A stretch of DNA of 64,000 bases. It comes from a virus. Where the stretch lies: the IMG/VR virus record IMGVR_UViG_3300022602_002157, positions 1-64,000 of that record; one strand, 5' to 3'. Numbering within the stretch: position 1 is the first letter of the stretch; the number at the start of each line of letters is the position of its first letter. Positions 1 through 64,000 of this stretch are shown piece by piece. The notes beneath the pieces are model-generated. The model was not told where the DNA came from and did not search any database. It saw nothing but the letters and a program-made list of their open reading frames with translations. The position numbers and the translations under genes are program-made.

Positions 1-522
1 GTATCAGCAGTATTTGGTTGGGAGCGTGAATTGCTTGAAGGATCAACTAAAGCAAGTCGTGAATGGCGAGAACAAGTAGATACATGGTGGGCAGAACGTC
101 TTGGTATGCCACATCTTACCCCAAGATGGATTCTACAGTACTGGGGCACAGAAGTTTGTCGCAATGGGTTTCATAATGATATTTGGGTATCTAGCGTAGA
201 GAACAAACTTAGAAACAGCAAGGAAGATATTGTTATTACTGATTGTCGTTTTGTCAATGAGGTGCTTGCTATTAAAAATGCAGGTGGTATCACTATGCGA
301 GTAGAACGAGGTGAACGACCTGTATGGTATGATGCCGCAGTATCATATAACAAAGGTGAACGTGGTAATACTACTTGGGCATTGAGTAAAAAGAAACTTG
401 ATGATCAAAACGTGCATGCCAGTGAGTATAGTAGTGTTGGATTAAACTACGACTATTATGTTGATAACAATGGCACAATCGATGAATTGCATAAACAGTT
501 AGAATCTATAATCAACTTGTAA
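1..522 (+). CDS. Deoxynucleoside monophosphate kinase (T4 gp1-like), 5'-truncated by window edge
   Basis: Frame open from base 1; TPRWILQYWGTEVCR, VITDCRFVNE, HASE and NNGTIDEL motifs of phage dNMP kinases. Confidence 0.85.
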   Translation, partial: VSAVFGWERELLEGSTKASREWREQVDTWWAERLGMPHLTPRWILQYWGTEVCRNGFHNDIWVSSVENKLRNSKEDIVITDCRFVNEVLAIKNAGGITMRVERGERPVWYDAAVSYNKGERGNTTWALSKKKLDDQNVHASEYSSVGLNYDYYVDNNGTIDELHKQLESIINL

Positions 523-861
523 GTCCCCACGCTTCCAATTAACTTCTTTCTTTTTAACTACTTCAATACAGTTAAGACAAACACTACGTAAGTTCGTAAA
601 GTTAACATTGTTCAAATCACCGTCAATATGAAACACGGTAATTTGAGTGGGGTATAACGCTTTGAAACCACATAAGTCACATGTGGTTTTCTTTTTGTAT
701 CCAGATTTTTCCCAATTGCTGATTCTGGATTTCTTTTTATTTTTTCCTTTTGATTGACCGCATGGGTCACATATACTCCTATAGTGAGTAACACCGTCAC
801 GTTTATAATTGACAGCGCAATAGTTCTTATTGCAAGTTTTACATATAGGTCTATTGATCAT
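499..861 (-). CDS. Zn-finger/HNH-like protein
   Basis: CxxC pairs (CKTC, CDPC, CDLC, CLNC) and FHIDGDLNNVNFTNLRSVC HNH-like motif; TATAAATA just upstream on the - strand. Confidence 0.65.
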   Translation of the reverse strand: MINRPICKTCNKNYCAVNYKRDGVTHYRSICDPCGQSKGKNKKKSRISNWEKSGYKKKTTCDLCGFKALYPTQITVFHIDGDLNNVNFTNLRSVCLNCIEVVKKKEVNWKRGDLQVDYRF

Positions 862-865
862 ATTG

Positions 866-873
866 TATTTATA
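866..873 (-). promoter_or_regulatory. T4-type late promoter TATAAATA
   Basis: Exact T4 late consensus 4 nt upstream of the ATG of 499..861(-). Confidence 0.55.
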
Positions 874-974
874 ACCTTCGAAGGTTCGCTAACAGACGGT
901 TTTTTTGAATTTATACTAAATAATAATACAACTCAGGTGGTAAACCTCATAATTTTACAAAAGGAAATTTTATT

Positions 975-3900
975 ATGGCACTAGTATCCCCAGGCGTAGA
1001 AGTAGATATCATTGATCAAAGTCAATATCTACCAGGCGCAACAAACTCAACCCCTTTCGTGCTTATCGCTACAGCGGCGAATAAAGCAGATCCAACTGGT
1101 ACTGGTGTCGCACCAGGTACTACAGCCGCTAATGCTGGACAACTTTACTTGATTACAAGTCAACGTGATCTTGTTCAAACATACGGTACTCCATTCTTCT
1201 ATACAACATCAAATGGTGTTCCTATCCAAGGATATGAATTAAACGAATATGGTCTATTGACTGCATATTCAGCACTTGGTGTAACAAACAGTTGCTATGT
1301 ATTAAGAGCAGACATTGACTTAGCAAGTTTAGTAGGTCAAACAGGTCGCCCAACTGGTAACCCTGTTGATGGAGCATATTGGTTAAATACAACTACAACA
1401 ACTTGGGGTATTAATGCATTCAATGCGGCAACAGGTTCTTTTGAAGCAATTAGTCCTATCGTTATTGATAATGCTTCACAACTATCAGGTGGTGTTCCGT
1501 TAAACAGCATTGGTTCAATTGGTCAATATGCTGTTAACTCAATTCCAAATTACGAAGATCCTAATCAATCAAGCGCACAAACATATTTCTATAAAGCACC
1601 AAATAATACTTGGGTAGCAGTAGGATCACAAGCATGGTTGAACGCATGGCCAACAATTCAAGGTACAAACTCAGGCCCAACCTTAACAGCAGGTAATACA
1701 TTAACACTTAATATTAGTGGTGGTGGTTCAGTAACGGTTACCGTAGAGGCTTCACCAAATAACGTAGTTTCTGTATTAGCAAGCCAAATCAATGCATTAG
1801 GTTTAGGTTATTTGACAGCAAATGTTGTTGGTGGTAAATTAAACATTTATTCATCACAAATTGGTGGAAGCACTAGCGTAAATCCTAAGTACTTGACAAT
1901 TTCAGGTTCAGGAACTATCCTAAATGATTTAGGTATTGATCCAGGCAATTACTATCAACCACAATTCATTTATGGAACATCTGCTCAACAGCCATTATGG
2001 CAAGCAAGTCAGCAATTCCCTGCTCCATCAGGTTCAGTATGGATTAAGGTAGGTTCTGCTGGTAGTGGTTTCAATCCATCAATTAGTGAATGGAGTTCAG
2101 CAACACTAAGTTGGACATCAAAAACAGCCAACTTAGCAACAAGTGACTGGGCTGTTAATGCATCATTGGATTCAACAGGTGGTTCATTAATTCCAGCAGG
2201 CACTGTTTATTCACAATATAACTTCAATATTGCACCAGCAGCCACTTACCCAGCACTTCAAGGTCCAATCTATTATTGGGAACGTGTTGCAACTGGTCCA
2301 ACTATTGCAACAGGTACTGTAACAGACTTTAACTGGACAAGTGGTACTACATATCTTTATGTACAAGCAAGTATCCCTGGTACAAGTTCATTGAGTTCAT
2401 ACTATACTGTTAATATTCCAAGTACATGTACTGCAACTCAATTTGTAACAGCATGGTCAGCGGCAGGCATTCCTTTCACAAGTGCAAGCGTTGCAACTTC
2501 AGGTGCTATCGTTCTTGAGCATACAGAAGGTGGTGCAATTGTATTGAATGACGTTAACTTGTCAACAGGCGTAAGCAGTGGTGTGTTAGCGGCAGCAGGT
2601 TTCGTAGCAGGAACTACTCCTTTCGTTAAGACAGGTCCGTTCGTAACAACTAACTTGAGTCAATACAATACAGGTATTGCTTTCACACCAACTCAGTTAT
2701 CAACTTCAGGTGTTGGTACTGGATTACAAATCAATGTAATTAACAACAACACAATTTATAATGTTTCACCATCAACTTTTGCATCAGCAGGTTCAGGCTA
2801 TGCAGTAGGTGACACAGTAACATTCAGTGGTGCTGTATTAGGTGGCAATCACCCAGCAAATGACTTAGTTGTTAAAGTAGTATCAGTAAGTGGCGGTGGC
2901 GGTGTAACAGGATTAACATATGTTTCTGGTACAGGCGCTCAAACTTACAATCTACAAATTTCAAACTGGGTAGAGTTTAGCATGACACCAAGTTTTGGTG
3001 CTCCAGTAGCGGCTCCAGCAGATGCTACAAATTGGTTCTTCTCAGTAGTTGACCAAGTTGATATCATGGTTAATACAACAACAGGTTGGAAGGGTTATGG
3101 TAATAGTAACTATGACTTGAATGGTTTCCCAACAACTGGTTCAAATATGACTGATCCAAATGGTCCTATCTGTTCTGCACTTCCACCAACAACACAAAGT
3201 GATGGCGTAACTGCTCTTGCTTATGGTGATCTTTGGGTTAACACATTAGACCTAGTAAATTATCCATTAATCAGTCGTTGGCAATCAGTCAACAGTGTTG
3301 ATCAATGGGTATTAATCGATAATACAGACCATGTAAATTCACACGGTATTGTGTTTGCTGATGCACGTTGGGCAACTAACGGTGATACAAGTCCAGTTGA
3401 TGATCCGATCCCAACAATTGCAAGTTTGTTAATGAGCAACTACTTAGACTTAGATGCTCCAGATGCTAACTTATATCCAGTAGGAACATTGTTGTTCAAC
3501 ACAAGACGTTCAGGTTATAACGTTAAACAGTATCGTTCAAACTATTTCAATAGTGACAGATTCCCTGATCAAGACTTGCCAACATATCATGATACATGGT
3601 TATCAGTATCAGGTGCTGATGCAGGAACAGGCGTACCTTACATGGGTGCAGCCGCACAACGTAACATGGTTGTTACTGCTATGAGAGCAACAATTTCAAC
3701 TAACCAAGCGATCAGAGATGAAGATAACTTCTTCAACTTAATGGCAGCACCAAACTATTGCGAATTGCAACCAGATATGGTAACATTGAATGATGATCGC
3801 GGTGACACAGCATTCATCGTTGGTGATACTCCAATGACATTACCTGCTAATGGTACAGCAATTGCGGCATGGGCAAACAATGCGGCAGGTGCTACATCAA

Positions 3901-4598
3901 CAAGCGTAAAAGGTTGCGTAACACGTAACACATATTTGGGTCTATTCTATCCAAGTGGTATTACTGACGACTTGCAAGGTAACTTAGTAGCAGTTCCCCC
4001 ATCATACATGATGTTGAGAACATTCTTAAGAAATGACCAAATTGCTTATCCTTGGTTAGCGGCAGCAGGTACACGCCGTGGTATCATTGATAACGCAACT
4101 AACATTGGTTATATTGATGCTGTAACAGGTAACTTTGTAACAAGCAAGACAAGTCAAGGTATCAGAGATGTATTGTATACACACAACATCAACCCACTAG
4201 TATTCTTTACTGGTAATGGATTGTTAAGTTTCGGTAACATCTCAAGTTATGCATCACAATCTGCATTAGATAGAATTAACGTTGCAAGACTTATCTGCTA
4301 TCTAAGATACAACTTGGCAGTTGCCGCAAGACCGTTCATCTTTGAACCTAATGATGCATTGACAAGAAGTCAGATTTCAGGCGTTGTTCAAACATTGCTT
4401 GTTGACTTAGTAGCGAAACGTGGTATCTATGACTACTTGGTAGTCTGCGATAACAGTAACAATACTCCTGCAACAATTGATGCTAACGAACTTTGGGTAG
4501 ACGTTGCAATCGAACCTGTGAAGGCAGTCGAGTTCATCTATATCCCAGTACGTATCTTGGCAACAGGTACATTAGGTGGCCAAGGTGGCAGTAAGTAA
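975..4598 (+). CDS. Tail sheath protein (gp18-like) with large inserted domains
   Basis: N-terminal LVSPGVEV; C-terminal PWLAAAGTRRG, INPLVFF, LDRINVARL, FEPND, IEPVKAVEFIYIP sheath motifs; AAGGA RBS; TAAATA at 917. Confidence 0.95.
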   Translation: MALVSPGVEVDIIDQSQYLPGATNSTPFVLIATAANKADPTGTGVAPGTTAANAGQLYLITSQRDLVQTYGTPFFYTTSNGVPIQGYELNEYGLLTAYSALGVTNSCYVLRADIDLASLVGQTGRPTGNPVDGAYWLNTTTTTWGINAFNAATGSFEAISPIVIDNASQLSGGVPLNSIGSIGQYAVNSIPNYEDPNQSSAQTYFYKAPNNTWVAVGSQAWLNAWPTIQGTNSGPTLTAGNTLTLNISGGGSVTVTVEASPNNVVSVLASQINALGLGYLTANVVGGKLNIYSSQIGGSTSVNPKYLTISGSGTILNDLGIDPGNYYQPQFIYGTSAQQPLWQASQQFPAPSGSVWIKVGSAGSGFNPSISEWSSATLSWTSKTANLATSDWAVNASLDSTGGSLIPAGTVYSQYNFNIAPAATYPALQGPIYYWERVATGPTIATGTVTDFNWTSGTTYLYVQASIPGTSSLSSYYTVNIPSTCTATQFVTAWSAAGIPFTSASVATSGAIVLEHTEGGAIVLNDVNLSTGVSSGVLAAAGFVAGTTPFVKTGPFVTTNLSQYNTGIAFTPTQLSTSGVGTGLQINVINNNTIYNVSPSTFASAGSGYAVGDTVTFSGAVLGGNHPANDLVVKVVSVSGGGGVTGLTYVSGTGAQTYNLQISNWVEFSMTPSFGAPVAAPADATNWFFSVVDQVDIMVNTTTGWKGYGNSNYDLNGFPTTGSNMTDPNGPICSALPPTTQSDGVTALAYGDLWVNTLDLVNYPLISRWQSVNSVDQWVLIDNTDHVNSHGIVFADARWATNGDTSPVDDPIPTIASLLMSNYLDLDAPDANLYPVGTLLFNTRRSGYNVKQYRSNYFNSDRFPDQDLPTYHDTWLSVSGADAGTGVPYMGAAAQRNMVVTAMRATISTNQAIRDEDNFFNLMAAPNYCELQPDMVTLNDDRGDTAFIVGDTPMTLPANGTAIAAWANNAAGATSTSVKGCVTRNTYLGLFYPSGITDDLQGNLVAVPPSYMMLRTFLRNDQIAYPWLAAAGTRRGIIDNATNIGYIDAVTGNFVTSKTSQGIRDVLYTHNINPLVFFTGNGLLSFGNISSYASQSALDRINVARLICYLRYNLAVAARPFIFEPNDALTRSQISGVVQTLLVDLVAKRGIYDYLVVCDNSNNTPATIDANELWVDVAIEPVKAVEFIYIPVRILATGTLGGQGGSK

Positions 4599-4601
4599 TA
4601 A

Positions 4602-4629
4602 TAATGATGCCCCGCAAGGGGCATCATTA
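4602..4629 (+). terminator. 12-bp hairpin with GCAA tetraloop between sheath and tube genes (terminator or processing/stability element)
   Basis: TAATGATGCCCC-GCAA-GGGGCATCATTA; no clear U-tract. Confidence 0.55.
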
Positions 4630-4634
4630 AGTGA

Positions 4635-4640
4635 TAAATA
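4635..4640 (+). promoter_or_regulatory. Late promoter core TAAATA, representative of a family (also 917, 6669, 7640, 8133, 12185, 20628, 23271, 26261, 31977, 34761, 35801, 41274, 43304, 48114, 49485, 49514, 54368, 58663, 62891; - strand 26139, 49475)
   Basis: (GA/C)TAAATA recurs shortly upstream of starts of structural and other genes; matches the T4 gp55-type -10-only late promoter. Confidence 0.65.
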
Positions 4641-4659
4641 CATATATAGGAGATAAAAA

Positions 4660-5292
4660 ATGGCAACAGCCTCACAATCATTGTTCAACATGACAGTCGC
4701 AGGAGATACATCAGGCGGCAACCAAGGTCTGTTGATGCCTAAACTACAATTTAGATTCAGAGTTGACTTTCTAAATTTTGGTGCAAGCGCAACACAGGGT
4801 CTAAGTTTGACTAAACAAGTTATCGATTGCGCAAGACCGCAAGTACAATTTGACGATATTACATTAAACGTATATAACTCAACAATGTATCTAGCAGGTA
4901 AACCAAAATGGCAAACTCTTGCAATCAACATTCGTGATGATGCATCTGGTTCAGTTTCACTTGCAGTTGGTTCACAAATTCAGAAGCAATTCGACTTTGT
5001 TGAGCAGGCTTCAGCGGCTACTGGTCAAGACTACAAATTCCAAACTAACATTCAAATTCTTGATGGTGGTAACGGCACTGCTGTTCCTGCTGTGTTAGAA
5101 ACTTGGGAATTGTATGGATGTTATATCCAACAGGTTAACTATCAAACATTGAACTACGGTACAAGTGATGCGGTAACAATCGCATTAACATTACGTTATG
5201 ATAACGCAATTCAAGCACCGCTTGGTTCTGGTGTTGGTACACCTGGTCTACAAAATCAGACAGGTTCATCAGTAACTGGTATCGGTCAGTAA
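4660..5292 (+). CDS. Tail tube protein (gp19-like)
   Basis: Follows sheath; PKLQFRFRV, YLAGKPKWQ, ETWELYGCY, LTLRYDNA motifs; AGGAG RBS. Confidence 0.9.
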   Translation: MATASQSLFNMTVAGDTSGGNQGLLMPKLQFRFRVDFLNFGASATQGLSLTKQVIDCARPQVQFDDITLNVYNSTMYLAGKPKWQTLAINIRDDASGSVSLAVGSQIQKQFDFVEQASAATGQDYKFQTNIQILDGGNGTAVPAVLETWELYGCYIQQVNYQTLNYGTSDAVTIALTLRYDNAIQAPLGSGVGTPGLQNQTGSSVTGIGQ

Positions 5293-5304
5293 TACTGAGT
5301 AAAA

Positions 5305-6657
5305 ATGTCAGGGTTTAATCAGAACCTTTTAGTAAACGCCGCAGTAGGCGCACTTGAATCTTTGGTCGGAGGGTCTGTACTTAATGGTACAGGCTACTCT
5401 GGTCCAAGAACTCAAACTGGTTCTTACTTCGGTGAATACCTACGTGATTATACCCACGCAAGCAAAATCTTTAGGACTAATTCTTATCAGAATACTCCTA
5501 AATTCAAGTATCTATTTCACACATATTTTAAAATTAATACCGAGGCAATGCAATTTTTTAATGGCGGCCGCAGTGGTACAAATGTACTTCCCACAAGTAG
5601 TTATGGACTATTAGTTAAAGATATTAAACTACCAAGTTTTAATATTACTACACATCAACTTAATCAATACAATAGAAAAAGAATCGTACAAACAAAAATT
5701 AAGTACGAACCAGTTGAAGTAAGTTTCCATGATGACAATGGTGATACTATTAATGGTATGTGGCAAGCATATTATCAATATTACTATCAAGACAGTTTAA
5801 ATGTGAATGCACAATTCAATGGTGCAAGAGGTGGTAACGGTGGTGCAATTAATTACAATCAAAGAAACATTTATGATAATAATATAGGTGGAGATAATGG
5901 TTGGGGTTATGATGGTACTTATCCAAATGGCACACAAAAAAAGATTCCGTTTTTTGATAGTATTACTGTATTTGGATTCAACCAACACAATTTTACTGCC
6001 TATACATTTATTAACCCATTAATTACTAATTTTTCACATGATAATTATAGTTATAATGAAACTAATGGTATCATGCAAAATAGAATGACCTTTGACTACG
6101 AAACTGTAACATATGATTACGGTCATTTAGATGGTCAAGATCCAAGCAATATTATTCCTGGTGGTTTTGGTCAAACTGCAAATTACGATACAACTCCAAG
6201 TCCTATTATGGCAGCAGGTGCAAACAAATATGCACTTGGACAAGGTGGTTTAGTACCTTCACTAGGTGGCGCATTAACACAACAACCTGCAGGAAGCACA
6301 TTAGCAGCCGCACAAACTGCAGGTGTTTCGTATGCATCTTTATATTCTCCACCTAATCCAGACCCTTCAGCCGCACTAAATGCAGGTGCAGTTGCCGCTA
6401 CAGCAGGTGTAACATCTGCATCTAGTACTAGAAACGTATCATTTAATATTCCGGCATTGGGGTCTACTGGTAGTACTTATGGTACAGGTACTGCAAACTA
6501 TCCAGTTATCAATGGCGCTACAGCACCAACTCCAATCACTAATGAACCCCTTGCAGGACAACAAAATAACAGCGCAGATTTAACACCTAGTTCTGTTGGT
6601 CAAAATCAAGCAGACTTTTTAGATCCAACGAGTGACGCTGAGTTCTTAGGACCATAA
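5305..6657 (+). CDS. Tail-tube-like baseplate/tube initiator protein (gp48/gp54-like)
   Basis: Tube-fold signature (LVKDIKLPSF, NQYNRKRIVQTKIKYEPVEVSFHDD, MTFDYE); position after tube gene. Confidence 0.65.
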   Translation: MSGFNQNLLVNAAVGALESLVGGSVLNGTGYSGPRTQTGSYFGEYLRDYTHASKIFRTNSYQNTPKFKYLFHTYFKINTEAMQFFNGGRSGTNVLPTSSYGLLVKDIKLPSFNITTHQLNQYNRKRIVQTKIKYEPVEVSFHDDNGDTINGMWQAYYQYYYQDSLNVNAQFNGARGGNGGAINYNQRNIYDNNIGGDNGWGYDGTYPNGTQKKIPFFDSITVFGFNQHNFTAYTFINPLITNFSHDNYSYNETNGIMQNRMTFDYETVTYDYGHLDGQDPSNIIPGGFGQTANYDTTPSPIMAAGANKYALGQGGLVPSLGGALTQQPAGSTLAAAQTAGVSYASLYSPPNPDPSAALNAGAVAATAGVTSASSTRNVSFNIPALGSTGSTYGTGTANYPVINGATAPTPITNEPLAGQQNNSADLTPSSVGQNQADFLDPTSDAEFLGP

Positions 6658-6679
6658 TATTATTTGACTAAATAATGTT

Positions 6680-7054
6680 ATGCAACAAGCCTTTTCATCA
6701 ATAACAACCGATAGAGATAGTATATCACAGACTGTAAGAATCTATGATAACTTCTATAGCACCACATTAAATGTTAACGGTGCAGAATATGATTTAGTAT
6801 TTTCTTATTTCAAGGGTACTAGTCAGAACAATACTATTGCGGCAAATTTTACAGCACTTCTTTTTAGTATTTCACAACAAACTAAAATTCCAGTACAGCA
6901 ATTGCTTGAAGCATTGCAAGGCACTAATAATACATTACAAGCAAATAACTTATTGTGTTACTACTTAAACACATTCAGAGCCAAAGCAGCCATGTACGGT
7001 ACTGGTAATATTCCTCAACCCAATCAAGCAGTTCAAAGAAACGTAGTGTTATGA
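6680..7054 (+). CDS. Hypothetical virion-module protein
   Basis: 124-aa ORF directly after TAAATA, packed between neighbours. Confidence 0.6.
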   Translation: MQQAFSSITTDRDSISQTVRIYDNFYSTTLNVNGAEYDLVFSYFKGTSQNNTIAANFTALLFSISQQTKIPVQQLLEALQGTNNTLQANNLLCYYLNTFRAKAAMYGTGNIPQPNQAVQRNVVL

Positions 7055-7055
7055 T

Positions 7056-7490
7056 ATGGCTAAATGGGCACAAGGAACTTTTACTCCAACTCAACCTCAA
7101 AAGTATATAGGCAAGCATAAGCCTAGATATCGTTCAGGTTGGGAACTTACGTTCATGACCTTTTGCGACACACACAAGAACGTATTGTATTGGGCTAGTG
7201 AAGCAATGACAATACCTTATATTCATCCTTTTACAGGAAAACGTACTAACTATATCCCAGATTTTTTTGTAGTGTATGAAAACAAATACGGTAAAAAGAT
7301 AGCAGAAGTTGTAGAAATAAAACCAAAAAAACAAAGTTTAATTGAAAGCAAAGTAGCAAATGCTAAAGATAGAATGGTAGTTGCTATCAATCATGCCAAA
7401 TGGAAAGCCGCAATGGCATATTGTCAAAGTCAGGGATTTACTTTTAGAGTTATCACTGAGAACGATTTGTTCAGGAACGGAAAGGCATAA
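7056..7490 (+). CDS. Head completion nuclease (T4 gp4-like, TnsA-N/PD-(D/E)xK fold)
   Basis: YRSGWE, WASE, YIPDF, EIKP, NHAKW and FRVITE motifs. Confidence 0.85.
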   Translation: MAKWAQGTFTPTQPQKYIGKHKPRYRSGWELTFMTFCDTHKNVLYWASEAMTIPYIHPFTGKRTNYIPDFFVVYENKYGKKIAEVVEIKPKKQSLIESKVANAKDRMVVAINHAKWKAAMAYCQSQGFTFRVITENDLFRNGKA

Positions 7491-7491
7491 A

Positions 7492-7653
7492 ATGTTTAGT
7501 ACGTACATAGAAAAGAACAAAGACTTATTTCCAAAAGTGTTTGTACTGCATGATACTGGTATGAATACAAGACAGATATCATTAAAATTGGGAATTTCAT
7601 GGGATAGGGTAAATTACATTTTAACAAATAAAGATAGACTAAATACTCTATGA
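7492..7653 (+). CDS. Small helix-turn-helix protein
   Basis: GMNTRQISLKLGISWDRVNYIL HTH pattern; ATG at 7492 fills the gap. Confidence 0.45.
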   Translation: MFSTYIEKNKDLFPKVFVLHDTGMNTRQISLKLGISWDRVNYILTNKDRLNTL

Positions 7654-8132
7654 CACGTAAACTTGAAGAATTATTTGACATGACTGAAAGTGAGAAAAAT
7701 GAACTCACTATGCCCATTCCTGAAATTGCACAGGAAGTTACTACAGAAGCACTTAGTAATTTAGAAAAGATTGAAACAGCATTACCGCAAGTCAGAGGAC
7801 TAGAAGCCGCTGATACTGAAATGGATGAGTTGGCAAACCTAGCAACAAGTAGTTATAAAGACTTGATGGATTTGGGAATGCAAGTAGACAGTAGATTTAG
7901 TAGTGAAATCTTTGGTGTTGCTAGTAATTTATTAGGTCATGCAATTACAGCAAAAACTGCTAAACTAAATAAAAAGTTAAAGATGATTGACTTACAGTTG
8001 AAGAAAGCGGCGTTGGATCAACGTCAGGCTGCTAAGTCAGAAGAGATCGAAAACACCCCATTAGGTGAGGGTAAGTCATTAGATCGCAACGAATTGCTCA
8101 GAGTTCTCAGCGCAAAAACTGAGACTAAATGA
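7650..8132 (+). CDS. Helical hypothetical protein (possibly terminase small subunit-like)
   Basis: Coiled-coil, C-terminal DRNELL; late-promoter context; function inferred only. Confidence 0.5.
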   Translation: MTRKLEELFDMTESEKNELTMPIPEIAQEVTTEALSNLEKIETALPQVRGLEAADTEMDELANLATSSYKDLMDLGMQVDSRFSSEIFGVASNLLGHAITAKTAKLNKKLKMIDLQLKKAALDQRQAAKSEEIENTPLGEGKSLDRNELLRVLSAKTETK

Positions 8133-8158
8133 TAAATATAGTATACGGGAAATAAATT

Positions 8159-8779
8159 ATGAAGAGCCTCAAACAATACATTGTCGAAAGTGTACATACA
8201 TATGATTACACTATTAAAATTGCCGGTGAGATTGATAAGAACTGGTTAGATATGTTCAAGTATAACTTGAATAAGTTTGACCCTGTTGAAATCTCTGCAC
8301 CAACAAGCACGCCAATTCAAAAAGACCCATATGGGTTCCCTGATATTCATAATGAACCTGTTACTATCATTAAAGCAAAATTCCGTTATCCTGCAACAGA
8401 ACCAATGATTCAACAAATTGCACAATTGCTAGGATACAATGTCAATATGGTTCGCATGGTAAATAGCAAGTACGATGACAGCATCAATAGCGAATCAGAA
8501 CAATACGCCAATCAAATGAAAAACAGCCCTGTGTTAACTCACGAAGAGGAAACAGAAGCAGGTGCTAAGGCAGCAAGTAAAGCATATGCTGGTTCATACT
8601 TAGACAGTATCAAGGATCAAGCAAAAGGATCAAAAATTGATTATCAATATGATGGAAAGAAAACTCCAGATGCATTTGATCCATTCAAGCCATACTTAGA
8701 TGATAAGAAGTTAGGTGACATGAGTCCTATGACTAAAATTAAAATGCCACCTAAACCAAAGACTGGTGCAATGGTTTAA
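8159..8779 (+). CDS. Probable head/internal virion protein
   Basis: N-terminus MKSLKQYIVES resembles the T4 capsid-targeting sequence; TAAATA at 8133. Confidence 0.55.
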   Translation: MKSLKQYIVESVHTYDYTIKIAGEIDKNWLDMFKYNLNKFDPVEISAPTSTPIQKDPYGFPDIHNEPVTIIKAKFRYPATEPMIQQIAQLLGYNVNMVRMVNSKYDDSINSESEQYANQMKNSPVLTHEEETEAGAKAASKAYAGSYLDSIKDQAKGSKIDYQYDGKKTPDAFDPFKPYLDDKKLGDMSPMTKIKMPPKPKTGAMV

Positions 8780-8799
8780 TTAATTAAGGACGACACATT

Positions 8800-11700
8800 A
8801 TGAATTTTAAAGACATGTTAGAAAAAATAAGCCAGTTATCAGAGGCTACTGAAAAAACTAAAACTGGTGTTAAGCACACTGGTAAGTATGGTAAAGAGTA
8901 TGATACTGATGAAGAAGGCGAAGAAAAGAAAGAGCCAGTCGCAAAGCGTGGTCGTGGTCGTCCTGCAAAAGACAGCGAAGAAACAAAATTTGATACCAGT
9001 GCTTTAAGTAAAGCAATGGGTGGCAAAAAGCCAAAGAAAGAAGTAGGTACAGTTTCTAAAAAGCATACATTGAAAGATTGGATTGAAAATGTTGAGAAAA
9101 ATCTTCTTAACGAAGCACCAACTCCAGTTCCTGTAATGCAACAAGGTAGCAATAAACCAGCAGGCGCAGGCATTGTTACTATCAACGATCCTAACTTAAA
9201 AAACACATTAGGCCCTACACTTGATAACTTGGCACAACAGAAAAAGATTAGTGTAGTTACAACAGGTCAAACTACACCTGCTACAACTGGTGGTTCAACT
9301 CCTAGCGTTGCACAATCAAATCAAAATCAACAAGGAACACAAGCAATGGCTGAAGATAATTTAGATGAAAAAATCGAAGGCGGTGTTAAACTAAACCCTG
9401 CAAAGAAGGGTATGTTCAAGGGTAAAACCAAAGCAGAATTAACATCACAGTATAACAAGTTAAAGGCAAGCGGCCCGCACAAGAAGGGTTCACCTGCTTT
9501 TACTAAGATGAAAGAATTAGCATTTGCTATTCGTGCTAAGAGTGGTTGGGGTAAAGTAGATGAAGCAGATATTGCTTCAACTCAAGGTATTGACACAGAA
9601 GGCGCAAACTTAGGCGCCGGCCGTAATCCAAATGCTTTTGAAAGTAAAATGAAAACAACACATAGAACACGTATAGACGAAGGTATGATGGATAAGATCA
9701 AATCAATTTTACCTAAAGCAATGAAATTATTGCCTGTACAAGAAATTGCAACTAAAGTAAAACAAATTACAGGTGGTGATTTTACTCCTAGCAGAGAAAA
9801 TGCATTGAAAGTAGCACAAGCATTTGGCTTTGATAAAATGGGTAAACAAGCGCCAGCACAAGCCGCAGTCAACGAAGGTTTAGCAGGCAACTGGCAAGGT
9901 AAATTGCTTCAACTATTACACGTAGTAGGTATTGGCGCAGGTGCCGCACAAGCAATTGGTGGTTCTGCACTAACTGGTATGGCAGGTTTTGGCGGCGGCG
10001 GTGAACTTTTAATCATGGTTGGAACAATATTGTTAATGTTGACTGACACATTCTGGGGTAATAATCGTGGTCAAATAGGTGCTATGGGTAAACCTACAAA
10101 TGAAGGCAAAAAAGCAAAGCCAGATTATATTGACTTAGACAAAGATGGCGACAAAAAAGAATCAATGAAAAAAGCTGCCGCTGATAAAAAGAAAAAAGCA
10201 GTTAAAGAAAGTGCTAATCACAAAGTCATGGCAGCAAGACTAGAAGGTAAAGCACATGGATTGAAAGGTCATCCACATTGTGGTAAGAACTATGATGACA
10301 TGGATGAGTGCATGGCATATCACACTGGCTACAAAGAAGGTCTAGATGAATGCTATGGCATGAGCAGTGCAGGTATGATGGAAACAGAAGGCACAATGCC
10401 AGCCGCAACAACTCCAGGTATGGCAAGTCAAGCAATGGCAGGTGGTATGACTGAAGACCACGATTCAAGCGAAGCCGCTAAGAGTGCAGTTATCAATCGT
10501 ATCATTAGACAACATCCAAACTTGTTAGCAAAACATGGCCCAGAAAAAGTCATGGCAGCAGTTGAAAATTGCTGTGGTCATTTAAGTAATTTAGAAGAAA
10601 TTGGTTCAAGTGATGTAAGTGCTTGGGTAAACAATGTTATTCGTGAATTAAAGCACCACGATGTCGAAGAAGGCAATGCATTTACAGGTGCGCTTGCTAA
10701 GACACCAAAAGGTGGTAAGTTCACAGTAGGTGGAAAAACATTTACAGATAACTCAAACTATGATAGCAAGATTGACGAATATGCATTTGAATCATGGGAC
10801 AAAGAGTTAAGCAACCTACTAAACGAAAGTACAGAAACAATTAACGAAGGCTTAACAGTTTCAGTAAGTAAAGGTCAACAAGGATCACCTGATTCAGTAA
10901 GCATCAATGCAAGTGACAGCGAAGCAGATCAAGTACTTGCTTTCATCAAGCAAGCAGGTTTAGGTTTGTTTGGCGATGAGCATGGCGAACATTTACCAGC
11001 AACTGTTCCCGGTGAACACGCTGTTGAATTAGAACCAGCAATGCCAAAGATTGACGTAGTTGATGACCATGAAGGTATGATGGCATTAATGAGAAAAATG
11101 TCAGGTGGCGATGATCATGGACATTCACATGCTGGTTCAGAAGACTATGCTGACGAAGAAAGTACTGATGAAGAAGCATGTAACGAATGTGGCATGGCTT
11201 ATGAATCATGCGGTTGCGAAAAAGAAATGGTCGATGAAGTTGAATCAGAAGATCAAATGATGTACAAAGTTGCAGAAGATAATCCACCAGACAATGGTTC
11301 AGCAAACTCAATGAATGCAACTAAGGGTAACAATGCGGCTAATACAGCATTAGCAATTGCTGATAAAGATGGTATGGCTGAAAGTGAAGTTTCAGAAGGT
11401 TGGGATCCAGTAAAAGAAGTAAAACAATCTGCTATAGAATATATGAAAAGTGCTGGAATACGCAACGTACATGATTTAGATGCAGAAGCTATTCAATATA
11501 TTGGTGATGAAAATCAAATCAATTACGAAGAAGTTTGCAAGATTCTTGGTTGTAAATTACCAGAAGAATTAGGTCCAGTTGATGCGGATGATGAAATTGA
11601 AGAAGGTGAAATTTGCCCAACATGTCATAAAGATCCATGCGAGTGTGATCACGAAGAAGAAGCAGTAGAAGAATCTTTTGCTTTTGAAAGTCTTTATAAG

Positions 11701-12111
11701 AAATTAGCAATGATTGAAGCCAAAGAATCTACAAGAAAGAAAGATAATAAGGCTGAAAAGGCAGGCAAAAAAGTTACTAAAGATATCGAATATGACGAAG
11801 GTCATAAAGGTAAAGATGATAAGAAGGCTGAAAAAGCTGGCAAAAAAGTCAAAAAAGATATCGAATATGATGACAAGAAAGACAAGAAGTTAGACGAATG
11901 GGCTAATGATGCAGGTCCTGGTAAGTCAGTATCAGATACTACTTTTGAACAAGATATTGACTTTATGACTAAAGTTATTGCTGGTGGATTGAATAAACAA
12001 AAATCTACTGGTCAAACAACAATTCCAGTTGTTGCAAGTCAATTGAAGCGCCAAGTTAGCGAATCAACTGATTCAATCAGCGATTGGAAGAAATTAGCAG
12101 GTCTTAAATAA
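8800..12111 (+). CDS. Large acidic/basic mosaic protein, probable internal head (core) polyprotein
   Basis: Many hydrophobic-x-E motifs (LSEA, LNEA, LDEK, VDEA, VNEG, VKES, VEEG, INEG, LDEW); AT-hook-like KRGRGRP; DLDKDGD; C-terminal KKLAGLK. Confidence 0.6.
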   Translation: MNFKDMLEKISQLSEATEKTKTGVKHTGKYGKEYDTDEEGEEKKEPVAKRGRGRPAKDSEETKFDTSALSKAMGGKKPKKEVGTVSKKHTLKDWIENVEKNLLNEAPTPVPVMQQGSNKPAGAGIVTINDPNLKNTLGPTLDNLAQQKKISVVTTGQTTPATTGGSTPSVAQSNQNQQGTQAMAEDNLDEKIEGGVKLNPAKKGMFKGKTKAELTSQYNKLKASGPHKKGSPAFTKMKELAFAIRAKSGWGKVDEADIASTQGIDTEGANLGAGRNPNAFESKMKTTHRTRIDEGMMDKIKSILPKAMKLLPVQEIATKVKQITGGDFTPSRENALKVAQAFGFDKMGKQAPAQAAVNEGLAGNWQGKLLQLLHVVGIGAGAAQAIGGSALTGMAGFGGGGELLIMVGTILLMLTDTFWGNNRGQIGAMGKPTNEGKKAKPDYIDLDKDGDKKESMKKAAADKKKKAVKESANHKVMAARLEGKAHGLKGHPHCGKNYDDMDECMAYHTGYKEGLDECYGMSSAGMMETEGTMPAATTPGMASQAMAGGMTEDHDSSEAAKSAVINRIIRQHPNLLAKHGPEKVMAAVENCCGHLSNLEEIGSSDVSAWVNNVIRELKHHDVEEGNAFTGALAKTPKGGKFTVGGKTFTDNSNYDSKIDEYAFESWDKELSNLLNESTETINEGLTVSVSKGQQGSPDSVSINASDSEADQVLAFIKQAGLGLFGDEHGEHLPATVPGEHAVELEPAMPKIDVVDDHEGMMALMRKMSGGDDHGHSHAGSEDYADEESTDEEACNECGMAYESCGCEKEMVDEVESEDQMMYKVAEDNPPDNGSANSMNATKGNNAANTALAIADKDGMAESEVSEGWDPVKEVKQSAIEYMKSAGIRNVHDLDAEAIQYIGDENQINYEEVCKILGCKLPEELGPVDADDEIEEGEICPTCHKDPCECDHEEEAVEESFAFESLYKKLAMIEAKESTRKKDNKAEKAGKKVTKDIEYDEGHKGKDDKKAEKAGKKVKKDIEYDDKKDKKLDEWANDAGPGKSVSDTTFEQDIDFMTKVIAGGLNKQKSTGQTTIPVVASQLKRQVSESTDSISDWKKLAGLK
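11740..11880 (+). repeat. Intragenic tandem duplication KAEKAGKKVxKDIEYD (x2)
   Basis: Two near-identical copies at DNA and protein level. Confidence 0.8.
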
Positions 12112-12128
12112 GACTGTTAAAATAAATT

Positions 12129-12158
12129 AAAATACCCGTCTAGTACGGGTATTTTTTT
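12129..12158 (+). terminator. Rho-independent terminator
   Basis: AAAATACCCGT-CTAGT-ACGGGTATTTTTTT. Confidence 0.85.
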
Positions 12159-12209
12159 GGTTGGGATGTTTATATCGAAAACGATAAATACAACATAAGG
12201 TAATTAGAT

Positions 12210-15200
12210 ATGGCACAACAGAATATTGATTTTGGTACATTCCCAAACGACCCAAGCGCAGATGCTATTAGAACCGCATTCCAAAAGGTACAGGATAATT
12301 TCACACAACTTTTTACTGGTCTTGAGCAACAAGCAGTATTAAGTGTTAATCAGACCCCGGGTGCAGGTATCAGCGTTAACGCACCAACAGGCAACGTAGT
12401 TGTTTCTGCGAACATTTCCTGCGTTCAAATTTCAACAACTACACTTAGCGTAGGAACAGGTTCAAACAATTCATCAAATGCAGGTGGTACTGCTGTAATT
12501 ACAACTTCAAGTCAAATTGCTATTGTCGATTTACCATCAAATATCGCTGGTGTAAACAATATTAGTATTTCAGGTACATTAACTGCTAATACTGTAACGG
12601 CAAATAGTTCTGTAAGTTTCCCTAGTTTATCATTATCAGGTGCATTAGTTGCTAATACTGTTACTTCAAATACAACTTTGGCTGTAACAGGCAATGCCAA
12701 TGTAGGGAATATTGGCGCAAGCACAGGTATATTCTCAAGTAACGTACAAGTAACAACCAACGTAACCGCTGGTAATGTGTATGCAAATTCAGGCACTGTA
12801 AAAGCAACAACATTAATAGGTGAAGGTGGAAACATCACCAACATTCAAGGTGTTAATGTTTCAGGTGCAGTTCTTCTTGCTACATATGCAGGAACAGCAA
12901 ACGCAGTAGCAGGGGCCAATGTAAGTGGTACCGTAGCCAATGCAACATATGCGGTTACCGCAGGAACAGCAAACGCAGTAGCTGGAGCCAATGTTTCAGG
13001 TGCTGTAGCATATGCGACTACTGCTAATGCAGTAGCCGGCGCAAATGTAAGTGGTGCTGTTGCTTATGCAACTACAGCCAATGCTGTTGCAGGTGGTAAT
13101 GTAAGTGGTCAAGTAGGTAATGCATTAATTGCTGGTACTATTTATACAAATGCACAACCTAATATTACTTCAGTGGGCACATTAACAAGTCTTGCAGTTA
13201 CGGGTAATGTTTCAGCCGCAAATATAACTGGTAATCATTATGGTGCAGGTAACAATTTAAGCAATATTCAAGGTGCCAATGTAAGCGGTGCAGTTGCATA
13301 TGCAACTACTGCAAATGCTGTAGCAGGTGCTAACGTTTCAGGTGTAGTTGCTAACGCAACATATGCAGTTACAGCAGGTACTGCTAACTCAGTAGCAGGG
13401 GCTAATGTTACTGGTACAGTAGCCAATGCAACATATGCCACAAGTGCAGGTTCAATTGGTGGAACTGTTCCGGGTGCAAATGTAACAGGTCAAGTAGGTA
13501 ATGCATTAATTGCTGGTACTGTTTATACAAATGCACAACCTAATATTACAAGCGTTGGTACATTGACATCACTAGCAGTTACCGGTAATGTTTTAGCCGC
13601 AAATTTAACAGGTAACCATTATGGTGCTGGTAATAACTTAAGCAACATTCAAGGTAGTAATGTTTCAGGTGCAGTTGCTTACGCAACTACTGCAAACGCA
13701 GTAGCAGGGGCCAATGTTTCAGGTGCAGTTGCTTACGCAACTACTGCAAACGCAGTAGCAGGGGCCAATGTATCAGGTGCAGTAGCATACGCAACAACAG
13801 CTAACTCAGTAGCTGGTGCTAACGTAACAGGTCAAGTAAGTTTTGCAGGTACTGCCAATGCAGTTGCTGGTGCCAATGTATCAGGTATCGTAGCCAATGC
13901 AAATTATGCCGCATATTCAGGTGTAGCAGGATCAGCAAATAGTGTTACTGGTTCTAACGTAAGTGGACAAGTAGGTAATGCATTGATTGCAGGTACGGTG
14001 TATACAAACGCACAACCAAATATCACAAGTGTTGGTACACTATCAAATCTAGTTGTATCAAGTAGTGGTAACATTAGCGCAGGTAACATTATAGCCAACA
14101 CAGTGTTCATTGGTAATGGTGCAGGATTAACAAACTTAGCAGGTGCTAACGTTACTGGTGCAGTTGCATATGCAAGTACAGCAAATAGTGTTGCTGGTGC
14201 AAATGTCTCAGGTGCAGTATCATATGCAACTACTGCTAACTCAGTTGCTGGTGCTAACGTAAGTGGAGCAGTCGCATACGCAACCACTGCAAACAGTGTT
14301 GCTGGCGCCAATGTAACAGGTACAGTAGCAAACGCCACATATGCATTAAATGCAGGTAATGCCACAGTAGCAAGTTCAGCCAATAGTGTTACTGGTGCAA
14401 ATGTCAGTGGTGCAGTCGCATATGCAACCACTGCGAACTCAGTTGCTGGCGCCAACGTCTCAGGTGCAGTATCATATGCTACTACTGCTAACTCAGTAGC
14501 AGGTGCAAATGTTACAGGTACAGTAGCAAATGCCACATATGCAACTACAGCAGGCAGCGCAACTACATCAGGAACAGTAACGGCTAACGCACAAGGTAAT
14601 ATTACCAGTGTTGGTACATTAACTAATTTGTCAGTAACTGGCAACACAACTTCTGGAAACGTATATGCTAATAGTGGTATTGTAAAAGGTGAATATTTAT
14701 ATGGTGATGGTAGTAACATTACTAACATCTCAGTTGCAGCCGGCTCATATATTTTAAATGGCACAAGTGAAGCATCATTAGATACTAATGGCAACTTTAA
14801 TGTAACAATAGCAGGAAACGCCAATGTATTACAAGTTACAGGTAGCAATGTTATTGCAAGTACATTTGTTGGTAATTTAATAGGTACAATAAACACGGGA
14901 AGTCAGCCTAACATTACAAGTCTTGGTACATTAACTAGTTTGAATGTAACGGGTGTAAGTAATTTAGGAAACGTAGGTAACGTAAAAATCACAGGTGGTG
15001 TTAATAACCAATACTTAATTACAGATGGTACTGGCAATCTATTTTGGACTACATCTACTGCAAGCCCAGCCGTTGGTAGCAACACACAAATCATCTTTAA
15101 TGACGGTGGAACAACTTATAACGGCAGTGCTAACTTAACATTTAACAAAACAACTAACACATTAAGTACAGGCAATGTTACAGCATCTTATTTCACTGGA

Positions 15201-17372
15201 ACATTAACTACAAATGCACAACCAAACATTACAAGTGTTGGTAGATTAACAAGTTTAATTGTTGATGGTAATATTAACGCAGGTAATATTGCAGGTGGTA
15301 ACTTAGTAAGTGCAAATTATTTTGCAGGTAGTGGTGCAAACTTAACAGCAATACCGGGTGCAAATGTAACAGGTACCGTAGCAAATGCGGCTTTTGCTAC
15401 TAATGCAATTGGTATTCAAACTAATACGTCAAGTGCAACATCTGCGTACCCAACATTTGTTACCTCATCATCAAATGGTAACTCACAGAATTATATTAAT
15501 TCAAGCATTAGTGCTAACTTAGCAAATGCTAGTATTACAGCAACAACATTTGTTGGTGCACTAAGTGGCGCCGCAACTACTGCTGGTACTGTAACAACTA
15601 ATGCACAGCCTAACATCACTAGTGTAGGTACATTAACAAGTTTAATTGTACAAGGTAATATTAATGCTGCCAACGTAGCAGGTGGTAATTTAGTAAGTGC
15701 AAATTATTTTGCAGGTAACGGATCGTTGTTGACTGCCATTACCGGTGCAAATATAACAGGTACTGTAGCAAATGCAAATTATTCTGTATACTCAGGTACT
15801 GCAAGTACAGCAAATGCGGTTGCAGGTGCAAACGTAACTGGCGCAGTAGCGTTTGCAACGACTGCTAACGCAGTCGCGGGAGCTAATGTATCAGGTGCTG
15901 TGGCATATGCAACTACAGCAAATGCGGTAGCAGGTGCTAACGTATCCGGTGTTGTTGCTAATGCCACTTATGCAGTTACAGCAGGTACAGCAAATAGTGT
16001 TGCCGGCGCTAACGTTACTGGAACTGTAGCAAATGCCACTTATGCAGTTACAGCAGGCAGCGCCACAACAGCAACTTCAGCAACGACTGCTGGTACAGTA
16101 ACAACTAATGCTCAACCAAATATTACAAGTACAGGTACATTAACATCATTAACTGTAACTGGTAACACAACATCAGGTAACTTTATTACAAGCGGCCAAT
16201 TTGTATCACAATTGGCAACGGGTACTGCACCTTTAGTTATTGTTTCTACAACAAGAGTTCCAAACTTAAACGCAGACTTAGTAGATGGATATCAAACAGC
16301 AACAGTCGCTACAGCAAATACCCTTGCAACACGTGATACAAATGGTAGTATTACTGCTAATATTTTCATTGGTAACATAGCAGGAGCCAACGTAACTGGC
16401 ACGGTAGCAAATGCAACGTATGCCGTAACGGCAGGTACTGCAAACTCGGTAACTGGTGCTAACGTAAGTGGTGCGGTAGCGTATGCAACAACTGCAAATT
16501 CAGTAGCTGGCGCTAATGTAACAGGTGCAGTAGCATACGCAACAACTGCTAACTCAGTTGCTGGTGCTAATGTATCAGGTACTGTAGCAAGTGCAAATAA
16601 CTCAAGTTATTTAGGCGGAACGGCAGCCGCAAGTTACCTATTAACAAATGGTACTGGTAGTGGTTTAACAGCAATCACAGGTGCTAACGTAACAGGTGCA
16701 GTTGCTTACGCAACCACTGCTAACTCAGTAGCCGGAGGCAATGTAAGTGGTGCGGTTGGTCTTGCAACATATGCTACAACTGCTAATGCTGTGGCAGGTG
16801 CTAACGTGTCAGGTGCAGTTGCTTATGCGACTACAGCAAATGCGATAGCAGGTGCTAACGTATCAGGAGCCGTGGCATACGCAACCACTGCTAACTCAGT
16901 AGCCGGCGGCAATGTAAGTGGACAAGTTGGTAACGCACTAGTTGCAGGTACAGTATATACGAATGCGCAACCTAACATTACAAGTACAGGTACATTAACA
17001 TCTATCAATTCAAGTGGTAATATTACTGGAGCAAACGTAATTGCAAATTCATATCATATTCGTTCAATTGGTACAGCAATATCAGCCGCAGGTTCAACAC
17101 AAGGTACCGCAACAGCATTAACTAAAGAAATTAACGTTGTCAGTACAGTAACATCAGGCGCTAATGGTGTACAATTACCAAACGTAGCAGGTGCTGTGAT
17201 TTATATTACAAACACAACAGGAAACACATTGAACGTTTACCCACAAACTGGTGCGGCAATCAATAATCAAACAGCAAATGCCGCATTTACAATGCCGGGT
17301 AATGGAGCAACACTACAGTTTATTGCACCTACTACAAGTCAGTGGTACACAGTAAGTGCAACATACTCATAA
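12210..17372 (+). CDS. Long repeat-rich tail fibre/baseplate-attached fibre protein
   Basis: N-terminus (QNIDFGTFPNDPSADAIRTAFQKVQDNFTQL) resembles T4 gp9/gp10 N-termini; dozens of 18-aa NAVAGANVSGAVAYATTA and NAQPNITSVGTLTSL repeats. Confidence 0.8.
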   Translation: MAQQNIDFGTFPNDPSADAIRTAFQKVQDNFTQLFTGLEQQAVLSVNQTPGAGISVNAPTGNVVVSANISCVQISTTTLSVGTGSNNSSNAGGTAVITTSSQIAIVDLPSNIAGVNNISISGTLTANTVTANSSVSFPSLSLSGALVANTVTSNTTLAVTGNANVGNIGASTGIFSSNVQVTTNVTAGNVYANSGTVKATTLIGEGGNITNIQGVNVSGAVLLATYAGTANAVAGANVSGTVANATYAVTAGTANAVAGANVSGAVAYATTANAVAGANVSGAVAYATTANAVAGGNVSGQVGNALIAGTIYTNAQPNITSVGTLTSLAVTGNVSAANITGNHYGAGNNLSNIQGANVSGAVAYATTANAVAGANVSGVVANATYAVTAGTANSVAGANVTGTVANATYATSAGSIGGTVPGANVTGQVGNALIAGTVYTNAQPNITSVGTLTSLAVTGNVLAANLTGNHYGAGNNLSNIQGSNVSGAVAYATTANAVAGANVSGAVAYATTANAVAGANVSGAVAYATTANSVAGANVTGQVSFAGTANAVAGANVSGIVANANYAAYSGVAGSANSVTGSNVSGQVGNALIAGTVYTNAQPNITSVGTLSNLVVSSSGNISAGNIIANTVFIGNGAGLTNLAGANVTGAVAYASTANSVAGANVSGAVSYATTANSVAGANVSGAVAYATTANSVAGANVTGTVANATYALNAGNATVASSANSVTGANVSGAVAYATTANSVAGANVSGAVSYATTANSVAGANVTGTVANATYATTAGSATTSGTVTANAQGNITSVGTLTNLSVTGNTTSGNVYANSGIVKGEYLYGDGSNITNISVAAGSYILNGTSEASLDTNGNFNVTIAGNANVLQVTGSNVIASTFVGNLIGTINTGSQPNITSLGTLTSLNVTGVSNLGNVGNVKITGGVNNQYLITDGTGNLFWTTSTASPAVGSNTQIIFNDGGTTYNGSANLTFNKTTNTLSTGNVTASYFTGTLTTNAQPNITSVGRLTSLIVDGNINAGNIAGGNLVSANYFAGSGANLTAIPGANVTGTVANAAFATNAIGIQTNTSSATSAYPTFVTSSSNGNSQNYINSSISANLANASITATTFVGALSGAATTAGTVTTNAQPNITSVGTLTSLIVQGNINAANVAGGNLVSANYFAGNGSLLTAITGANITGTVANANYSVYSGTASTANAVAGANVTGAVAFATTANAVAGANVSGAVAYATTANAVAGANVSGVVANATYAVTAGTANSVAGANVTGTVANATYAVTAGSATTATSATTAGTVTTNAQPNITSTGTLTSLTVTGNTTSGNFITSGQFVSQLATGTAPLVIVSTTRVPNLNADLVDGYQTATVATANTLATRDTNGSITANIFIGNIAGANVTGTVANATYAVTAGTANSVTGANVSGAVAYATTANSVAGANVTGAVAYATTANSVAGANVSGTVASANNSSYLGGTAAASYLLTNGTGSGLTAITGANVTGAVAYATTANSVAGGNVSGAVGLATYATTANAVAGANVSGAVAYATTANAIAGANVSGAVAYATTANSVAGGNVSGQVGNALVAGTVYTNAQPNITSTGTLTSINSSGNITGANVIANSYHIRSIGTAISAAGSTQGTATALTKEINVVSTVTSGANGVQLPNVAGAVIYITNTTGNTLNVYPQTGAAINNQTANAAFTMPGNGATLQFIAPTTSQWYTVSATYS
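12850..17000 (+). repeat. Degenerate 54-bp (18-aa) coding tandem repeats
   Basis: Repeated GCAAA(C/T)GCAGTAGC.GG.GC.AA(C/T)GT units with synonymous variation; boundaries approximate. Confidence 0.85.
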
Positions 17373-17389
17373 TAGGAAAGAACAATACA

Positions 17390-18007
17390 ATGATTACACT
17401 TGATTTATTATCACACGTTTTCCCTAAAACACATCATGATGTGTTGGAAAGATATGTAGAACCATTATCAACAGTTGCACAATACTATGACATGTATGAC
17501 AATATACATAGAGTTGCATGTTTTGTAGCACAGACAGGCCATGAAAGTGGTGGTTTTAATTTTATCAAAGAAAATTTAAACTACAGTGAAAAGGGTTTGT
17601 TAACAACGTTCCATAAATATTTTGACGCAGAAACAGCAAGTCAATATGCAAGACAACCTGAAAGAATCGCTAATCGTGTTTATGCAAATCGCATGGGCAA
17701 CGGTGACGAATCTAGTGGTGACGGTTACATGTTTTGCGGCAGAGGCTTAATTCAGTTAACAGGTCGCATTAATTATACAAAATTTGCTCAAGCATTGGGA
17801 ATGGGTCTAGAAGACACAGTTGCATATATGGAAACTAGTGAAGGCGCAACTGCAAGTGCAGGTTGGTTTTGGGACAGTAACAATTTAAATCAATACTGTG
17901 ACAGTGGTGATTTTGTAATGTTAACCAAACGTATCAATGGTGGTACAATTGGTATTGAAGAAAGACATCGCAATTATCAATTAGTATTACAAGCATTACA
18001 GGGATAA
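17390..18007 (+). CDS. Glycoside hydrolase family 19 muramidase (endolysin or virion lysin)
   Basis: FVAQTGHESGGF, ENLNYS, GRGLIQLTGRINY, TKRINGG; start moved to ATG 17390 (AGGA RBS). Confidence 0.9.
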   Translation: MITLDLLSHVFPKTHHDVLERYVEPLSTVAQYYDMYDNIHRVACFVAQTGHESGGFNFIKENLNYSEKGLLTTFHKYFDAETASQYARQPERIANRVYANRMGNGDESSGDGYMFCGRGLIQLTGRINYTKFAQALGMGLEDTVAYMETSEGATASAGWFWDSNNLNQYCDSGDFVMLTKRINGGTIGIEERHRNYQLVLQALQG

Positions 18008-18008
18008 T

Positions 18009-20630
18009 ATGGCACAACCAAATTGGATAACACCAGCCGGCGCAATAGCAACAATACCCAGTCAAATATTTTATAGTACAACAGTTGTTGCTAATCCAGT
18101 TCTTCCAGCAACTGCTGTTAACTATACGCTATTAAGTGGAAGTTTACCTTTGGGTATGACTTTAACTTCAAACAATAATATAGGTGTAATATCAGGCACA
18201 CCTGCATTAGTAATTAATTCTACTACATATACGTTTGCTATTAGAGCCACTGACAATTTGGGTAATATCAGAGACAGAACTTTTAGTTTAACAACCAATG
18301 GAGCGTCACTACCACAGTTTACTACTCCAACAGGAACTATATTAAGCACATATGATAGTACATGGGTAGATTTACCAATTCAGTATACTAATCCAGTTTC
18401 AAGTAATGCAGTTATTATTAGAGTTATTCAAGGACAACTTCCACCTGGTTTAGAAATTAATGACATAGGACGTATTCGTGGATATGCACAACCTCCTATT
18501 GCTCAAGTTAATTTACCGTTGGTGGTAACATCTGCTGTTGCTACAACAACATCAAATACTATATCTTGTTTAAGTACAACAGGATTTAGTGTTGGTAGAC
18601 CTATTGTTTTTACTGGAACAGTATTTGGTGGAATTACTGCAAGTCAAACATATTACATCAATTCAATTATTGATGCAAGTACATTTACAATTTCTACTAC
18701 TGTTGGTGGACCTATCTTTACATTAAGTAATGCGGCAGGATACATGACCGCAACCTTACCTAACGTATCAGTTGGTCAACCTACAATTGAAACATATACA
18801 TTTACACTTAAATTAAGTAGTAGTCTTGGCAATGATTTACAATCATACAGCATTACTATCATCAATCAAAACGCACCACAAAGTCAAGGTGGTCCAGGAC
18901 TACCTGCAAATACTAGAATACCTACAATCTATAATACTAGACCAGCAACTTATAATATAACACCTGACACAGTTGATTATGGATATTTTGTATTGCCACC
19001 TGGTTCATTAGTAACAGGTGCAACATATAGTCCAACAGTTAATGCTAATATTGGAACTATTAATAGTGATGTGTTTTTTGCTTTTAAAGTAATAGGTCAC
19101 GATTTTGATGGTACTGGATTAACTTATGTTTATGCTAATTTACCAATTGGATTAACAGGCGATCCTAATACAGGTTGGATTACAGGTACTCCTGTTATCA
19201 ATCCAGATAGTATTTCACAATTTAGTTTTAGTGTACAAGTTTATAAATCAAACAATCCCACAATCTTTACACCATTCTTTAATTTTTCATATATCATTGA
19301 AAATCAAATCAATGGTATTGTAACATGGGTAAGTCCAACAGATTTAGGACAGATTTATAATGGTAGTACAAGTATTTTATATGTAGAAGCAGAATCAGAC
19401 GTTGTGTTACAATATAGATTAACTGGTGGAACACTACCTCCTAACTTAGTATTATTACCTAGTGGAGAAATCTCAGGAGTTGTTGCATTTCAACCAACTG
19501 ATAATATTTTAACAGCAGGTACAACTACACAATTTACTTTTACAATAGAAGCATACAGTCCATTGTATCCAGTGGTACAAAGTTCACAAACATTTACAAT
19601 AGAAGTATATCAAGAATATCAACAACCAACTGATACACTTTATATTTCATGTAATCCAAGTTTAAGTGATAGAAATTTAATCAATTCATTATTAACAAAT
19701 ACATCATTGATTCCACCTGAATATTTATATAGATCAGATGATCCTTATTTTGGAGTGGCAACAAGCGTTGTTTATGAACATGCTTATGGTATTAATGCCA
19801 GTGACTTTGAACAATATGTAGCCGCTGTAACACAGAATCATTATTGGAGAGACATTACGTTAGGTGAAATTAAAGTCGCACAGGCTATTAATGAAACAAC
19901 AGGCGAAGTCATATATGAAGTTGTGTATAGCGAAGTAATAGATAATTTAGTTAATTTGGGTGAACAGTATCCTAATAATGCTAATATCTATGGTGCAAGT
20001 GTGCCGCAGTCAATTTATTGGCCAACATTTATTCCATTAGATTTAGGACCTTGGTATACTAGCGTAACTGAAATATACACAAGTTATGAAGTTAGCCCTT
20101 CAGGTCAACAGTTCTATACTAGTTTGACACCCGGAGAAGCAAGAACATTGTATCCAAACAGTTTACCAAATATGCGCAACAGAGTTGGTCAAGTGTTAGG
20201 TCAAGTATATGACAGCAATCTATTACCATTATGGATGACAAGTCAACAAGTCAATGGTAGTACATTGGGTTATACTCCTGCTTGGGTAATCTGTTATACA
20301 CAACCTGGCACAGTTACATTGCCCGAAGCAATTACATTACCTGACGGGTCTACAACAAATGTTGTGACATATGCACAGTATATACAATATCAGATTAATA
20401 ATAACTGGGTAAATACTGTAGGAGAAAAACAATCACTTAACTCTGTTAATTTCACAATTGATAGATTCACAGTCAACAAGAGTATTACGTACAATTATGA
20501 CAATAATTCTAGCCCACCCGCATGGACTGGATTGCCTAGCGCAACCCCTGTACCAAATCCATTAGACAGTAAAGATTTCTATGTGTTGTTCCCTAGAAAA
20601 ACTATTTTGCCAGATCAAACGCAATACTAA
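18009..20630 (+). CDS. Virion protein with putative Ig (He_PIG-like) repeats
   Basis: Repeated SGSLPLGMTL/GQLPPGLEI/GGTLPPNLVL...G.ISG motifs followed by YTFTI strands. Confidence 0.75.
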   Translation: MAQPNWITPAGAIATIPSQIFYSTTVVANPVLPATAVNYTLLSGSLPLGMTLTSNNNIGVISGTPALVINSTTYTFAIRATDNLGNIRDRTFSLTTNGASLPQFTTPTGTILSTYDSTWVDLPIQYTNPVSSNAVIIRVIQGQLPPGLEINDIGRIRGYAQPPIAQVNLPLVVTSAVATTTSNTISCLSTTGFSVGRPIVFTGTVFGGITASQTYYINSIIDASTFTISTTVGGPIFTLSNAAGYMTATLPNVSVGQPTIETYTFTLKLSSSLGNDLQSYSITIINQNAPQSQGGPGLPANTRIPTIYNTRPATYNITPDTVDYGYFVLPPGSLVTGATYSPTVNANIGTINSDVFFAFKVIGHDFDGTGLTYVYANLPIGLTGDPNTGWITGTPVINPDSISQFSFSVQVYKSNNPTIFTPFFNFSYIIENQINGIVTWVSPTDLGQIYNGSTSILYVEAESDVVLQYRLTGGTLPPNLVLLPSGEISGVVAFQPTDNILTAGTTTQFTFTIEAYSPLYPVVQSSQTFTIEVYQEYQQPTDTLYISCNPSLSDRNLINSLLTNTSLIPPEYLYRSDDPYFGVATSVVYEHAYGINASDFEQYVAAVTQNHYWRDITLGEIKVAQAINETTGEVIYEVVYSEVIDNLVNLGEQYPNNANIYGASVPQSIYWPTFIPLDLGPWYTSVTEIYTSYEVSPSGQQFYTSLTPGEARTLYPNSLPNMRNRVGQVLGQVYDSNLLPLWMTSQQVNGSTLGYTPAWVICYTQPGTVTLPEAITLPDGSTTNVVTYAQYIQYQINNNWVNTVGEKQSLNSVNFTIDRFTVNKSITYNYDNNSSPPAWTGLPSATPVPNPLDSKDFYVLFPRKTILPDQTQY

Positions 20631-20653
20631 ATACAATACGGAATAGATAAATT

Positions 20654-21973
20654 ATGACAAGCCAAATCAACACAAACGGAATCAATGTAAATTACCCAGT
20701 CCCGGGAAAAAACAATAGTTCTCAGGGATTCAGAGATAACTTTGCTCAAATTGCCAACGACTTAAACATTGCGGCAAACGAGATTACTGATTTACAAAAC
20801 AATGCAGTTCTTAAAGCCGCATTGGCCAATTCTGTATTGAATAATGACATGGCTAACACACTAATCAGTAATGCTAGCACTAGAGGATTTAGAGCCACAA
20901 CTTACAATTTGGGTAACAGTCTTGCAGGAACCGTATTAGTTAATGTTGCTAGTGGAGATGTTCAATATGGCGCAGTTACTGGTAATGTAACATTACAGTT
21001 TGGTGGCTGGGCCCCTACAAATACAGTTAGCAACATTCAAATCAGATTGACATTTGCCAATGCTAACTCAACAGTTGCGTTACCAAACGCATGTATTTCA
21101 AGCAATAACAACTTTGGCGTAACATTGTTAGAAAATGTAGAAATCATTAACAATGTTGCATATATCTCACCTCCTGCTAACACACAAGTTTTAACATATA
21201 ATATTTCATCGGCTGATTGTGGTAACTCAATCACTATGACTCCGTTGAATAGACCATTTGAATCTACCCAAATTCAATCACGCACAGTTATCCCAACTGG
21301 CGTACAAGGTGATATGAATGGCGCTGTTGCCGTAGGTCCAGGGTACAGTCAATTAAATATCATTTCTACTAGTTCAACTGGTAATATCTTTACTACAAGT
21401 TCACAAGACAACACTTCACAATTGTTTACTGATTTGCCTGTATGCTTTACAGGTGTATCAATTGATAGTAACGTAACAATTGGCACACAATACTATATTA
21501 GAAATGTAGTAAGTAGCAATACATTTACAGTATCATCAACTGTCGGTGGTGCTAATTTAGCATTAGCCGGTGGCAGTGGTAATATGTATGCTAATCCTGT
21601 AAATTATCTATATGTTGCAACAGATTCATATGATGCAACAGAAACAGTAGTTTACACTCCTAGCGTTAGTGCTATGTACACAACAGGTAATATCACTATT
21701 ACTCCAACTAATAATTTAGTTGTAAATGCTCCAATCATCTTTACTGGTAATGTTGACACAGCAAACACTGGTATTGTATCAGGCAACGCATACTACATTA
21801 AATCTATCAGTGCGTCAACTGGTACAGCAAATATCACAATAAGCCAATCACGTACAAATGGTGTTGCTGGTACACAAACTGTTGTTAAAGGAAATAGCAC
21901 TTCATTGACTGCAAACGCACAAGTGTATGTCGGGGATGACATTTGGCGTAGAGTCCCATTAACTGCATGGTAA
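20654..21973 (+). CDS. Tail fibre/baseplate-associated structural protein
   Basis: YPVPGKNNSSQGFRDNF N-terminus, beta-rich body, C-terminal IWRRVPLTAW. Confidence 0.65.
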   Translation: MTSQINTNGINVNYPVPGKNNSSQGFRDNFAQIANDLNIAANEITDLQNNAVLKAALANSVLNNDMANTLISNASTRGFRATTYNLGNSLAGTVLVNVASGDVQYGAVTGNVTLQFGGWAPTNTVSNIQIRLTFANANSTVALPNACISSNNNFGVTLLENVEIINNVAYISPPANTQVLTYNISSADCGNSITMTPLNRPFESTQIQSRTVIPTGVQGDMNGAVAVGPGYSQLNIISTSSTGNIFTTSSQDNTSQLFTDLPVCFTGVSIDSNVTIGTQYYIRNVVSSNTFTVSSTVGGANLALAGGSGNMYANPVNYLYVATDSYDATETVVYTPSVSAMYTTGNITITPTNNLVVNAPIIFTGNVDTANTGIVSGNAYYIKSISASTGTANITISQSRTNGVAGTQTVVKGNSTSLTANAQVYVGDDIWRRVPLTAW

Positions 21974-21977
21974 TATA

Positions 21978-22214
21978 ATGGAACATCCTTTTATCAGCGA
22001 CCTTTCAGAAAAAACTATGGAAGAGTTGCAGGATACAATAACTGATCTAAATAAAAAATTAAATTTTGCATATAGAACAGGAAATAGCGCATTATTGAAT
22101 CAATTACAGATGGTTATTGAAAGTTACAAGAATCAACATAGAAAAAAGATGGATGAATTGTTTGATAAGCAAAAATTAAACGCACAAATTAATATTCAGT
22201 CTGACAAAAAATGA
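21978..22214 (+). CDS. Hypothetical protein
   Basis: 78-aa helical ORF, tightly packed. Confidence 0.6.
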   Translation: MEHPFISDLSEKTMEELQDTITDLNKKLNFAYRTGNSALLNQLQMVIESYKNQHRKKMDELFDKQKLNAQINIQSDKK

Positions 22215-22774
22215 GTACTAGAATCGAAAAAGATTTTTATTTTCAAACTGCCGTACATTTTGAAAATAAATTTTATGTAAATTCCTATGAATTAACTATA
22301 TCCGTATTGGTAGAAACTGATTCACCAAGAGAACAAAATGTTGCTATGGATAGGGCAAGTTATTTCTTAATGTCAGAATTACAAAACTCTGTATTGATTC
22401 ATAAAAAAGAAATTGAAGCAATAGAAAAATACAAAAACGCAGGTATTAAAATCTGTGAAATTCCAGAAGAACCCTTTGATCAAATTATTGGAATGATATT
22501 GCTAATGAAATTAAATGCAATAATGGAAAACAGATTAAAAATTACTGATTTAGTTCTTGGCTCTAGTATGAGCGAAGGCGTAAGATTTAATATCGTATCC
22601 GAAGTTGCAGAAAGTTTATTTTCAGAAATGAATTGGTGGAATAAGCCCACAATTTGTATGACCGAAGAAGAATGCAAAGTATCACCAGACAATGTAGTTA
22701 AACTGTTTGACGACAAAGATTGGAAAGAACTTGGACTATCTTGGAAAGAAAAACCCAAAAAGGGTAAAAAGTAA
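22211..22774 (+). CDS. Hypothetical protein
   Basis: 187-aa ORF overlapping the upstream stop (ATGA). Confidence 0.6.
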   Translation: MSTRIEKDFYFQTAVHFENKFYVNSYELTISVLVETDSPREQNVAMDRASYFLMSELQNSVLIHKKEIEAIEKYKNAGIKICEIPEEPFDQIIGMILLMKLNAIMENRLKITDLVLGSSMSEGVRFNIVSEVAESLFSEMNWWNKPTICMTEEECKVSPDNVVKLFDDKDWKELGLSWKEKPKKGKK

Positions 22775-22775
22775 T

Positions 22776-22804
22776 TTGACTTTATCAAATGTCTGTGTTA
22801 TCAT
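22776..22804 (+). promoter_or_regulatory. Sigma70-type promoter
   Basis: TTGACT-17 nt-TATCAT. Confidence 0.65.
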
Positions 22805-22810
22805 ACGTCA

Positions 22811-23317
22811 ATGATTGCAGATAAATTTAATCAACAAATATATACAGAACAAGACCTCTGCGACCTTTATCTAACAAATACTGAAACACAACTTAAAAAC
22901 GTATTAGTTGAAAATGCAATCAAGTTCGACCCAGAACTAAATCTAAACAATATACCCGAAATTATTGAATATACACTATCTGACGAATCCATTGAGGAAT
23001 TTGACGAACGTTGTAGAAATAATTGGTTCATTCCCGAAAGTTACAAAAACTTTGACATTGCAAAATTTGTTTTGGAACAATGCAATGGTGAGGCCGAACT
23101 ACAACGGGCAGGTGAAGAGTTGTTAATGTACCAAGAACGTGATATGTTTATACTACTCAAGTATCTCAAGTACCTTGTAGACACCATGCGTGAACATAAC
23201 ATTGTTTGGGGTGTGGGTCGTGGTAGTAGTGTAAGCAGTTTTGTATTATTTTTGATAGGAATTCACCGTATAAATAGTTTACACTATGATTTATCTATCA
23301 CAGAGTTCTTGAAATAG
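22811..23317 (+). CDS. Stand-alone fragment of DNA polymerase III alpha (DnaE) NTPase domain
   Basis: RAGEEL...YLVDTMREHNIVWGVGRGSSVSSFVLFLIGIHRIN matches the DnaE GxGRGS motif. Confidence 0.75.
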   Translation: MIADKFNQQIYTEQDLCDLYLTNTETQLKNVLVENAIKFDPELNLNNIPEIIEYTLSDESIEEFDERCRNNWFIPESYKNFDIAKFVLEQCNGEAELQRAGEELLMYQERDMFILLKYLKYLVDTMREHNIVWGVGRGSSVSSFVLFLIGIHRINSLHYDLSITEFLK

Positions 23318-23328
23318 GAGAGAAACAA

Positions 23329-23706
23329 ATGGCAAAATATAGATCAGCAAAAGGTAAAACAGTCGATATGGGTGCGCTTGCAACTAAAAACGAGCGTGTC
23401 AAGGCTGTAGGCAACATGAAGGTTAACGCTAGGGGTGATATCATTGACGCTAGCGGCAACATTGTTGTGCCTGTAAACAAGAAAGTTAGCGACAGATACG
23501 CTAAGACAGTTACAAATCGTGCGGCTAACATTGTTAAAAAGACACCGCAGCCAATTAAAACTGCACCTAAGCCAGAAATTGCAAAAGTACAGTTGACTAA
23601 AGAAGAAATTGAATTCATCATGGAAGATGAAGAAAATGAAGAAGTAGAAGCCATCAAGGCAGAAGAAGTAGCAAAAGAAGTATCAACTAAAGAGACCAAA
23701 AAGTAA
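23329..23706 (+). CDS. Hypothetical protein
   Basis: AGGAG RBS; TATAAATA at 23269; AVGNMKVNARGD motif. Confidence 0.65.
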   Translation: MAKYRSAKGKTVDMGALATKNERVKAVGNMKVNARGDIIDASGNIVVPVNKKVSDRYAKTVTNRAANIVKKTPQPIKTAPKPEIAKVQLTKEEIEFIMEDEENEEVEAIKAEEVAKEVSTKETKK

Positions 23707-23708
23707 TT

Positions 23709-24068
23709 ATGAGTTTAAGTTACACTAAAGCAAAAGTTAATAAATTAAAACCATTGCATGACACCATTATCGTAAGTGATATGGAGTTCGGTGAGCGAAT
23801 TACACAATCTGGATTGATCATGCCAAATGATGACATGAAGAGTTCAGGTATTCGTCCACGTTGGGCTAAAGTATATGCAATTGGGCCAAAGCAAAAAGAT
23901 GTAAAAGTAGGACAATATATTTATATAGCACACGGTCGCTGGACTAGAGGTATCACTATTGAGACTCCTGAAGGCGAGAAAGTTATCCGTAAAGTAGACA
24001 ACAATGATGTTTTATTAGTAAGTGATGAATATATTAGCGATTACAATATTAGTGACAAGGCAATCTAA
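23709..24068 (+). CDS. groES: GroES-like co-chaperonin
   Basis: LKPLHDTIIV, TQSGLIMP, KVYAIGP, VKVGQ. Confidence 0.8.
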   Translation: MSLSYTKAKVNKLKPLHDTIIVSDMEFGERITQSGLIMPNDDMKSSGIRPRWAKVYAIGPKQKDVKVGQYIYIAHGRWTRGITIETPEGEKVIRKVDNNDVLLVSDEYISDYNISDKAI

Positions 24069-24077
24069 GGAAGACGA

Positions 24078-25001
24078 ATGAAGAACCAACTTTGGGTAGA
24101 AAAATACAGACCAAAAACTGTAAGTGATTATGTTTTTGTTGACGAGAATCAAAAGCAACAAGTAGAGAATTGGATCAATGCAGGTTCAATCCCTCACTTG
24201 TTGCTTAGTGGTGATCCTGGCACAGGCAAAACTACACTAGCCAAAGTTCTCATTCACGAACTTGGTATTGAAGAATATGATGTAATGGAAATCAACGCTA
24301 GTCGTGAGCGTGGTATTGATATTGTTAAAAACAAAATCAATTCATTCTCACAGACTATTCCGTTTGGTAAAATGAAGATCATTCTGCTTGATGAGGCTGA
24401 CTACACAACTCCTGACTTTCAGGCTGCATTGCGTAGCGATATGGAAGCATATGCCGAAACTGTGCGTTTTATTTTAACGTGTAACTATCAGCATAAGATT
24501 ATCCCTGCGCTTAAGTCACGTTGCCATTCATTTCATATCGCAAAAACTGATATGACTGAATTTACTGCACGTGCCGCAACTGTATTAGTAACTGAAAACA
24601 TTGACTTTGATTTAGATGTGTTGGACACATATGTTCGTGCAACATATCCTGATCTTAGAAAGTGTTTGAATCAGTTACAAGTTAACTCTGGAACTGGTAA
24701 GTTAGTTCCTCCTCATAAGGCAGGTCAAAGCGAAGACGAACTTCTTGTTACTGCAACTGACTTGTTCAAGTCAGGAAAGATTCTTGAAGGTCGTCAACAA
24801 TTGATGCAGTACATTAGTCTATATCCAACACGTATTGAAGATACGTACAAGTGGATGTATGACAACTTAGATTTGTGGGGCAACAGTAATGAAAAGCGTG
24901 ATATGAGTATTGTGATTATTCGCAATGGTCTAGCACAACTTCCATTAGTGGGGATTCCAGAAATTAGTTTGGCTGCAACGTTAGTAGAGTTAACCTCATG
25001 A
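24078..25001 (+). CDS. Clamp loader AAA+ subunit (gp44/RFC small subunit-like)
   Basis: LWVEKYRP, GDPGTGKTT, INASRERG, LLDEAD, LKSRC. Confidence 0.92.
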   Translation: MKNQLWVEKYRPKTVSDYVFVDENQKQQVENWINAGSIPHLLLSGDPGTGKTTLAKVLIHELGIEEYDVMEINASRERGIDIVKNKINSFSQTIPFGKMKIILLDEADYTTPDFQAALRSDMEAYAETVRFILTCNYQHKIIPALKSRCHSFHIAKTDMTEFTARAATVLVTENIDFDLDVLDTYVRATYPDLRKCLNQLQVNSGTGKLVPPHKAGQSEDELLVTATDLFKSGKILEGRQQLMQYISLYPTRIEDTYKWMYDNLDLWGNSNEKRDMSIVIIRNGLAQLPLVGIPEISLAATLVELTS

Positions 25002-25273
25002 GATACATGTTTTTGACGTTTTACCGCAAACCAGGCGGACAGATTGATGAACAGGTTACAGTATCTAAGCGAGTAAGACCTGCTGACCTTACAAACTGCA
25101 ATGTAATCATTGATTATGCAGAAAAGAAAATTTTAAAATGTGTGATTGAAGGTAAGGTACATGACACTACCTTTGATTTAATGAATGAATATTATAAAAA
25201 GATTTATCCTACAATGATTGCGCAACTTGAAAAAGAAGCGCCAATTGAGGCAAAGTCTAAAGACAAGAAATAA
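24998..25273 (+). CDS. Hypothetical protein
   Basis: 91-aa ORF coupled to the clamp loader stop. Confidence 0.6.
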   Translation: MRYMFLTFYRKPGGQIDEQVTVSKRVRPADLTNCNVIIDYAEKKILKCVIEGKVHDTTFDLMNEYYKKIYPTMIAQLEKEAPIEAKSKDKK

Positions 25274-25297
25274 TAAACGGGGCTTTCGCCCCGTTTA
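25274..25297. terminator. Hairpin terminator between convergent genes (probably bidirectional)
   Basis: TAAACGGGGC-TTTC-GCCCCGTTTA. Confidence 0.75.
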
Positions 25298-25299
25298 CT

Positions 25300-26085
25300 T
25301 TAAGCATACATGGTTAATACGTGTTCAATGATCTTATGTCTCCTAATATCACGTGTATCAAACTCACATGCTTTCATCCCAGGAACTTGATATTGCTCAA
25401 TTCTACGCTTTAAATCAAGTAGTCCATTGTCAGGTGTTCTGCGGTCTGTTTGTTCCACATCACCAGTAATAACAATTTTACTACCTTCGCTAATTCTAGT
25501 CATTAGCATTTTGATTTGACTAGGCGTTGCATTTTGAGCCTCATCTAAGATGATCCAACTATTTTTAAAGTTACGACCTCGACAGAATGCCAATGGGGTA
25601 ATTTCAATAATCTGTTCATCTAACATATAACTAATTTCTTTTACGCTATAATACTCCTTTAAAACGTCAAATAATGGTCTGACCCAAGGTTCCATTTTTG
25701 AATTCAAGTCGCCGGGCAAGAACCCGTGCTTTTCATCATCAACTGCAACAGCAGGTCTTGTCAAAATAATTCTACTACACTCACCACTTCTCATTGCTTG
25801 TATTGCTGCCAACATAGCAAGATAAGTTTTACCAGTACCCGCAGGTCCAGAAACCATGACAATATCTGTTTCAGGGTCGGTTAGTGCGATTATATATTTT
25901 TCCTGATTTATGCTCTTAGGCACTAGATTGATGGGTTTTCTGGCTTTCTTTTGAGGCTGAGTTTGTGTAAAGTCAATTGTTTTAGATTCGTTCATATAAA
26001 ATACTTGACTTTCATTATTTTGATACTTTCTTTGTGAATATCGTGTGTCTTTCTGTCTGAGTTCGCTGGTTTTTCGTTTACTCAA
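25300..26085 (-). CDS. phoH: PhoH-family ATPase
   Basis: GPAGTGKT, GFLPGDL, RGRNF, ILDEAQN, ITGDVEQTD; likely TTG start at 26085 with AGGAG RBS. Confidence 0.93.
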   Translation of the reverse strand: MSKRKTSELRQKDTRYSQRKYQNNESQVFYMNESKTIDFTQTQPQKKARKPINLVPKSINQEKYIIALTDPETDIVMVSGPAGTGKTYLAMLAAIQAMRSGECSRIILTRPAVAVDDEKHGFLPGDLNSKMEPWVRPLFDVLKEYYSVKEISYMLDEQIIEITPLAFCRGRNFKNSWIILDEAQNATPSQIKMLMTRISEGSKIVITGDVEQTDRRTPDNGLLDLKRRIEQYQVPGMKACEFDTRDIRRHKIIEHVLTMYA

Positions 26086-26271
26086 TGTGTTTCTCCTAGT
26101 TGATACACTTGTTGTGAGAGATAACCTTCTCTCAAAGATATTTAAAGGCATACAGTAAGTAAACAATGCAGAACATACGGCCATCAAACCTATGATAAAT
26201 ATTATGCTAACCCCAGAAATAATCCATTCGAAAGGTTTGTAAACAAAAACAAACTAGTGATAAATACATAT

Positions 26272-26880
26272 ATGAGTACTCTTCCAGCAGACAAATTTTT
26301 TAATGACGTTGACTTTGTAAGCATTGTAGACACCATTCGCGGTGTTTATATGAGCGACGGATCAATGTCTACCCTATTGGACTTTGAACGAGTCCTAGAT
26401 GAAGCAGATGTATATGCTTTTAAAAACTGGTTAATTGGTGAATTAGTAGACGGTCCAAAGATTGGTAGATACAATGCAAAATGTGTATTCATGTGGCCTT
26501 ATAAATTAATGCCCGATCCAAGAGCCGCATTAAGACTACTTAACGTTGGATGCAAAGTAAAGTTTGCTAAAACACGTATTGAAGTTCCTGTAGAAATTAA
26601 AGATTACGAAGATTTTGTGCAGGGTACACGTTATCCAAAGATGACAAAAAAGCGTGTTTGGATGGTAGAAATCACAATCCCATTTGAATTGATGGATGAT
26701 ATCAAAGAAGGTAGTATTGATCTTGCTGACCAAACTATTGACTTGAGTGAGATTCAGGACGCATATGACGAAGACTTAGATGCGCCAACAAAAGATGAAA
26801 ACGAATTAGAAACACAGCAAGATGAAAATCAAATGGCTGATCAAAATTCATCAAGTCCCAATCAACTAGCACAAATGTAA
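26272..26880 (+). CDS. Hypothetical phage protein
   Basis: LLDFERVLDE...MPDPRAALRL; ATG 5 nt after TAAATA. Confidence 0.65.
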   Translation: MSTLPADKFFNDVDFVSIVDTIRGVYMSDGSMSTLLDFERVLDEADVYAFKNWLIGELVDGPKIGRYNAKCVFMWPYKLMPDPRAALRLLNVGCKVKFAKTRIEVPVEIKDYEDFVQGTRYPKMTKKRVWMVEITIPFELMDDIKEGSIDLADQTIDLSEIQDAYDEDLDAPTKDENELETQQDENQMADQNSSSPNQLAQM

Positions 26881-26890
26881 GAGATAAAAT

Positions 26891-27430
26891 ATGACTATAC
26901 TAAATGAAAGCCTTGACTATATGGACTTAGAAGGACAGATGTCTGACAGAGTTACCGTTGATGAGTATGCGGCTAAAATGGGTAAGGATAGTGATATTGT
27001 TACATTGGCATTTAAAGTATATTCAGAACTAGCCGCAGAAGATTTGGTTACATGGTTCGAGCGCGGATATGAATGGGTATTAGATTCAAGTGTAAGCGAT
27101 GGTGAATTGCGCCCAGGAGTATATCTAGTATTCGTTGAAATGGACCGTCGTAGCAGAGTTCCTGAAAGAATCATTACATTATTACAAGACTTAGAAACTC
27201 TTACAGGTCTTAAATTAAAAGACTGGACTGTAGAAATTGAAGGTGAAGACTATGAAGCAGACGAAGAAACAATTCGCAATCATATGGTCTTGAACCCAAA
27301 TGAATACAAGATGGAAAAAGAAAAAGACGAAAAGATAAATGAGTTCCGTACTATTGCAGGTTTAAAAACTAAGCCTTTGTATGAGAACGATACATATATC
27401 AAAAACTTAAAGGCAATTGCAGGATTATAA
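26891..27430 (+). CDS. Hypothetical protein, possibly head-associated
   Basis: MTILNES N-terminus; IAGL motifs at the C-terminus. Confidence 0.6.
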   Translation: MTILNESLDYMDLEGQMSDRVTVDEYAAKMGKDSDIVTLAFKVYSELAAEDLVTWFERGYEWVLDSSVSDGELRPGVYLVFVEMDRRSRVPERIITLLQDLETLTGLKLKDWTVEIEGEDYEADEETIRNHMVLNPNEYKMEKEKDEKINEFRTIAGLKTKPLYENDTYIKNLKAIAGL

Positions 27431-27433
27431 TAT

Positions 27434-28186
27434 ATGGCGACTATTTTACCTACTACCAAAGCAACTACAGAAACTCCAATTGCAAAGAGTGACGATCATC
27501 ACGATGCATTGGCTGCGGATCCAACAGTTCCGCAATTTCCTCAAGGGAGTACATTTGGAAATGCAACAGCATCAACAACCAATACATCAACAAGTAGCCC
27601 AACAGCATTTGGCTCTACGCCATCAACTGGATTCGGTTCAACCAGTAGTTTTGGTTCACCAACAACAAGTAGTTTTGGCGGAGGCGGCTTTGGAGGCTCA
27701 TCTTCAACAGGGTTCGGTGGATCGTCAGGTGGATTCGGCGGCGGCTCTACAGGTTTCGGCGGTGGCTCTACAGGTTTCGGCGGTGGAATGGGAAGTGGAC
27801 AAATGGGGACTCCCGGCACAGCGAACATGAATGTAAGCATGAGCAATGGTCCAGTGTTAACTGGTGCTGGTGCCAATGCTGCCGAACAAGCAGACGTATT
27901 AGTTGCAAACACAAACGAAGATTGGCTAAACAAAAAGTGGCGTCCAATGATGGGTTGGATGTACATGGCTGTTTGTACAATGGACTTTATCGTGTTCCCA
28001 ATCTTGTGGAGTTTATTACAAGCACATGATCATGGACAAGTTACAAGTCAATGGCAACCAGTTACACTACAAGGTGCTGGCTTGTTCCATATGGCAATGG
28101 GTGCTGTTCTAGGTATTGCGGCTTATGGTCGTACACAAGAAAAGATGGCAGGCGCAAACCAAACATCAACTTCATTTGGTAAATAA
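27434..28186 (+). CDS. Holin-like membrane protein (GTA 3TM-holin-like) with Gly/Ser/Phe-rich N-terminal region
   Basis: WLNKKWRPMMGWMYMAVC, hydrophobic helices, LGIAAYGRTQEK. Confidence 0.65.
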   Translation: MATILPTTKATTETPIAKSDDHHDALAADPTVPQFPQGSTFGNATASTTNTSTSSPTAFGSTPSTGFGSTSSFGSPTTSSFGGGGFGGSSSTGFGGSSGGFGGGSTGFGGGSTGFGGGMGSGQMGTPGTANMNVSMSNGPVLTGAGANAAEQADVLVANTNEDWLNKKWRPMMGWMYMAVCTMDFIVFPILWSLLQAHDHGQVTSQWQPVTLQGAGLFHMAMGAVLGIAAYGRTQEKMAGANQTSTSFGK

Positions 28187-28191
28187 ATCGC

Positions 28192-28220
28192 TTGACTTTA
28201 GCAATCCGTTCTGTTAATAT
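28192..28220 (+). promoter_or_regulatory. Sigma70-type promoter (extended -10)
   Basis: TTGACT-17 nt-TAATAT with TG. Confidence 0.6.
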
Positions 28221-28226
28221 ATAACA

Positions 28227-29027
28227 ATGGATCATTATAGTACACTAGGTGTGTCAAAAACTGCCTCGCAAGAGGAAATAAAAAAGGCATATCGCAAACA
28301 AGCGATGCAACACCATCCTGATCGCACAGGTGGTGATGATACCAAATTCAAAGAAATCCAAACAGCATACGATACATTAAGTGACCCGCAAAAGCGTCAA
28401 CAGTATGACAATCCTAGACCACAAATGCAGGGATTTCCTGGTGGGTTTGGTTTTAATGTAAATGGATTTGATTTAAACGATTTATTTGGTCAAGCGTTTG
28501 GGCATCAACATCCATTCAATCAGCAACGAAATCAAACACCAACTTATCGTACTAGACTAAACGTATCATTGATGGATGTTTATAAAGAAAATGAACATGT
28601 ACTACAATTAAACACACCAACTGGTTCTAACGTAGTAAACGTTAAAATACCACGTGGAACACAATCTGGCGACCATGTACGTTATGACAAAATTATTCCT
28701 GGCGCACAATTAATTGTAGAATTCATAGTACTAAGTGATTTAAAGTATGATCGTAAAGGTGATGACCTTTATGCAAACATGCCCGTTTCAGTACTTGATT
28801 TGATTGTGGGTAACAAAATTCAATTTGACACGATTAGTGGTAAAACATTAGATGTTACTATTAGACCCAAAACTCAACCATATATGCAATTACGCATACC
28901 AGGTGAAGGTATGCCCTCACGAAATGGTGGGTATGGAGACCAAATACTATTGCTAAAACCCTATATACCTGATATAATAGACAATGAAATAGTAGAAATT
29001 ATTACTCGCCATCAGCAAACTAAATAA
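28227..29027 (+). CDS. DnaJ/CbpA-type co-chaperone (no Zn finger)
   Basis: J domain with HPD, G/F-rich linker, C-terminal [11 protein letters not shown]. Confidence 0.92.
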
Positions 29028-29045
29028 ACTAAAAGGACTATTAAA

Positions 29046-31328
29046 TTGCAACAATCTCCTGAAATTCAGAACATCATTGAACGTGCTATCGAAGCCGCTA
29101 AGGATAGAAAACACGCATATTGTACGATTGAGCATTTGTTACTTTCATTAGTAACACACCCTCCCTTTAAGAAATGCTTAAGTACATTTGGTGTTGATAT
29201 GGATTTGATGATTTCAGAAATCGAGTCATATCTTAATGGACTCCACGCTATTGAATTAAAGCAGTCTGGTACTGCACCAAAGAAAACCAATTCAATTGAA
29301 CGTGTGATCAATCGTAGTGTGACACAGGTATTGTTTACTGGTCGTCAAAAGGTTACCACTATCGACCTTTACATGAGCATTGCCGCTGAAAACAATAGCC
29401 ATGCACATTACTTTTTACTAAAGTACGGTGTTACACGCAACGAATTTTTGCAACATTGGCAAAAGACTTATAAGGGCGGTGACTATACAGGTTCATTGAC
29501 TGATAATCAAGCAGACGAAATCCTTGACGAATACACAATCAATCTTACACAACTTGCACGTGAAGACAAACTAGAACCTGTTATTGGTCGTAGCAAGGAA
29601 ATTGATGATATCATTAACGTACTTGCAAAACGATTTAAGAGCAATGTATTAATGGTAGGCGACCCCGGTGTAGGTAAGACTGCTATTACTGAGGGTATTG
29701 CACGTGCAATCGTCAACGGTGAAGTTCCTGAATTCTTAAATGGTCATGAACTATACTCATTAGAGATTGGTAGTTTGCTTGCTGGTAGTCGCTATCGTGG
29801 TGACTTTGAAGAAAAGGTCAAGCATGTACTTGAGGCACTGAACCACAAAAAGAAAGCAATTCTATTCATTGACGAAGCCCACACTATGCAAGGTGCAGGT
29901 GGAACAAATAACGGTAGCGTTGACTTTAGTAATATGATTAAGCCAGCCATTACAAAGGGCACACTTAAGATTATTGCGTCAACGACATGGGAAGAATTCT
30001 ACGAGAGTTTTGAAAAGGATCGTGCTTTAATGCGTAGATTCTATAAAATTAGTGTTGATGAACCTTCTCAAGAATCCACAGTTCGTATTCTAAGTGGATT
30101 GGCTGCACGATTGAACGACTTCCATAGTGTTAATATCACTGATGAAGCCATTAACGCCGCAGTTGAAAGTGCAACACGATATATTCATGACCGTAAGAAT
30201 CCTGACAAATCAATCGACCTATTGGATGCGGCATGTGCAAAGCAACGTGTACTTGAAAACAAAGATGCAATTATCACTAAGGAATTAATCCATGAGCAAG
30301 TGGAAAAGTATACAGGCGTACCTGCTGATAAATTGTCAGGAGATAATTTTGATCGCATTAACAATCTTGAACTAAACGTCAAGAACAAGTTATATGGTCA
30401 GGATGAAACTGTAGAGAAAGTACTTGAACGTGTTTATGTTAGTTTCGCTGGTATTGGCAACGAAACTAAACCAACCGCAAGTTTCTTGTTCTTGGGCCCA
30501 ACAGGCACGGGTAAAACAGAATTGGCAAAACTACTGTCTAAGAATTTAGATATGCCTCTTCTCAAGTACGATATGAGTGAGTACGGAGAGAAGCACAGCG
30601 TAAGTAGTTTGATCGGACCTCCCCCTGGCTATGTAGGCTTTGGTGATTCACAAGTGCAAGGTGGACGCCTAATTAGTGACTTGAGCAAGAATCCACACAG
30701 TATTCTACTGTTTGACGAAGTTGAAAAGGCACACCCAGATATCTTTAACATCTTTTTGCAGATGTTAGATGAAGGTCGTGTTACTGGTAGTAATGGTAAA
30801 GAAGTATCAATGAAAAATACTATCATTATCTTGACTAGTAATTTGGGTAGTGCTGACAGCGAACGCAATAACATTGGTTTCGGTGCGCAAGAAAAGACAG
30901 GTGAAGATGATCGTGCATTAAAGCAATTCTTTAAGCCTGAATTTAGAAATCGTCTTGACATGGTATGCAAGTTCAACAAACTTGACTTGCTATCAATCAA
31001 AAAGATTGTTATTAAGTTCACTGATGATTTGAAGAAGTCATTGCTTGAAAAGCATAACATTACTCTTAACTTGAGTGAACCTGCTGTAGAGTATTTGGCT
31101 GACAAGGGTTATGATAGCAAGATGGGTGCTAGACCTTTAGCACGTAAAATTGATGAACTCATTCGTGTTCCTCTTTCAAAGAAGATTTTGTTTGAGAAAA
31201 TTAAGGATACGAATATCATGGCAAATGTTGAAAACGATGAGATTGTTTTCAACATTACAACCAAGCAATCAGTAAGGGTTGGAGAAGATGGAATCATTGA
31301 AGTTATCGCCGAAGCAGGTAGACCGTAA
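29046..31328 (+). CDS. clpA: ClpA/ClpB-family Hsp100 ATPase
   Basis: Clp N domain (EHLLLSL), two AAA modules (GDPGVGKT, GPTGTGKT), DEVEKAHP, IGF loop, GARPL; TTG start after AAGGA. Confidence 0.9.
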   Translation: MQQSPEIQNIIERAIEAAKDRKHAYCTIEHLLLSLVTHPPFKKCLSTFGVDMDLMISEIESYLNGLHAIELKQSGTAPKKTNSIERVINRSVTQVLFTGRQKVTTIDLYMSIAAENNSHAHYFLLKYGVTRNEFLQHWQKTYKGGDYTGSLTDNQADEILDEYTINLTQLAREDKLEPVIGRSKEIDDIINVLAKRFKSNVLMVGDPGVGKTAITEGIARAIVNGEVPEFLNGHELYSLEIGSLLAGSRYRGDFEEKVKHVLEALNHKKKAILFIDEAHTMQGAGGTNNGSVDFSNMIKPAITKGTLKIIASTTWEEFYESFEKDRALMRRFYKISVDEPSQESTVRILSGLAARLNDFHSVNITDEAINAAVESATRYIHDRKNPDKSIDLLDAACAKQRVLENKDAIITKELIHEQVEKYTGVPADKLSGDNFDRINNLELNVKNKLYGQDETVEKVLERVYVSFAGIGNETKPTASFLFLGPTGTGKTELAKLLSKNLDMPLLKYDMSEYGEKHSVSSLIGPPPGYVGFGDSQVQGGRLISDLSKNPHSILLFDEVEKAHPDIFNIFLQMLDEGRVTGSNGKEVSMKNTIIILTSNLGSADSERNNIGFGAQEKTGEDDRALKQFFKPEFRNRLDMVCKFNKLDLLSIKKIVIKFTDDLKKSLLEKHNITLNLSEPAVEYLADKGYDSKMGARPLARKIDELIRVPLSKKILFEKIKDTNIMANVENDEIVFNITTKQSVRVGEDGIIEVIAEAGRP

Positions 31329-31974
31329 TAACTTATACTTTAACAAGTATCTGTATAAAGCCAGCCTAAAAACCGATTATTTAAATTTTATATACTATGC
31401 AAATAGTATTGAAGATTTTAATGAGAAAATCATAAAAGCCAGTAAAGAACGCAATTCTTGGAGCAGACATATTGATTTGAATAAAGTTGATAGTGACTTA
31501 ATAGAAAAGTTGATCAACTTTAGAAATCAAAATAGGTCTAACCAAAACGTAATTATTAGGCTTGAGTATAACTCAATGAGTATCTATACCAATGAGATAG
31601 ATTTGCTTAACTATTATTATGATTTGGCTCCAAAAAAGGTTAAATTTTACAGAGTGGGTTCATTTACCCCCGGGGTAATGCTTTTTGCTAAAGAACCAAA
31701 ATTTAAGTATCGTGTATACTTGCGTAGCAAAAAAATGCCGGACAATTTTAGGGATGAATTCTATAAATTTATCACTACACATCCTTCAGTTACACCATGT
31801 GATGCTCTAGTAGAAAATCTCAAAAAGTATTCGGGAACAATCAGTTGGCGCTATCCTATACCCCATCGTGGAATGTACTTAGAATACAACGAAGAAAGCA
31901 CAGTTTTGCTAGTACATTTGATGTTTCCGGGCCTAGCAGGTAAGACCTTCAAATTAGAAAAGCGTCAAGGATAA
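31288..31974 (+). CDS. Hypothetical protein
   Basis: GGAG-ATG start at 31288 overlapping the clpA end; internal FNKYLYK/PKFKYRVY repeat-like halves. Confidence 0.6.
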   Translation: MESLKLSPKQVDRNNLYFNKYLYKASLKTDYLNFIYYANSIEDFNEKIIKASKERNSWSRHIDLNKVDSDLIEKLINFRNQNRSNQNVIIRLEYNSMSIYTNEIDLLNYYYDLAPKKVKFYRVGSFTPGVMLFAKEPKFKYRVYLRSKKMPDNFRDEFYKFITTHPSVTPCDALVENLKKYSGTISWRYPIPHRGMYLEYNEESTVLLVHLMFPGLAGKTFKLEKRQG

Positions 31975-32003
31975 GATAAATACTCTAATAAAATGGAGTA
32001 TTT

Positions 32004-32171
32004 ATGGCCAAGATCGTAGAAGAAGTTGTAGTTGTTAAATTTAGCAGAATTGTTAAAGATAACGAAGACAATACCAATAGTATAGCGACCCCTGACATCC
32101 AAACCGCACTAGAACAAGTCGCACAAGAACTTGCAGGTGACGGTGTTGTAGTTGAAGTGGAGAAGGCATAA
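32004..32171 (+). CDS. Small hypothetical protein (55 aa), not in the ORF track
   Basis: TAAATA(31977), GGAG RBS, MAKIVEEVVVVKFSRIVKD...VEVEKA*; stop overlaps the next ATG. Confidence 0.7.
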   Translation: MAKIVEEVVVVKFSRIVKDNEDNTNSIATPDIQTALEQVAQELAGDGVVVEVEKA

Positions 32172-32560
32172 TGGCACAAGGTGTAACACTTATCCTTCTC
32201 CCCGAGACTGCATATAATAATATGTACGGTAATGGTGCACCTTACAACGTTGTGGGTGATGAGCAACCAGCGGCTGCATTCTATTTAGGCAATCAAGACT
32301 TGCAAACAGTTAACTATAAAAATGCAGAAGTTACTGGCAATATCATTATTCAAGCCACACTAGCAACTACGCCAGCAGATGGCGATTGGTTTAATGTCTT
32401 TGAAGTTGATGCTAATGCAAATGCCCCATCTGGCTCTAATAGTTATATCGCAAGTAATGCAAGCGCCTTCACTAACGTTGACGGTACCTTTGTATACATG
32501 CGAGCATTGATTGAAGACTTCCAAGGTGGAGTTGTAAATTACGTTAAATTAAGTTACTAA
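32171..32560 (+). CDS. Hypothetical beta-rich virion protein
   Basis: 129 aa, IQATLATTPADGDWF, FVYMRA. Confidence 0.6.
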   Translation: MAQGVTLILLPETAYNNMYGNGAPYNVVGDEQPAAAFYLGNQDLQTVNYKNAEVTGNIIIQATLATTPADGDWFNVFEVDANANAPSGSNSYIASNASAFTNVDGTFVYMRALIEDFQGGVVNYVKLSY

Positions 32561-32561
32561 T

Positions 32562-34739
32562 ATGAAACAAATAGTTGTAATGCCCGGTGGCTTTCACCCC
32601 TTTCATGCAGGGCATGCCAGCCTATATCAATCAGCATTAGAAGCATTTCCCGATGCTGATGTATACGTAGCCGCAACTAATGATCAAAAGAAAAGACCTT
32701 TCCCCTTTGCAATTAAAGAAAAACTAGCAAAGGTAGCAGGCGTTGCTCCTGGCCATTTTGTTCAAGTTAAAAGTCCATTCAAAGCAGAAGAGATAACAAA
32801 AAACTACGATCCTAATGAAGATGTATTAATCTTTGTGCGTAGCGAAAAAGATAAAACAGAACAACCTAAACCAGGTGGTACAAAGAAAGATGGCAGTCCA
32901 GCTTACTTCCAACCATATACCGGCAAGGACCTACAACCATTCAGCAAACATGCATACATTGCATATTTACCAACTATAGAATTTGGCCCCGGCATTACAA
33001 GTGCTAGTGAGATTCGTGAATTATGGCCTAGACTAAATGACAAACGCAAAACAGCAATGGTAATGAGTTTGTATCCGGCTGCTCAGAAGAATCCTAAACT
33101 TGCGGCTAACATTGTTGGTATGCTAGATCAGGTCATGGGTGGACAAGTTAATGAAGTATTAAATACTAAACCTAATAAAACCAACAAAGCTACATGGTCA
33201 GAACAAACTGAAGACTTGGTTCAATTAAACTTTGTGGCAAGTAATGGTCTTCCGTATAATCTATCTATCACTGCTCTTTATATGTCACCAGATGAAATAC
33301 AAGATTCTGTACCTGAAGAAATACCAAATGAAGTGGCAGAACGTGGTAGATTTGTAGAATTTTTCCAAGAATCTAAACCAGGCGCTGGATACGGTAAACA
33401 AGGAATTGAGGGTACTGGTGCAGCCGCTGAAGTACTTGCTATAGTATACAATGGTCTTAACCAGTACGTTAAAAAATATAAACCAACTTTCTTAATGTTT
33501 CAAGCAGCAGAGCCTAGTCGTAGACGTTTGTACAGTGCATTAGTTAAAAAAATTCTACAAACTATGCCTAACTGGAAATACACTGAAAATGATGGTATAT
33601 TCTTTGTATATGATACTAGATATATTAAACAAGGTATGAAAGAAGGATTTGGTATCCCAATGCCAGGTACATACGAACAAGAACAATTATCAGAATACAA
33701 AACTAAAGTACTAGATAAGCCTAAAACAACTAATGTTTATTACAAGCCTAGACATGGTAACAAAACATATTTGATTGGTAAAGATGTTCCCGGAGAACAT
33801 ATTGACAAATTTATTAATTTAGTAAAACACAAATATGCTGACTTACGTAATGCAGGTAAAGATGAAATCTTTTGGAACGTAGAAGTAAAAGAAGAAGTTT
33901 CATTAGATGCTATTACTGATGCCGCAGCCTATATTCCAAATGCTATCAATGATTATCTACAAAAGGCAATAGCAGTTTATGGTCAGGAAGCAAAAGAAAG
34001 TGCGCAAATGGTTAAATTATTACCATTGATGTACGCAGGCAAAGCAACTCCTGATCAATTAAAATTCATTAAAGATCAATTTGCAGACATTGGCAACATA
34101 TTAGGAAAACAATTAAAAACATTAGGTACTGGTAGTGTAACTGGTCCTATTGCCGATGCTATATCAGATTCTCCAGTTGCACAAAAAATAATTGACAAAA
34201 CATTAGATAGTTTAGCAGATATTCCAGAAGAAAAAGGTCTATCAAAAGCAGAAAATTATTTTAAAAATAAATTTGGATTTAGTTTAGTTGGTAAAGTTGC
34301 CAATCTTTTAAAATTTGAAACTAGTAGTGATGTACAATACAAACAACAACAAAAAGCAGATCAGGCAGAAATTAATAAACAACAAGCAACACCTCAATCT
34401 CAAGCAGTGAATAAGCAAGTCAATACTATGCGTAGACAACAACATTATGCTTATGAAGATGTGGCTAAGGGTAAGATGAAACCCATGCATGTTACAGGCA
34501 AAGAAAAGCCCGGTGCCGTCGAGACACTAGAAAAGGCATTAGTAAAAGCCAAAGATCGTGGTATCAAATTAGACTATGACAAAATAGATAAAATGATGCA
34601 ATTGATTTGTAAAGAACACAACTTAACAGGTGACAAACTACACAATGATTTTGTAAAGAAACATCATATGATCCCAGATAATTGGATCAAAAAGCATTCT
34701 GATGTTACCGAATCAGTGGATTATTTAGAAGAAAAATAA
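32562..34739 (+). CDS. HxGH nucleotidyltransferase domain fused to several x-x-E-delimited modules
   Basis: MPGGFHPFHAGH, ITSASEIR; then VNE/KQGMKEG/LSE/VKEE/VTES boundaries. Confidence 0.7.
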   Translation: MKQIVVMPGGFHPFHAGHASLYQSALEAFPDADVYVAATNDQKKRPFPFAIKEKLAKVAGVAPGHFVQVKSPFKAEEITKNYDPNEDVLIFVRSEKDKTEQPKPGGTKKDGSPAYFQPYTGKDLQPFSKHAYIAYLPTIEFGPGITSASEIRELWPRLNDKRKTAMVMSLYPAAQKNPKLAANIVGMLDQVMGGQVNEVLNTKPNKTNKATWSEQTEDLVQLNFVASNGLPYNLSITALYMSPDEIQDSVPEEIPNEVAERGRFVEFFQESKPGAGYGKQGIEGTGAAAEVLAIVYNGLNQYVKKYKPTFLMFQAAEPSRRRLYSALVKKILQTMPNWKYTENDGIFFVYDTRYIKQGMKEGFGIPMPGTYEQEQLSEYKTKVLDKPKTTNVYYKPRHGNKTYLIGKDVPGEHIDKFINLVKHKYADLRNAGKDEIFWNVEVKEEVSLDAITDAAAYIPNAINDYLQKAIAVYGQEAKESAQMVKLLPLMYAGKATPDQLKFIKDQFADIGNILGKQLKTLGTGSVTGPIADAISDSPVAQKIIDKTLDSLADIPEEKGLSKAENYFKNKFGFSLVGKVANLLKFETSSDVQYKQQQKADQAEINKQQATPQSQAVNKQVNTMRRQQHYAYEDVAKGKMKPMHVTGKEKPGAVETLEKALVKAKDRGIKLDYDKIDKMMQLICKEHNLTGDKLHNDFVKKHHMIPDNWIKKHSDVTESVDYLEEK

Positions 34740-34794
34740 TTTCACACCCCTCTCACCAAGTAAATAATAGTACTTGTACAACAGAGAGGACTAC

Positions 34795-35727
34795 ATGGCT
34801 ACAAAGAAAACTAAGGCAACTGGCGCAACTAAGGAAGCAAAGACTGTTCCCGTAGAAAAGGTTCAGGAGATTGCAGAACAGGCAGCGCAGAAGCCTGCAA
34901 CAACTGAGGCAACGCCTCAACAAGGACAAATTCAAGTTAACGTAGATTTCTTACGTACTACTAAGGTGCATATTGCTATGCCCTGCTATGGTGGTATGTT
35001 AACTGAATCAACATTCATGAGTTTCATTAAGTGGGCTAACACAGCCCGTCAATTGGGTATTGACTGGACATTAGAAACAATGGTTAATGAATCACTTATT
35101 AGCCGCGCACGTAACACACTTACTGCTAAGTTCTTAGACATGCCCGATGCTACTCACTTGTTTTTCGTAGACGCTGACATTGGTTGGGAGCCATGGCACT
35201 TATTAGTTCTATTGAACCGTGACGTAGACGTTATCGCTGGATTGTATCCAATGAAGACTATGCCTATCAAATGGGTCGTTAACGGCTTTGATGGCGCGGA
35301 AGAAGGTCCAGATGGATTGCAAGAAGTAAGCAAAGCAGGTACTGGTTTCTTGTTAATGAAGAAGCACGTATTTGGTAAGTTAAATAGTCACCCAGCAGTT
35401 AAGCAGTATAAGAACGACATTGGACTTGATCCAAAGTACGATCAATACTTGAAGACATACTTTGACACAGCAGTTCGTCAGAATCGTTACTACAGTGAAG
35501 ACTGGACATTCTGTGAAAACTGGCGTGATCTAGGCGGTCGTATTTGGGTTGACAAGCGTGTATTATTGCGTCACAGTGGTTCATATGTATTCTGTCAAGA
35601 AAATCAACAACACTTGATGGACAACATTGGCCCAATGTATGTTGAGGCAAAGAAGGCCCAAGAAGCACAGGCCGCTCAGACTCTTCAACCAGATAGTAAC
35701 GGAAACGTTACATTACCAACTACTTGA
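34795..35727 (+). CDS. GT-A fold glycosyltransferase-like protein
   Basis: IAMPCYGG, ESLISRARN, FVDADIGW (DxD), GTGFLL, SEDWTFC; AGGA RBS before ATG 34795. Confidence 0.75.
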   Translation: MATKKTKATGATKEAKTVPVEKVQEIAEQAAQKPATTEATPQQGQIQVNVDFLRTTKVHIAMPCYGGMLTESTFMSFIKWANTARQLGIDWTLETMVNESLISRARNTLTAKFLDMPDATHLFFVDADIGWEPWHLLVLLNRDVDVIAGLYPMKTMPIKWVVNGFDGAEEGPDGLQEVSKAGTGFLLMKKHVFGKLNSHPAVKQYKNDIGLDPKYDQYLKTYFDTAVRQNRYYSEDWTFCENWRDLGGRIWVDKRVLLRHSGSYVFCQENQQHLMDNIGPMYVEAKKAQEAQAAQTLQPDSNGNVTLPTT

Positions 35728-35748
35728 TACTCTAGTAGTCATGCATGG

Positions 35749-35774
35749 AAAAGCCCCGTAACTGGGGCTTTTTT
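35749..35774 (+). terminator. Rho-independent terminator
   Basis: AAAAGCCCC-GTAACT-GGGGCTTTTTT. Confidence 0.85.
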
Positions 35775-35830
35775 ATTATGTTCCAAATTAATTTTATTGA
35801 TAAATATAGTATATTATTGGAATTCTCACT

Positions 35831-36589
35831 ATGAAAATCAACGACATCTTTGAATCAACAACAGCAGGATCAATTAGCACCGTGGCAATGCCAATTGGTG
35901 AAGTAAAAAAGCGTGAATCAACTAAAGTTGATGGGCTTGAACCTGTAGCAAAAGCAATCAAGGCCAAGAAAAAAGGCCCTTACATGAATAGTCTTATCGA
36001 AGGTAAGATGAAAGAATTAGATTACGATCTAAAGAACATGAAGGATGCTGAATTTAAAAAGAAATATAAAATGTCTAAGGCTGAAATGAATAAAAGCCTA
36101 ACTGAAGAAGAAGTTATTGAAAGTGATATCATTCTTGTTCCAGGCCAAGGTCGTTCACAAAAAACAGGATTTATTAAACATGATCCTGATCGTGCAGAAC
36201 ACGAAGGTGAAACATTAAAGAATAGTCTACACACTATTGCACGTTCGGCAATGAAATTAGATAAACACTTACAGACTAAGGATGAATTCCCTGAATGGGT
36301 AAGTGAAAAAATTGGCGCTGTTAAAGCCATGATGACTAGTGTAATGCAATATTTAGTGAGCAAGGGTGAAATGCAAGGTGATGGTGACCTAGAAGAAGTA
36401 CGAGCACCAAGCACAGGTGGTACAATTGCAGGTGGCGTTGCTTTTGAAGGTAAAAAAGTTGACCGTTTTGTTAAACATGTTGAAAAGTCAGAAGAAAAAG
36501 CTGGCAAGTCAAAGAAAGATGCTGAGAGCATTGCATGGGCTACTGCTAACAAACGTGGCATGTTAGATAACAAGAATAAGAAGAAATAA
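35831..36589 (+). CDS. Probable internal head protein
   Basis: MKINDIFES N-terminus; LIEG/VIES/LEEV/AFEG sites; FPEWVSEKI; AWATANK. Confidence 0.6.
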   Translation: MKINDIFESTTAGSISTVAMPIGEVKKRESTKVDGLEPVAKAIKAKKKGPYMNSLIEGKMKELDYDLKNMKDAEFKKKYKMSKAEMNKSLTEEEVIESDIILVPGQGRSQKTGFIKHDPDRAEHEGETLKNSLHTIARSAMKLDKHLQTKDEFPEWVSEKIGAVKAMMTSVMQYLVSKGEMQGDGDLEEVRAPSTGGTIAGGVAFEGKKVDRFVKHVEKSEEKAGKSKKDAESIAWATANKRGMLDNKNKKK

Positions 36590-36591
36590 TC

Positions 36592-39500
36592 ATGAGTTCA
36601 ATATTAAAAGGTATAACCATTAATGAAAGTCTGCAAGATGACTTTATTGAGTTAATGAAGTCTAAAGGTTACAATGTTAAGCCGCGTGGCAGTATTGAAC
36701 AACAAAAAGCAGAGCGTGACGCAATGTTGGCACAACGTGCTAAGGATCAGGCCAATGCGCCGGCGCCGGCTGCTCCAAGTCCAGAAGAAATTGCCAATGC
36801 TAAAGAAAAACTAGCACAACTAGAACGTGTGTTTGATAAGAATTATCAATACAGTGATGATCATAGTGTGTGGAGTAAAAACCACGATATCGCACAACAA
36901 ATCGGTAGTCTTAAAAAATTAATTGCACGTGGTGAGCAAGGTGTGGCGGAAGGCTCCGAGAACTTCAACGGCATAGACATTGACATGGACCTAGAAGGTG
37001 ACGAAATCATGGTGCGAGCCATGGCAAATGGTCGTGAACTGGGCCATGTGATTTTTGTGGAAGACGGAGAATATTTACTACCGCAGGATTTAGAAGTAGA
37101 CGAACGCTATCAAGGTCAAGGCATTGCCGCTACCATGTACGACTATGTAAAAAGCAAAGGTTATAAAATACGCCGCAGTTGCCGACAAACAGATGCAGGT
37201 GCTGGATTTTGGGCAAAACACCGTCCTAAACAAAATGTCTGGGAACAAGGTGTGGCGGAAGGCTCGGGCATGAATGTAGTCAAATCAGTCAAGGTAGGAA
37301 ACTTCAGACACGATTTGGTCAATACTGGAATGGGTTGGCAGGTTCGTATCTATAACGGTGATGAACTTTATGATACTGGGTTGAGCAAGAACTCTGAAGA
37401 AAAAGGTTTAGCCGCATTGGATAACTCAGTGGCATACACTAAAAAGCAACTAAACATTAAAGAGCAAGGTGTAGCGGAAAGTGAAAATAATAGTATTCCA
37501 CCCATTGGGATTAATGTGCGAAGCGACGGTGATATTGACTATGCTGATCTAATTGTTGATGGTAAAAAGAAATATGAATCCAGAAACACTGATAGCCTCA
37601 ACCCATATGTTGGGAAAACAGTTGGCATTATTAGAACCGGTAGTGGACCCGCAGTTGCAATTGGTCAAGCAACAATAGGCGAACCCATAGTAGCAGATGA
37701 AGAAAAGTTTAACAAACTTAGAAAAAAGCATCTAGTTCCAAAAGGTAGTAGGTTTGATATAGATAGCAATGGTACAAAATACTTGTATCCAATCATTGAT
37801 CCTGTACGCTGGGACGATGAAAAGTTGGTAAAGCAAAGGGGCATAGTTGCTAGAAAGATCGAAGAGCAAGGAGTGGCGGAAGGCGTTCCTCAACCTGGTA
37901 AATCATCTGGCAAACCTATATCTTGGATTGATCCTACCAAAGTTGTAACAAAATATCTAACGCTAGACGAGATATTCGATTCAGTATCAGGCATACCATA
38001 CTATAACAATGTTGTTGATGATCGTGACAAAAAAGACTTTACTTGGGGAGTAACTAAAAGAGTAATTCAATATGCAAAAGAATTAGTCACACGACCTGAT
38101 TCCTACAAAAACTGGCCTCCTATAATAGTCTTAGATGGCAAACTACAGGACGGGGCACATCGTATATCCACTATATACTTGATGCAACAAAGAGTTCAGC
38201 CAAACGACCCAATTTGGAAAAATGCTAAACTAAAAGTAGAATTTGGATCAAAAAATAATGTAAAGCAAGATATGGCGGAAGGCTCTTTGAATGAGTTCTC
38301 GATGGGCGATGACGGAGAAGATCCAACCGATAACTATCCTTGTTACGATTGCGGTAGCACTATATTCTTGCATCATACTAAACTATGTGATTTAGCAGAA
38401 GATAATGCCATACGAGATTTGCCAGCAAAACCAGGATCACAACATTGGACTGGTCAAATTCCAAAAGGATTACATCCTATTCCGGGATTACAGGAAGGAC
38501 AAGGTGTGGCGGAAGAAAAATGCCCACATTGCGGTGGTGAGTTAGTCAGTGAAGATATGATTAACGAAAAGAAAGATGCCTGCTACTACAAAGTCAAGAG
38601 CCGTTATAAAGTATGGCCCAGTGCATATGCAAGTGGTGCATTAGTTAAGTGCCGCAAAGCTGGTGCTAGTAACTGGGGCAATGGTGGAAAGAAAAATGAA
38701 AGTTCTATACTAGAAGGTATCGAGCAAGTTGATGAAAACTTACACCAATGGTTCAAAGAAAAGTGGGTACGATTTGGCCCCGATGGAAAGATTCGCGGTG
38801 ACTGTGCTAGAGGTAGTGATAGTGAAGGTAAGCCAAAATGTTTGCCACAAAGTAAAGCACATGCATTAGGTAAAAAAGGTCGTGCAAGTGCCGCTGCCAG
38901 AAAACGCAGAGAGGATCCTAATCCAGAACGTCATGGCCCAGCACACAATGTTGCCACTAAAAAGAAATCAAATGAAGCCGCTAATCCAGCACAACAGGCT
39001 GCTATTGCTATCAATATGAAAAAGCATCATCAAAAGCCAAAGAATGAGGCTGTTGGTGATGTCGATTTAGAATCAGCATATAGACGAGCCTTAGAAATTA
39101 CAAAACAAATTAAGTATGATGACACTGCAACACAAATCATTGTAGAAATTCAAATGCTTGCAGAAAAAACAGGCATCGATATGAAACAACTTAATTGGGC
39201 TATTGATGATGTGCGTGAAGCAAAAAATCAATTAGAAAGCGCCGTATATGGTCTTGATGAAGTATTCAAAGAGGCTATGGAACAACAGCAATATCGTGAT
39301 GAAGAAGGTATTGACGAAGATACAGCATATGGCGGTGGTATGGGTCAAGGTCACACAGGACAATCATATCGTAAGTTTACTCCAAAGAGTGCAGGTACAT
39401 TTAATGAAATGGATAGTTTCGATAACGGAACACACTATACACCTAAAATGGCAGGCACGTTTAAAGAAAGCAAATTAAAAGAAGAGCCAGATACATCAGG

Positions 39501-39750
39501 CCCAATTGGAACACAACCGGGTGGTTGGAGAACATATAGAGCAAAAAGTGCCGGCACAAAAATGAAAAAAGAAAGTTCTATTATGAAAGGTCTTAAAGAG
39601 ACTGATAGTACAGGAACTAGTGTAGGTTCAGCAGGTGCAGGTGGTGGTGCAATGGTAGGTGGCCCAACAACATACGAACAAGAGTTTGATCCTTTCAAGC
39701 GTAAGGGCGCAAGACGTATTACAGCAATGACATATGAAGGCAAAAAATAA
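36592..39750 (+). CDS. Modular polyprotein (GNAT, ASCH, ParB-like, Zn-binding and unknown modules separated by QGVAE repeats)
   Basis: VDERYQGQGIA (GNAT motif A); LIVDGKKKYESR (ASCH); PPIIVLDGKLQDGAHR (ParB/Srx-like); CYDC, CPHC. Confidence 0.75.
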   Translation: MSSILKGITINESLQDDFIELMKSKGYNVKPRGSIEQQKAERDAMLAQRAKDQANAPAPAAPSPEEIANAKEKLAQLERVFDKNYQYSDDHSVWSKNHDIAQQIGSLKKLIARGEQGVAEGSENFNGIDIDMDLEGDEIMVRAMANGRELGHVIFVEDGEYLLPQDLEVDERYQGQGIAATMYDYVKSKGYKIRRSCRQTDAGAGFWAKHRPKQNVWEQGVAEGSGMNVVKSVKVGNFRHDLVNTGMGWQVRIYNGDELYDTGLSKNSEEKGLAALDNSVAYTKKQLNIKEQGVAESENNSIPPIGINVRSDGDIDYADLIVDGKKKYESRNTDSLNPYVGKTVGIIRTGSGPAVAIGQATIGEPIVADEEKFNKLRKKHLVPKGSRFDIDSNGTKYLYPIIDPVRWDDEKLVKQRGIVARKIEEQGVAEGVPQPGKSSGKPISWIDPTKVVTKYLTLDEIFDSVSGIPYYNNVVDDRDKKDFTWGVTKRVIQYAKELVTRPDSYKNWPPIIVLDGKLQDGAHRISTIYLMQQRVQPNDPIWKNAKLKVEFGSKNNVKQDMAEGSLNEFSMGDDGEDPTDNYPCYDCGSTIFLHHTKLCDLAEDNAIRDLPAKPGSQHWTGQIPKGLHPIPGLQEGQGVAEEKCPHCGGELVSEDMINEKKDACYYKVKSRYKVWPSAYASGALVKCRKAGASNWGNGGKKNESSILEGIEQVDENLHQWFKEKWVRFGPDGKIRGDCARGSDSEGKPKCLPQSKAHALGKKGRASAAARKRREDPNPERHGPAHNVATKKKSNEAANPAQQAAIAINMKKHHQKPKNEAVGDVDLESAYRRALEITKQIKYDDTATQIIVEIQMLAEKTGIDMKQLNWAIDDVREAKNQLESAVYGLDEVFKEAMEQQQYRDEEGIDEDTAYGGGMGQGHTGQSYRKFTPKSAGTFNEMDSFDNGTHYTPKMAGTFKESKLKEEPDTSGPIGTQPGGWRTYRAKSAGTKMKKESSIMKGLKETDSTGTSVGSAGAGGGAMVGGPTTYEQEFDPFKRKGARRITAMTYEGKK
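36937..38514 (+). repeat. Six dispersed in-frame direct repeats, consensus CAAGGTGTGGCGGAAGG (QGVAEG)
   Basis: Copies start at 36937, 37246, 37465, 37867, 38266, 38500; spacings 309, 219, 402, 399, 234 nt, all multiples of 3. Confidence 0.9.
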
Positions 39751-40190
39751 TGTTAGCAGATCAATTAAAAGTTTTATTAGGTAGTACATTTGTAGTTTAT
39801 ACAAAAACACATGGATTTCACTGGAATATTGAAGGCCCTGATTTCCCACAGTATCATAAGTTTTTGAAAAAAATGTATGAAGAAACTTATGAAACAATAG
39901 ATGTTATTGCTGAATACATTAGAACATTAGATAGTTATAGCCCAGGTAGTTTAGGTCGTATGCTTGAACTAACTATCATTGAAGAACAATATAAAATTCC
40001 ACGTGCTGAGTTAATGTTAGCAGAACTATTAGCAGACTGTGAAAAAATGATTGCGTTAGTTGTAGAAATTTTTAATGTTGCTACGCAAGAAAATCAACAA
40101 GGCATTGCAAATTACATGGCAGAGTTACAAGACCTTTATTCACAGAAGGCTTGGATGTTAAAAGCAACACTTAAGAAACAACGTGCATAA
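39750..40190 (+). CDS. dps: Dps-family ferritin-like protein
   Basis: HGFHWNIEGPDFPQYH, DVIAEYIR, KAWML. Confidence 0.9.
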   Translation: MLADQLKVLLGSTFVVYTKTHGFHWNIEGPDFPQYHKFLKKMYEETYETIDVIAEYIRTLDSYSPGSLGRMLELTIIEEQYKIPRAELMLAELLADCEKMIALVVEIFNVATQENQQGIANYMAELQDLYSQKAWMLKATLKKQRA

Positions 40191-40660
40191 TGAAACCCAG
40201 TGAAATTGTTGACGAGTACAAAGTAGACAATAAAGAAGGTTGGGGTGCAGTACCTTATAATCAAGACGTTGATTACTTTGGCTTACGTGTATTAATGAAA
40301 CCTAGCACATTTTTAAAACTAGCATTACCATTAAATGCTCCTGTTAGTGTGAACAAAATTATCAAACATTTAGAAGGTGGTGGTTCATTAGGGGCGCCCT
40401 TTTTAGATATATCTATTCCAATGAATTGGGACAATGGAGATTTCAGCGAACCTGCTAAAGTCAAAGGACATGAAGGTAGAAATCGTATGATGGCTATTCA
40501 ACATGTCGATGGTGATAAACCTGTTGAAGTTCATATCTTCCCTAAGGGAGGATATCGTAACAGAGATATGACACCTGATTTTGTAAAAAACTTAAATAAA
40601 CACTTGACAAATCAAGCCGGCACTGATATAATCAAGGGACCGTTGTTTACTGTAGAGTAA
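40190..40660 (+). CDS. ParB/Srx-like hypothetical protein, probable internal head protein
   Basis: APFL...VKGHEGRNRMMA; N-terminus MKPSEIVDE. Confidence 0.5.
   Translation: MKPSEIVDEYKVDNKEGWGAVPYNQDVDYFGLRVLMKPSTFLKLALPLNAPVSVNKIIKHLEGGGSLGAPFLDISIPMNWDNGDFSEPAKVKGHEGRNRMMAIQHVDGDKPVEVHIFPKGGYRNRDMTPDFVKNLNKHLTNQAGTDIIKGPLFTVE
40604..40632 (+). promoter_or_regulatory. Consensus sigma70 promoter
   Basis: TTGACA-17 nt-TATAAT with extended -10 TG, inside the 3' end of the upstream CDS. Confidence 0.75.
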
Positions 40661-40662
40661 TC

Positions 40663-41259
40663 ATGAACCGAAAAGATTATACAAATTTTTTACAAAAGAA
40701 TTTTCTACCACAAGATTTGTTTGATTCTTTGTTACAAACTAAAGAATCATATGTGACTAGAAAAAATATTTTTGTAAATGCTGATGAAACTATAGAATAT
40801 GTTGATGAAGGCTCAGAAGGTTGGGTTCGTAATCGCGCCACTGATTTAGATGCATTATCTCCCATCTTTAATGAATATTTTATTCAATTATTTAAAACAA
40901 CTAAACAACGTCTAATACAAGAGGGAGCAGTAAACCCTAGATTACACGGAGTACGTTTTTATCGTAACAATGAATCTATGCCCTGGCATAAAGATTATAA
41001 CGTAGAAGAAATCCCCGAACTTAAAAGATTACTTACAGTTTATATGATAAATCCTGTTCTTCCTCAAGAACAATATGATAAATTTATAGTAAGTGTTTAT
41101 CCAAACAGTCCCGGACATTGGGGATTGGGATTTAAAACTGATTTAGAACCAAACTTAATTTTAGGACACAATCAATTATTTGGTCATGAATTTATTAATT
41201 CTGGAGCACCATATGACGTAAATCGTGATGTTTTAACTATGCTTTGGTGGGACGAATAA
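40663..41259 (+). CDS. Putative 2OG-Fe(II) oxygenase-like protein
   Basis: MPWHKD (HxD), later FGHE and NRDVLT pattern. Confidence 0.5.
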   Translation: MNRKDYTNFLQKNFLPQDLFDSLLQTKESYVTRKNIFVNADETIEYVDEGSEGWVRNRATDLDALSPIFNEYFIQLFKTTKQRLIQEGAVNPRLHGVRFYRNNESMPWHKDYNVEEIPELKRLLTVYMINPVLPQEQYDKFIVSVYPNSPGHWGLGFKTDLEPNLILGHNQLFGHEFINSGAPYDVNRDVLTMLWWDE

Positions 41260-41302
41260 AATAAATAATATGATAAATACTATTTGAATCAGGGAAACTA
41301 TT

Positions 41303-41641
41303 ATGAAAATTAATGAACTTTTTGAAAGCAAGCACGATGAATGGGATGAGGACGATGTTCCTAGTGTTCCTAGTGATCCTGATTCAGACAAAATTCCTCA
41401 TATTCTAATGCAAATGAAAAAAGCAATAGATGTACAGGGCAATTATCCTATCACATTTAAAGATGGCACTAAGACAAAAATTCCTCTTAGTGATATCGTT
41501 AAGTTTGTAGAAAAATACGTAACCCTTAAACCCATGGACCGCGAAAAAATGCAAGACGTAGCAGGTCAAAGCAAAGAAAACTTTGACATGATTCTAAAAC
41601 ATTTCCGCGGCGAAACAGCACCAAAGAGTATTTACCAATGA
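41303..41641 (+). CDS. Probable internal head protein
   Basis: MKINELFES N-terminus; TAAATA at 41274. Confidence 0.55.
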   Translation: MKINELFESKHDEWDEDDVPSVPSDPDSDKIPHILMQMKKAIDVQGNYPITFKDGTKTKIPLSDIVKFVEKYVTLKPMDREKMQDVAGQSKENFDMILKHFRGETAPKSIYQ

Positions 41642-42471
41642 AAAAAATTATTTTAATGTTATCATTAGTCCTATCAGGACTAATCTATAGTACACCTAGT
41701 TTTGCTTGGAATCAGCGTCAGCCATTCCCAGTACAGCAATGTCAAGCACATGCCCCATATGGCTTTCCTAATGCACAAGGTGTACAACCATTGTGTCAGC
41801 AAGCGTATCTAGTTGGTTACGATGCGGCTGCAAAACTTCCTAAATTTGTAACTTATGAACTACTTCCACAAAACGCTATTGGCTGTGTTGCTCGCACAAA
41901 TGCTTTTGCTACTAATCAATTTGTACCAAATGGAGCCACTCCCGGCGATTACGCTGGTACAGGATACGACAAAGGGCACATGGCTCCAGATGGAGACTTA
42001 TCATGGGACACTCAAGTTGAATTTGAATCCTTTTTAATGACTAACATGAGTCCACAAGCAGGCTCATTAAATCGCGGTATTTGGAAGTTGTTAGAAACTA
42101 GTGTACGTGGTTGGGCAGTACAGCGCAATCAAAGTTACACAGTTTATGTTGGTGGTATCTATGGCCCCGGCGACAAGACAATTGGTAAGGGCGTAGTTGT
42201 TCCTCATGCTTTCTATAAGATTGTTATCAACAATCAAACTAAAGAGATTGCAGGTTGGGCATTCCCACACGTTGCACCATATCCTAACTTAGGTAATGAT
42301 TTAACTAAGTTCCGTGTTCCAGTACAACAGATTGAACAGCAAGCAGGTGTTCAATATGCATTCCCACAAGGTGCAATTGAATTGCAACCTGGCAAAGAAT
42401 GGCCTGTTGACTTCGGTGCTCTTACAAATGCAAAACGTGCCAAATGCGGCGCAAATGCAAGTAACGATTGA
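41638..42471 (+). CDS. Secreted DNA/RNA non-specific endonuclease (NucA/EndoG family)
   Basis: Signal peptide; YDKGHMAP, FLMTNMSPQ, LNRGIWKLLE, VPHAFYK. Confidence 0.92.
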   Translation: MKKIILMLSLVLSGLIYSTPSFAWNQRQPFPVQQCQAHAPYGFPNAQGVQPLCQQAYLVGYDAAAKLPKFVTYELLPQNAIGCVARTNAFATNQFVPNGATPGDYAGTGYDKGHMAPDGDLSWDTQVEFESFLMTNMSPQAGSLNRGIWKLLETSVRGWAVQRNQSYTVYVGGIYGPGDKTIGKGVVVPHAFYKIVINNQTKEIAGWAFPHVAPYPNLGNDLTKFRVPVQQIEQQAGVQYAFPQGAIELQPGKEWPVDFGALTNAKRAKCGANASND

Positions 42472-42541
42472 TAATCAATATCCGGTGTATCCTGAGGACG
42501 ATGGCACAGATCGTCCCAGGAACCCATACAGCCCAGTATAG
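42455..42541 (+). CDS. Possible micro-protein (28 aa)
   Basis: MQVTIDNQYPVYPEDDGTDRPRNPYSPV fills the gap; start uncertain. Confidence 0.4.
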   Translation: MQVTIDNQYPVYPEDDGTDRPRNPYSPV

Positions 42542-42549
42542 GAGTCTCA

Positions 42550-42942
42550 ATGAAAAAACTTACTGCATTACTAGTTTTAATATCACTAACAGGCTGCGCA
42601 CAAGTAGGTAAACTCACAGATATGATTCCAAGTCGTTGGGATCCTAATCAAAGCAAAATTGTTACAGACCTTCGTCAAAGCACACAAAATTTTGATTGTT
42701 CACAAGATGTTTCTAGTCAGTTAAAAAACATCTATGCTGAAGTTCAATGGTTTGAATTATACAGCGAAAGCAAGAACACAAAAGACGTACTACACCTTGT
42801 AGAAACACTAAAAGACACAACAACTGAATTCAATGATAGATTGAAACAGGGACCAGTAAGTCCATTGTATTGTGATCTAAAGAAAAAAATCTTAATACAA
42901 GAAGCCGATACAATTGCACATACTGTGCAAGGGAGATGGTAA
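42550..42942 (+). CDS. Lipoprotein
   Basis: MKK + hydrophobic stretch + LTGC lipobox; AGGAG RBS. Confidence 0.8.
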   Translation: MKKLTALLVLISLTGCAQVGKLTDMIPSRWDPNQSKIVTDLRQSTQNFDCSQDVSSQLKNIYAEVQWFELYSESKNTKDVLHLVETLKDTTTEFNDRLKQGPVSPLYCDLKKKILIQEADTIAHTVQGRW

Positions 42943-42943
42943 C

Positions 42944-43180
42944 ATGCAACAACAATTAGAACAACTAGCAACAGTTAACGCACCATGGGCACAACAACGT
43001 GCCCAATATGCATTGCAAGTAGGACAGGCTGTTCAACAAGGACAGTTAAGTCCAAGTGAGGCTAAAGAAATATTAGCCGATTTAATCAACGTAGATAAAC
43101 TAAACCAAGAAGCCTCAGACGATGAAATGAGAGCGGCATTAGTGTTTGGTGTTACACAACTAGCAATGATGCTAGGTTAA
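42944..43180 (+). CDS. Hypothetical protein
   Basis: GGAG RBS, ATG 42944, helical 78 aa. Confidence 0.6.
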   Translation: MQQQLEQLATVNAPWAQQRAQYALQVGQAVQQGQLSPSEAKEILADLINVDKLNQEASDDEMRAALVFGVTQLAMMLG

Positions 43181-43260
43181 AAGAACTCAGCCTTAGGACC
43201 GAGTACGCGGCTACTGCGTGAACAAATAGAATTCGCTACTCTATTTGTCAAAGTGAGCAC
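43181..43260 (+). ncRNA. Candidate structured non-coding RNA (family unassigned)
   Basis: Three consecutive stems (ACTC/GAGT, ACGCGG/CTGCGT, ACAAATAGA/TCTATTTGT) and a possible loop-tail pseudoknot. Confidence 0.45.
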
Positions 43261-43353
43261 CTACCAACTTATTGTATACATATATTTCGCTTGCCGGTTG
43301 TATTAAATACATACTCATATTGTACTTACAACAATAATAATAAAGGTGAAAAT

Positions 43354-44868
43354 ATGAAAAGAATACTAAAAGCAATTGGTACATCAGTCCTTATGGCCGC
43401 ATTGTCAGTCAATGCCCTAGCACAATCTACCAGTACTACGGGAACATCTTCTGCAAACAGCAGTGGAACCATTACAAATAATAATACATTAATCAATCAA
43501 GGTGGATATAGTTCAAGTTCACTGGTTGATACTAATAGCACAAGCAACAGTACTAGTGCTGTTTTTACAAATAGCAATACAAACAGCAACAGTAATAGCA
43601 CAAGTACTTCAACTGTTAATAGTAACAGTAACTCAACTGCTACGGCTACAAATAACAATAATAACGTTAGCACCAGTACTAGCACTTCAGTTAATACAAA
43701 CAACAATATTCAAAGTGGTACTGTAACTAACATCAATCAGAATACCAACAATGGTACTATGACGTATAACAATAACAACGTCAATAGTGGTACAATGACC
43801 TATAATAACAACAACGTTAATACAGGTACAATGACCAACAACAATAATAACGTTAATACATCAACTTCATCAAGCACTAGTGTTAATACAAACAACAATG
43901 TTAATACTGGTACTATGACATATAATAACAACAACGTTAATGCGTCAACTTCAACTAGTACAAACGTTAATACAAATAATAATATTAACAGTGGTACTAT
44001 GACATATAACAATAATAATGCAAGTACTTCATCAAGCACTAACGTTAATACAAATAACAATATTAACAGTGGTACAATGACTTACAATAATAACAATGTA
44101 AGCACAAGTAACAATGTTAATACAAACAACAATATTAACAGCGGTACAATGACATATAATAACAATAATGTCACAACTAGCAACAACGTTAATCAAAATA
44201 ATAACGTCAATACTAGTACGAGTACAGCAACCAACACCAATAACAATAATAATGTAAGCACCAGTAACAATGTTAACCAAAATATTAACACTGGTACAAT
44301 GACTAACATTAACCAAAATACATCTGCGGTAACAAGTCAAAACACTAATACTAACAATAACAACAATAATAGTACTAGCAACAACGTCAACCAAAACATT
44401 CAAAGTGGTAGTATGACAAATAACAATAACAATAACAGTAACATTACTGAAAAAGTTATTCAGCCTCCACCAACAGCAGTTGCTCCTGCAATGTTAAGTG
44501 GTGGTAACCCTGATCTATGTACAACAGGTACTAGTGGTTCAGTACAAACACAAATCTTTGGCGTTGCTAGTGGTGGTACTAACCGTGACATGAATTGCGA
44601 AAGATTAAAAATCTCTAAAACACTTTATGACATGGGCATGAAAGTAGCCGCTGTTGCTACAATGTGTCAAGACCGTCGTGTATTTGACGCTATGATGGCA
44701 GCAGGCACCCCTTGCCCATACGAAGGTAAAATTGGTGATCAAGCCAAAGACGAGTGGGAAACACATCCAGAAAAACTACCAAAAGTAGAAAAGGAAAAGA
44801 GAGATGACACATATGAAAAAGTGGGCATTGGCGCTTTGCTTGGTGCTCTTGTCTTCAAACTTTTCTAA
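43354..44868 (+). CDS. Secreted Asn/Thr/Ser-repeat protein with Cys-containing C-terminal domain
   Basis: Signal peptide ending ALA; NNNNVN(T/S)GTMTY repeats; C-terminal DLC, NCERLK, MCQD, PCP. Confidence 0.75.
   Translation: MKRILKAIGTSVLMAALSVNALAQSTSTTGTSSANSSGTITNNNTLINQGGYSSSSLVDTNSTSNSTSAVFTNSNTNSNSNSTSTSTVNSNSNSTATATNNNNNVSTSTSTSVNTNNNIQSGTVTNINQNTNNGTMTYNNNNVNSGTMTYNNNNVNTGTMTNNNNNVNTSTSSSTSVNTNNNVNTGTMTYNNNNVNASTSTSTNVNTNNNINSGTMTYNNNNASTSSSTNVNTNNNINSGTMTYNNNNVSTSNNVNTNNNINSGTMTYNNNNVTTSNNVNQNNNVNTSTSTATNTNNNNNVSTSNNVNQNINTGTMTNINQNTSAVTSQNTNTNNNNNNSTSNNVNQNIQSGSMTNNNNNNSNITEKVIQPPPTAVAPAMLSGGNPDLCTTGTSGSVQTQIFGVASGGTNRDMNCERLKISKTLYDMGMKVAAVATMCQDRRVFDAMMAAGTPCPYEGKIGDQAKDEWETHPEKLPKVEKEKRDDTYEKVGIGALLGALVFKLF
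43690..44450 (+). repeat. Asn-rich coding repeats (NTNNN[IV]NSGTMTYNNNN)
   Basis: Repeated AACAATAA.GTTAA.A..GGTAC.ATGAC units; boundaries approximate. Confidence 0.85.
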
Positions 44869-47512
44869 CGCACAAACTGTTAGTGTAAATAGTACCAGTG
44901 GTCAAGTAGATACTGCTGGTACTGTAGCAAGTTCAGGTAATGTGCTAAACCTAGGTGGTGGATTACCATGGGATAATACTGTAACAGGACAAGCAGGTGG
45001 TCTTAGCGGTGGTTGGACTCCTGCGTATAATCCCAATACTGGCAATATCATTTTTGGTTATAACAATCAAACAGTAAGTCAAACAGTTGCAATCAATCAA
45101 GCACTATCTAAAGCAGGTACAGGTATACAACTATCAGGATATAGTTATTCATGGGGTATCAACAACGACTTGAACAATGGTAGTGGTAACAGAGGCACAC
45201 TAACCGGCAATGTTAGTTTAAATAATCCAAATGGGTATTCATTAGAAAGTTACAACTATGATTATAGTGGTGTAAACACAGGTGGAAACTTTCAAACATT
45301 TAACGGTACGCAAATGTTTTCTAATCAATATCAACTATCTCAAGTGTCTTCAATTACAGTAAGTTTTACAGGTCATGATCAAAACTGGTGGGCTGGTTAT
45401 TGGGGCCCTAGAGTTCACGTTAATGATTTTAGTTTATTGTATAGTGTAAACCCTTGTACTACTAATCCTGCATATAGTCCTAGTTGTTCAGGTTTTAGTA
45501 AGATTGTTACCAGTGATAACTTATTACCAAATCCAAATCTAGTAGTTAGCGGTGATGCTGTAGGATACAATAGTTTTGCAGTTAATACTGCACTTAAAAA
45601 TAGTGGTTCAGGTGTTGAAGTTTACGGATTTAATTATGGTTACAATTATAGTTTAGGCAACGGCACATATGGATGTACTGCTACTAACCAAGATGGTTCT
45701 TGCAGTTGGTATATGACAACTAATCCATCTGCACAGGTAAAAGTACGATTAACAGATAGTTCTAATAATCAAATTTATCTAGCAGGACAAAATTGGTCAA
45801 CACCGAATACTGCGGCAAATGTGTCATATCAATTTTTACTTCCCAGCACAACAAATTCAACATCATTAGGTACATTTACTATGGGCGCATTGACCTCAGG
45901 TAATGCGGCAGTTCAAAATATGTTTGCTACTGCATTATATAAACCTGATCCATGTGTATCAAATCCATTATCTAGTACAAGTTGTCCTGGTTATGCAGCC
46001 GCGTATGCTCAACAATTAGCATTAAATTCTATTTCATCATCATCTACATCATCAGGTAATAGTAATGCTAACACAGCACAGACTGTGGCAAATCAAGCAC
46101 AGCAGGCTGCACAGCCTGCTCCCGCACCGGCAAATCCTGCACCACAACCTGCTCCTCAACCACAACAGCAACAAAGTGATCCAACTCAACAGGCAGCGGC
46201 ACCTGCAACACAATCACAACCTGCTCCTCAACAACAACAGCAACAAGCACAGAACTCTGGGCAACAACAAGCACAACCTGCAGGTCAAGTTCAAGTTGTG
46301 CAAACAAGTGATCCCAAAGCAAATTTACCAGCCGCACCACAACAGGCTGCAAATCAACCAGGAGCACCTAGTGCTGGCACACAACCAGTTGCGCAAGCAG
46401 GACAGCCTCAACAATCTGCACCAAAAGCAGGTGGTCCAAGTAATTTGTCTACAGCATTAAGTACAATTGCTAAAAACCAAGAACAACAAAAACAAATTGA
46501 AACTACCACTGTACAAGCGTCAATTGCGCAAGCAAATCAAGCAAGTGCAACTGCACAACAAACTGCACTAAATGTTGTAAGTGCTGTTAATAATTCAGTT
46601 GCCGCAAGTTCTGCCCAATCAGTATCAACTGCAAACGCTGTTGCTACCACTTCAGTTGCTAGTGGTTCTTCAAGTACTTCAAGTTATAATAGTAACTCAC
46701 AAATGAGTATTCAAACAGGTGTTACTAGTTCAACTCAATCAGTATTAAGCGCATCACAAGCATTAGCAAGTTCAAGTAGCACTAGAACTTCTACAACTAA
46801 TCAAAATAACATAGTAAGTACAAATGTTACTCAAACTACACAAACTACTAGTGTGTTTGCTCCTACAACTACACAAGTTACATCTACAAGTAATGCAACA
46901 AATACCAATACAAACATTCAAGCAAGTAATCCAGTTGCTAATGTTCAACAAACTCAAACTGTAGCAACTAGTACTTCAACGTTACCAACTAATAATACAC
47001 CTACTGTGCAAAATAGTTTACAGCAAAATCAAAATGCAGGTGCTGTTGCGATTCAAACACCTCAACAGCAATCTACAATGGTAGCAAGTGTTCAACAATC
47101 TTCATTATATTCACTAACACCAAACACTACTTTTGGTACAACAGTAGAAACAATCAATAATAACAATGTTAATCTATTGAGTAGAACAAGTCCTATTGCT
47201 GAGGCAATAAATAAAGCACCAACAATAGATACAAATACCAAAACTGAAACAGCAAATAATCAACCTGCTGTTAATCAGAAAGTAGAACAGAATGAATTAG
47301 CAGGTAAAGTAGAACTTGCTAAAATGGCAATTGCCCCTACTAACTATGGAAGTTACTTAAACTTCACATTAAAGGATGCGGCATTCTATGCGCCAAAAGA
47401 AATTTATAGAAATCAATCTACGGTTGATAATAGCAGAGCGTTAAGGAAGTTAAGTTCAGACAGTTTATTTGAAAAAATGGTCGAACTACAATACAAGGAG
47501 AGTAAACAATGA
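44813..47512 (+). CDS. Large secreted protein with two beta-rich domains and a Gln/Pro/Ser/Thr low-complexity stalk
   Basis: Signal peptide MKKWALALCL..SNA; duplicated (A)INQAL...GxxYxW/Y modules each ending in (D/N)PCxxNPxxSxxCxG. Confidence 0.7.
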   Translation: MKKWALALCLVLLSSNFSNAQTVSVNSTSGQVDTAGTVASSGNVLNLGGGLPWDNTVTGQAGGLSGGWTPAYNPNTGNIIFGYNNQTVSQTVAINQALSKAGTGIQLSGYSYSWGINNDLNNGSGNRGTLTGNVSLNNPNGYSLESYNYDYSGVNTGGNFQTFNGTQMFSNQYQLSQVSSITVSFTGHDQNWWAGYWGPRVHVNDFSLLYSVNPCTTNPAYSPSCSGFSKIVTSDNLLPNPNLVVSGDAVGYNSFAVNTALKNSGSGVEVYGFNYGYNYSLGNGTYGCTATNQDGSCSWYMTTNPSAQVKVRLTDSSNNQIYLAGQNWSTPNTAANVSYQFLLPSTTNSTSLGTFTMGALTSGNAAVQNMFATALYKPDPCVSNPLSSTSCPGYAAAYAQQLALNSISSSSTSSGNSNANTAQTVANQAQQAAQPAPAPANPAPQPAPQPQQQQSDPTQQAAAPATQSQPAPQQQQQQAQNSGQQQAQPAGQVQVVQTSDPKANLPAAPQQAANQPGAPSAGTQPVAQAGQPQQSAPKAGGPSNLSTALSTIAKNQEQQKQIETTTVQASIAQANQASATAQQTALNVVSAVNNSVAASSAQSVSTANAVATTSVASGSSSTSSYNSNSQMSIQTGVTSSTQSVLSASQALASSSSTRTSTTNQNNIVSTNVTQTTQTTSVFAPTTTQVTSTSNATNTNTNIQASNPVANVQQTQTVATSTSTLPTNNTPTVQNSLQQNQNAGAVAIQTPQQQSTMVASVQQSSLYSLTPNTTFGTTVETINNNNVNLLSRTSPIAEAINKAPTIDTNTKTETANNQPAVNQKVEQNELAGKVELAKMAIAPTNYGSYLNFTLKDAAFYAPKEIYRNQSTVDNSRALRKLSSDSLFEKMVELQYKESKQ

Positions 47513-48075
47513 CAGAAGAAATTAAAAGTGTTGATGAAAAAATCGACCAAGTAGAAGACGCAGTAAAGAAGTATGCGAGTAAAGATACAGTTATTAGCAT
47601 TGGTGGGTATGAATTTACACCAGCAAAACTAATGGTTGCATTCACAATTGCATCTTCAATACTAGGTGGACTTTATGGTTGCTTTGAAGTGTATAAAGAC
47701 TATCAAAGTATGAGATACAAAATTGACCATTACGTTGCACCAGACTTGTCAGAATTTGACAAGCGTTTAGCAGTACTAGAAAAGAATAGCCAACAGGCTA
47801 CTGACTATACTTCAGAAATCAAGACAGATTTGAAAAACGATATCCGTCGTTTGGATACTGTTGTTGATGATGTTGAACGTAATGCTAAACAAAGCCAACG
47901 TGAAACTGATGCCCAAGTAAGAGATATGCGTACCGAAATGCGTAGTATCCATACTGATGTTGATGCTACACTAAAAGCCAATACTAAAGAAACTCAAGCC
48001 CAAATGAAAGAGTTGAAAGCAGAATTGGATAGTAAAATCAAAAAGGCATTGGATAACCCATTAGCAAACAAGTAA
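47509..48075 (+). CDS. Single-pass membrane coiled-coil protein
   Basis: TM LMVAFTIASSILGGLYGCF followed by a long coiled coil. Confidence 0.65.
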   Translation: MTEEIKSVDEKIDQVEDAVKKYASKDTVISIGGYEFTPAKLMVAFTIASSILGGLYGCFEVYKDYQSMRYKIDHYVAPDLSEFDKRLAVLEKNSQQATDYTSEIKTDLKNDIRRLDTVVDDVERNAKQSQRETDAQVRDMRTEMRSIHTDVDATLKANTKETQAQMKELKAELDSKIKKALDNPLANK

Positions 48076-48167
48076 TGCAATAACTATTAATTTTATTGTC
48101 ATGTTTGACATGCTAAATATTATTAGTGTTGTCTCAAAAACAACACGTTAACTTAAAAAGGAAAATT

Positions 48168-48722
48168 ATGAAAAACTTAGTAACAGCGTTAGTATTGGCA
48201 GTAGCGATTCCTACAATGGCACTCGCAGGTGAAGTATCTGGTGAGTATCGTGCAGGAACAAATTCAGGCCCAACTGGATACGACTTTCAGGCAGCAGGTT
48301 CTATAGGCAAGATCAATTTGGGTGCAGAAGTTGAATCAATTCAACCTAAGCATGAAGGTGCAGTTGCCGATTTGTTCGCAGTTAAAGCCGGTCCTCAATT
48401 ACCAGAAGTCGCTGGATTCAAGCCAGTCGCTAATTTGCAATTGGGTCGTAGCGAAACAACAGGTAAGGACTTTGATTTCTACGGTGTAGATTTAGGAGTT
48501 TCACACTCTGTATTTGGTCCAGTATCAGCATCAGTTGAATATCGCCGTCGTCAAGGCTTTAAGGCTGAAAACTTAAAGCAAGACCGTTTAAGCGCAGGCT
48601 TAGAAATGGCTTTCAACAAGAAGACTGCTTTAACAGCAACTTACTACCGTGATCGTAACGATCTAGTTGCTACAAATAAAGATAGCAACGTAATCGGTGT
48701 TGGTTTAAAGCATAGTTTCTAA
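48168..48722 (+). CDS. Outer-membrane beta-barrel (porin-like) protein
   Basis: Signal peptide, alternating amphipathic strands, C-terminal BAM-type signal VIGVGLKHSF. Confidence 0.8.
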   Translation: MKNLVTALVLAVAIPTMALAGEVSGEYRAGTNSGPTGYDFQAAGSIGKINLGAEVESIQPKHEGAVADLFAVKAGPQLPEVAGFKPVANLQLGRSETTGKDFDFYGVDLGVSHSVFGPVSASVEYRRRQGFKAENLKQDRLSAGLEMAFNKKTALTATYYRDRNDLVATNKDSNVIGVGLKHSF

Positions 48723-48724
48723 TA

Positions 48725-49462
48725 TTAGAGTTTCGTATATACGAAATATAGTCTATTATTAGCATCTTTCTTGAATTCGTCAAGCGATAAATTAAATTTC
48801 TTGGCGAATTCATGTGCTACTTCAAAAGACCAAGCAAAAACGTCAACCCAGGGACCTTTCACATGTTGAATCCCTGGGTTTACTCTAAAGAACATCTTTC
48901 CATTAGCCGCTAACATTTTCACACAGTTAGCAATTCTTGCTTCAATATCTTGTTTGCTATTAAAATTAATTGACCCAAGGGCAATAATAGCATCATAACT
49001 TTCATCTACTGCTGAAAATTCCAAAATATCAACCATATAATCTGCGCAGTTATTGTATGGATCAATACCAATAAGATTATTGATTCTGCCCTTAAATTGA
49101 TTATATCCACATCCAACATCTAGTACAGCCCTAGGATTAAGTCTATTGACTTCTTCAACTAGTTGCCATCCTGTATAACCATATATTTCAGTTTGCGGTT
49201 TCCAAATTTCTCCAAAGAACATTCCTGAATACTTGATATCTAAGTCATTAACGATTTGTTCTACAGTACCAGCATCAATATTAAAAGGTACACTAAGTGT
49301 GTTTTCTAATTTATTTTTTAATTTTGTAAGTCTAGCAGGTGTCAATGGTAACGCATTAACTACTGTGTTTTTACACAATTGGTTACGAATTTCGTCATAC
49401 TTAGGTAAATTCAACGCCTCTGTCAAATTTTCCATTACAAGTTTATAAATTTTGTTGTTCAT
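48725..49462 (-). CDS. Class I SAM-dependent methyltransferase with acyl-carrier-like N-terminal domain
   Basis: VLDVGCGYN, IGIDP, YDAIIALGSINF; GAGG RBS and TAAATA on the - strand. Confidence 0.75.
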   Translation of the reverse strand: MNNKIYKLVMENLTEALNLPKYDEIRNQLCKNTVVNALPLTPARLTKLKNKLENTLSVPFNIDAGTVEQIVNDLDIKYSGMFFGEIWKPQTEIYGYTGWQLVEEVNRLNPRAVLDVGCGYNQFKGRINNLIGIDPYNNCADYMVDILEFSAVDESYDAIIALGSINFNSKQDIEARIANCVKMLAANGKMFFRVNPGIQHVKGPWVDVFAWSFEVAHEFAKKFNLSLDEFKKDANNRLYFVYTKL

Positions 49463-49561
49463 TGGAATTTCCTCTATTTAATGATAAATATTTCATGTGA
49501 TATGAATTTTCATTAAATACTTATCACATACATGCATGATTCAATAAAAAGGAGAATACTC

Positions 49562-50260
49562 ATGAGTTCAGCAAAAGAATTTGTTGCGAAAATCGTAGCA
49601 GACAACCAAGCACTTTTCGAAGCATCAAAGATTAATGTCAAGGCTTACTTTGACAGCAATCCTAGCCAAGAAGCGTTAGTTGAGCATTTCGTTGGCCGTA
49701 TGGTTAACGAGCGTATGAACATGGTAGAAATCAGCAAAGCAATTGCTGATATGCCTGCAAACGCAGACCCAGTAGAGTTACAATTGTTAACTCAACAAGC
49801 ACATGATGAAGCAGTACACTTCCGTTTAGTTAAGGAAGTTATTGAACACATCACTGGTTCAGAATTAGACGTTGAAGCCGCAATCGCTGCCGAGGCTGCA
49901 AAGCCAACAGCAAAAGGTGCTGGTCTTCTTGCTAAGTATGAAGCAGAAACAGATGCAGCCGCATTAGCAGCCTATCAATTAGTTGCTGAAGGTCGTGCTG
50001 AAGCCGTTTGGAATCAAATGGCAGAATGCATTTCTGATGAATTCATCAGTGGCGCATATGCTAAGATTGCTAAGGACGAAGGTTTCCACAGCAAGATTGG
50101 CGCACGTAAATTAGAAACTTTAGTATCAGACGAAGCAACACAAGTTCGTATTGAGAAGTTAGTTGCTAATATGCGTAAAGACTTATTCGAAATTAGTTGC
50201 AAGAACACAATGGAAGTTCCAGCTGCTAAAGAATTAGTTTCAGCCGCTTACGGATGGTAA
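49562..50260 (+). CDS. Ferritin-like diiron-carboxylate protein
   Basis: VNERMN, DEAVH, AEGRAE, DEGFH (two ExxH); AGGAG RBS. Confidence 0.8.
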   Translation: MSSAKEFVAKIVADNQALFEASKINVKAYFDSNPSQEALVEHFVGRMVNERMNMVEISKAIADMPANADPVELQLLTQQAHDEAVHFRLVKEVIEHITGSELDVEAAIAAEAAKPTAKGAGLLAKYEAETDAAALAAYQLVAEGRAEAVWNQMAECISDEFISGAYAKIAKDEGFHSKIGARKLETLVSDEATQVRIEKLVANMRKDLFEISCKNTMEVPAAKELVSAAYGW

Positions 50261-50261
50261 T

Positions 50262-50813
50262 TTGAAAATAGGATTAAGTCAACGAATCCTATTTCATAAA
50301 GGGAGGGCGTATGATTGTATAGAACATGGTTGGTACAACCTGTTAAGCGATCATACGCTTTTCTATTTGCCTAATAGATTAGATCAGGATTTTGATAGTA
50401 TAGCAGACAACTTGGATGCGTTCATTATCACAGGTGGTGATGACAGCACACTAAGACGTACAGTTGAGATTAAGTTAGCAACTAAAGTTATGCAACGTAA
50501 TAAACCAGTGATTGGAGTATGCCATGGTGCATTTTTAATTACTGATTTATTAGGTGGTGTAGTAGAAGAAGTTGAACATCACATGGATACTACTCATTTT
50601 GTAATGTACAATGGTGATGTAGTAGATGTGAATAGTTATCACAACTTAGCAATTAAAAAATTACATAATAGCGGTACAGCATTATGTATAGATGAATCGG
50701 GAAACATAGAATCATTTATCGATGGCAAATTAGCAGGTATAGTATGGCACCCAGAAAGAATGAAGACACCGTGGATGCCTAATGAAATTAAACAATTGAT
50801 TGGAGTAAAATAA
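50262..50813 (+). CDS. Class I glutamine amidotransferase / peptidase C26 (gamma-glutamyl hydrolase-like)
   Basis: ITGGDD, GVCHG nucleophile, VNSYH, WHPE. Confidence 0.88.
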   Translation: MKIGLSQRILFHKGRAYDCIEHGWYNLLSDHTLFYLPNRLDQDFDSIADNLDAFIITGGDDSTLRRTVEIKLATKVMQRNKPVIGVCHGAFLITDLLGGVVEEVEHHMDTTHFVMYNGDVVDVNSYHNLAIKKLHNSGTALCIDESGNIESFIDGKLAGIVWHPERMKTPWMPNEIKQLIGVK

Positions 50814-50814
50814 A

Positions 50815-51480
50815 ATGATGCGAAATGTTAAAGGTGTTTTTAACACAAGCGATAGATGGCCATTAAAACTCACCAAAGTTGAAAGTAATGAATCTAAAAA
50901 GATGGATAAAACGCCCGGTACATATTATGTACTTACACGTAATGCTGACTTGATCGGAGACAATGTAAAGTTTGAAAAAGTTAACGGGGCATTTTGTTTT
51001 AATCATCATTTTACTGTTAGATGCGGGCCGCAATCATCTGCTGTCATCATTGAATATTTAGGATTACATTTAGAAGAAAGCAGATATTATGTACAGCAAG
51101 ATTTGGGTATAGGAAACTTAAGTTATATGGATGGTGGTACAAACACAACTGCTGTTAATCCAGGTCGTTTAGGAGATCCAGTAGTTAACTATGTACACTT
51201 TCCTGCAAACATGTACCAAACATTGCATACACATCCAAGCCATAGAATTGGGATGATATTAAAAGGCAATGGTAAAATCGAATTAGATAACGAAGAATAC
51301 TTTGACGTAAATGAGGGTGAAGTATTTTTTATGCAAAGAAACGTATTACACAATTTTATCACAGAAGACGAACCTGTAGTATTATATGTGTTTGCTCCTG
51401 ACAGTGGTACAGGTCCTACCGATGAAGTCAATCCATTAAAGATCAGAACTTACGTTGGACAACAACGATATACAAGATGA
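50815..51480 (+). CDS. Cupin-domain protein
   Basis: QTLHTHPSHRIG...NVLHNF. Confidence 0.8.
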   Translation: MMRNVKGVFNTSDRWPLKLTKVESNESKKMDKTPGTYYVLTRNADLIGDNVKFEKVNGAFCFNHHFTVRCGPQSSAVIIEYLGLHLEESRYYVQQDLGIGNLSYMDGGTNTTAVNPGRLGDPVVNYVHFPANMYQTLHTHPSHRIGMILKGNGKIELDNEEYFDVNEGEVFFMQRNVLHNFITEDEPVVLYVFAPDSGTGPTDEVNPLKIRTYVGQQRYTR

Positions 51481-52181
51481 ACTTTGATGCAGACAACTTT
51501 GTTATAGTTGCATTTCCTAGATACGCAGGTGGAAAATTTTTAATCAACTGTTTAGGTCTTAGTGATGATGCAGTATTACAAGATAAATCATTGGCAGAAA
51601 AACAATTAAATGGTAATTTTTCACATGATGATAAAATCAATTATATACTCATCAAATTATCTAATGAAGCAGATTATAAAAATCAAAAAAACTGGATGGA
51701 TTTAGATTTAGGATGTGATCTTTTGCTAGGGCATCATGAAACTTGGTATGAAAAAAAAGAACCTATACAATATTTTGATATAGTTAATACATTATCAAAT
51801 AGAAGTGAAAAATTTTTTATTGTTGCACATAAGTCATACAATGTTGCAAACATAATTAAAATTTGGAAAAATGCCAAAATAATATTTTTTACCAATACAT
51901 TACATTTTAGACATTTACGAATAGGTATGGATAACCATTCAGTTCTTGACCCTAAATGGGAAACTAAATGCAAACAATTAATTAAAGAAGAAAATTTTAA
52001 AAACCTGTATTACTTTGACACTAATAATTATTTTAGTGAAGAGAAAACAGTTAATGGTGTAAAAGAATTATACCAACAATTAAATTTAAAAGGGTTTAAT
52101 GAAACATCGATTTCACTATATTATAAAGAATGGATTAAAAAATGTCTGCCATTGGAACTAGTAAAACTAAAAAACTCTTGA
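51477..52181 (+). CDS. Hypothetical protein (distant sulfotransferase/P-loop-like)
   Basis: FPRYAGGKFL N-terminal loop; very AT-rich. Confidence 0.45.
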   Translation: MNFDADNFVIVAFPRYAGGKFLINCLGLSDDAVLQDKSLAEKQLNGNFSHDDKINYILIKLSNEADYKNQKNWMDLDLGCDLLLGHHETWYEKKEPIQYFDIVNTLSNRSEKFFIVAHKSYNVANIIKIWKNAKIIFFTNTLHFRHLRIGMDNHSVLDPKWETKCKQLIKEENFKNLYYFDTNNYFSEEKTVNGVKELYQQLNLKGFNETSISLYYKEWIKKCLPLELVKLKNS

Positions 52182-52816
52182 TTATTACAGGTCCCCAAGG
52201 ATCAGGTAATCATTTATTCAGTAGACTATTAAGTTTACACCCGGATGTAAGTGGATGGGAAGAATTGCTTGACAAATATTGGGTACCGAGTGATCAAGAA
52301 CCCTTCGCTGAATATTGGGTAAATTCAGATAAGTTAACTATTGATCAATTTAAAGACAAAGACTTTCATTTAGCAAACGTAAGTTGTCCATTCTTTTTCG
52401 ATGGCGTAAGATATGTACCTGATATCATTGGAGTTGCCAATAAAGCAAAAAGTTTGGGCATTGATGTCACTATTGCTATTATTGTTAGAGACAAGAATAT
52501 TAATAGCGAACAACAACTGCGTGTTAGAAAACAAGTAACATTACCTATCGCACAAGACTATTATTACAACACCTTATTAACTAGTGATTTTAATGTTCAC
52601 TTTTTAGACCATGAGGCATTCTTTTTGCATAAACAACATTACTTGAAATATGTTGCACGTATTTTAGATTTCCCTGTTGCGTGGGATGATCCAAACATTA
52701 TGAAATTTATAGACCAAGATGCAAACAGTAAATACGTAAAATACGTGGAAGAATATTGGCTCGATGAACAAGTGTTAAAAGGTTGTGAGCCTAAAGCGTT
52801 TAGGGAGCAAAAATGA
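52142..52816 (+). CDS. P-loop sulfotransferase/kinase-like protein
   Basis: IITGPQGSGNHLFSRLLSLHP, IIVRD. Confidence 0.6.
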   Translation: MSAIGTSKTKKLLIITGPQGSGNHLFSRLLSLHPDVSGWEELLDKYWVPSDQEPFAEYWVNSDKLTIDQFKDKDFHLANVSCPFFFDGVRYVPDIIGVANKAKSLGIDVTIAIIVRDKNINSEQQLRVRKQVTLPIAQDYYYNTLLTSDFNVHFLDHEAFFLHKQHYLKYVARILDFPVAWDDPNIMKFIDQDANSKYVKYVEEYWLDEQVLKGCEPKAFREQK

Positions 52817-53046
52817 AATTCTATGAAACTAAAAAACGAAGTTTTGTTAAGGGTGTTAGTTGGAAAATCATAGGTGGTTTAATCACTGCTTTTATCGTTT
52901 ATCAATTAGCAAAACTAGGATATGATGCAGCCAAGACAGCAACAATAGTTTTAATCTGTCAGTTTAGTGTCAATGTTGTAGCATTCTTTATACATGACCG
53001 CGTATGGAATAAATTTATGTGGGGTAGAGAGGTAATAGAAGAATGA
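52813..53046 (+). CDS. DUF2061-like small membrane protein
   Basis: ETKKRSFVKGVSWK...FFIHDRVWNKFMWG. Confidence 0.75.
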   Translation: MKFYETKKRSFVKGVSWKIIGGLITAFIVYQLAKLGYDAAKTATIVLICQFSVNVVAFFIHDRVWNKFMWGREVIEE

Positions 53047-53669
53047 AATATATTTTTGTAGCAGGTGCTCCTGGCAGTAAATGGAGCAGTGTTTGTAAAA
53101 ACATTTATTATAGTGATAGCATTGATAGATCAGATTACAGTAATGAAAGAACTTACTACCATGACGCATCAGGCGTAAGAGACTTAATGCACATGGGTGC
53201 ATACTTTGATCCGGGTATGGAGTTCGGAGACTTCTTCGGGGAACTCAATAAATATAGCAAAGAGGATTGTGAAGCAGAATTTGACAGGCCCTTTACAGGG
53301 GAAGGAGTTAGAATTGTCAAGAGCCACGTATTTGCACATCATATTGGATATCTTAAAAAAAATTGGCCTGATTGCCCTATTGTCCTTGTGCATCGCCCTA
53401 ATGATGCTTGCTTGGGTTGGTGGGTACGTTGTGGACAGTTTACTATAACATATCCTAGTTACAACAGTTATTATAAAGATTTGAGGCATATGGCCAAACA
53501 AATCGATTTACAAAACAAAGATATTAGTGATGCTCTGTATACTCATAGATACAGAGGAGTAAAACTAGTTAACACAAATTTACAATTATGCGATGCATTA
53601 GGAATTAAAAGAACTAAAAAGTATCGCCAAGACTATAGAAAAAACGACATAACAGTGGGTGTATTATGA
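53043..53669 (+). CDS. P-loop sulfotransferase/kinase-like protein
   Basis: FVAGAPGSKWS, IVKSH, VLVHR. Confidence 0.55.
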   Translation: MKYIFVAGAPGSKWSSVCKNIYYSDSIDRSDYSNERTYYHDASGVRDLMHMGAYFDPGMEFGDFFGELNKYSKEDCEAEFDRPFTGEGVRIVKSHVFAHHIGYLKKNWPDCPIVLVHRPNDACLGWWVRCGQFTITYPSYNSYYKDLRHMAKQIDLQNKDISDALYTHRYRGVKLVNTNLQLCDALGIKRTKKYRQDYRKNDITVGVL

Positions 53670-54358
53670 AAAGTAGTTGGGACGAGACAAAAGCAAAAAG
53701 TAAGTATCACTTTGATTCTAAAAAGATAGATCCAAAGTATGACACAGTAACTAAGTTAGGTAACCTAGTAGGTGATTGGTCTAATGAATTAACAGACATT
53801 ATTGCCAATGCTAAGCCTGCAACTTGGGAAACACGTGGCTATAAGGGAAAAGGAAATGACATTCCTTCACAAGATTTAGCCGCAGAAGAATATGATCTAG
53901 AACGCTATGGCATGGATCCTAAAATGACAATAACTCATATGAATTGGGAATTACCTCCTGTGTTACAAAAGATGAGTGATTTGTTTGGATTAGATGATTG
54001 TATGAATCGTATCCATGTGCAGATGCCAGGTGAAGTATGGAATCTACACATTGACAAATTACAGAAGTGGAATCCTGAACATCCCTACTTAGTACATCGT
54101 ATTATGATTCACTTAAATGATTGGGAAATGGGTCATTTTTGGGGATATGGGAATTATATTCATAGTCATTGGAAAGCAGGTGATGTGACTACATTTGATT
54201 GGCAGAACGTTCCACATTGCACAGCAAACGCAGGACATACTCCACGTGTAACACTACAGATTACGGGTGTAGAAACTGAAAAAACTAGAGAGTTTATGAA
54301 TAGATTGCGTAGATATGACAAGTATACTCTTAACCTAAACGACGGTGGTTGGTTCTAA
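53666..54358 (+). CDS. 2OG-Fe(II)/AspH-like oxygenase
   Basis: LHID, WKAGDV, PHCTANAG, RVTLQITG. Confidence 0.7.
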   Translation: MKSSWDETKAKSKYHFDSKKIDPKYDTVTKLGNLVGDWSNELTDIIANAKPATWETRGYKGKGNDIPSQDLAAEEYDLERYGMDPKMTITHMNWELPPVLQKMSDLFGLDDCMNRIHVQMPGEVWNLHIDKLQKWNPEHPYLVHRIMIHLNDWEMGHFWGYGNYIHSHWKAGDVTTFDWQNVPHCTANAGHTPRVTLQITGVETEKTREFMNRLRRYDKYTLNLNDGGWF

Positions 54359-54378
54359 AAGTTAAGATAAATATATTA

Positions 54379-54966
54379 ATGCAAGCAAAAGAATTTATAA
54401 CCGAGTCAGCAGCCAGTGAACTAGCGCAACGTTTGCCTGGTTTGCGTAAGCATAACTATGATACCATTGATGCATTAATGCGTCAAGTATCACAGAAGCA
54501 TAAAATGACTACCAAAGCCTTGCATGATTTATTTGTTAGAAAATACAAGAAAACTCCTGATCTTTGGATCAAGCATAAACTAGATGAAAAGAATATTACT
54601 GAAAGCAAAGATTTAGATATTGAGCAGGAAGTAAAAAGATTTGTTGCTTGGGCCGCTGATAGATTGCATTTAAAACGTGTTCCAAAAATTGAATTAAGTC
54701 ACGATACCAAAGACGCACAGGATAACCATCACACTGGAGCACATGTGCAAGGTGAAGACACAATTTGGGTATACGCCAAAAATCGCAACTTAGTTGACAT
54801 ATTAAGAACTGTATTCCACGAATTGGTTCATGTTAGACAAGACGAAATTGGTATGCTAAAGCCAGGTGATAGTTACCCGGGTAGCCCAGTTGAAGCCATG
54901 GCAGATATGATTGCGGGCAAATTCATTAAGATTTATGGTGAAAAGCACCATCACATTTTCCAATAA
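54379..54966 (+). CDS. Probable internal head protein with HExxH zinc-metallopeptidase-like domain
   Basis: MQAKEFITES N-terminus; ILRTVFHELVHVRQ...EAMAD. Confidence 0.65.
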   Translation: MQAKEFITESAASELAQRLPGLRKHNYDTIDALMRQVSQKHKMTTKALHDLFVRKYKKTPDLWIKHKLDEKNITESKDLDIEQEVKRFVAWAADRLHLKRVPKIELSHDTKDAQDNHHTGAHVQGEDTIWVYAKNRNLVDILRTVFHELVHVRQDEIGMLKPGDSYPGSPVEAMADMIAGKFIKIYGEKHHHIFQ

Positions 54967-54982
54967 ACGGTACACAAAGTAG

Positions 54983-55010
54983 TTGACTTATCTACGCATT
55001 CTGTTATAAT
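54983..55010 (+). promoter_or_regulatory. Sigma70-type promoter
   Basis: TTGACT-16 nt-TATAAT with TG. Confidence 0.65.
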
Positions 55011-55032
55011 AACTATATTATAAGGAGTAACA

Positions 55033-55293
55033 ATGTCGGATAGAACTTTTAACGCAGAAGCAAAAATTAAACTTACCCAACTTATCAACGAAGGTATGCA
55101 AGTTATGCATGAAGTTGAAACACTAAACGAGGGTTTGGCTGATACAGTCAAGGCAATTGCAGAAGAATTGGAAATCAAGCCCAGTATTCTTAAGAAAGCA
55201 ATTCGTGTTGCACACAAGGCCCGTCTCGGTGAGACAAACAAAGAGAATGAAGAACTTAATACTATTCTCGAAACCGTAGGTAAAACACTTTAA
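55033..55293 (+). CDS. Small dsDNA-binding protein (T4 DsbA/GapR-like)
   Basis: Helical; IAEELEIKPSILKKAIRVAHK; AAGGAG RBS. Confidence 0.6.
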   Translation: MSDRTFNAEAKIKLTQLINEGMQVMHEVETLNEGLADTVKAIAEELEIKPSILKKAIRVAHKARLGETNKENEELNTILETVGKTL

Positions 55294-55296
55294 TAC

Positions 55297-55908
55297 ATGC
55301 CAAGATTGGTAACATTTGGCTGTAGTTTTACCAGAGGTTGGGATTTACACGATACTCATCCTAGCAATCATACTCCTAGTAAGTTTGCATGGCCCAATGT
55401 GTTGGCTAAAAAATTAGGCTATAGTGTAGACAATCAAGCAGAGGGTGGCGCCGGTAACAGAGAAATCTTTAATAATATATTAAACTATGATTTTAAATCA
55501 GACGATTTATGTATCATAGGCTGGTCACTATTTGTAAGACTAGATGGGTTTAAATATATATCACCTACCGAGACTAAAAGAATTTCAGTAAAAGAATTTG
55601 ATAAAAACTTGGCTTTTCAAAATGCTGATTATGATTATGATCTTAGTATGAAAAACTATTTGGTTATGCAACATACTAATTTTTTACTGGATCGTAGAAA
55701 CATCAAGTCTTTTAGCATTCTTTGGTCACATGATTTACATTTAAATCCAAAGCCTGATCATATTGAAATTCCCAATTTCATTGATACTGTTAGGCCTTTT
55801 AATTGTGTTTTGGATAAAGCAATTGACAATCAACACCCAGGTATACGCAGTCACAACTTGCTTGCCGACAAAATTTATGATAAAATAAAAGAATATGTCT
55901 TACATTGA
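55297..55908 (+). CDS. SGNH/GDSL-hydrolase-like protein
   Basis: FGCSFT, NQAEGGAGN, DNQHPG. Confidence 0.6.
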   Translation: MPRLVTFGCSFTRGWDLHDTHPSNHTPSKFAWPNVLAKKLGYSVDNQAEGGAGNREIFNNILNYDFKSDDLCIIGWSLFVRLDGFKYISPTETKRISVKEFDKNLAFQNADYDYDLSMKNYLVMQHTNFLLDRRNIKSFSILWSHDLHLNPKPDHIEIPNFIDTVRPFNCVLDKAIDNQHPGIRSHNLLADKIYDKIKEYVLH

Positions 55909-58609
55909 TGCTATCCACGACAATAACGCTGACCGCATTTATGTGGTAGAGCGTAACCCACAGGGTAAACGTGAATATAAAGAATATTCTACTAACTATG
56001 TTCTTTATTATACTGACCCTAAGGGCAAGTATCGTTCACTCTATGGAGACCCTGTAAGCAGATTTAGTACACGTAAGCGTAGTGAATTTGAAAAAGAAAA
56101 GCGTATCCATAGCAGTAAAAAACTATTTGAAAGCGATATCAACGTAGTGTTTCGTTGCCTAAGCGAGAACTATCTTAAAGTTGATGCACCTAAACTACAC
56201 ACATGTTTCTTTGACATTGAAGTAGACTTTGATCCTGAACGTGGTTTTAGTCCCACTAGTGATCCATTCAATCCTGTTACTGCAATCAGTATGTATTTGG
56301 ATTGGTTAGATCAACTAGTAACACTAGTAATTGCTCCGCGACACATGAGCAATGAAACTGCCGCACAGATTACCAGTGAGTTTGAAAACTGTATTCTGTT
56401 TACTAGTGAAGTAGAAATGTTTGAAATATTCTTTCAACTAATTGAAGATGCAGATGTATTAACTGGTTGGAACTCTGAAGGGTACGATATTCCCTACATG
56501 GTAAATCGTGTTACACGTGTGATGAGCAAGGACGACACACGTAAGTTTTGTTTAATGGGGCAATTGCCTAAAGCAAGAACATATGAACGTTTTGGTAAAG
56601 AAGAAACAACTTACGACTTAGTTGGTCGTATTCATATGGACTATTTGCAGTTGTACAAGAAGTATAACTATGAAAGTCGCCACAGTTATAAACTAGACTT
56701 CATTGGTGAAATGGAAGTTGGTGAAAACAAAACTCAGTATGAAGGTACACTTGATCAATTGTATAACAAAGACTTTAAAAAGTTTATTGAATACAATCGT
56801 CAGGATACTATGTTGTTGGTGAAGATTCACAACAAACTTAAGTTTTTAGAATTGGCAAATCAACTAGCACATGAAAATACTGTGCTGTTGCCAACAGTCA
56901 TGGGTAGTGTTGCAATGATTGAAATGGCAATCATGAACGAAGCCCATGAAAGGGGATTGGTTGTCCCAGATAAAAAACGAAAGGATATTCATGCAGAAGA
57001 AAGTCAGCAGGCAGCAGGTGCCTTTGTTGCTACTCCCAAAAGGGGAATCCACGAATGGGTGGGCGCAGTGGATATTAACTCACTCTATCCCTCGGCAATT
57101 AGATCACTCAACATGGCGCCAGAAACCATCGTTGCTCAGGTCAGACAAACCCTCACAGAACAGTACATGAAAGAAAAAGGCTTACGCCTTGCAATGGAAA
57201 AGAAACGTCACAAAGATGGCGATGACGCAGTTACTGGAAGTATTCTCTGGGAAGGTTTGTTTGGTTGTTTAGAGTATACTGCCATTATGGCACAAGAGCG
57301 TGGTACAATTCTTACACTAGATTATGAAGATGGTCGTAGTGTTGAGATGAGTGCCGCAGAGATATGGAAATTGGTTTTTGATAGTCATAATCCATATATC
57401 ATCAGCGCAAACGGTACTATCTATACGTATGAGAAAGAGGGTGTGATTCCTGGTCTGCTTACACGTTGGTATAATGATCGTAAGGTAATGCAGAAGAAAC
57501 TTAAAGAGGCAACCACTACTGAAGAACGTGAGTATTGGGATAAGCGACAACTGGTTCGCAAAATTTTGCTTAACTCTGCATATGGCGCATTGTTGAATGA
57601 ACATTGCCGTTTCTATGACAAGCGTATTGGTCAAAGCGTAACACTTAGTGGTCGTCAGATTGTTAAACATATGATGAGCCAAATCAATGAGATTGTCACT
57701 GGTCAATATACACACGAAGGTGATGCTATTGTGTATGGTGATACTGATAGTTGTTATTTCAGTGCCTATGAATCGTTGAAAGATCAAATTGAAAAAGGTG
57801 AGTTAAGTTGGAATAAAGAGTTGTGCATTAGTTTATATGACAATATTGCTGATGAAACCAATTCAACTTTCCCAGCATTCATGGAACGTGCATTTCATGC
57901 GCCACGTAAGAACGGTGAGATCATCAAAGCAGGTCGTGAATTGATTGGTGATCGTAGTCTGTTCATCACTAAGAAACGCTATGCTATTAATATCTTTGAT
58001 AAAGAAGGCGAGCGTAAAGATGTCAATGGTAAGTTGGGTGATATCAAGGCTATGGGTCTTGACTTGAAACGTGCTGATACGCCCAAGTATGTTCAAACGT
58101 TTTTAATGGAAGTACTTGAAATGGTGCTTGGTGGTAAGGGTCGTGAAGACGTTATTGAACATATCAAAAACTTTAAGGTAGAATTGAGTAAGCAAGACAG
58201 TTGGACTAAAGGCTCGCCCAAATCAGTGAATAAACTCACTATGTATGGAGAACTAGAAGCCAACAGTAAAACTGGTCGTGCAAATATGCCAGGTCACGTT
58301 CGTGGTGCATTGAATTACAACTATCTACGTAAAGTTAACAACGACAACTACAGCATGAAGATTGTTGATGGTATGAAGGTTATTGTGTGTAAACTCAAAA
58401 CTAATCCATTGAACTTCACAAGTATTGCGTATCCAACTGACGAACTAAGACTACCTCAATGGTTCTGTGAATTGCCATTTGATGACAAGGCTATGGAACA
58501 AACATTGGTAGACGAAAAGATTGACAACTTGTTAAGCGTATTAGGTTGGGACTTGCGTAGCAATACTGACACTAACAGTACGTTTGACAGTTTGTTTAGT
58601 TTCGGTTAA
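55895..58609 (+). CDS. Family B DNA polymerase
   Basis: FFDIE, GWNSEGYD, YNRQD exonuclease motifs; DINSLYPS, KILLNSAYG, YGDTDS, KKRY. Confidence 0.97.
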   Translation: MSYIDAIHDNNADRIYVVERNPQGKREYKEYSTNYVLYYTDPKGKYRSLYGDPVSRFSTRKRSEFEKEKRIHSSKKLFESDINVVFRCLSENYLKVDAPKLHTCFFDIEVDFDPERGFSPTSDPFNPVTAISMYLDWLDQLVTLVIAPRHMSNETAAQITSEFENCILFTSEVEMFEIFFQLIEDADVLTGWNSEGYDIPYMVNRVTRVMSKDDTRKFCLMGQLPKARTYERFGKEETTYDLVGRIHMDYLQLYKKYNYESRHSYKLDFIGEMEVGENKTQYEGTLDQLYNKDFKKFIEYNRQDTMLLVKIHNKLKFLELANQLAHENTVLLPTVMGSVAMIEMAIMNEAHERGLVVPDKKRKDIHAEESQQAAGAFVATPKRGIHEWVGAVDINSLYPSAIRSLNMAPETIVAQVRQTLTEQYMKEKGLRLAMEKKRHKDGDDAVTGSILWEGLFGCLEYTAIMAQERGTILTLDYEDGRSVEMSAAEIWKLVFDSHNPYIISANGTIYTYEKEGVIPGLLTRWYNDRKVMQKKLKEATTTEEREYWDKRQLVRKILLNSAYGALLNEHCRFYDKRIGQSVTLSGRQIVKHMMSQINEIVTGQYTHEGDAIVYGDTDSCYFSAYESLKDQIEKGELSWNKELCISLYDNIADETNSTFPAFMERAFHAPRKNGEIIKAGRELIGDRSLFITKKRYAINIFDKEGERKDVNGKLGDIKAMGLDLKRADTPKYVQTFLMEVLEMVLGGKGREDVIEHIKNFKVELSKQDSWTKGSPKSVNKLTMYGELEANSKTGRANMPGHVRGALNYNYLRKVNNDNYSMKIVDGMKVIVCKLKTNPLNFTSIAYPTDELRLPQWFCELPFDDKAMEQTLVDEKIDNLLSVLGWDLRSNTDTNSTFDSLFSFG

Positions 58610-58617
58610 ACTCGCTA

Positions 58618-58646
58618 TTGACATTCGCAATAAAATCCACTATTAT
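58618..58646 (+). promoter_or_regulatory. Sigma70-type promoter
   Basis: TTGACA-17 nt-TATTAT. Confidence 0.6.
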
Positions 58647-58688
58647 ACATGATAGAACTGCCTAAATATTACTTACAAAGGAAAAAAT

Positions 58689-59420
58689 ATGAAAGACAAT
58701 TTACTTGATTTAATTCAACATACACATGGTCTAGGTGTTATCGATCTTATTAAGGTCGTTGGTACTGATACCGAAACTAATATCTCTGCTGTTGCAGAAG
58801 ATAAGTCAGTTGTTGTAAACGCTAAGTTTAAAAATCCAATCGCTGATTTCATTGGCACGTTTGGTATGCCGCAACTATCAAAGTTAAAGACTATTGTTAG
58901 TTTTGATGACTATGATGATACTTCAATCATCAATGTCACACGTGTTAACAAAGACGGAGCAGACGTTCCCAGCGCAATTCACTTTGAAACTAAGACTGGA
59001 GACTTTGTTAACGATTATCGACTAATGGCTAAGGGCATGGTCGAAGATAAGGTTAAGGCAGTTACATTCCGTGGTGCTACATGGAACGTTGAGTTTGAAC
59101 CAACTGTTGCTGGTATCATGCGTTTGAAGAAACAGGCTAGTGCTAACAGCGATGAGCCTAATTTTACAACTAAGACTGAAAATGGCGATCTAAAGATTTA
59201 TTTTGGTGATCCTTCAACTCACAGTGGTAACTTTGTATTTCAGCCAGATGTTACTGGCACATTAAGCCGTCAATGGCAGTGGCCCGTAAAGGTCTTCTTG
59301 GCAATCATGGACTTGCCTGGTGACAAGACTGTACGTATTGCTGATGCAGGTGCCGCAGAAATCACAGTTGACAGTGGCATTGCAGTTTATCAATACCTAT
59401 TACCTGCACAAAGTAAATGA
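58689..59420 (+). CDS. Probable DNA polymerase sliding clamp
   Basis: 243 aa, two-domain alpha/beta pattern, directly after polB, clamp loader in window; fold inferred. Confidence 0.55.
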   Translation: MKDNLLDLIQHTHGLGVIDLIKVVGTDTETNISAVAEDKSVVVNAKFKNPIADFIGTFGMPQLSKLKTIVSFDDYDDTSIINVTRVNKDGADVPSAIHFETKTGDFVNDYRLMAKGMVEDKVKAVTFRGATWNVEFEPTVAGIMRLKKQASANSDEPNFTTKTENGDLKIYFGDPSTHSGNFVFQPDVTGTLSRQWQWPVKVFLAIMDLPGDKTVRIADAGAAEITVDSGIAVYQYLLPAQSK

Positions 59421-60082
59421 TAATAACTTATCCTACCCAATATGGTGGTTTTGAATCTGACGACCACAATCTAGTTTATTTCCCAATAAACAAAAATGCA
59501 CATACTTGGGCAGAGAAATTCTTTGAAAAGAATTTCAATATGGATAAGAAAATTATAAAAACAACCGAGAACTCTGAGAGTATACTAAAAGATAAAATTT
59601 CTATAGTAATTCTCAGAGACCCTCTGTTACGTTGGTTATCTGGTATTACTCAATATCTTATTGATAGCCCTACACTTGAACTATTAGACAATAGTTTGTT
59701 TCAACAAGCAATAAAAGATGCATTGTGTTTTGACAATCACACTGGATTACAAATAGTTAATTTATTGGGCATTGATACTGACAAAACAATATTTTTTAAT
59801 TGTGATAAACACTTAGAAGATAATATGTATGAGTTTAGCAGATTATGGTTTGGAAAAATATCTGTTAGTGTAGGTCAACATCAAGTATTGACACAGAACC
59901 CTGTTAAAGTTATAATCTACAATAAGATCAAAGACATTGTTAAGAACGATAGTTTGTTAATTAAAAGAATTAGAGATTTCTATGCCCCTGATTATAAAAT
60001 CTTTTCAGAGGTTAAATTTTTTAATCAACAGAATATTTCATTCTATAAAAATTTAAAGGAAGTTTATGCTAAGGGGAATTAA
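59417..60082 (+). CDS. Sulfotransferase family 2-like protein
   Basis: YFPINKNAHT, ILRDPLLRWLSG, DNHT, FYAPDY. Confidence 0.65.
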   Translation: MIITYPTQYGGFESDDHNLVYFPINKNAHTWAEKFFEKNFNMDKKIIKTTENSESILKDKISIVILRDPLLRWLSGITQYLIDSPTLELLDNSLFQQAIKDALCFDNHTGLQIVNLLGIDTDKTIFFNCDKHLEDNMYEFSRLWFGKISVSVGQHQVLTQNPVKVIIYNKIKDIVKNDSLLIKRIRDFYAPDYKIFSEVKFFNQQNISFYKNLKEVYAKGN

Positions 60083-60434
60083 TAGTCGTAGTAAGTATTT
60101 ACAAGTTAACAGCGGTACGTCTAGTACCTATGTCAATAATTATGGCGGCAGTGTTGGAGTAGGCAATATGCGCTATAATACAAGTACACAAACTATGGAA
60201 GTGTATGATGGTACAACTTGGATTATGTTGAATATGAGTTATGCAGATGTTAACTTATCCGGTGAAGCAGAAAGTTTGCTTGACTGGGTGCAGAAAAAGC
60301 GTGATGAAGAGTTTAGGCGTCAAGCACTAGCAGAAAGTAATCCTGCTATCAAAGACTTAGTAGAACAGATTAAAGAAAAAGAAGATCAAATCAAAATGAT
60401 ACAAACATTAATTAAAAAAGAGGTAACTGCTTGA
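60066..60434 (+). CDS. Hypothetical protein
   Basis: GNMRYN...EVYDG.TW and C-terminal coiled coil. Confidence 0.6.
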   Translation: MLRGINSRSKYLQVNSGTSSTYVNNYGGSVGVGNMRYNTSTQTMEVYDGTTWIMLNMSYADVNLSGEAESLLDWVQKKRDEEFRRQALAESNPAIKDLVEQIKEKEDQIKMIQTLIKKEVTA

Positions 60435-61978
60435 ATCAAATAGACTTATCAGCACAGCACAAACCGGACTGGGCATTATTCTTACCCGCAGTCAGTAGTT
60501 TCTTTATTACTGGCTTGGGTAAACAACGTGAAGGTGAAAATTATTTTGACCAAACACGTATTCCTGCAGGCTTCAATGGTGATGTTGAATGCTTGAACTT
60601 TTTGAATAGCAAGCAAGGTCTATACACTTATAAGTGGGGTTTGTATAGTGCAGGTCATGCCAACTTAGATACAACTGTTGATGACCATGCTGAAAGTATT
60701 ATTCGTAAACGTGAAAGTGGTACTTTCATGTTGGGTGATAGTGGTGGTTTTCAGATTCTTAAGTGTCAATGGCCTGCTGATTGGAAGGATCCCAACTGCC
60801 CACGTGCTATGAAAAAGCGTCAGCAAGTATTGAAGTGGATGGACACATACATGGACTATGGTATGTGTTTAGATATCCCTTCACAATCATTAAGCACGTT
60901 TCATATCAAGGATCCAAAGACTGGTAAAAGTGCGCATGGTATCAGTACAATTGAGGAAGCGATTACTGCTACACATATTAACAACGAATACTTTATTAAG
61001 AATCGTACAGGTGAATGTAAGTTCTTAAATGTTCTTCAAGGTCGCAATCACAGTCAAAGTGATAGTTGGTATGAAGAAATGAAAAAGTATTGTGACCCAA
61101 ACATCTATCCCGACAATCATTTCAATGGTTGGGCATTTGGGGGTCAGAACAAGATTGACGTTGAATTGATGTTGAATCGACTTGTTGGCATTATCCACGA
61201 TGGTTTGTTACAAGAAGGTAAGCATGACTTGATTCACTGTTTGGGTGTAAGCATTATGGAATATGCTGTATTGTTTACAGATATTCAACGTGCTATTCGA
61301 AAGTATCACAATCCAAAACTACAAATTACTTTTGACTGCGCAAGCCCATTCTTTAGTGCGGCTAAAGGTCTTGCATACTTTAACAACAGTATTGAGCATG
61401 GCAAGAAATGGTCATACAGTATGGAAAAGACTGCTGAAAACAAAAACTATGCTAATGACAATCGCAAGTTTAGTGATGCAGTATTGGCTGATGGTATTCA
61501 CGATGTGTTTACTGATAGCCCAATTACTGACCGTATGATGGTTAAGGACCTTTGCTATCGTGGTCATGGCTTTATCAACCAGCAAGGTAAAGAAACCAAA
61601 ACTAGTTGGGATACATTAAGTTATACACTATTGCAAGCACATAATGTTTATCAACACATTACTGCTGTGCAGGAAGCCAATCGTAAATATGAAACGGGTA
61701 TTATGCCCAAGATGGTTATGAGCAAGTTTGATGATAATCATTTTGGTAGTATCATTGAAGAAATCTTTAGCCTAAACGATAGAAAAAAGAGTTTGGATTT
61801 GATTAAGCAACACTCAAGTCTTTGGACACAAATGCAAAGTGGTAGTCAAGGATTTAGTGGTAAGCGTACTGTTAATGCAATGACCATGTTTGATCAACTG
61901 TTTGCCGTTGAACAAGAACCTGAACAGGATGAAGTCATTGAAGATGCAGACGATGAAATGGCTAATCTCATTGAATAA
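60431..61978 (+). CDS. tRNA-guanine transglycosylase-like protein (DpdA-like 7-deazaguanine DNA insertase)
   Basis: LGDSGGFQ, MCLDIP, NVLQG, GWAFGG, IHCLG, TFDCAS; TTG start after GAGG; near a QueD-like gene. Confidence 0.75.
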   Translation: MNQIDLSAQHKPDWALFLPAVSSFFITGLGKQREGENYFDQTRIPAGFNGDVECLNFLNSKQGLYTYKWGLYSAGHANLDTTVDDHAESIIRKRESGTFMLGDSGGFQILKCQWPADWKDPNCPRAMKKRQQVLKWMDTYMDYGMCLDIPSQSLSTFHIKDPKTGKSAHGISTIEEAITATHINNEYFIKNRTGECKFLNVLQGRNHSQSDSWYEEMKKYCDPNIYPDNHFNGWAFGGQNKIDVELMLNRLVGIIHDGLLQEGKHDLIHCLGVSIMEYAVLFTDIQRAIRKYHNPKLQITFDCASPFFSAAKGLAYFNNSIEHGKKWSYSMEKTAENKNYANDNRKFSDAVLADGIHDVFTDSPITDRMMVKDLCYRGHGFINQQGKETKTSWDTLSYTLLQAHNVYQHITAVQEANRKYETGIMPKMVMSKFDDNHFGSIIEEIFSLNDRKKSLDLIKQHSSLWTQMQSGSQGFSGKRTVNAMTMFDQLFAVEQEPEQDEVIEDADDEMANLIE

Positions 61979-61993
61979 TGTTAGCCATAACTG

Positions 61994-62021
61994 TTGCATT
62001 ATACACAAAACAATGTATAAT
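61994..62021 (+). promoter_or_regulatory. Sigma70-type promoter
   Basis: TTGCAT-16 nt-TATAAT. Confidence 0.5.
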
Positions 62022-62044
62022 AGTTAAAGACTCTGGAGACAGAT

Positions 62045-62227
62045 ATGTACAAAGAACGAATCAGTAAATTACAAGATATGTTTGAAGATTTAACCAAACG
62101 TTCGAACGAAGGTAGCGACTTAGCCAATGCTGAACGTGCAAAGGTCTATGAGGAATTAGTTAGACTTAGACGTTTGCAATGGGAACACGATCATGACACG
62201 GTGAATTTTGATGAACACGATTACTAA
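62045..62227 (+). CDS. Hypothetical protein
   Basis: GGAG RBS; 60 aa. Confidence 0.6.
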   Translation: MYKERISKLQDMFEDLTKRSNEGSDLANAERAKVYEELVRLRRLQWEHDHDTVNFDEHDY

Positions 62228-62669
62228 TAGAAAACAAACACTTATGGAAACACGTAATAGAATTAAAGAACAGGCTAAACGCATGATCTTTGTTACCTTT
62301 CAGAAAGAAGGTATTCATTGTTATCCGGCAGCCGCATCAGACTCTAATCTGTCAACAGGTGATGAATATGATGTTAGTTTCTTAGCAACTCCACATCGTC
62401 ACATTTTTCACTTTAACGTGGCGATTGAAGTATTTCACAACGATAGGGATATTGAGTTTATTCAATTTAAGAGATGGCTTGAGAATCAATACTCTCAGGG
62501 CATTCTTGAATTGAATTTCAAAAGTTGTGAAATGATTAGTGATGACCTCTATGAAGTTATTGCTAGTCGATATCCCGAACGTAACATTGAAATCACTGTA
62601 AGCGAAGACGGTGAGAACGGTGCTACGATTTATTATTATACTCACAAACCTCAACTTATTAGCATTTAA
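62211..62669 (+). CDS. QueD-like (6-carboxytetrahydropterin synthase, T-fold) protein
   Basis: GIHCY, PHRHIFHF, SCEMI, VSEDGE; start uncertain (62211 or 62244). Confidence 0.65.
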   Translation: MNTITNRKQTLMETRNRIKEQAKRMIFVTFQKEGIHCYPAAASDSNLSTGDEYDVSFLATPHRHIFHFNVAIEVFHNDRDIEFIQFKRWLENQYSQGILELNFKSCEMISDDLYEVIASRYPERNIEITVSEDGENGATIYYYTHKPQLISI

Positions 62670-62680
62670 AGGAAAAATCA

Positions 62681-62893
62681 ATGGCTAAGTATGAACACAA
62701 GTCTAACCCTAAGGTCAATCAAATCTTTAAGGACCTAGAAGCATATCTAGGATTCTGTAAGGATTATGGCTATAGGTTCGATGAAGGTGATCTATATAGC
62801 ACACGTAGTTACGTGTGGCGTCAGTATCAAAAGTTTCTCACAGGAAAGCCCTTTAAGGACATGTGGGAATTAGATATGAAACCACGTGTCTAA
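62681..62893 (+). CDS. Hypothetical protein
   Basis: AAGGA RBS; IFKDLEAYLGFCKDYGYRFDE. Confidence 0.65.
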   Translation: MAKYEHKSNPKVNQIFKDLEAYLGFCKDYGYRFDEGDLYSTRSYVWRQYQKFLTGKPFKDMWELDMKPRV

Positions 62894-62935
62894 ATATTAT
62901 ATGGGTTAGTGCTAACCCATATATAATCATGACGA

Positions 62936-63685
62936 ATGAAACATAGTATATCAGCACCTGCAGGAGCATTTAAAAACCATCTTAGATGGTTGATGCTCCT
63001 GTCTGATTATTACAATAGTGAACTAAAAAATACATGCTTACCTACAAATTTAAATGATAAAATTTCTTTTATCAAAGAAAAAATATACCCTGATACTAGG
63101 GACTGTATTTCTTGGTTAGATTATGAGTGGACATATAAATTAGACTTAGATAAAGTAATGTATATTGACTTTTCTCCTAGAGTGGTTTCAGCACAGGGAA
63201 AAGACGAACCACAACATAAGATTATAACAATGTGGGCCACTCCTTTAGAATGTCTTCTTGGATATGCAAAATTTGAGCCAGGTATATTACAGTTTAAATC
63301 CAAAGAAGAGTTTTTTGTACAAATTACAAAAGAAAACATTTATACAAAAAACTATTTTAAGAATAAATTACCGAACGAAGAAATTTTATTACTACATTCT
63401 TATACCTTATTTAATCCTATATTAAGTAGAGCGTTTTACAATCAAGTTGTAGATTTTTTTGGAGTTGATGATCAATACGAATCTGCCTGCGAAATACATA
63501 ACATATGGTACAATAAACAAATCGATGCAAGAAAACAAGCGTATTATTTAATGAAAGATGCTGTATGGCCCAATTTTGCTTGGCGATTTGATCCAAAAAA
63601 TCTTTTATCTTCACATCCAAGAACTGAAGACGAATTTAATAGAATGAAGAAAATGATTTTAGAAATATATGCAGGAGATATTTAA
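62936..63685 (+). CDS. Hypothetical protein
   Basis: 249-aa AT-rich ORF; N-terminal SAPAGAFKNHLRWL loop. Confidence 0.55.
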   Translation: MKHSISAPAGAFKNHLRWLMLLSDYYNSELKNTCLPTNLNDKISFIKEKIYPDTRDCISWLDYEWTYKLDLDKVMYIDFSPRVVSAQGKDEPQHKIITMWATPLECLLGYAKFEPGILQFKSKEEFFVQITKENIYTKNYFKNKLPNEEILLLHSYTLFNPILSRAFYNQVVDFFGVDDQYESACEIHNIWYNKQIDARKQAYYLMKDAVWPNFAWRFDPKNLLSSHPRTEDEFNRMKKMILEIYAGDI

Positions 63686-63690
63686 TTTTA

Positions 63691-64000
63691 ATGCGTAAAA
63701 TAGTTTTGATTACTGGGGGATTCGATCCAATTCACAGTGGGCATTTAAATTACATTAAGTCTGCTAGTGAATTGGGCGATACCCTTGTCGTAGGAGTCAA
63801 TAGCGATGAATGGTTGACCCGTAAAAAAGGTCGACCATTTATGCCATTAGATGAACGAATGGCAATTGTTGAATCATTAAGACATGTAGATGCGGCAATA
63901 CGTTTTAATGATAGTGATGGCAGCAGTAAAAATGCTATAAAAATTGTACGTGAAATGTGGCCCAAAGCAAAAATTGTTTTTGCCAATGGAGGAGATCGTA
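63691..64000 (+). CDS. Cytidylyltransferase-like (RfaE domain II/TagD-type) nucleotidyltransferase, 3'-truncated
   Basis: Read from sequence: MRKIVLITGGFDPIHSGHLNYI...VGVNSDEWLTRKKGRPFMPLDER...FANGGDR. Confidence 0.88.
   Translation, partial: MRKIVLITGGFDPIHSGHLNYIKSASELGDTLVVGVNSDEWLTRKKGRPFMPLDERMAIVESLRHVDAAIRFNDSDGSSKNAIKIVREMWPKAKIVFANGGDR

Follow-up and report, generated by a model that had tools for sequence, protein, structure and literature searches.

The internal proteins IPI, IPII, IPIII and Alt of phage T4 carry a capsid-targeting sequence that is removed by the prohead protease gp21 (Mullaney and Black 1996, cited in PMC8442874; PMC5694885). The T4 capsid-targeting sequence is MKTYQEFIAE (PMC8442874), and the prohead proteases of T4, phiKZ and SPN3US cleave C-terminal to Glu (PMC5694885). 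In the tail-fibre adhesins of T-even phages, the His boxes of gp37 and the glycine-rich motifs of gp38 take part in conserved-motif recombination (Tetart et al. 1998, cited in PMC3157838). PeSLs, regulatory cassettes of T4-type phages, flank non-essential genes with short DNA repeats, mediate their insertion, deletion or replacement without a dedicated recombinase, and can yield mini-circles (Arbiol et al. 2010, PMC2839356; PMC4122927). Polyvalent proteins of phages and conjugative elements join many domains in one polypeptide, which has been proposed to be processed into units (Iyer et al. 2017, PMC5512222).

We analysed a 64,000-nt stretch (the window) of the DNA of an uncultured giant lake phage, from a 77-kb IMG/VR record that is 22% complete. 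It contains a polyprotein gene, P0001, in which a short linker encoding QGVAE recurs between unrelated modules. Like the T4 internal proteins, P0001 and its relatives have short amphipathic N-terminal leaders ending in hydrophobic-x-Glu, small non-structural cargo, late-promoter-like elements and, in several motif-bearing genomes, a Peptidase_S77 homologue. In T4, however, each protein has a separate gene, one leader and one cut, whereas here a single reading frame strings together as many as about ten cargo units, with a linker resembling a cut site between one unit and the next, and cleavage and packaging are predictions from sequence. As in gp37 and gp38, short conserved coding motifs divide variable segments and offer in-frame crossover points for modular swaps between related phages. 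The adhesin motifs are structural elements of one fold, and the segments are variants of one function; here, in contrast, a disordered linker lies between unrelated domains, and the synonymous sites of QGVAEG are fixed across very divergent phages. As with PeSLs, short DNA repeats flank swappable units, but PeSLs are intergenic units of promoter and terminator, whereas QGVAEG is a coding, in-frame element of about 20 nt with a putative second role as a protease site. With polyvalent proteins the locus shares a single phage polypeptide that combines many small, mutually unrelated domains of effector type, one of them ParB-like, and is presumed to be delivered with DNA. For those proteins, processing by their own zincin-like MPTase was proposed, whereas P0001 has no detectable domain of this type and a uniform Glu-ending linker. 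No conserved linker is described in the polyvalent-protein paper (PMC5512222), where the word 'linker' occurs 0 times, and a literature search found no paper describing the QGVAEG linker.

The polyprotein gene and its probable transcription unit

The region at and upstream of P0001 contains the following features.

35753..35775, + strand: terminator-like hairpin GCCCC-GTAACT-GGGGC with a T run, read from the sequence, closing the preceding transcription unit
35800..35806, + strand: ATAAATA, resembling the T4 late promoter TATAAATA, 25 nt upstream of the gene at 35831
35831..36589, + strand: upstream gene, 252 aa, with the capsid-targeting-like N-terminus MKINDIFE
36592..39750, + strand: polyprotein ORF P0001, 1052 aa, about 118 kDa, from the ORF list and its translation

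The gap between the stop of the upstream gene and the start of P0001 is 2 nt, and the ATAAATA at 35800 probably drives both genes. There are 15 copies of ATAAATA on the + strand of the window, seven of which lie 8–45 nt upstream of ORF starts (0.4 expected); the ORFs preceded by it include the tail genes at 4660 and 12210. RNA runs contained only 6–9% of the sequence words. The N-terminal region of the upstream gene resembles the leaders of motif-bearing ORFs in four other loci (L127, L136, L023 and L038). The 64-kb window contains no head genes. Megablast of the polyprotein gene against cultured phages gave no match, and tblastn matches of the polyprotein were confined to its DUF5872-like part, in cyanophages. 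The window ORF at 32562–34739, considered as a second carrier of the DUF5872-like module, does not share it.

The repeated linker and the modules of P0001

The 17-mer CAAGGTGTGGCGGAAGG occurs in six + strand copies.

36937..36953, + strand: linker copy 1, exact 17-mer, EQGVAE then G
37246..37262, + strand: linker copy 2, exact 17-mer, EQGVAE then G
37465..37481, + strand: linker copy 3, 2 mismatches (GTA, AAAG), EQGVAE then S
37867..37883, + strand: linker copy 4, 1 mismatch (GGA), EQGVAE then G
38266..38282, + strand: linker copy 5, degenerate, 2 mismatches (GAT ATG), KQDMAE then G
38500..38516, + strand: linker copy 6, 1 mismatch, GQGVAE then E

Six copies compare with a chance expectation of 0.09, and none of 100 shuffles reached this number. 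All lie in one frame of the ORF and join five unrelated modules of 103, 73, 134, 133 and 78 aa, so that the preliminary description, which had reported six in-frame motifs between five unrelated modules of 73–134 aa, holds at every position with 0–2 mismatches. The peptides at the junctions are QGVAE-G (three times), QGVAE-S, QDMAE-G and QGVAE-E. A search of the genome and of related contigs, proposed in the same description, found the motif nowhere else in the 77-kb record and in more than 120 IMG/VR contigs.

The codons of the linker run against the habit of this AT-rich genome, as had been claimed from the window alone. In 43 other + strand ORFs, GCG makes up 6.5% of Ala codons, GTG 7.8% of Val codons and GGC 17% of Gly codons, and GTG and GCG are the rarest codons for their amino acids; nevertheless, GCG-GAA is found in all six linker copies and GTG in four, and six of the eight GCG codons of the polyprotein ORF lie inside the motif.

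The linkers and further junctions divide P0001 as follows.

36592..36627, + strand: leader MSSILKGITINE with a cut-site-like end, hydrophobic-x-E (I-N-E)
36628..36951, + strand: module 0, 108 aa, no family, ending in linker copy 1
36952..37260, + strand: module 1, small GNAT acetyltransferase, 103 aa
37261..37479, + strand: module 2, 73 aa, no family assigned
37480..37881, + strand: module 3, ASCH-like, 134 aa
37882..38280, + strand: module 4, candidate ParB/Srx-like fold, 133 aa, with the invariant peptide DGAHRIS
38281..38514, + strand: module 5, 78 aa, acidic, CxxC...H...C, no family assigned
38515..38976, + strand: Zn-ribbon and DUF5872-like basic module, 154 aa
38689–38721, + strand: internal junction KKNE followed by SSILEGI, inside the Zn-ribbon/DUF5872-like module
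38965..38976, + strand: second junction type KKKSNE, where many DNA and protein homology blocks stop
38977..39048, + strand: 24-aa spacer AANPAQQAAIAI..KPKNE
39049..39747, + strand: C-terminal part, 233 aa, no family
39574–39600, + strand: leader-like peptide KE-SSIMKGLKE within the C-terminal part

The ParB/Srx assignment of module 4 is suggested by consistent but weak structural matches (Foldseek E 0.14 or worse, VIA Z 4–5.2) and the DGAHR motif. One structure model reached a pLDDT of 84, with the linkers as its low-confidence ends; the AlphaFold model of the Zn-ribbon/DUF5872 module has a pLDDT of 54. Sequence searches of the PDB with modules 3 and 4 returned nothing, and for modules 2 and 5 the ESM Atlas gave merely unnamed small viral clusters, below 0.9. 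The DUF5872-like module is the most widespread of the polyprotein family, and the MSSILKGITINE leader belongs to the type MS[SN]ILKG[IL]..E, which is the common N-terminus of polyproteins with this module. The 24-aa spacer is found again immediately after the leaders of other polyproteins.

Module 1 had been described as richer in C/G-ending codons than its surroundings. Its GC3 is indeed 0.41, and that of module 2 is 0.425, both above the 95th percentile (0.38) of 300-nt chunks from other genes (mean 0.245). Modules 1 and 2 look recently imported.

Conservation of the linker DNA across phages

More than 120 IMG/VR phage contigs contain the exact 17-mer; it is frequently arrayed, and its reading frame is that of QGVAE without exception. 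Copies with at most one mismatch were in this frame in 252 of 252 cases. Most loci were collected through the exact 17-mer, which inflates some of the conservation figures given here; a scan with the favoured codons (GTW-GCW) and loci ascertained through the ParB-like module served as controls. At no fewer than 120 IMG/VR loci, 113 sites match the peptide without matching the 17-mer exactly; they use GCG in 83% and GTG in 82%, against a same-ORF background of 11% and 24%. In the GTW-GCW scan, 104 of 119 among the matches listed were isolated single sites. At loci found via the ParB-like module, QGVAEG has GCG in 14 of 14 copies, GTG in 13 of 14 and GGC in 13 of 14, whereas DGAHRIS appears in 10 DNA versions among 13 copies. 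Hundreds of phages share the linker DNA G-CAA-GGT-GTG-GCG-GAA-GGC with its synonymous sites fixed, which bears out the earlier suggestion that conservation acts on DNA and not only on the peptide.

That QGVAEG is selected solely as a protease site or flexible linker, its shared DNA reflecting recent descent by duplication and hitch-hiking, is in our judgement unlikely. Such descent would accommodate the imported look of modules 1 and 2 and the drift seen in some arrays: window copies 3 and 5 have departed from the 17-mer, and arrays reached through the GTW-GCW version use GCG in just 17 of 30 of their other sites. However, in ORF pairs whose synonymous codon identity has fallen to 40–50%, near saturation, the motif codons are 93% identical. 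DGAHRIS, equally invariant as a peptide, and the SSILKG leader drift freely at the DNA level, and the wobble G preceding the linker and the GGC following it are fixed against codon usage.

Another function of the nucleic acid, such as a translational pause at the rare GTG-GCG during which each domain could fold or be cut co-translationally, a site bound or cleaved by a phage RNA or DNA protein, or a host Chi-like signal, agrees with the rarity of these two codons and with the location of all copies on the coding strand. We consider it quite unlikely, as the preference is independent of the GC content of the locus and is kept in contigs of at least 43% GC, where GTG accounts for 30% of Val codons, and the fixation extends to the common codons CAA, GGT and GAA. 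RNA folding of 81-nt windows around the six copies was no better than that of shuffles (z −1.0 to +1.45) and revealed no common structure; the record contains no sequence complementary to the motif, and no start codon lies at a fixed distance downstream of its copies. Such a function would also leave the breakpoints at the motif, described below, unexplained.

The 17-mer was also considered as a clue to the host, and this use was rejected. Bacterial and archaeal genomes contain at least 120 loci with it; among the matches listed, 114 loci have one copy each, and 102 come from genomes with a GC content of about 60% or more. These occurrences are chance-like and without arrays.

Exchange of modules at the linker

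The closest DNA relatives of the modules sit in different contigs, module by module. Bounded by the motif in each case, module 1 is 99% identical in DNA to L138/L139, module 2 97.6% to L030, module 3 96% to L131 and module 4 92% to L267/L268, and the stretch after linker copy 6 is 98% identical to L144; module 5 has no DNA-level relative among the fetched loci. The blastn blocks begin at positions −6..+1 of a motif and finish at +16..+21 of the motif that follows. Among homology blocks of at least 90% identity, 56% of the ends fall within 6 aa of the motif, compared with 6.6% for random placement. A short conserved element flanks variable segments and homology breaks at this element, as in T4-type motif-mediated shuffling. 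The prediction that module gain, loss and changes of order would break at the motif agrees with these data: module order is not identical in relatives but differs, the breakpoints lie at the motif, and the synonymous sites of the motif do not vary freely.

The mobility of the modules is also apparent in a wider sample. The DUF5872-like module occurs at positions 2 to 1029 of proteins of 201–1311 aa in 150 different 50%-identity clusters, and G[VIM]AE is present in 99 of these 150 clusters, with 241 sites where 5.9 are expected. Contigs from lake metagenomes (Logan) have breaks and loose ends at every linker copy, and in one run (X1) the summed contig depth of modules 1, 2 and 4 is 3.5–9 times that of the flanks. 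Judged from these comparisons, it is at the linker that exchange, gain, loss and reordering of modules take place. Motif-to-motif joints in the Logan contigs were rejected as signs of deletions or circles, because their shorter side is merely 20–24 nt, the motif itself. Recombination intermediates were not seen among the contig joints.

Recombination machinery

Integron gene cassettes, with attC sites and the integrase IntI, are interchangeable units bounded by a repeated site and held in one orientation. The polyprotein gene resembles them as an array of interchangeable units with a repeated boundary site in a single orientation, and the preliminary description had called it integron-like. 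In this account the motif would be the target of a dedicated site-specific recombinase, with modules excised as circles and reinserted at other copies. It can draw on the direct repetition of all copies around discrete cassettes, on the many contexts in which the modules are found and on the mini-circles that T4-type phages form by short-repeat exchange at PeSLs (PMC2839356). However, tyrosine and serine recombinases (PF00589, PF00239) were absent from all five near-complete (97–100%) motif-bearing genomes and from the window's own 77-kb record, whereas control genomes matched; the earlier remark that no recombinase is visible thus extends to the whole record. A search of nine long arrays found neither an endonuclease nor a recombinase domain. 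The 17-mer lacks dyad symmetry and a consistent fold, and the motif never occurs outside the QGVAE reading frame. Unlike an integron, the locus has neither an integrase nor a site that folds like attC, and its units are not translated separately but are modules in one open frame. We therefore regard an integron-like array as highly improbable.

All five near-complete genomes encode a RecA/UvsX-type protein. Since they lack a tyrosine or serine recombinase, general homologous recombination at the short identity patch is the simpler mechanism. A patch of 17–21 nt is short for RecA-type recombination.

Leaders, putative cut site and prohead protease

The homologues of modules 1, 3 and 4 that are free-standing open with MRAxEF[IV]xE, MK[ST]F.[ED][FY]I[ST]E (e.g. 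MKSFKEFISE) or MIKLKDLILELLE. Their N-termini thus carry leaders, about 10 aa long, whose last residues are hydrophobic-x-Glu, with similarity to the T4 leader at the level of the pattern only. These leaders end in E exactly at the position of QGVAE in the polyprotein, and V-A-E, which had been proposed as a maturation site, would therefore fit a maturation-protease site. Many motif ORFs begin with T4-like leaders, and some of these run directly into the linker, e.g. MRATEFIIE-GVAE-G in L079; P0001 itself starts with MSSILKG..., a leader that resembles the T4 sequence less closely than MRAxEFIxE does. All junction types, QGVAE, KKNE and KSNE, end in Glu.

Peptidase_S77 is present in three of the five near-complete motif genomes, and was found in G002, G003, G006 and G010. 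It was detected neither by profile nor with a relative's protease as a query in G001 and G009, which are 99–100% complete and motif-bearing, and it was not found in the 77-kb record, itself 22% complete. Pfam searches detected no peptidase family in P0001, its eight pieces or nine other long arrays; several modules are family-less and may include a divergent peptidase.

The absence of an S77 match in two complete motif genomes would suit a multi-domain polyvalent protein that stays uncleaved or is processed otherwise, by a host or nearby Clp-type protease, with the linker as a favoured flexible spacer. The virion RNA polymerase of phage N4 is packaged without processing. A DnaJ and a ClpA/B-like AAA+ protein are encoded 5–8 kb upstream of the polyprotein gene, and polyvalent phage proteins with 2–15 domains are known (PMC5512222). 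On the other side stand the free-standing forms, with T4-like cleavable leaders ending at the same residue, the Glu at the end of every junction type and the lack of a zincin-like autoprotease (MPTase) domain in Pfam searches of P0001. On balance, a protein that is not cut at its linkers by a prohead protease seems to us rather improbable.

Discussion

We consider it somewhat probable that P0001, from a jumbo myovirus related to Rak2 and Atu_ph07, is a polyprotein of head cargo that is expressed late and that a T4-type prohead protease cuts behind Glu, its linker DNA doubling as an in-frame recombination patch. That the chain is cut and packaged is an inference, as is the reason proposed here for the fixed linker DNA. 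In this proposal, P0001 would consist of the short leader MSSILKGITINE and a chain of small, unrelated, independently folding proteins, namely GNAT, ASCH-like, ParB/Srx-like and zinc-ribbon modules and the DUF5872-like basic module, joined by disordered linkers that end in hydrophobic-x-Glu (six of the QGVAE type plus the KKNE and KSNE sites). The chain would be targeted to the prohead core, where a protease of the T4 gp21 type may cut behind each Glu, so that one gene could load about ten separate proteins of 1–20 kDa into the capsid for ejection into the host.

The identity patch of 17–21 nt would serve UvsX/RecA-type recombination as an in-frame crossover point, either between co-infecting relatives or between copies. 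Each product would remain in frame and cleavable, and modules with intact flanking patches would keep spreading, by which the linker DNA may stay uniform. The preliminary description had interpreted the element as both a recombination site and a cleavage site. The conservation of the DNA, the position of the breakpoints and the fit to a cut site speak for this duality; the dedicated, integron-like recombinase that went with it does not stand. A bolder version, which we advance tentatively and hold to be somewhat short of probable, is that QGVAEG is dual-coded, selected both as a peptide cut site and as a portable, recombinase-free in-frame DNA crossover, possibly through PeSL-like mini-circles, and that it supports a community-wide exchange of cassettes for injected proteins across many jumbo T4-like lake phages.

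If the proposal is correct, a large group of uncultured jumbo phages would package small injected proteins as kits; these proteins probably act in host takeover and against defence, and most belong to no known family. Each kit would be encoded by a single gene, and its parts could be swapped between phages without loss of the frame or of the processing signal. A leader or QGVAE-G on each side would then be a simple signature by which candidate ejected proteins of phages could be picked out of metagenomes in their thousands, and the old question of whether linkers owe the retention of their sequence to the modular exchange that they promote would become directly testable. The arrangement might also be borrowed to pack several foreign proteins into a T4-type capsid with a single construct, and it would be a natural case of one short element selected both as peptide and as DNA.

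Architecture and codon usage of the polyprotein

The ORF at 36592-39750 encodes a polyprotein of 1052 aa, P0001, and its single frame holds all six copies of CAAGGTGTGGCGGAAGG found by searching the window with at most two mismatches. All copies lie on the + strand (0.09 expected by chance), and none was found elsewhere in the 77-kb IMG/VR record containing the window (CheckV completeness 22%).

Linker copies in P0001 (a slash marks the point after Glu, the putative cut site of a T4-type prohead protease)
36937, +, copy 1, EQGVAE/G
37246, +, copy 2, EQGVAE/G
37465, +, copy 3, EQGVAE/S
37867, +, copy 4, EQGVAE/G
38266, +, copy 5, KQDMAE/G
38500, +, copy 6, GQGVAE/E

Modules 1-5, which lie between these copies, are 103, 73, 134, 133 and 78 aa long. 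The GC content of the window is 37.5%, and in its 43 other + strand ORFs GCG accounts for 6.5% of Ala codons, GTG for 7.8% of Val codons and GGC for 17% of Gly codons. GCG is used in all six motif copies and GTG in four of them; six of the eight GCG codons of the P0001 ORF are inside the motif. The GC3 of modules 1 and 2 is 0.41 and 0.425, against a background of 0.245 ± 0.085 (95th percentile 0.38). These two modules with raised GC3 also have a summed contig depth 5-9 times that of the flanking genes in X1, a lake metagenome run. The preliminary description of the array was accurate in copy positions, frame, module lengths, codons and GC3.

The linker is fixed at the DNA level

The QGVAE element is real and general. 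The exact 17-mer was found in at least 120 IMG/VR contigs with GC contents of 30-52% and sizes of up to 343 kb, many of these loci carrying arrays of 2-11 copies on a single strand, and all 252 copies with at most one mismatch are part of an open frame that reads them as QGVAE. A search of 596 Gb of bacterial genome sequence gave, among the matches listed, isolated single occurrences, mostly in genomes of high GC content, as is expected by chance.

The ORFs of the IMG/VR loci also contain 113 peptide-level sites that differ from the exact 17-mer; there, GTG encodes 82 of 100 Val residues and GCG 94 of 113 Ala residues, against 24% and 11%, respectively, in the background of the same ORFs. The codon before CAA mostly ends in G (AAG, GAG, CAG), and 125 of 154 exact copies have GGC for the Gly that follows Glu; thus, the conserved tract spans about 21 nt. 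In homologous ORF segments that have a synonymous codon identity of 40-50% elsewhere, the motif codons are 93% identical. Two controls were free of ascertainment by motif DNA. In loci found by way of the ParB-like module, the invariant peptide DGAHRIS is encoded by 10 DNA strings in 13 copies, with GCA, GCT or GCC for Ala; QGVAEG in the same loci has GCG in 14/14, GTG in 13/14 and GGC in 13/14. In arrays found by the favoured-codon version GTW-GCW, the other sites are mostly still GCG or GTG. The silent sites of SSILKG, the second repeated peptide of motif genes, vary freely. Conservation at the DNA level, which had been proposed from the window, is thus confirmed by the codon bias, by the comparison at saturated sites and by the DGAHRIS control.

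Modules are exchanged at the motifs

Each module tabulated below has its closest DNA relative on a different contig, with the homology bounded by motifs.

Closest DNA matches of window segments among the comparison loci (L-handles)
36933-37265, module 1, L138 / L139, 99% identity
37242-37486, module 2, L030, 97.6% identity
37463-37870, module 3, L131, 96% identity
37861-38283, module 4, L267 / L268, 92% identity
from 38501, segment after copy 6, L144, 98% identity

The matching loci extend past both edges of the match without similarity to the window, and in their proteins the module is exactly one inter-linker interval, with neighbours differing from those in the window. Module order varies among relatives: in L131 module 3 is followed by a module 1 homologue, in L136 module 1 is followed by the DUF5872-like module, and in L142, L143 and L145 sub-parts of the DUF5872-like module are permuted. 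Across 160 motif ORFs, with blocks taken at ≥90% identity, 56% of the informative ends of homology blocks fall at most 6 aa from a motif, versus 6.6% for random placement. The remaining ends are mostly at other Glu-ending junctions, e.g. KKKSNE/ and GGKKNE/, a class also present in the window.

Second junction class in the window (GGKKNE/, KKKSNE/, KPKNE/; all end in Glu)
38689-38700, junction
38965-38976, junction
39034-39048, junction

Many blocks of similarity to other contigs stop at these window junctions. The 24-aa spacer AANPAQQAAIAI is found again directly behind the leaders of other polyproteins. The DUF5872-like module has matches in 3583 cluster representatives. Among the 150 best of these its position ranges from residue 2 to residue 1029, in proteins of 201-1311 aa, and G[VIM]AE occurs in 99 of them (241 sites versus 5.9 expected).

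In four lake metagenomes, every motif copy is a point at which Logan contigs break, with loose ends within a few bases. In X1 the summed contig depth reaches 334 over module 1, 530 over module 2 and 214 over a module 4 variant, compared with 61 over the flanking genes, indicating that these modules also occur in further genomes of higher abundance in that sample. Modules 1 and 2 (window 36938-37472; runs X1, X3, X4 and X7) appear to be recent imports common to more abundant phages of the same lakes. The architecture is cassette-like, and gain, loss and reordering of modules break at the motif, as the motif-bounded matches, the altered order and the block-end statistics demonstrate for what had earlier been a conjecture.

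Mechanism of exchange

Neither a tyrosine nor a serine recombinase is encoded by any of the five motif-bearing genomes of 97-100% completeness, and neither family was found in the window's own record. A RecA/UvsX-type protein is encoded by all five genomes, and the motif has neither dyad symmetry nor a conserved fold. The integron-like mechanism suggested initially is thus not supported, and general homologous recombination at a short patch of identity is the simplest mechanism. T4-type phages provide a precedent: they recombine in this way at conserved motifs of tail-fibre adhesins (Tetart 1998, as cited in PMC3157838) and also at PeSL cassettes, with production of mini-circles (PMC2839356). 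If modules with intact flanking patches keep being moved, the DNA of the patches would stay uniform. A translational pause or another role at the nucleic-acid level could also be envisaged as fixing the motif, but it fits poorly, since common codons are fixed as well and the preference for GTG and GCG is independent of the GC content of the locus.

Genome setting and payload modules

Besides the polyprotein, the window has genes for the tail sheath (975-4598) and tube, for several very large proteins without an assigned family, for a DNA-binding protein and a nuclease, and for a DNA polymerase of family B. The 42-48% identity of this enzyme to its counterparts in Phosso, Atu_ph07 and RaK2 suggests that the virus is a jumbo myovirus belonging, broadly speaking, to the T4 superfamily. 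Eighteen studies yielded lake or freshwater metagenomes that contain the window sequence. A DnaJ encoded by the phage (28227-29027) is immediately followed by a two-ring ClpA/ClpB-like AAA+ protein (29046-31328). The protein encoded at 32562-34739 (725 aa) begins with a cytidylyltransferase-like domain and also includes a stretch similar to DUF6934; its N-terminus, MKQIVVMPGG..., accompanies the DUF5872-like module elsewhere, and this copy is without the module.

The gene at 35831-36589 has its stop 2 nt before the polyprotein start. Upstream of it lie a hairpin and an element, ATAAATA, that resembles the T4 late promoter TATAAATA.

Putative transcription signals
35753-35775, terminator-like hairpin
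35800, +, ATAAATA element
4634, 8132, 12184, 35800, 41261, 41273 and 49484, +, ATAAATA near ORF starts

ATAAATA occurs 8-45 nt upstream of ORF starts, tail genes included, seven times versus 0.4 expected; the full octamer is not enriched in the window (6 observed versus 7.9 expected).

Module 1 is a small GNAT. Module 3 resembles ASCH: it scores under the Pfam cut-off itself, but its homologues have PF04266. Module 4 has a ParB/Srx-like fold: its top matches are all Srx, Noc, PadC, SbnI, KorB or Osa, at weak match strength (Foldseek E 0.14 or worse, VIA Z 4-5.2). Residues 642-795 of P0001 (window 38515-38976) contain a zinc ribbon and a basic DUF5872-like region, with a fold prediction of only pLDDT 54. 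In T4-like cyanophages this module is a conserved stand-alone gene of the gp15-gp16 interval; the P-SSM2 homologue, between gp15 and gp16, is PSSM2_123 (locus L285:2692-3507). No family match was obtained for modules 0 (preceding copy 1), 2 and 5 or for the last 233 aa of the chain. The predicted products are of 1-20 kDa with pI 4.5 to 10. A Pfam search of nine other long arrays gave GNAT, DUF5710 and LysM only.

The linker as a putative protease site

The key evidence for the peptide role of the linker comes from free-standing homologues of the modules. Those of module 4, about 141 aa long, start MIKLKDLILELLE/NVPQKG, and others start MRAYEFILEADDL/SVPQPG or MKNLIKKILSE/DNTPQPG; at the same alignment position the polyprotein has EQGVAE/GVPQPG. 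Short homologues of the GNAT module have the N-terminus MRA[x]EF[IV]xE/. The ASCH-like module occurs in three forms: bare (M/IGINV...), within polyproteins, and with leaders that include MRTSEFIVE/, MKSFKEFISE/ and MKTFLDFISE/. The leaders of free-standing homologues are similar to MKTYQEFIAE, the T4 capsid-targeting sequence that gp21 removes from internal proteins (PMC8442874). In T4, phiKZ and SPN3US alike, the prohead protease cleaves after the Glu of short x-x-E motifs (PMC5694885).

Similar leaders open many motif ORFs, and in loci L079 (MRATEFIIE-GVAE-G) and L100 (MRINEILVE-QGVAE-G) the leader is directly continuous with the linker. The N-terminus of P0001, MSSILKGITINE/, is the usual start of DUF5872-module polyproteins, and leader-like peptides recur inside its chain (NE/SSILEGIEQVDE and KE/SSIMKGLKE/). 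AlphaFold models module 4 with a pLDDT of 84, the parts of low confidence being the linker residues at either end. Of 10 large motif-bearing records, 4 encode a Peptidase_S77; among the 5 with a completeness of ≥97%, 3 do. A search of the window's own 77-kb record, which is 22% complete, found none. In the literature we found no paper describing the QGVAEG linker, and a survey of polyvalent proteins (Iyer et al. 2017, PMC5512222) does not mention linkers.

The comparison with free-standing homologues supports well a role of the linker as a putative protease site, with the modules as putative capsid cargo. T4-like leaders are also found at other ORFs of the window.

ORF starts with T4-like capsid-targeting leaders
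8159, +, MKSLKQYIVE
8800, +, MNFKDMLE
35831, +, MKINDIFE
40190, +, MKPSEIVDE
41303, +, MKINELFE
about 54380, +, MQAKEFITE

The ORF at 8800-12111 (1103 aa) has one GVAE-like site as well. These sequences suggest that leader-tagged putative cargo genes form an entire class in this phage.
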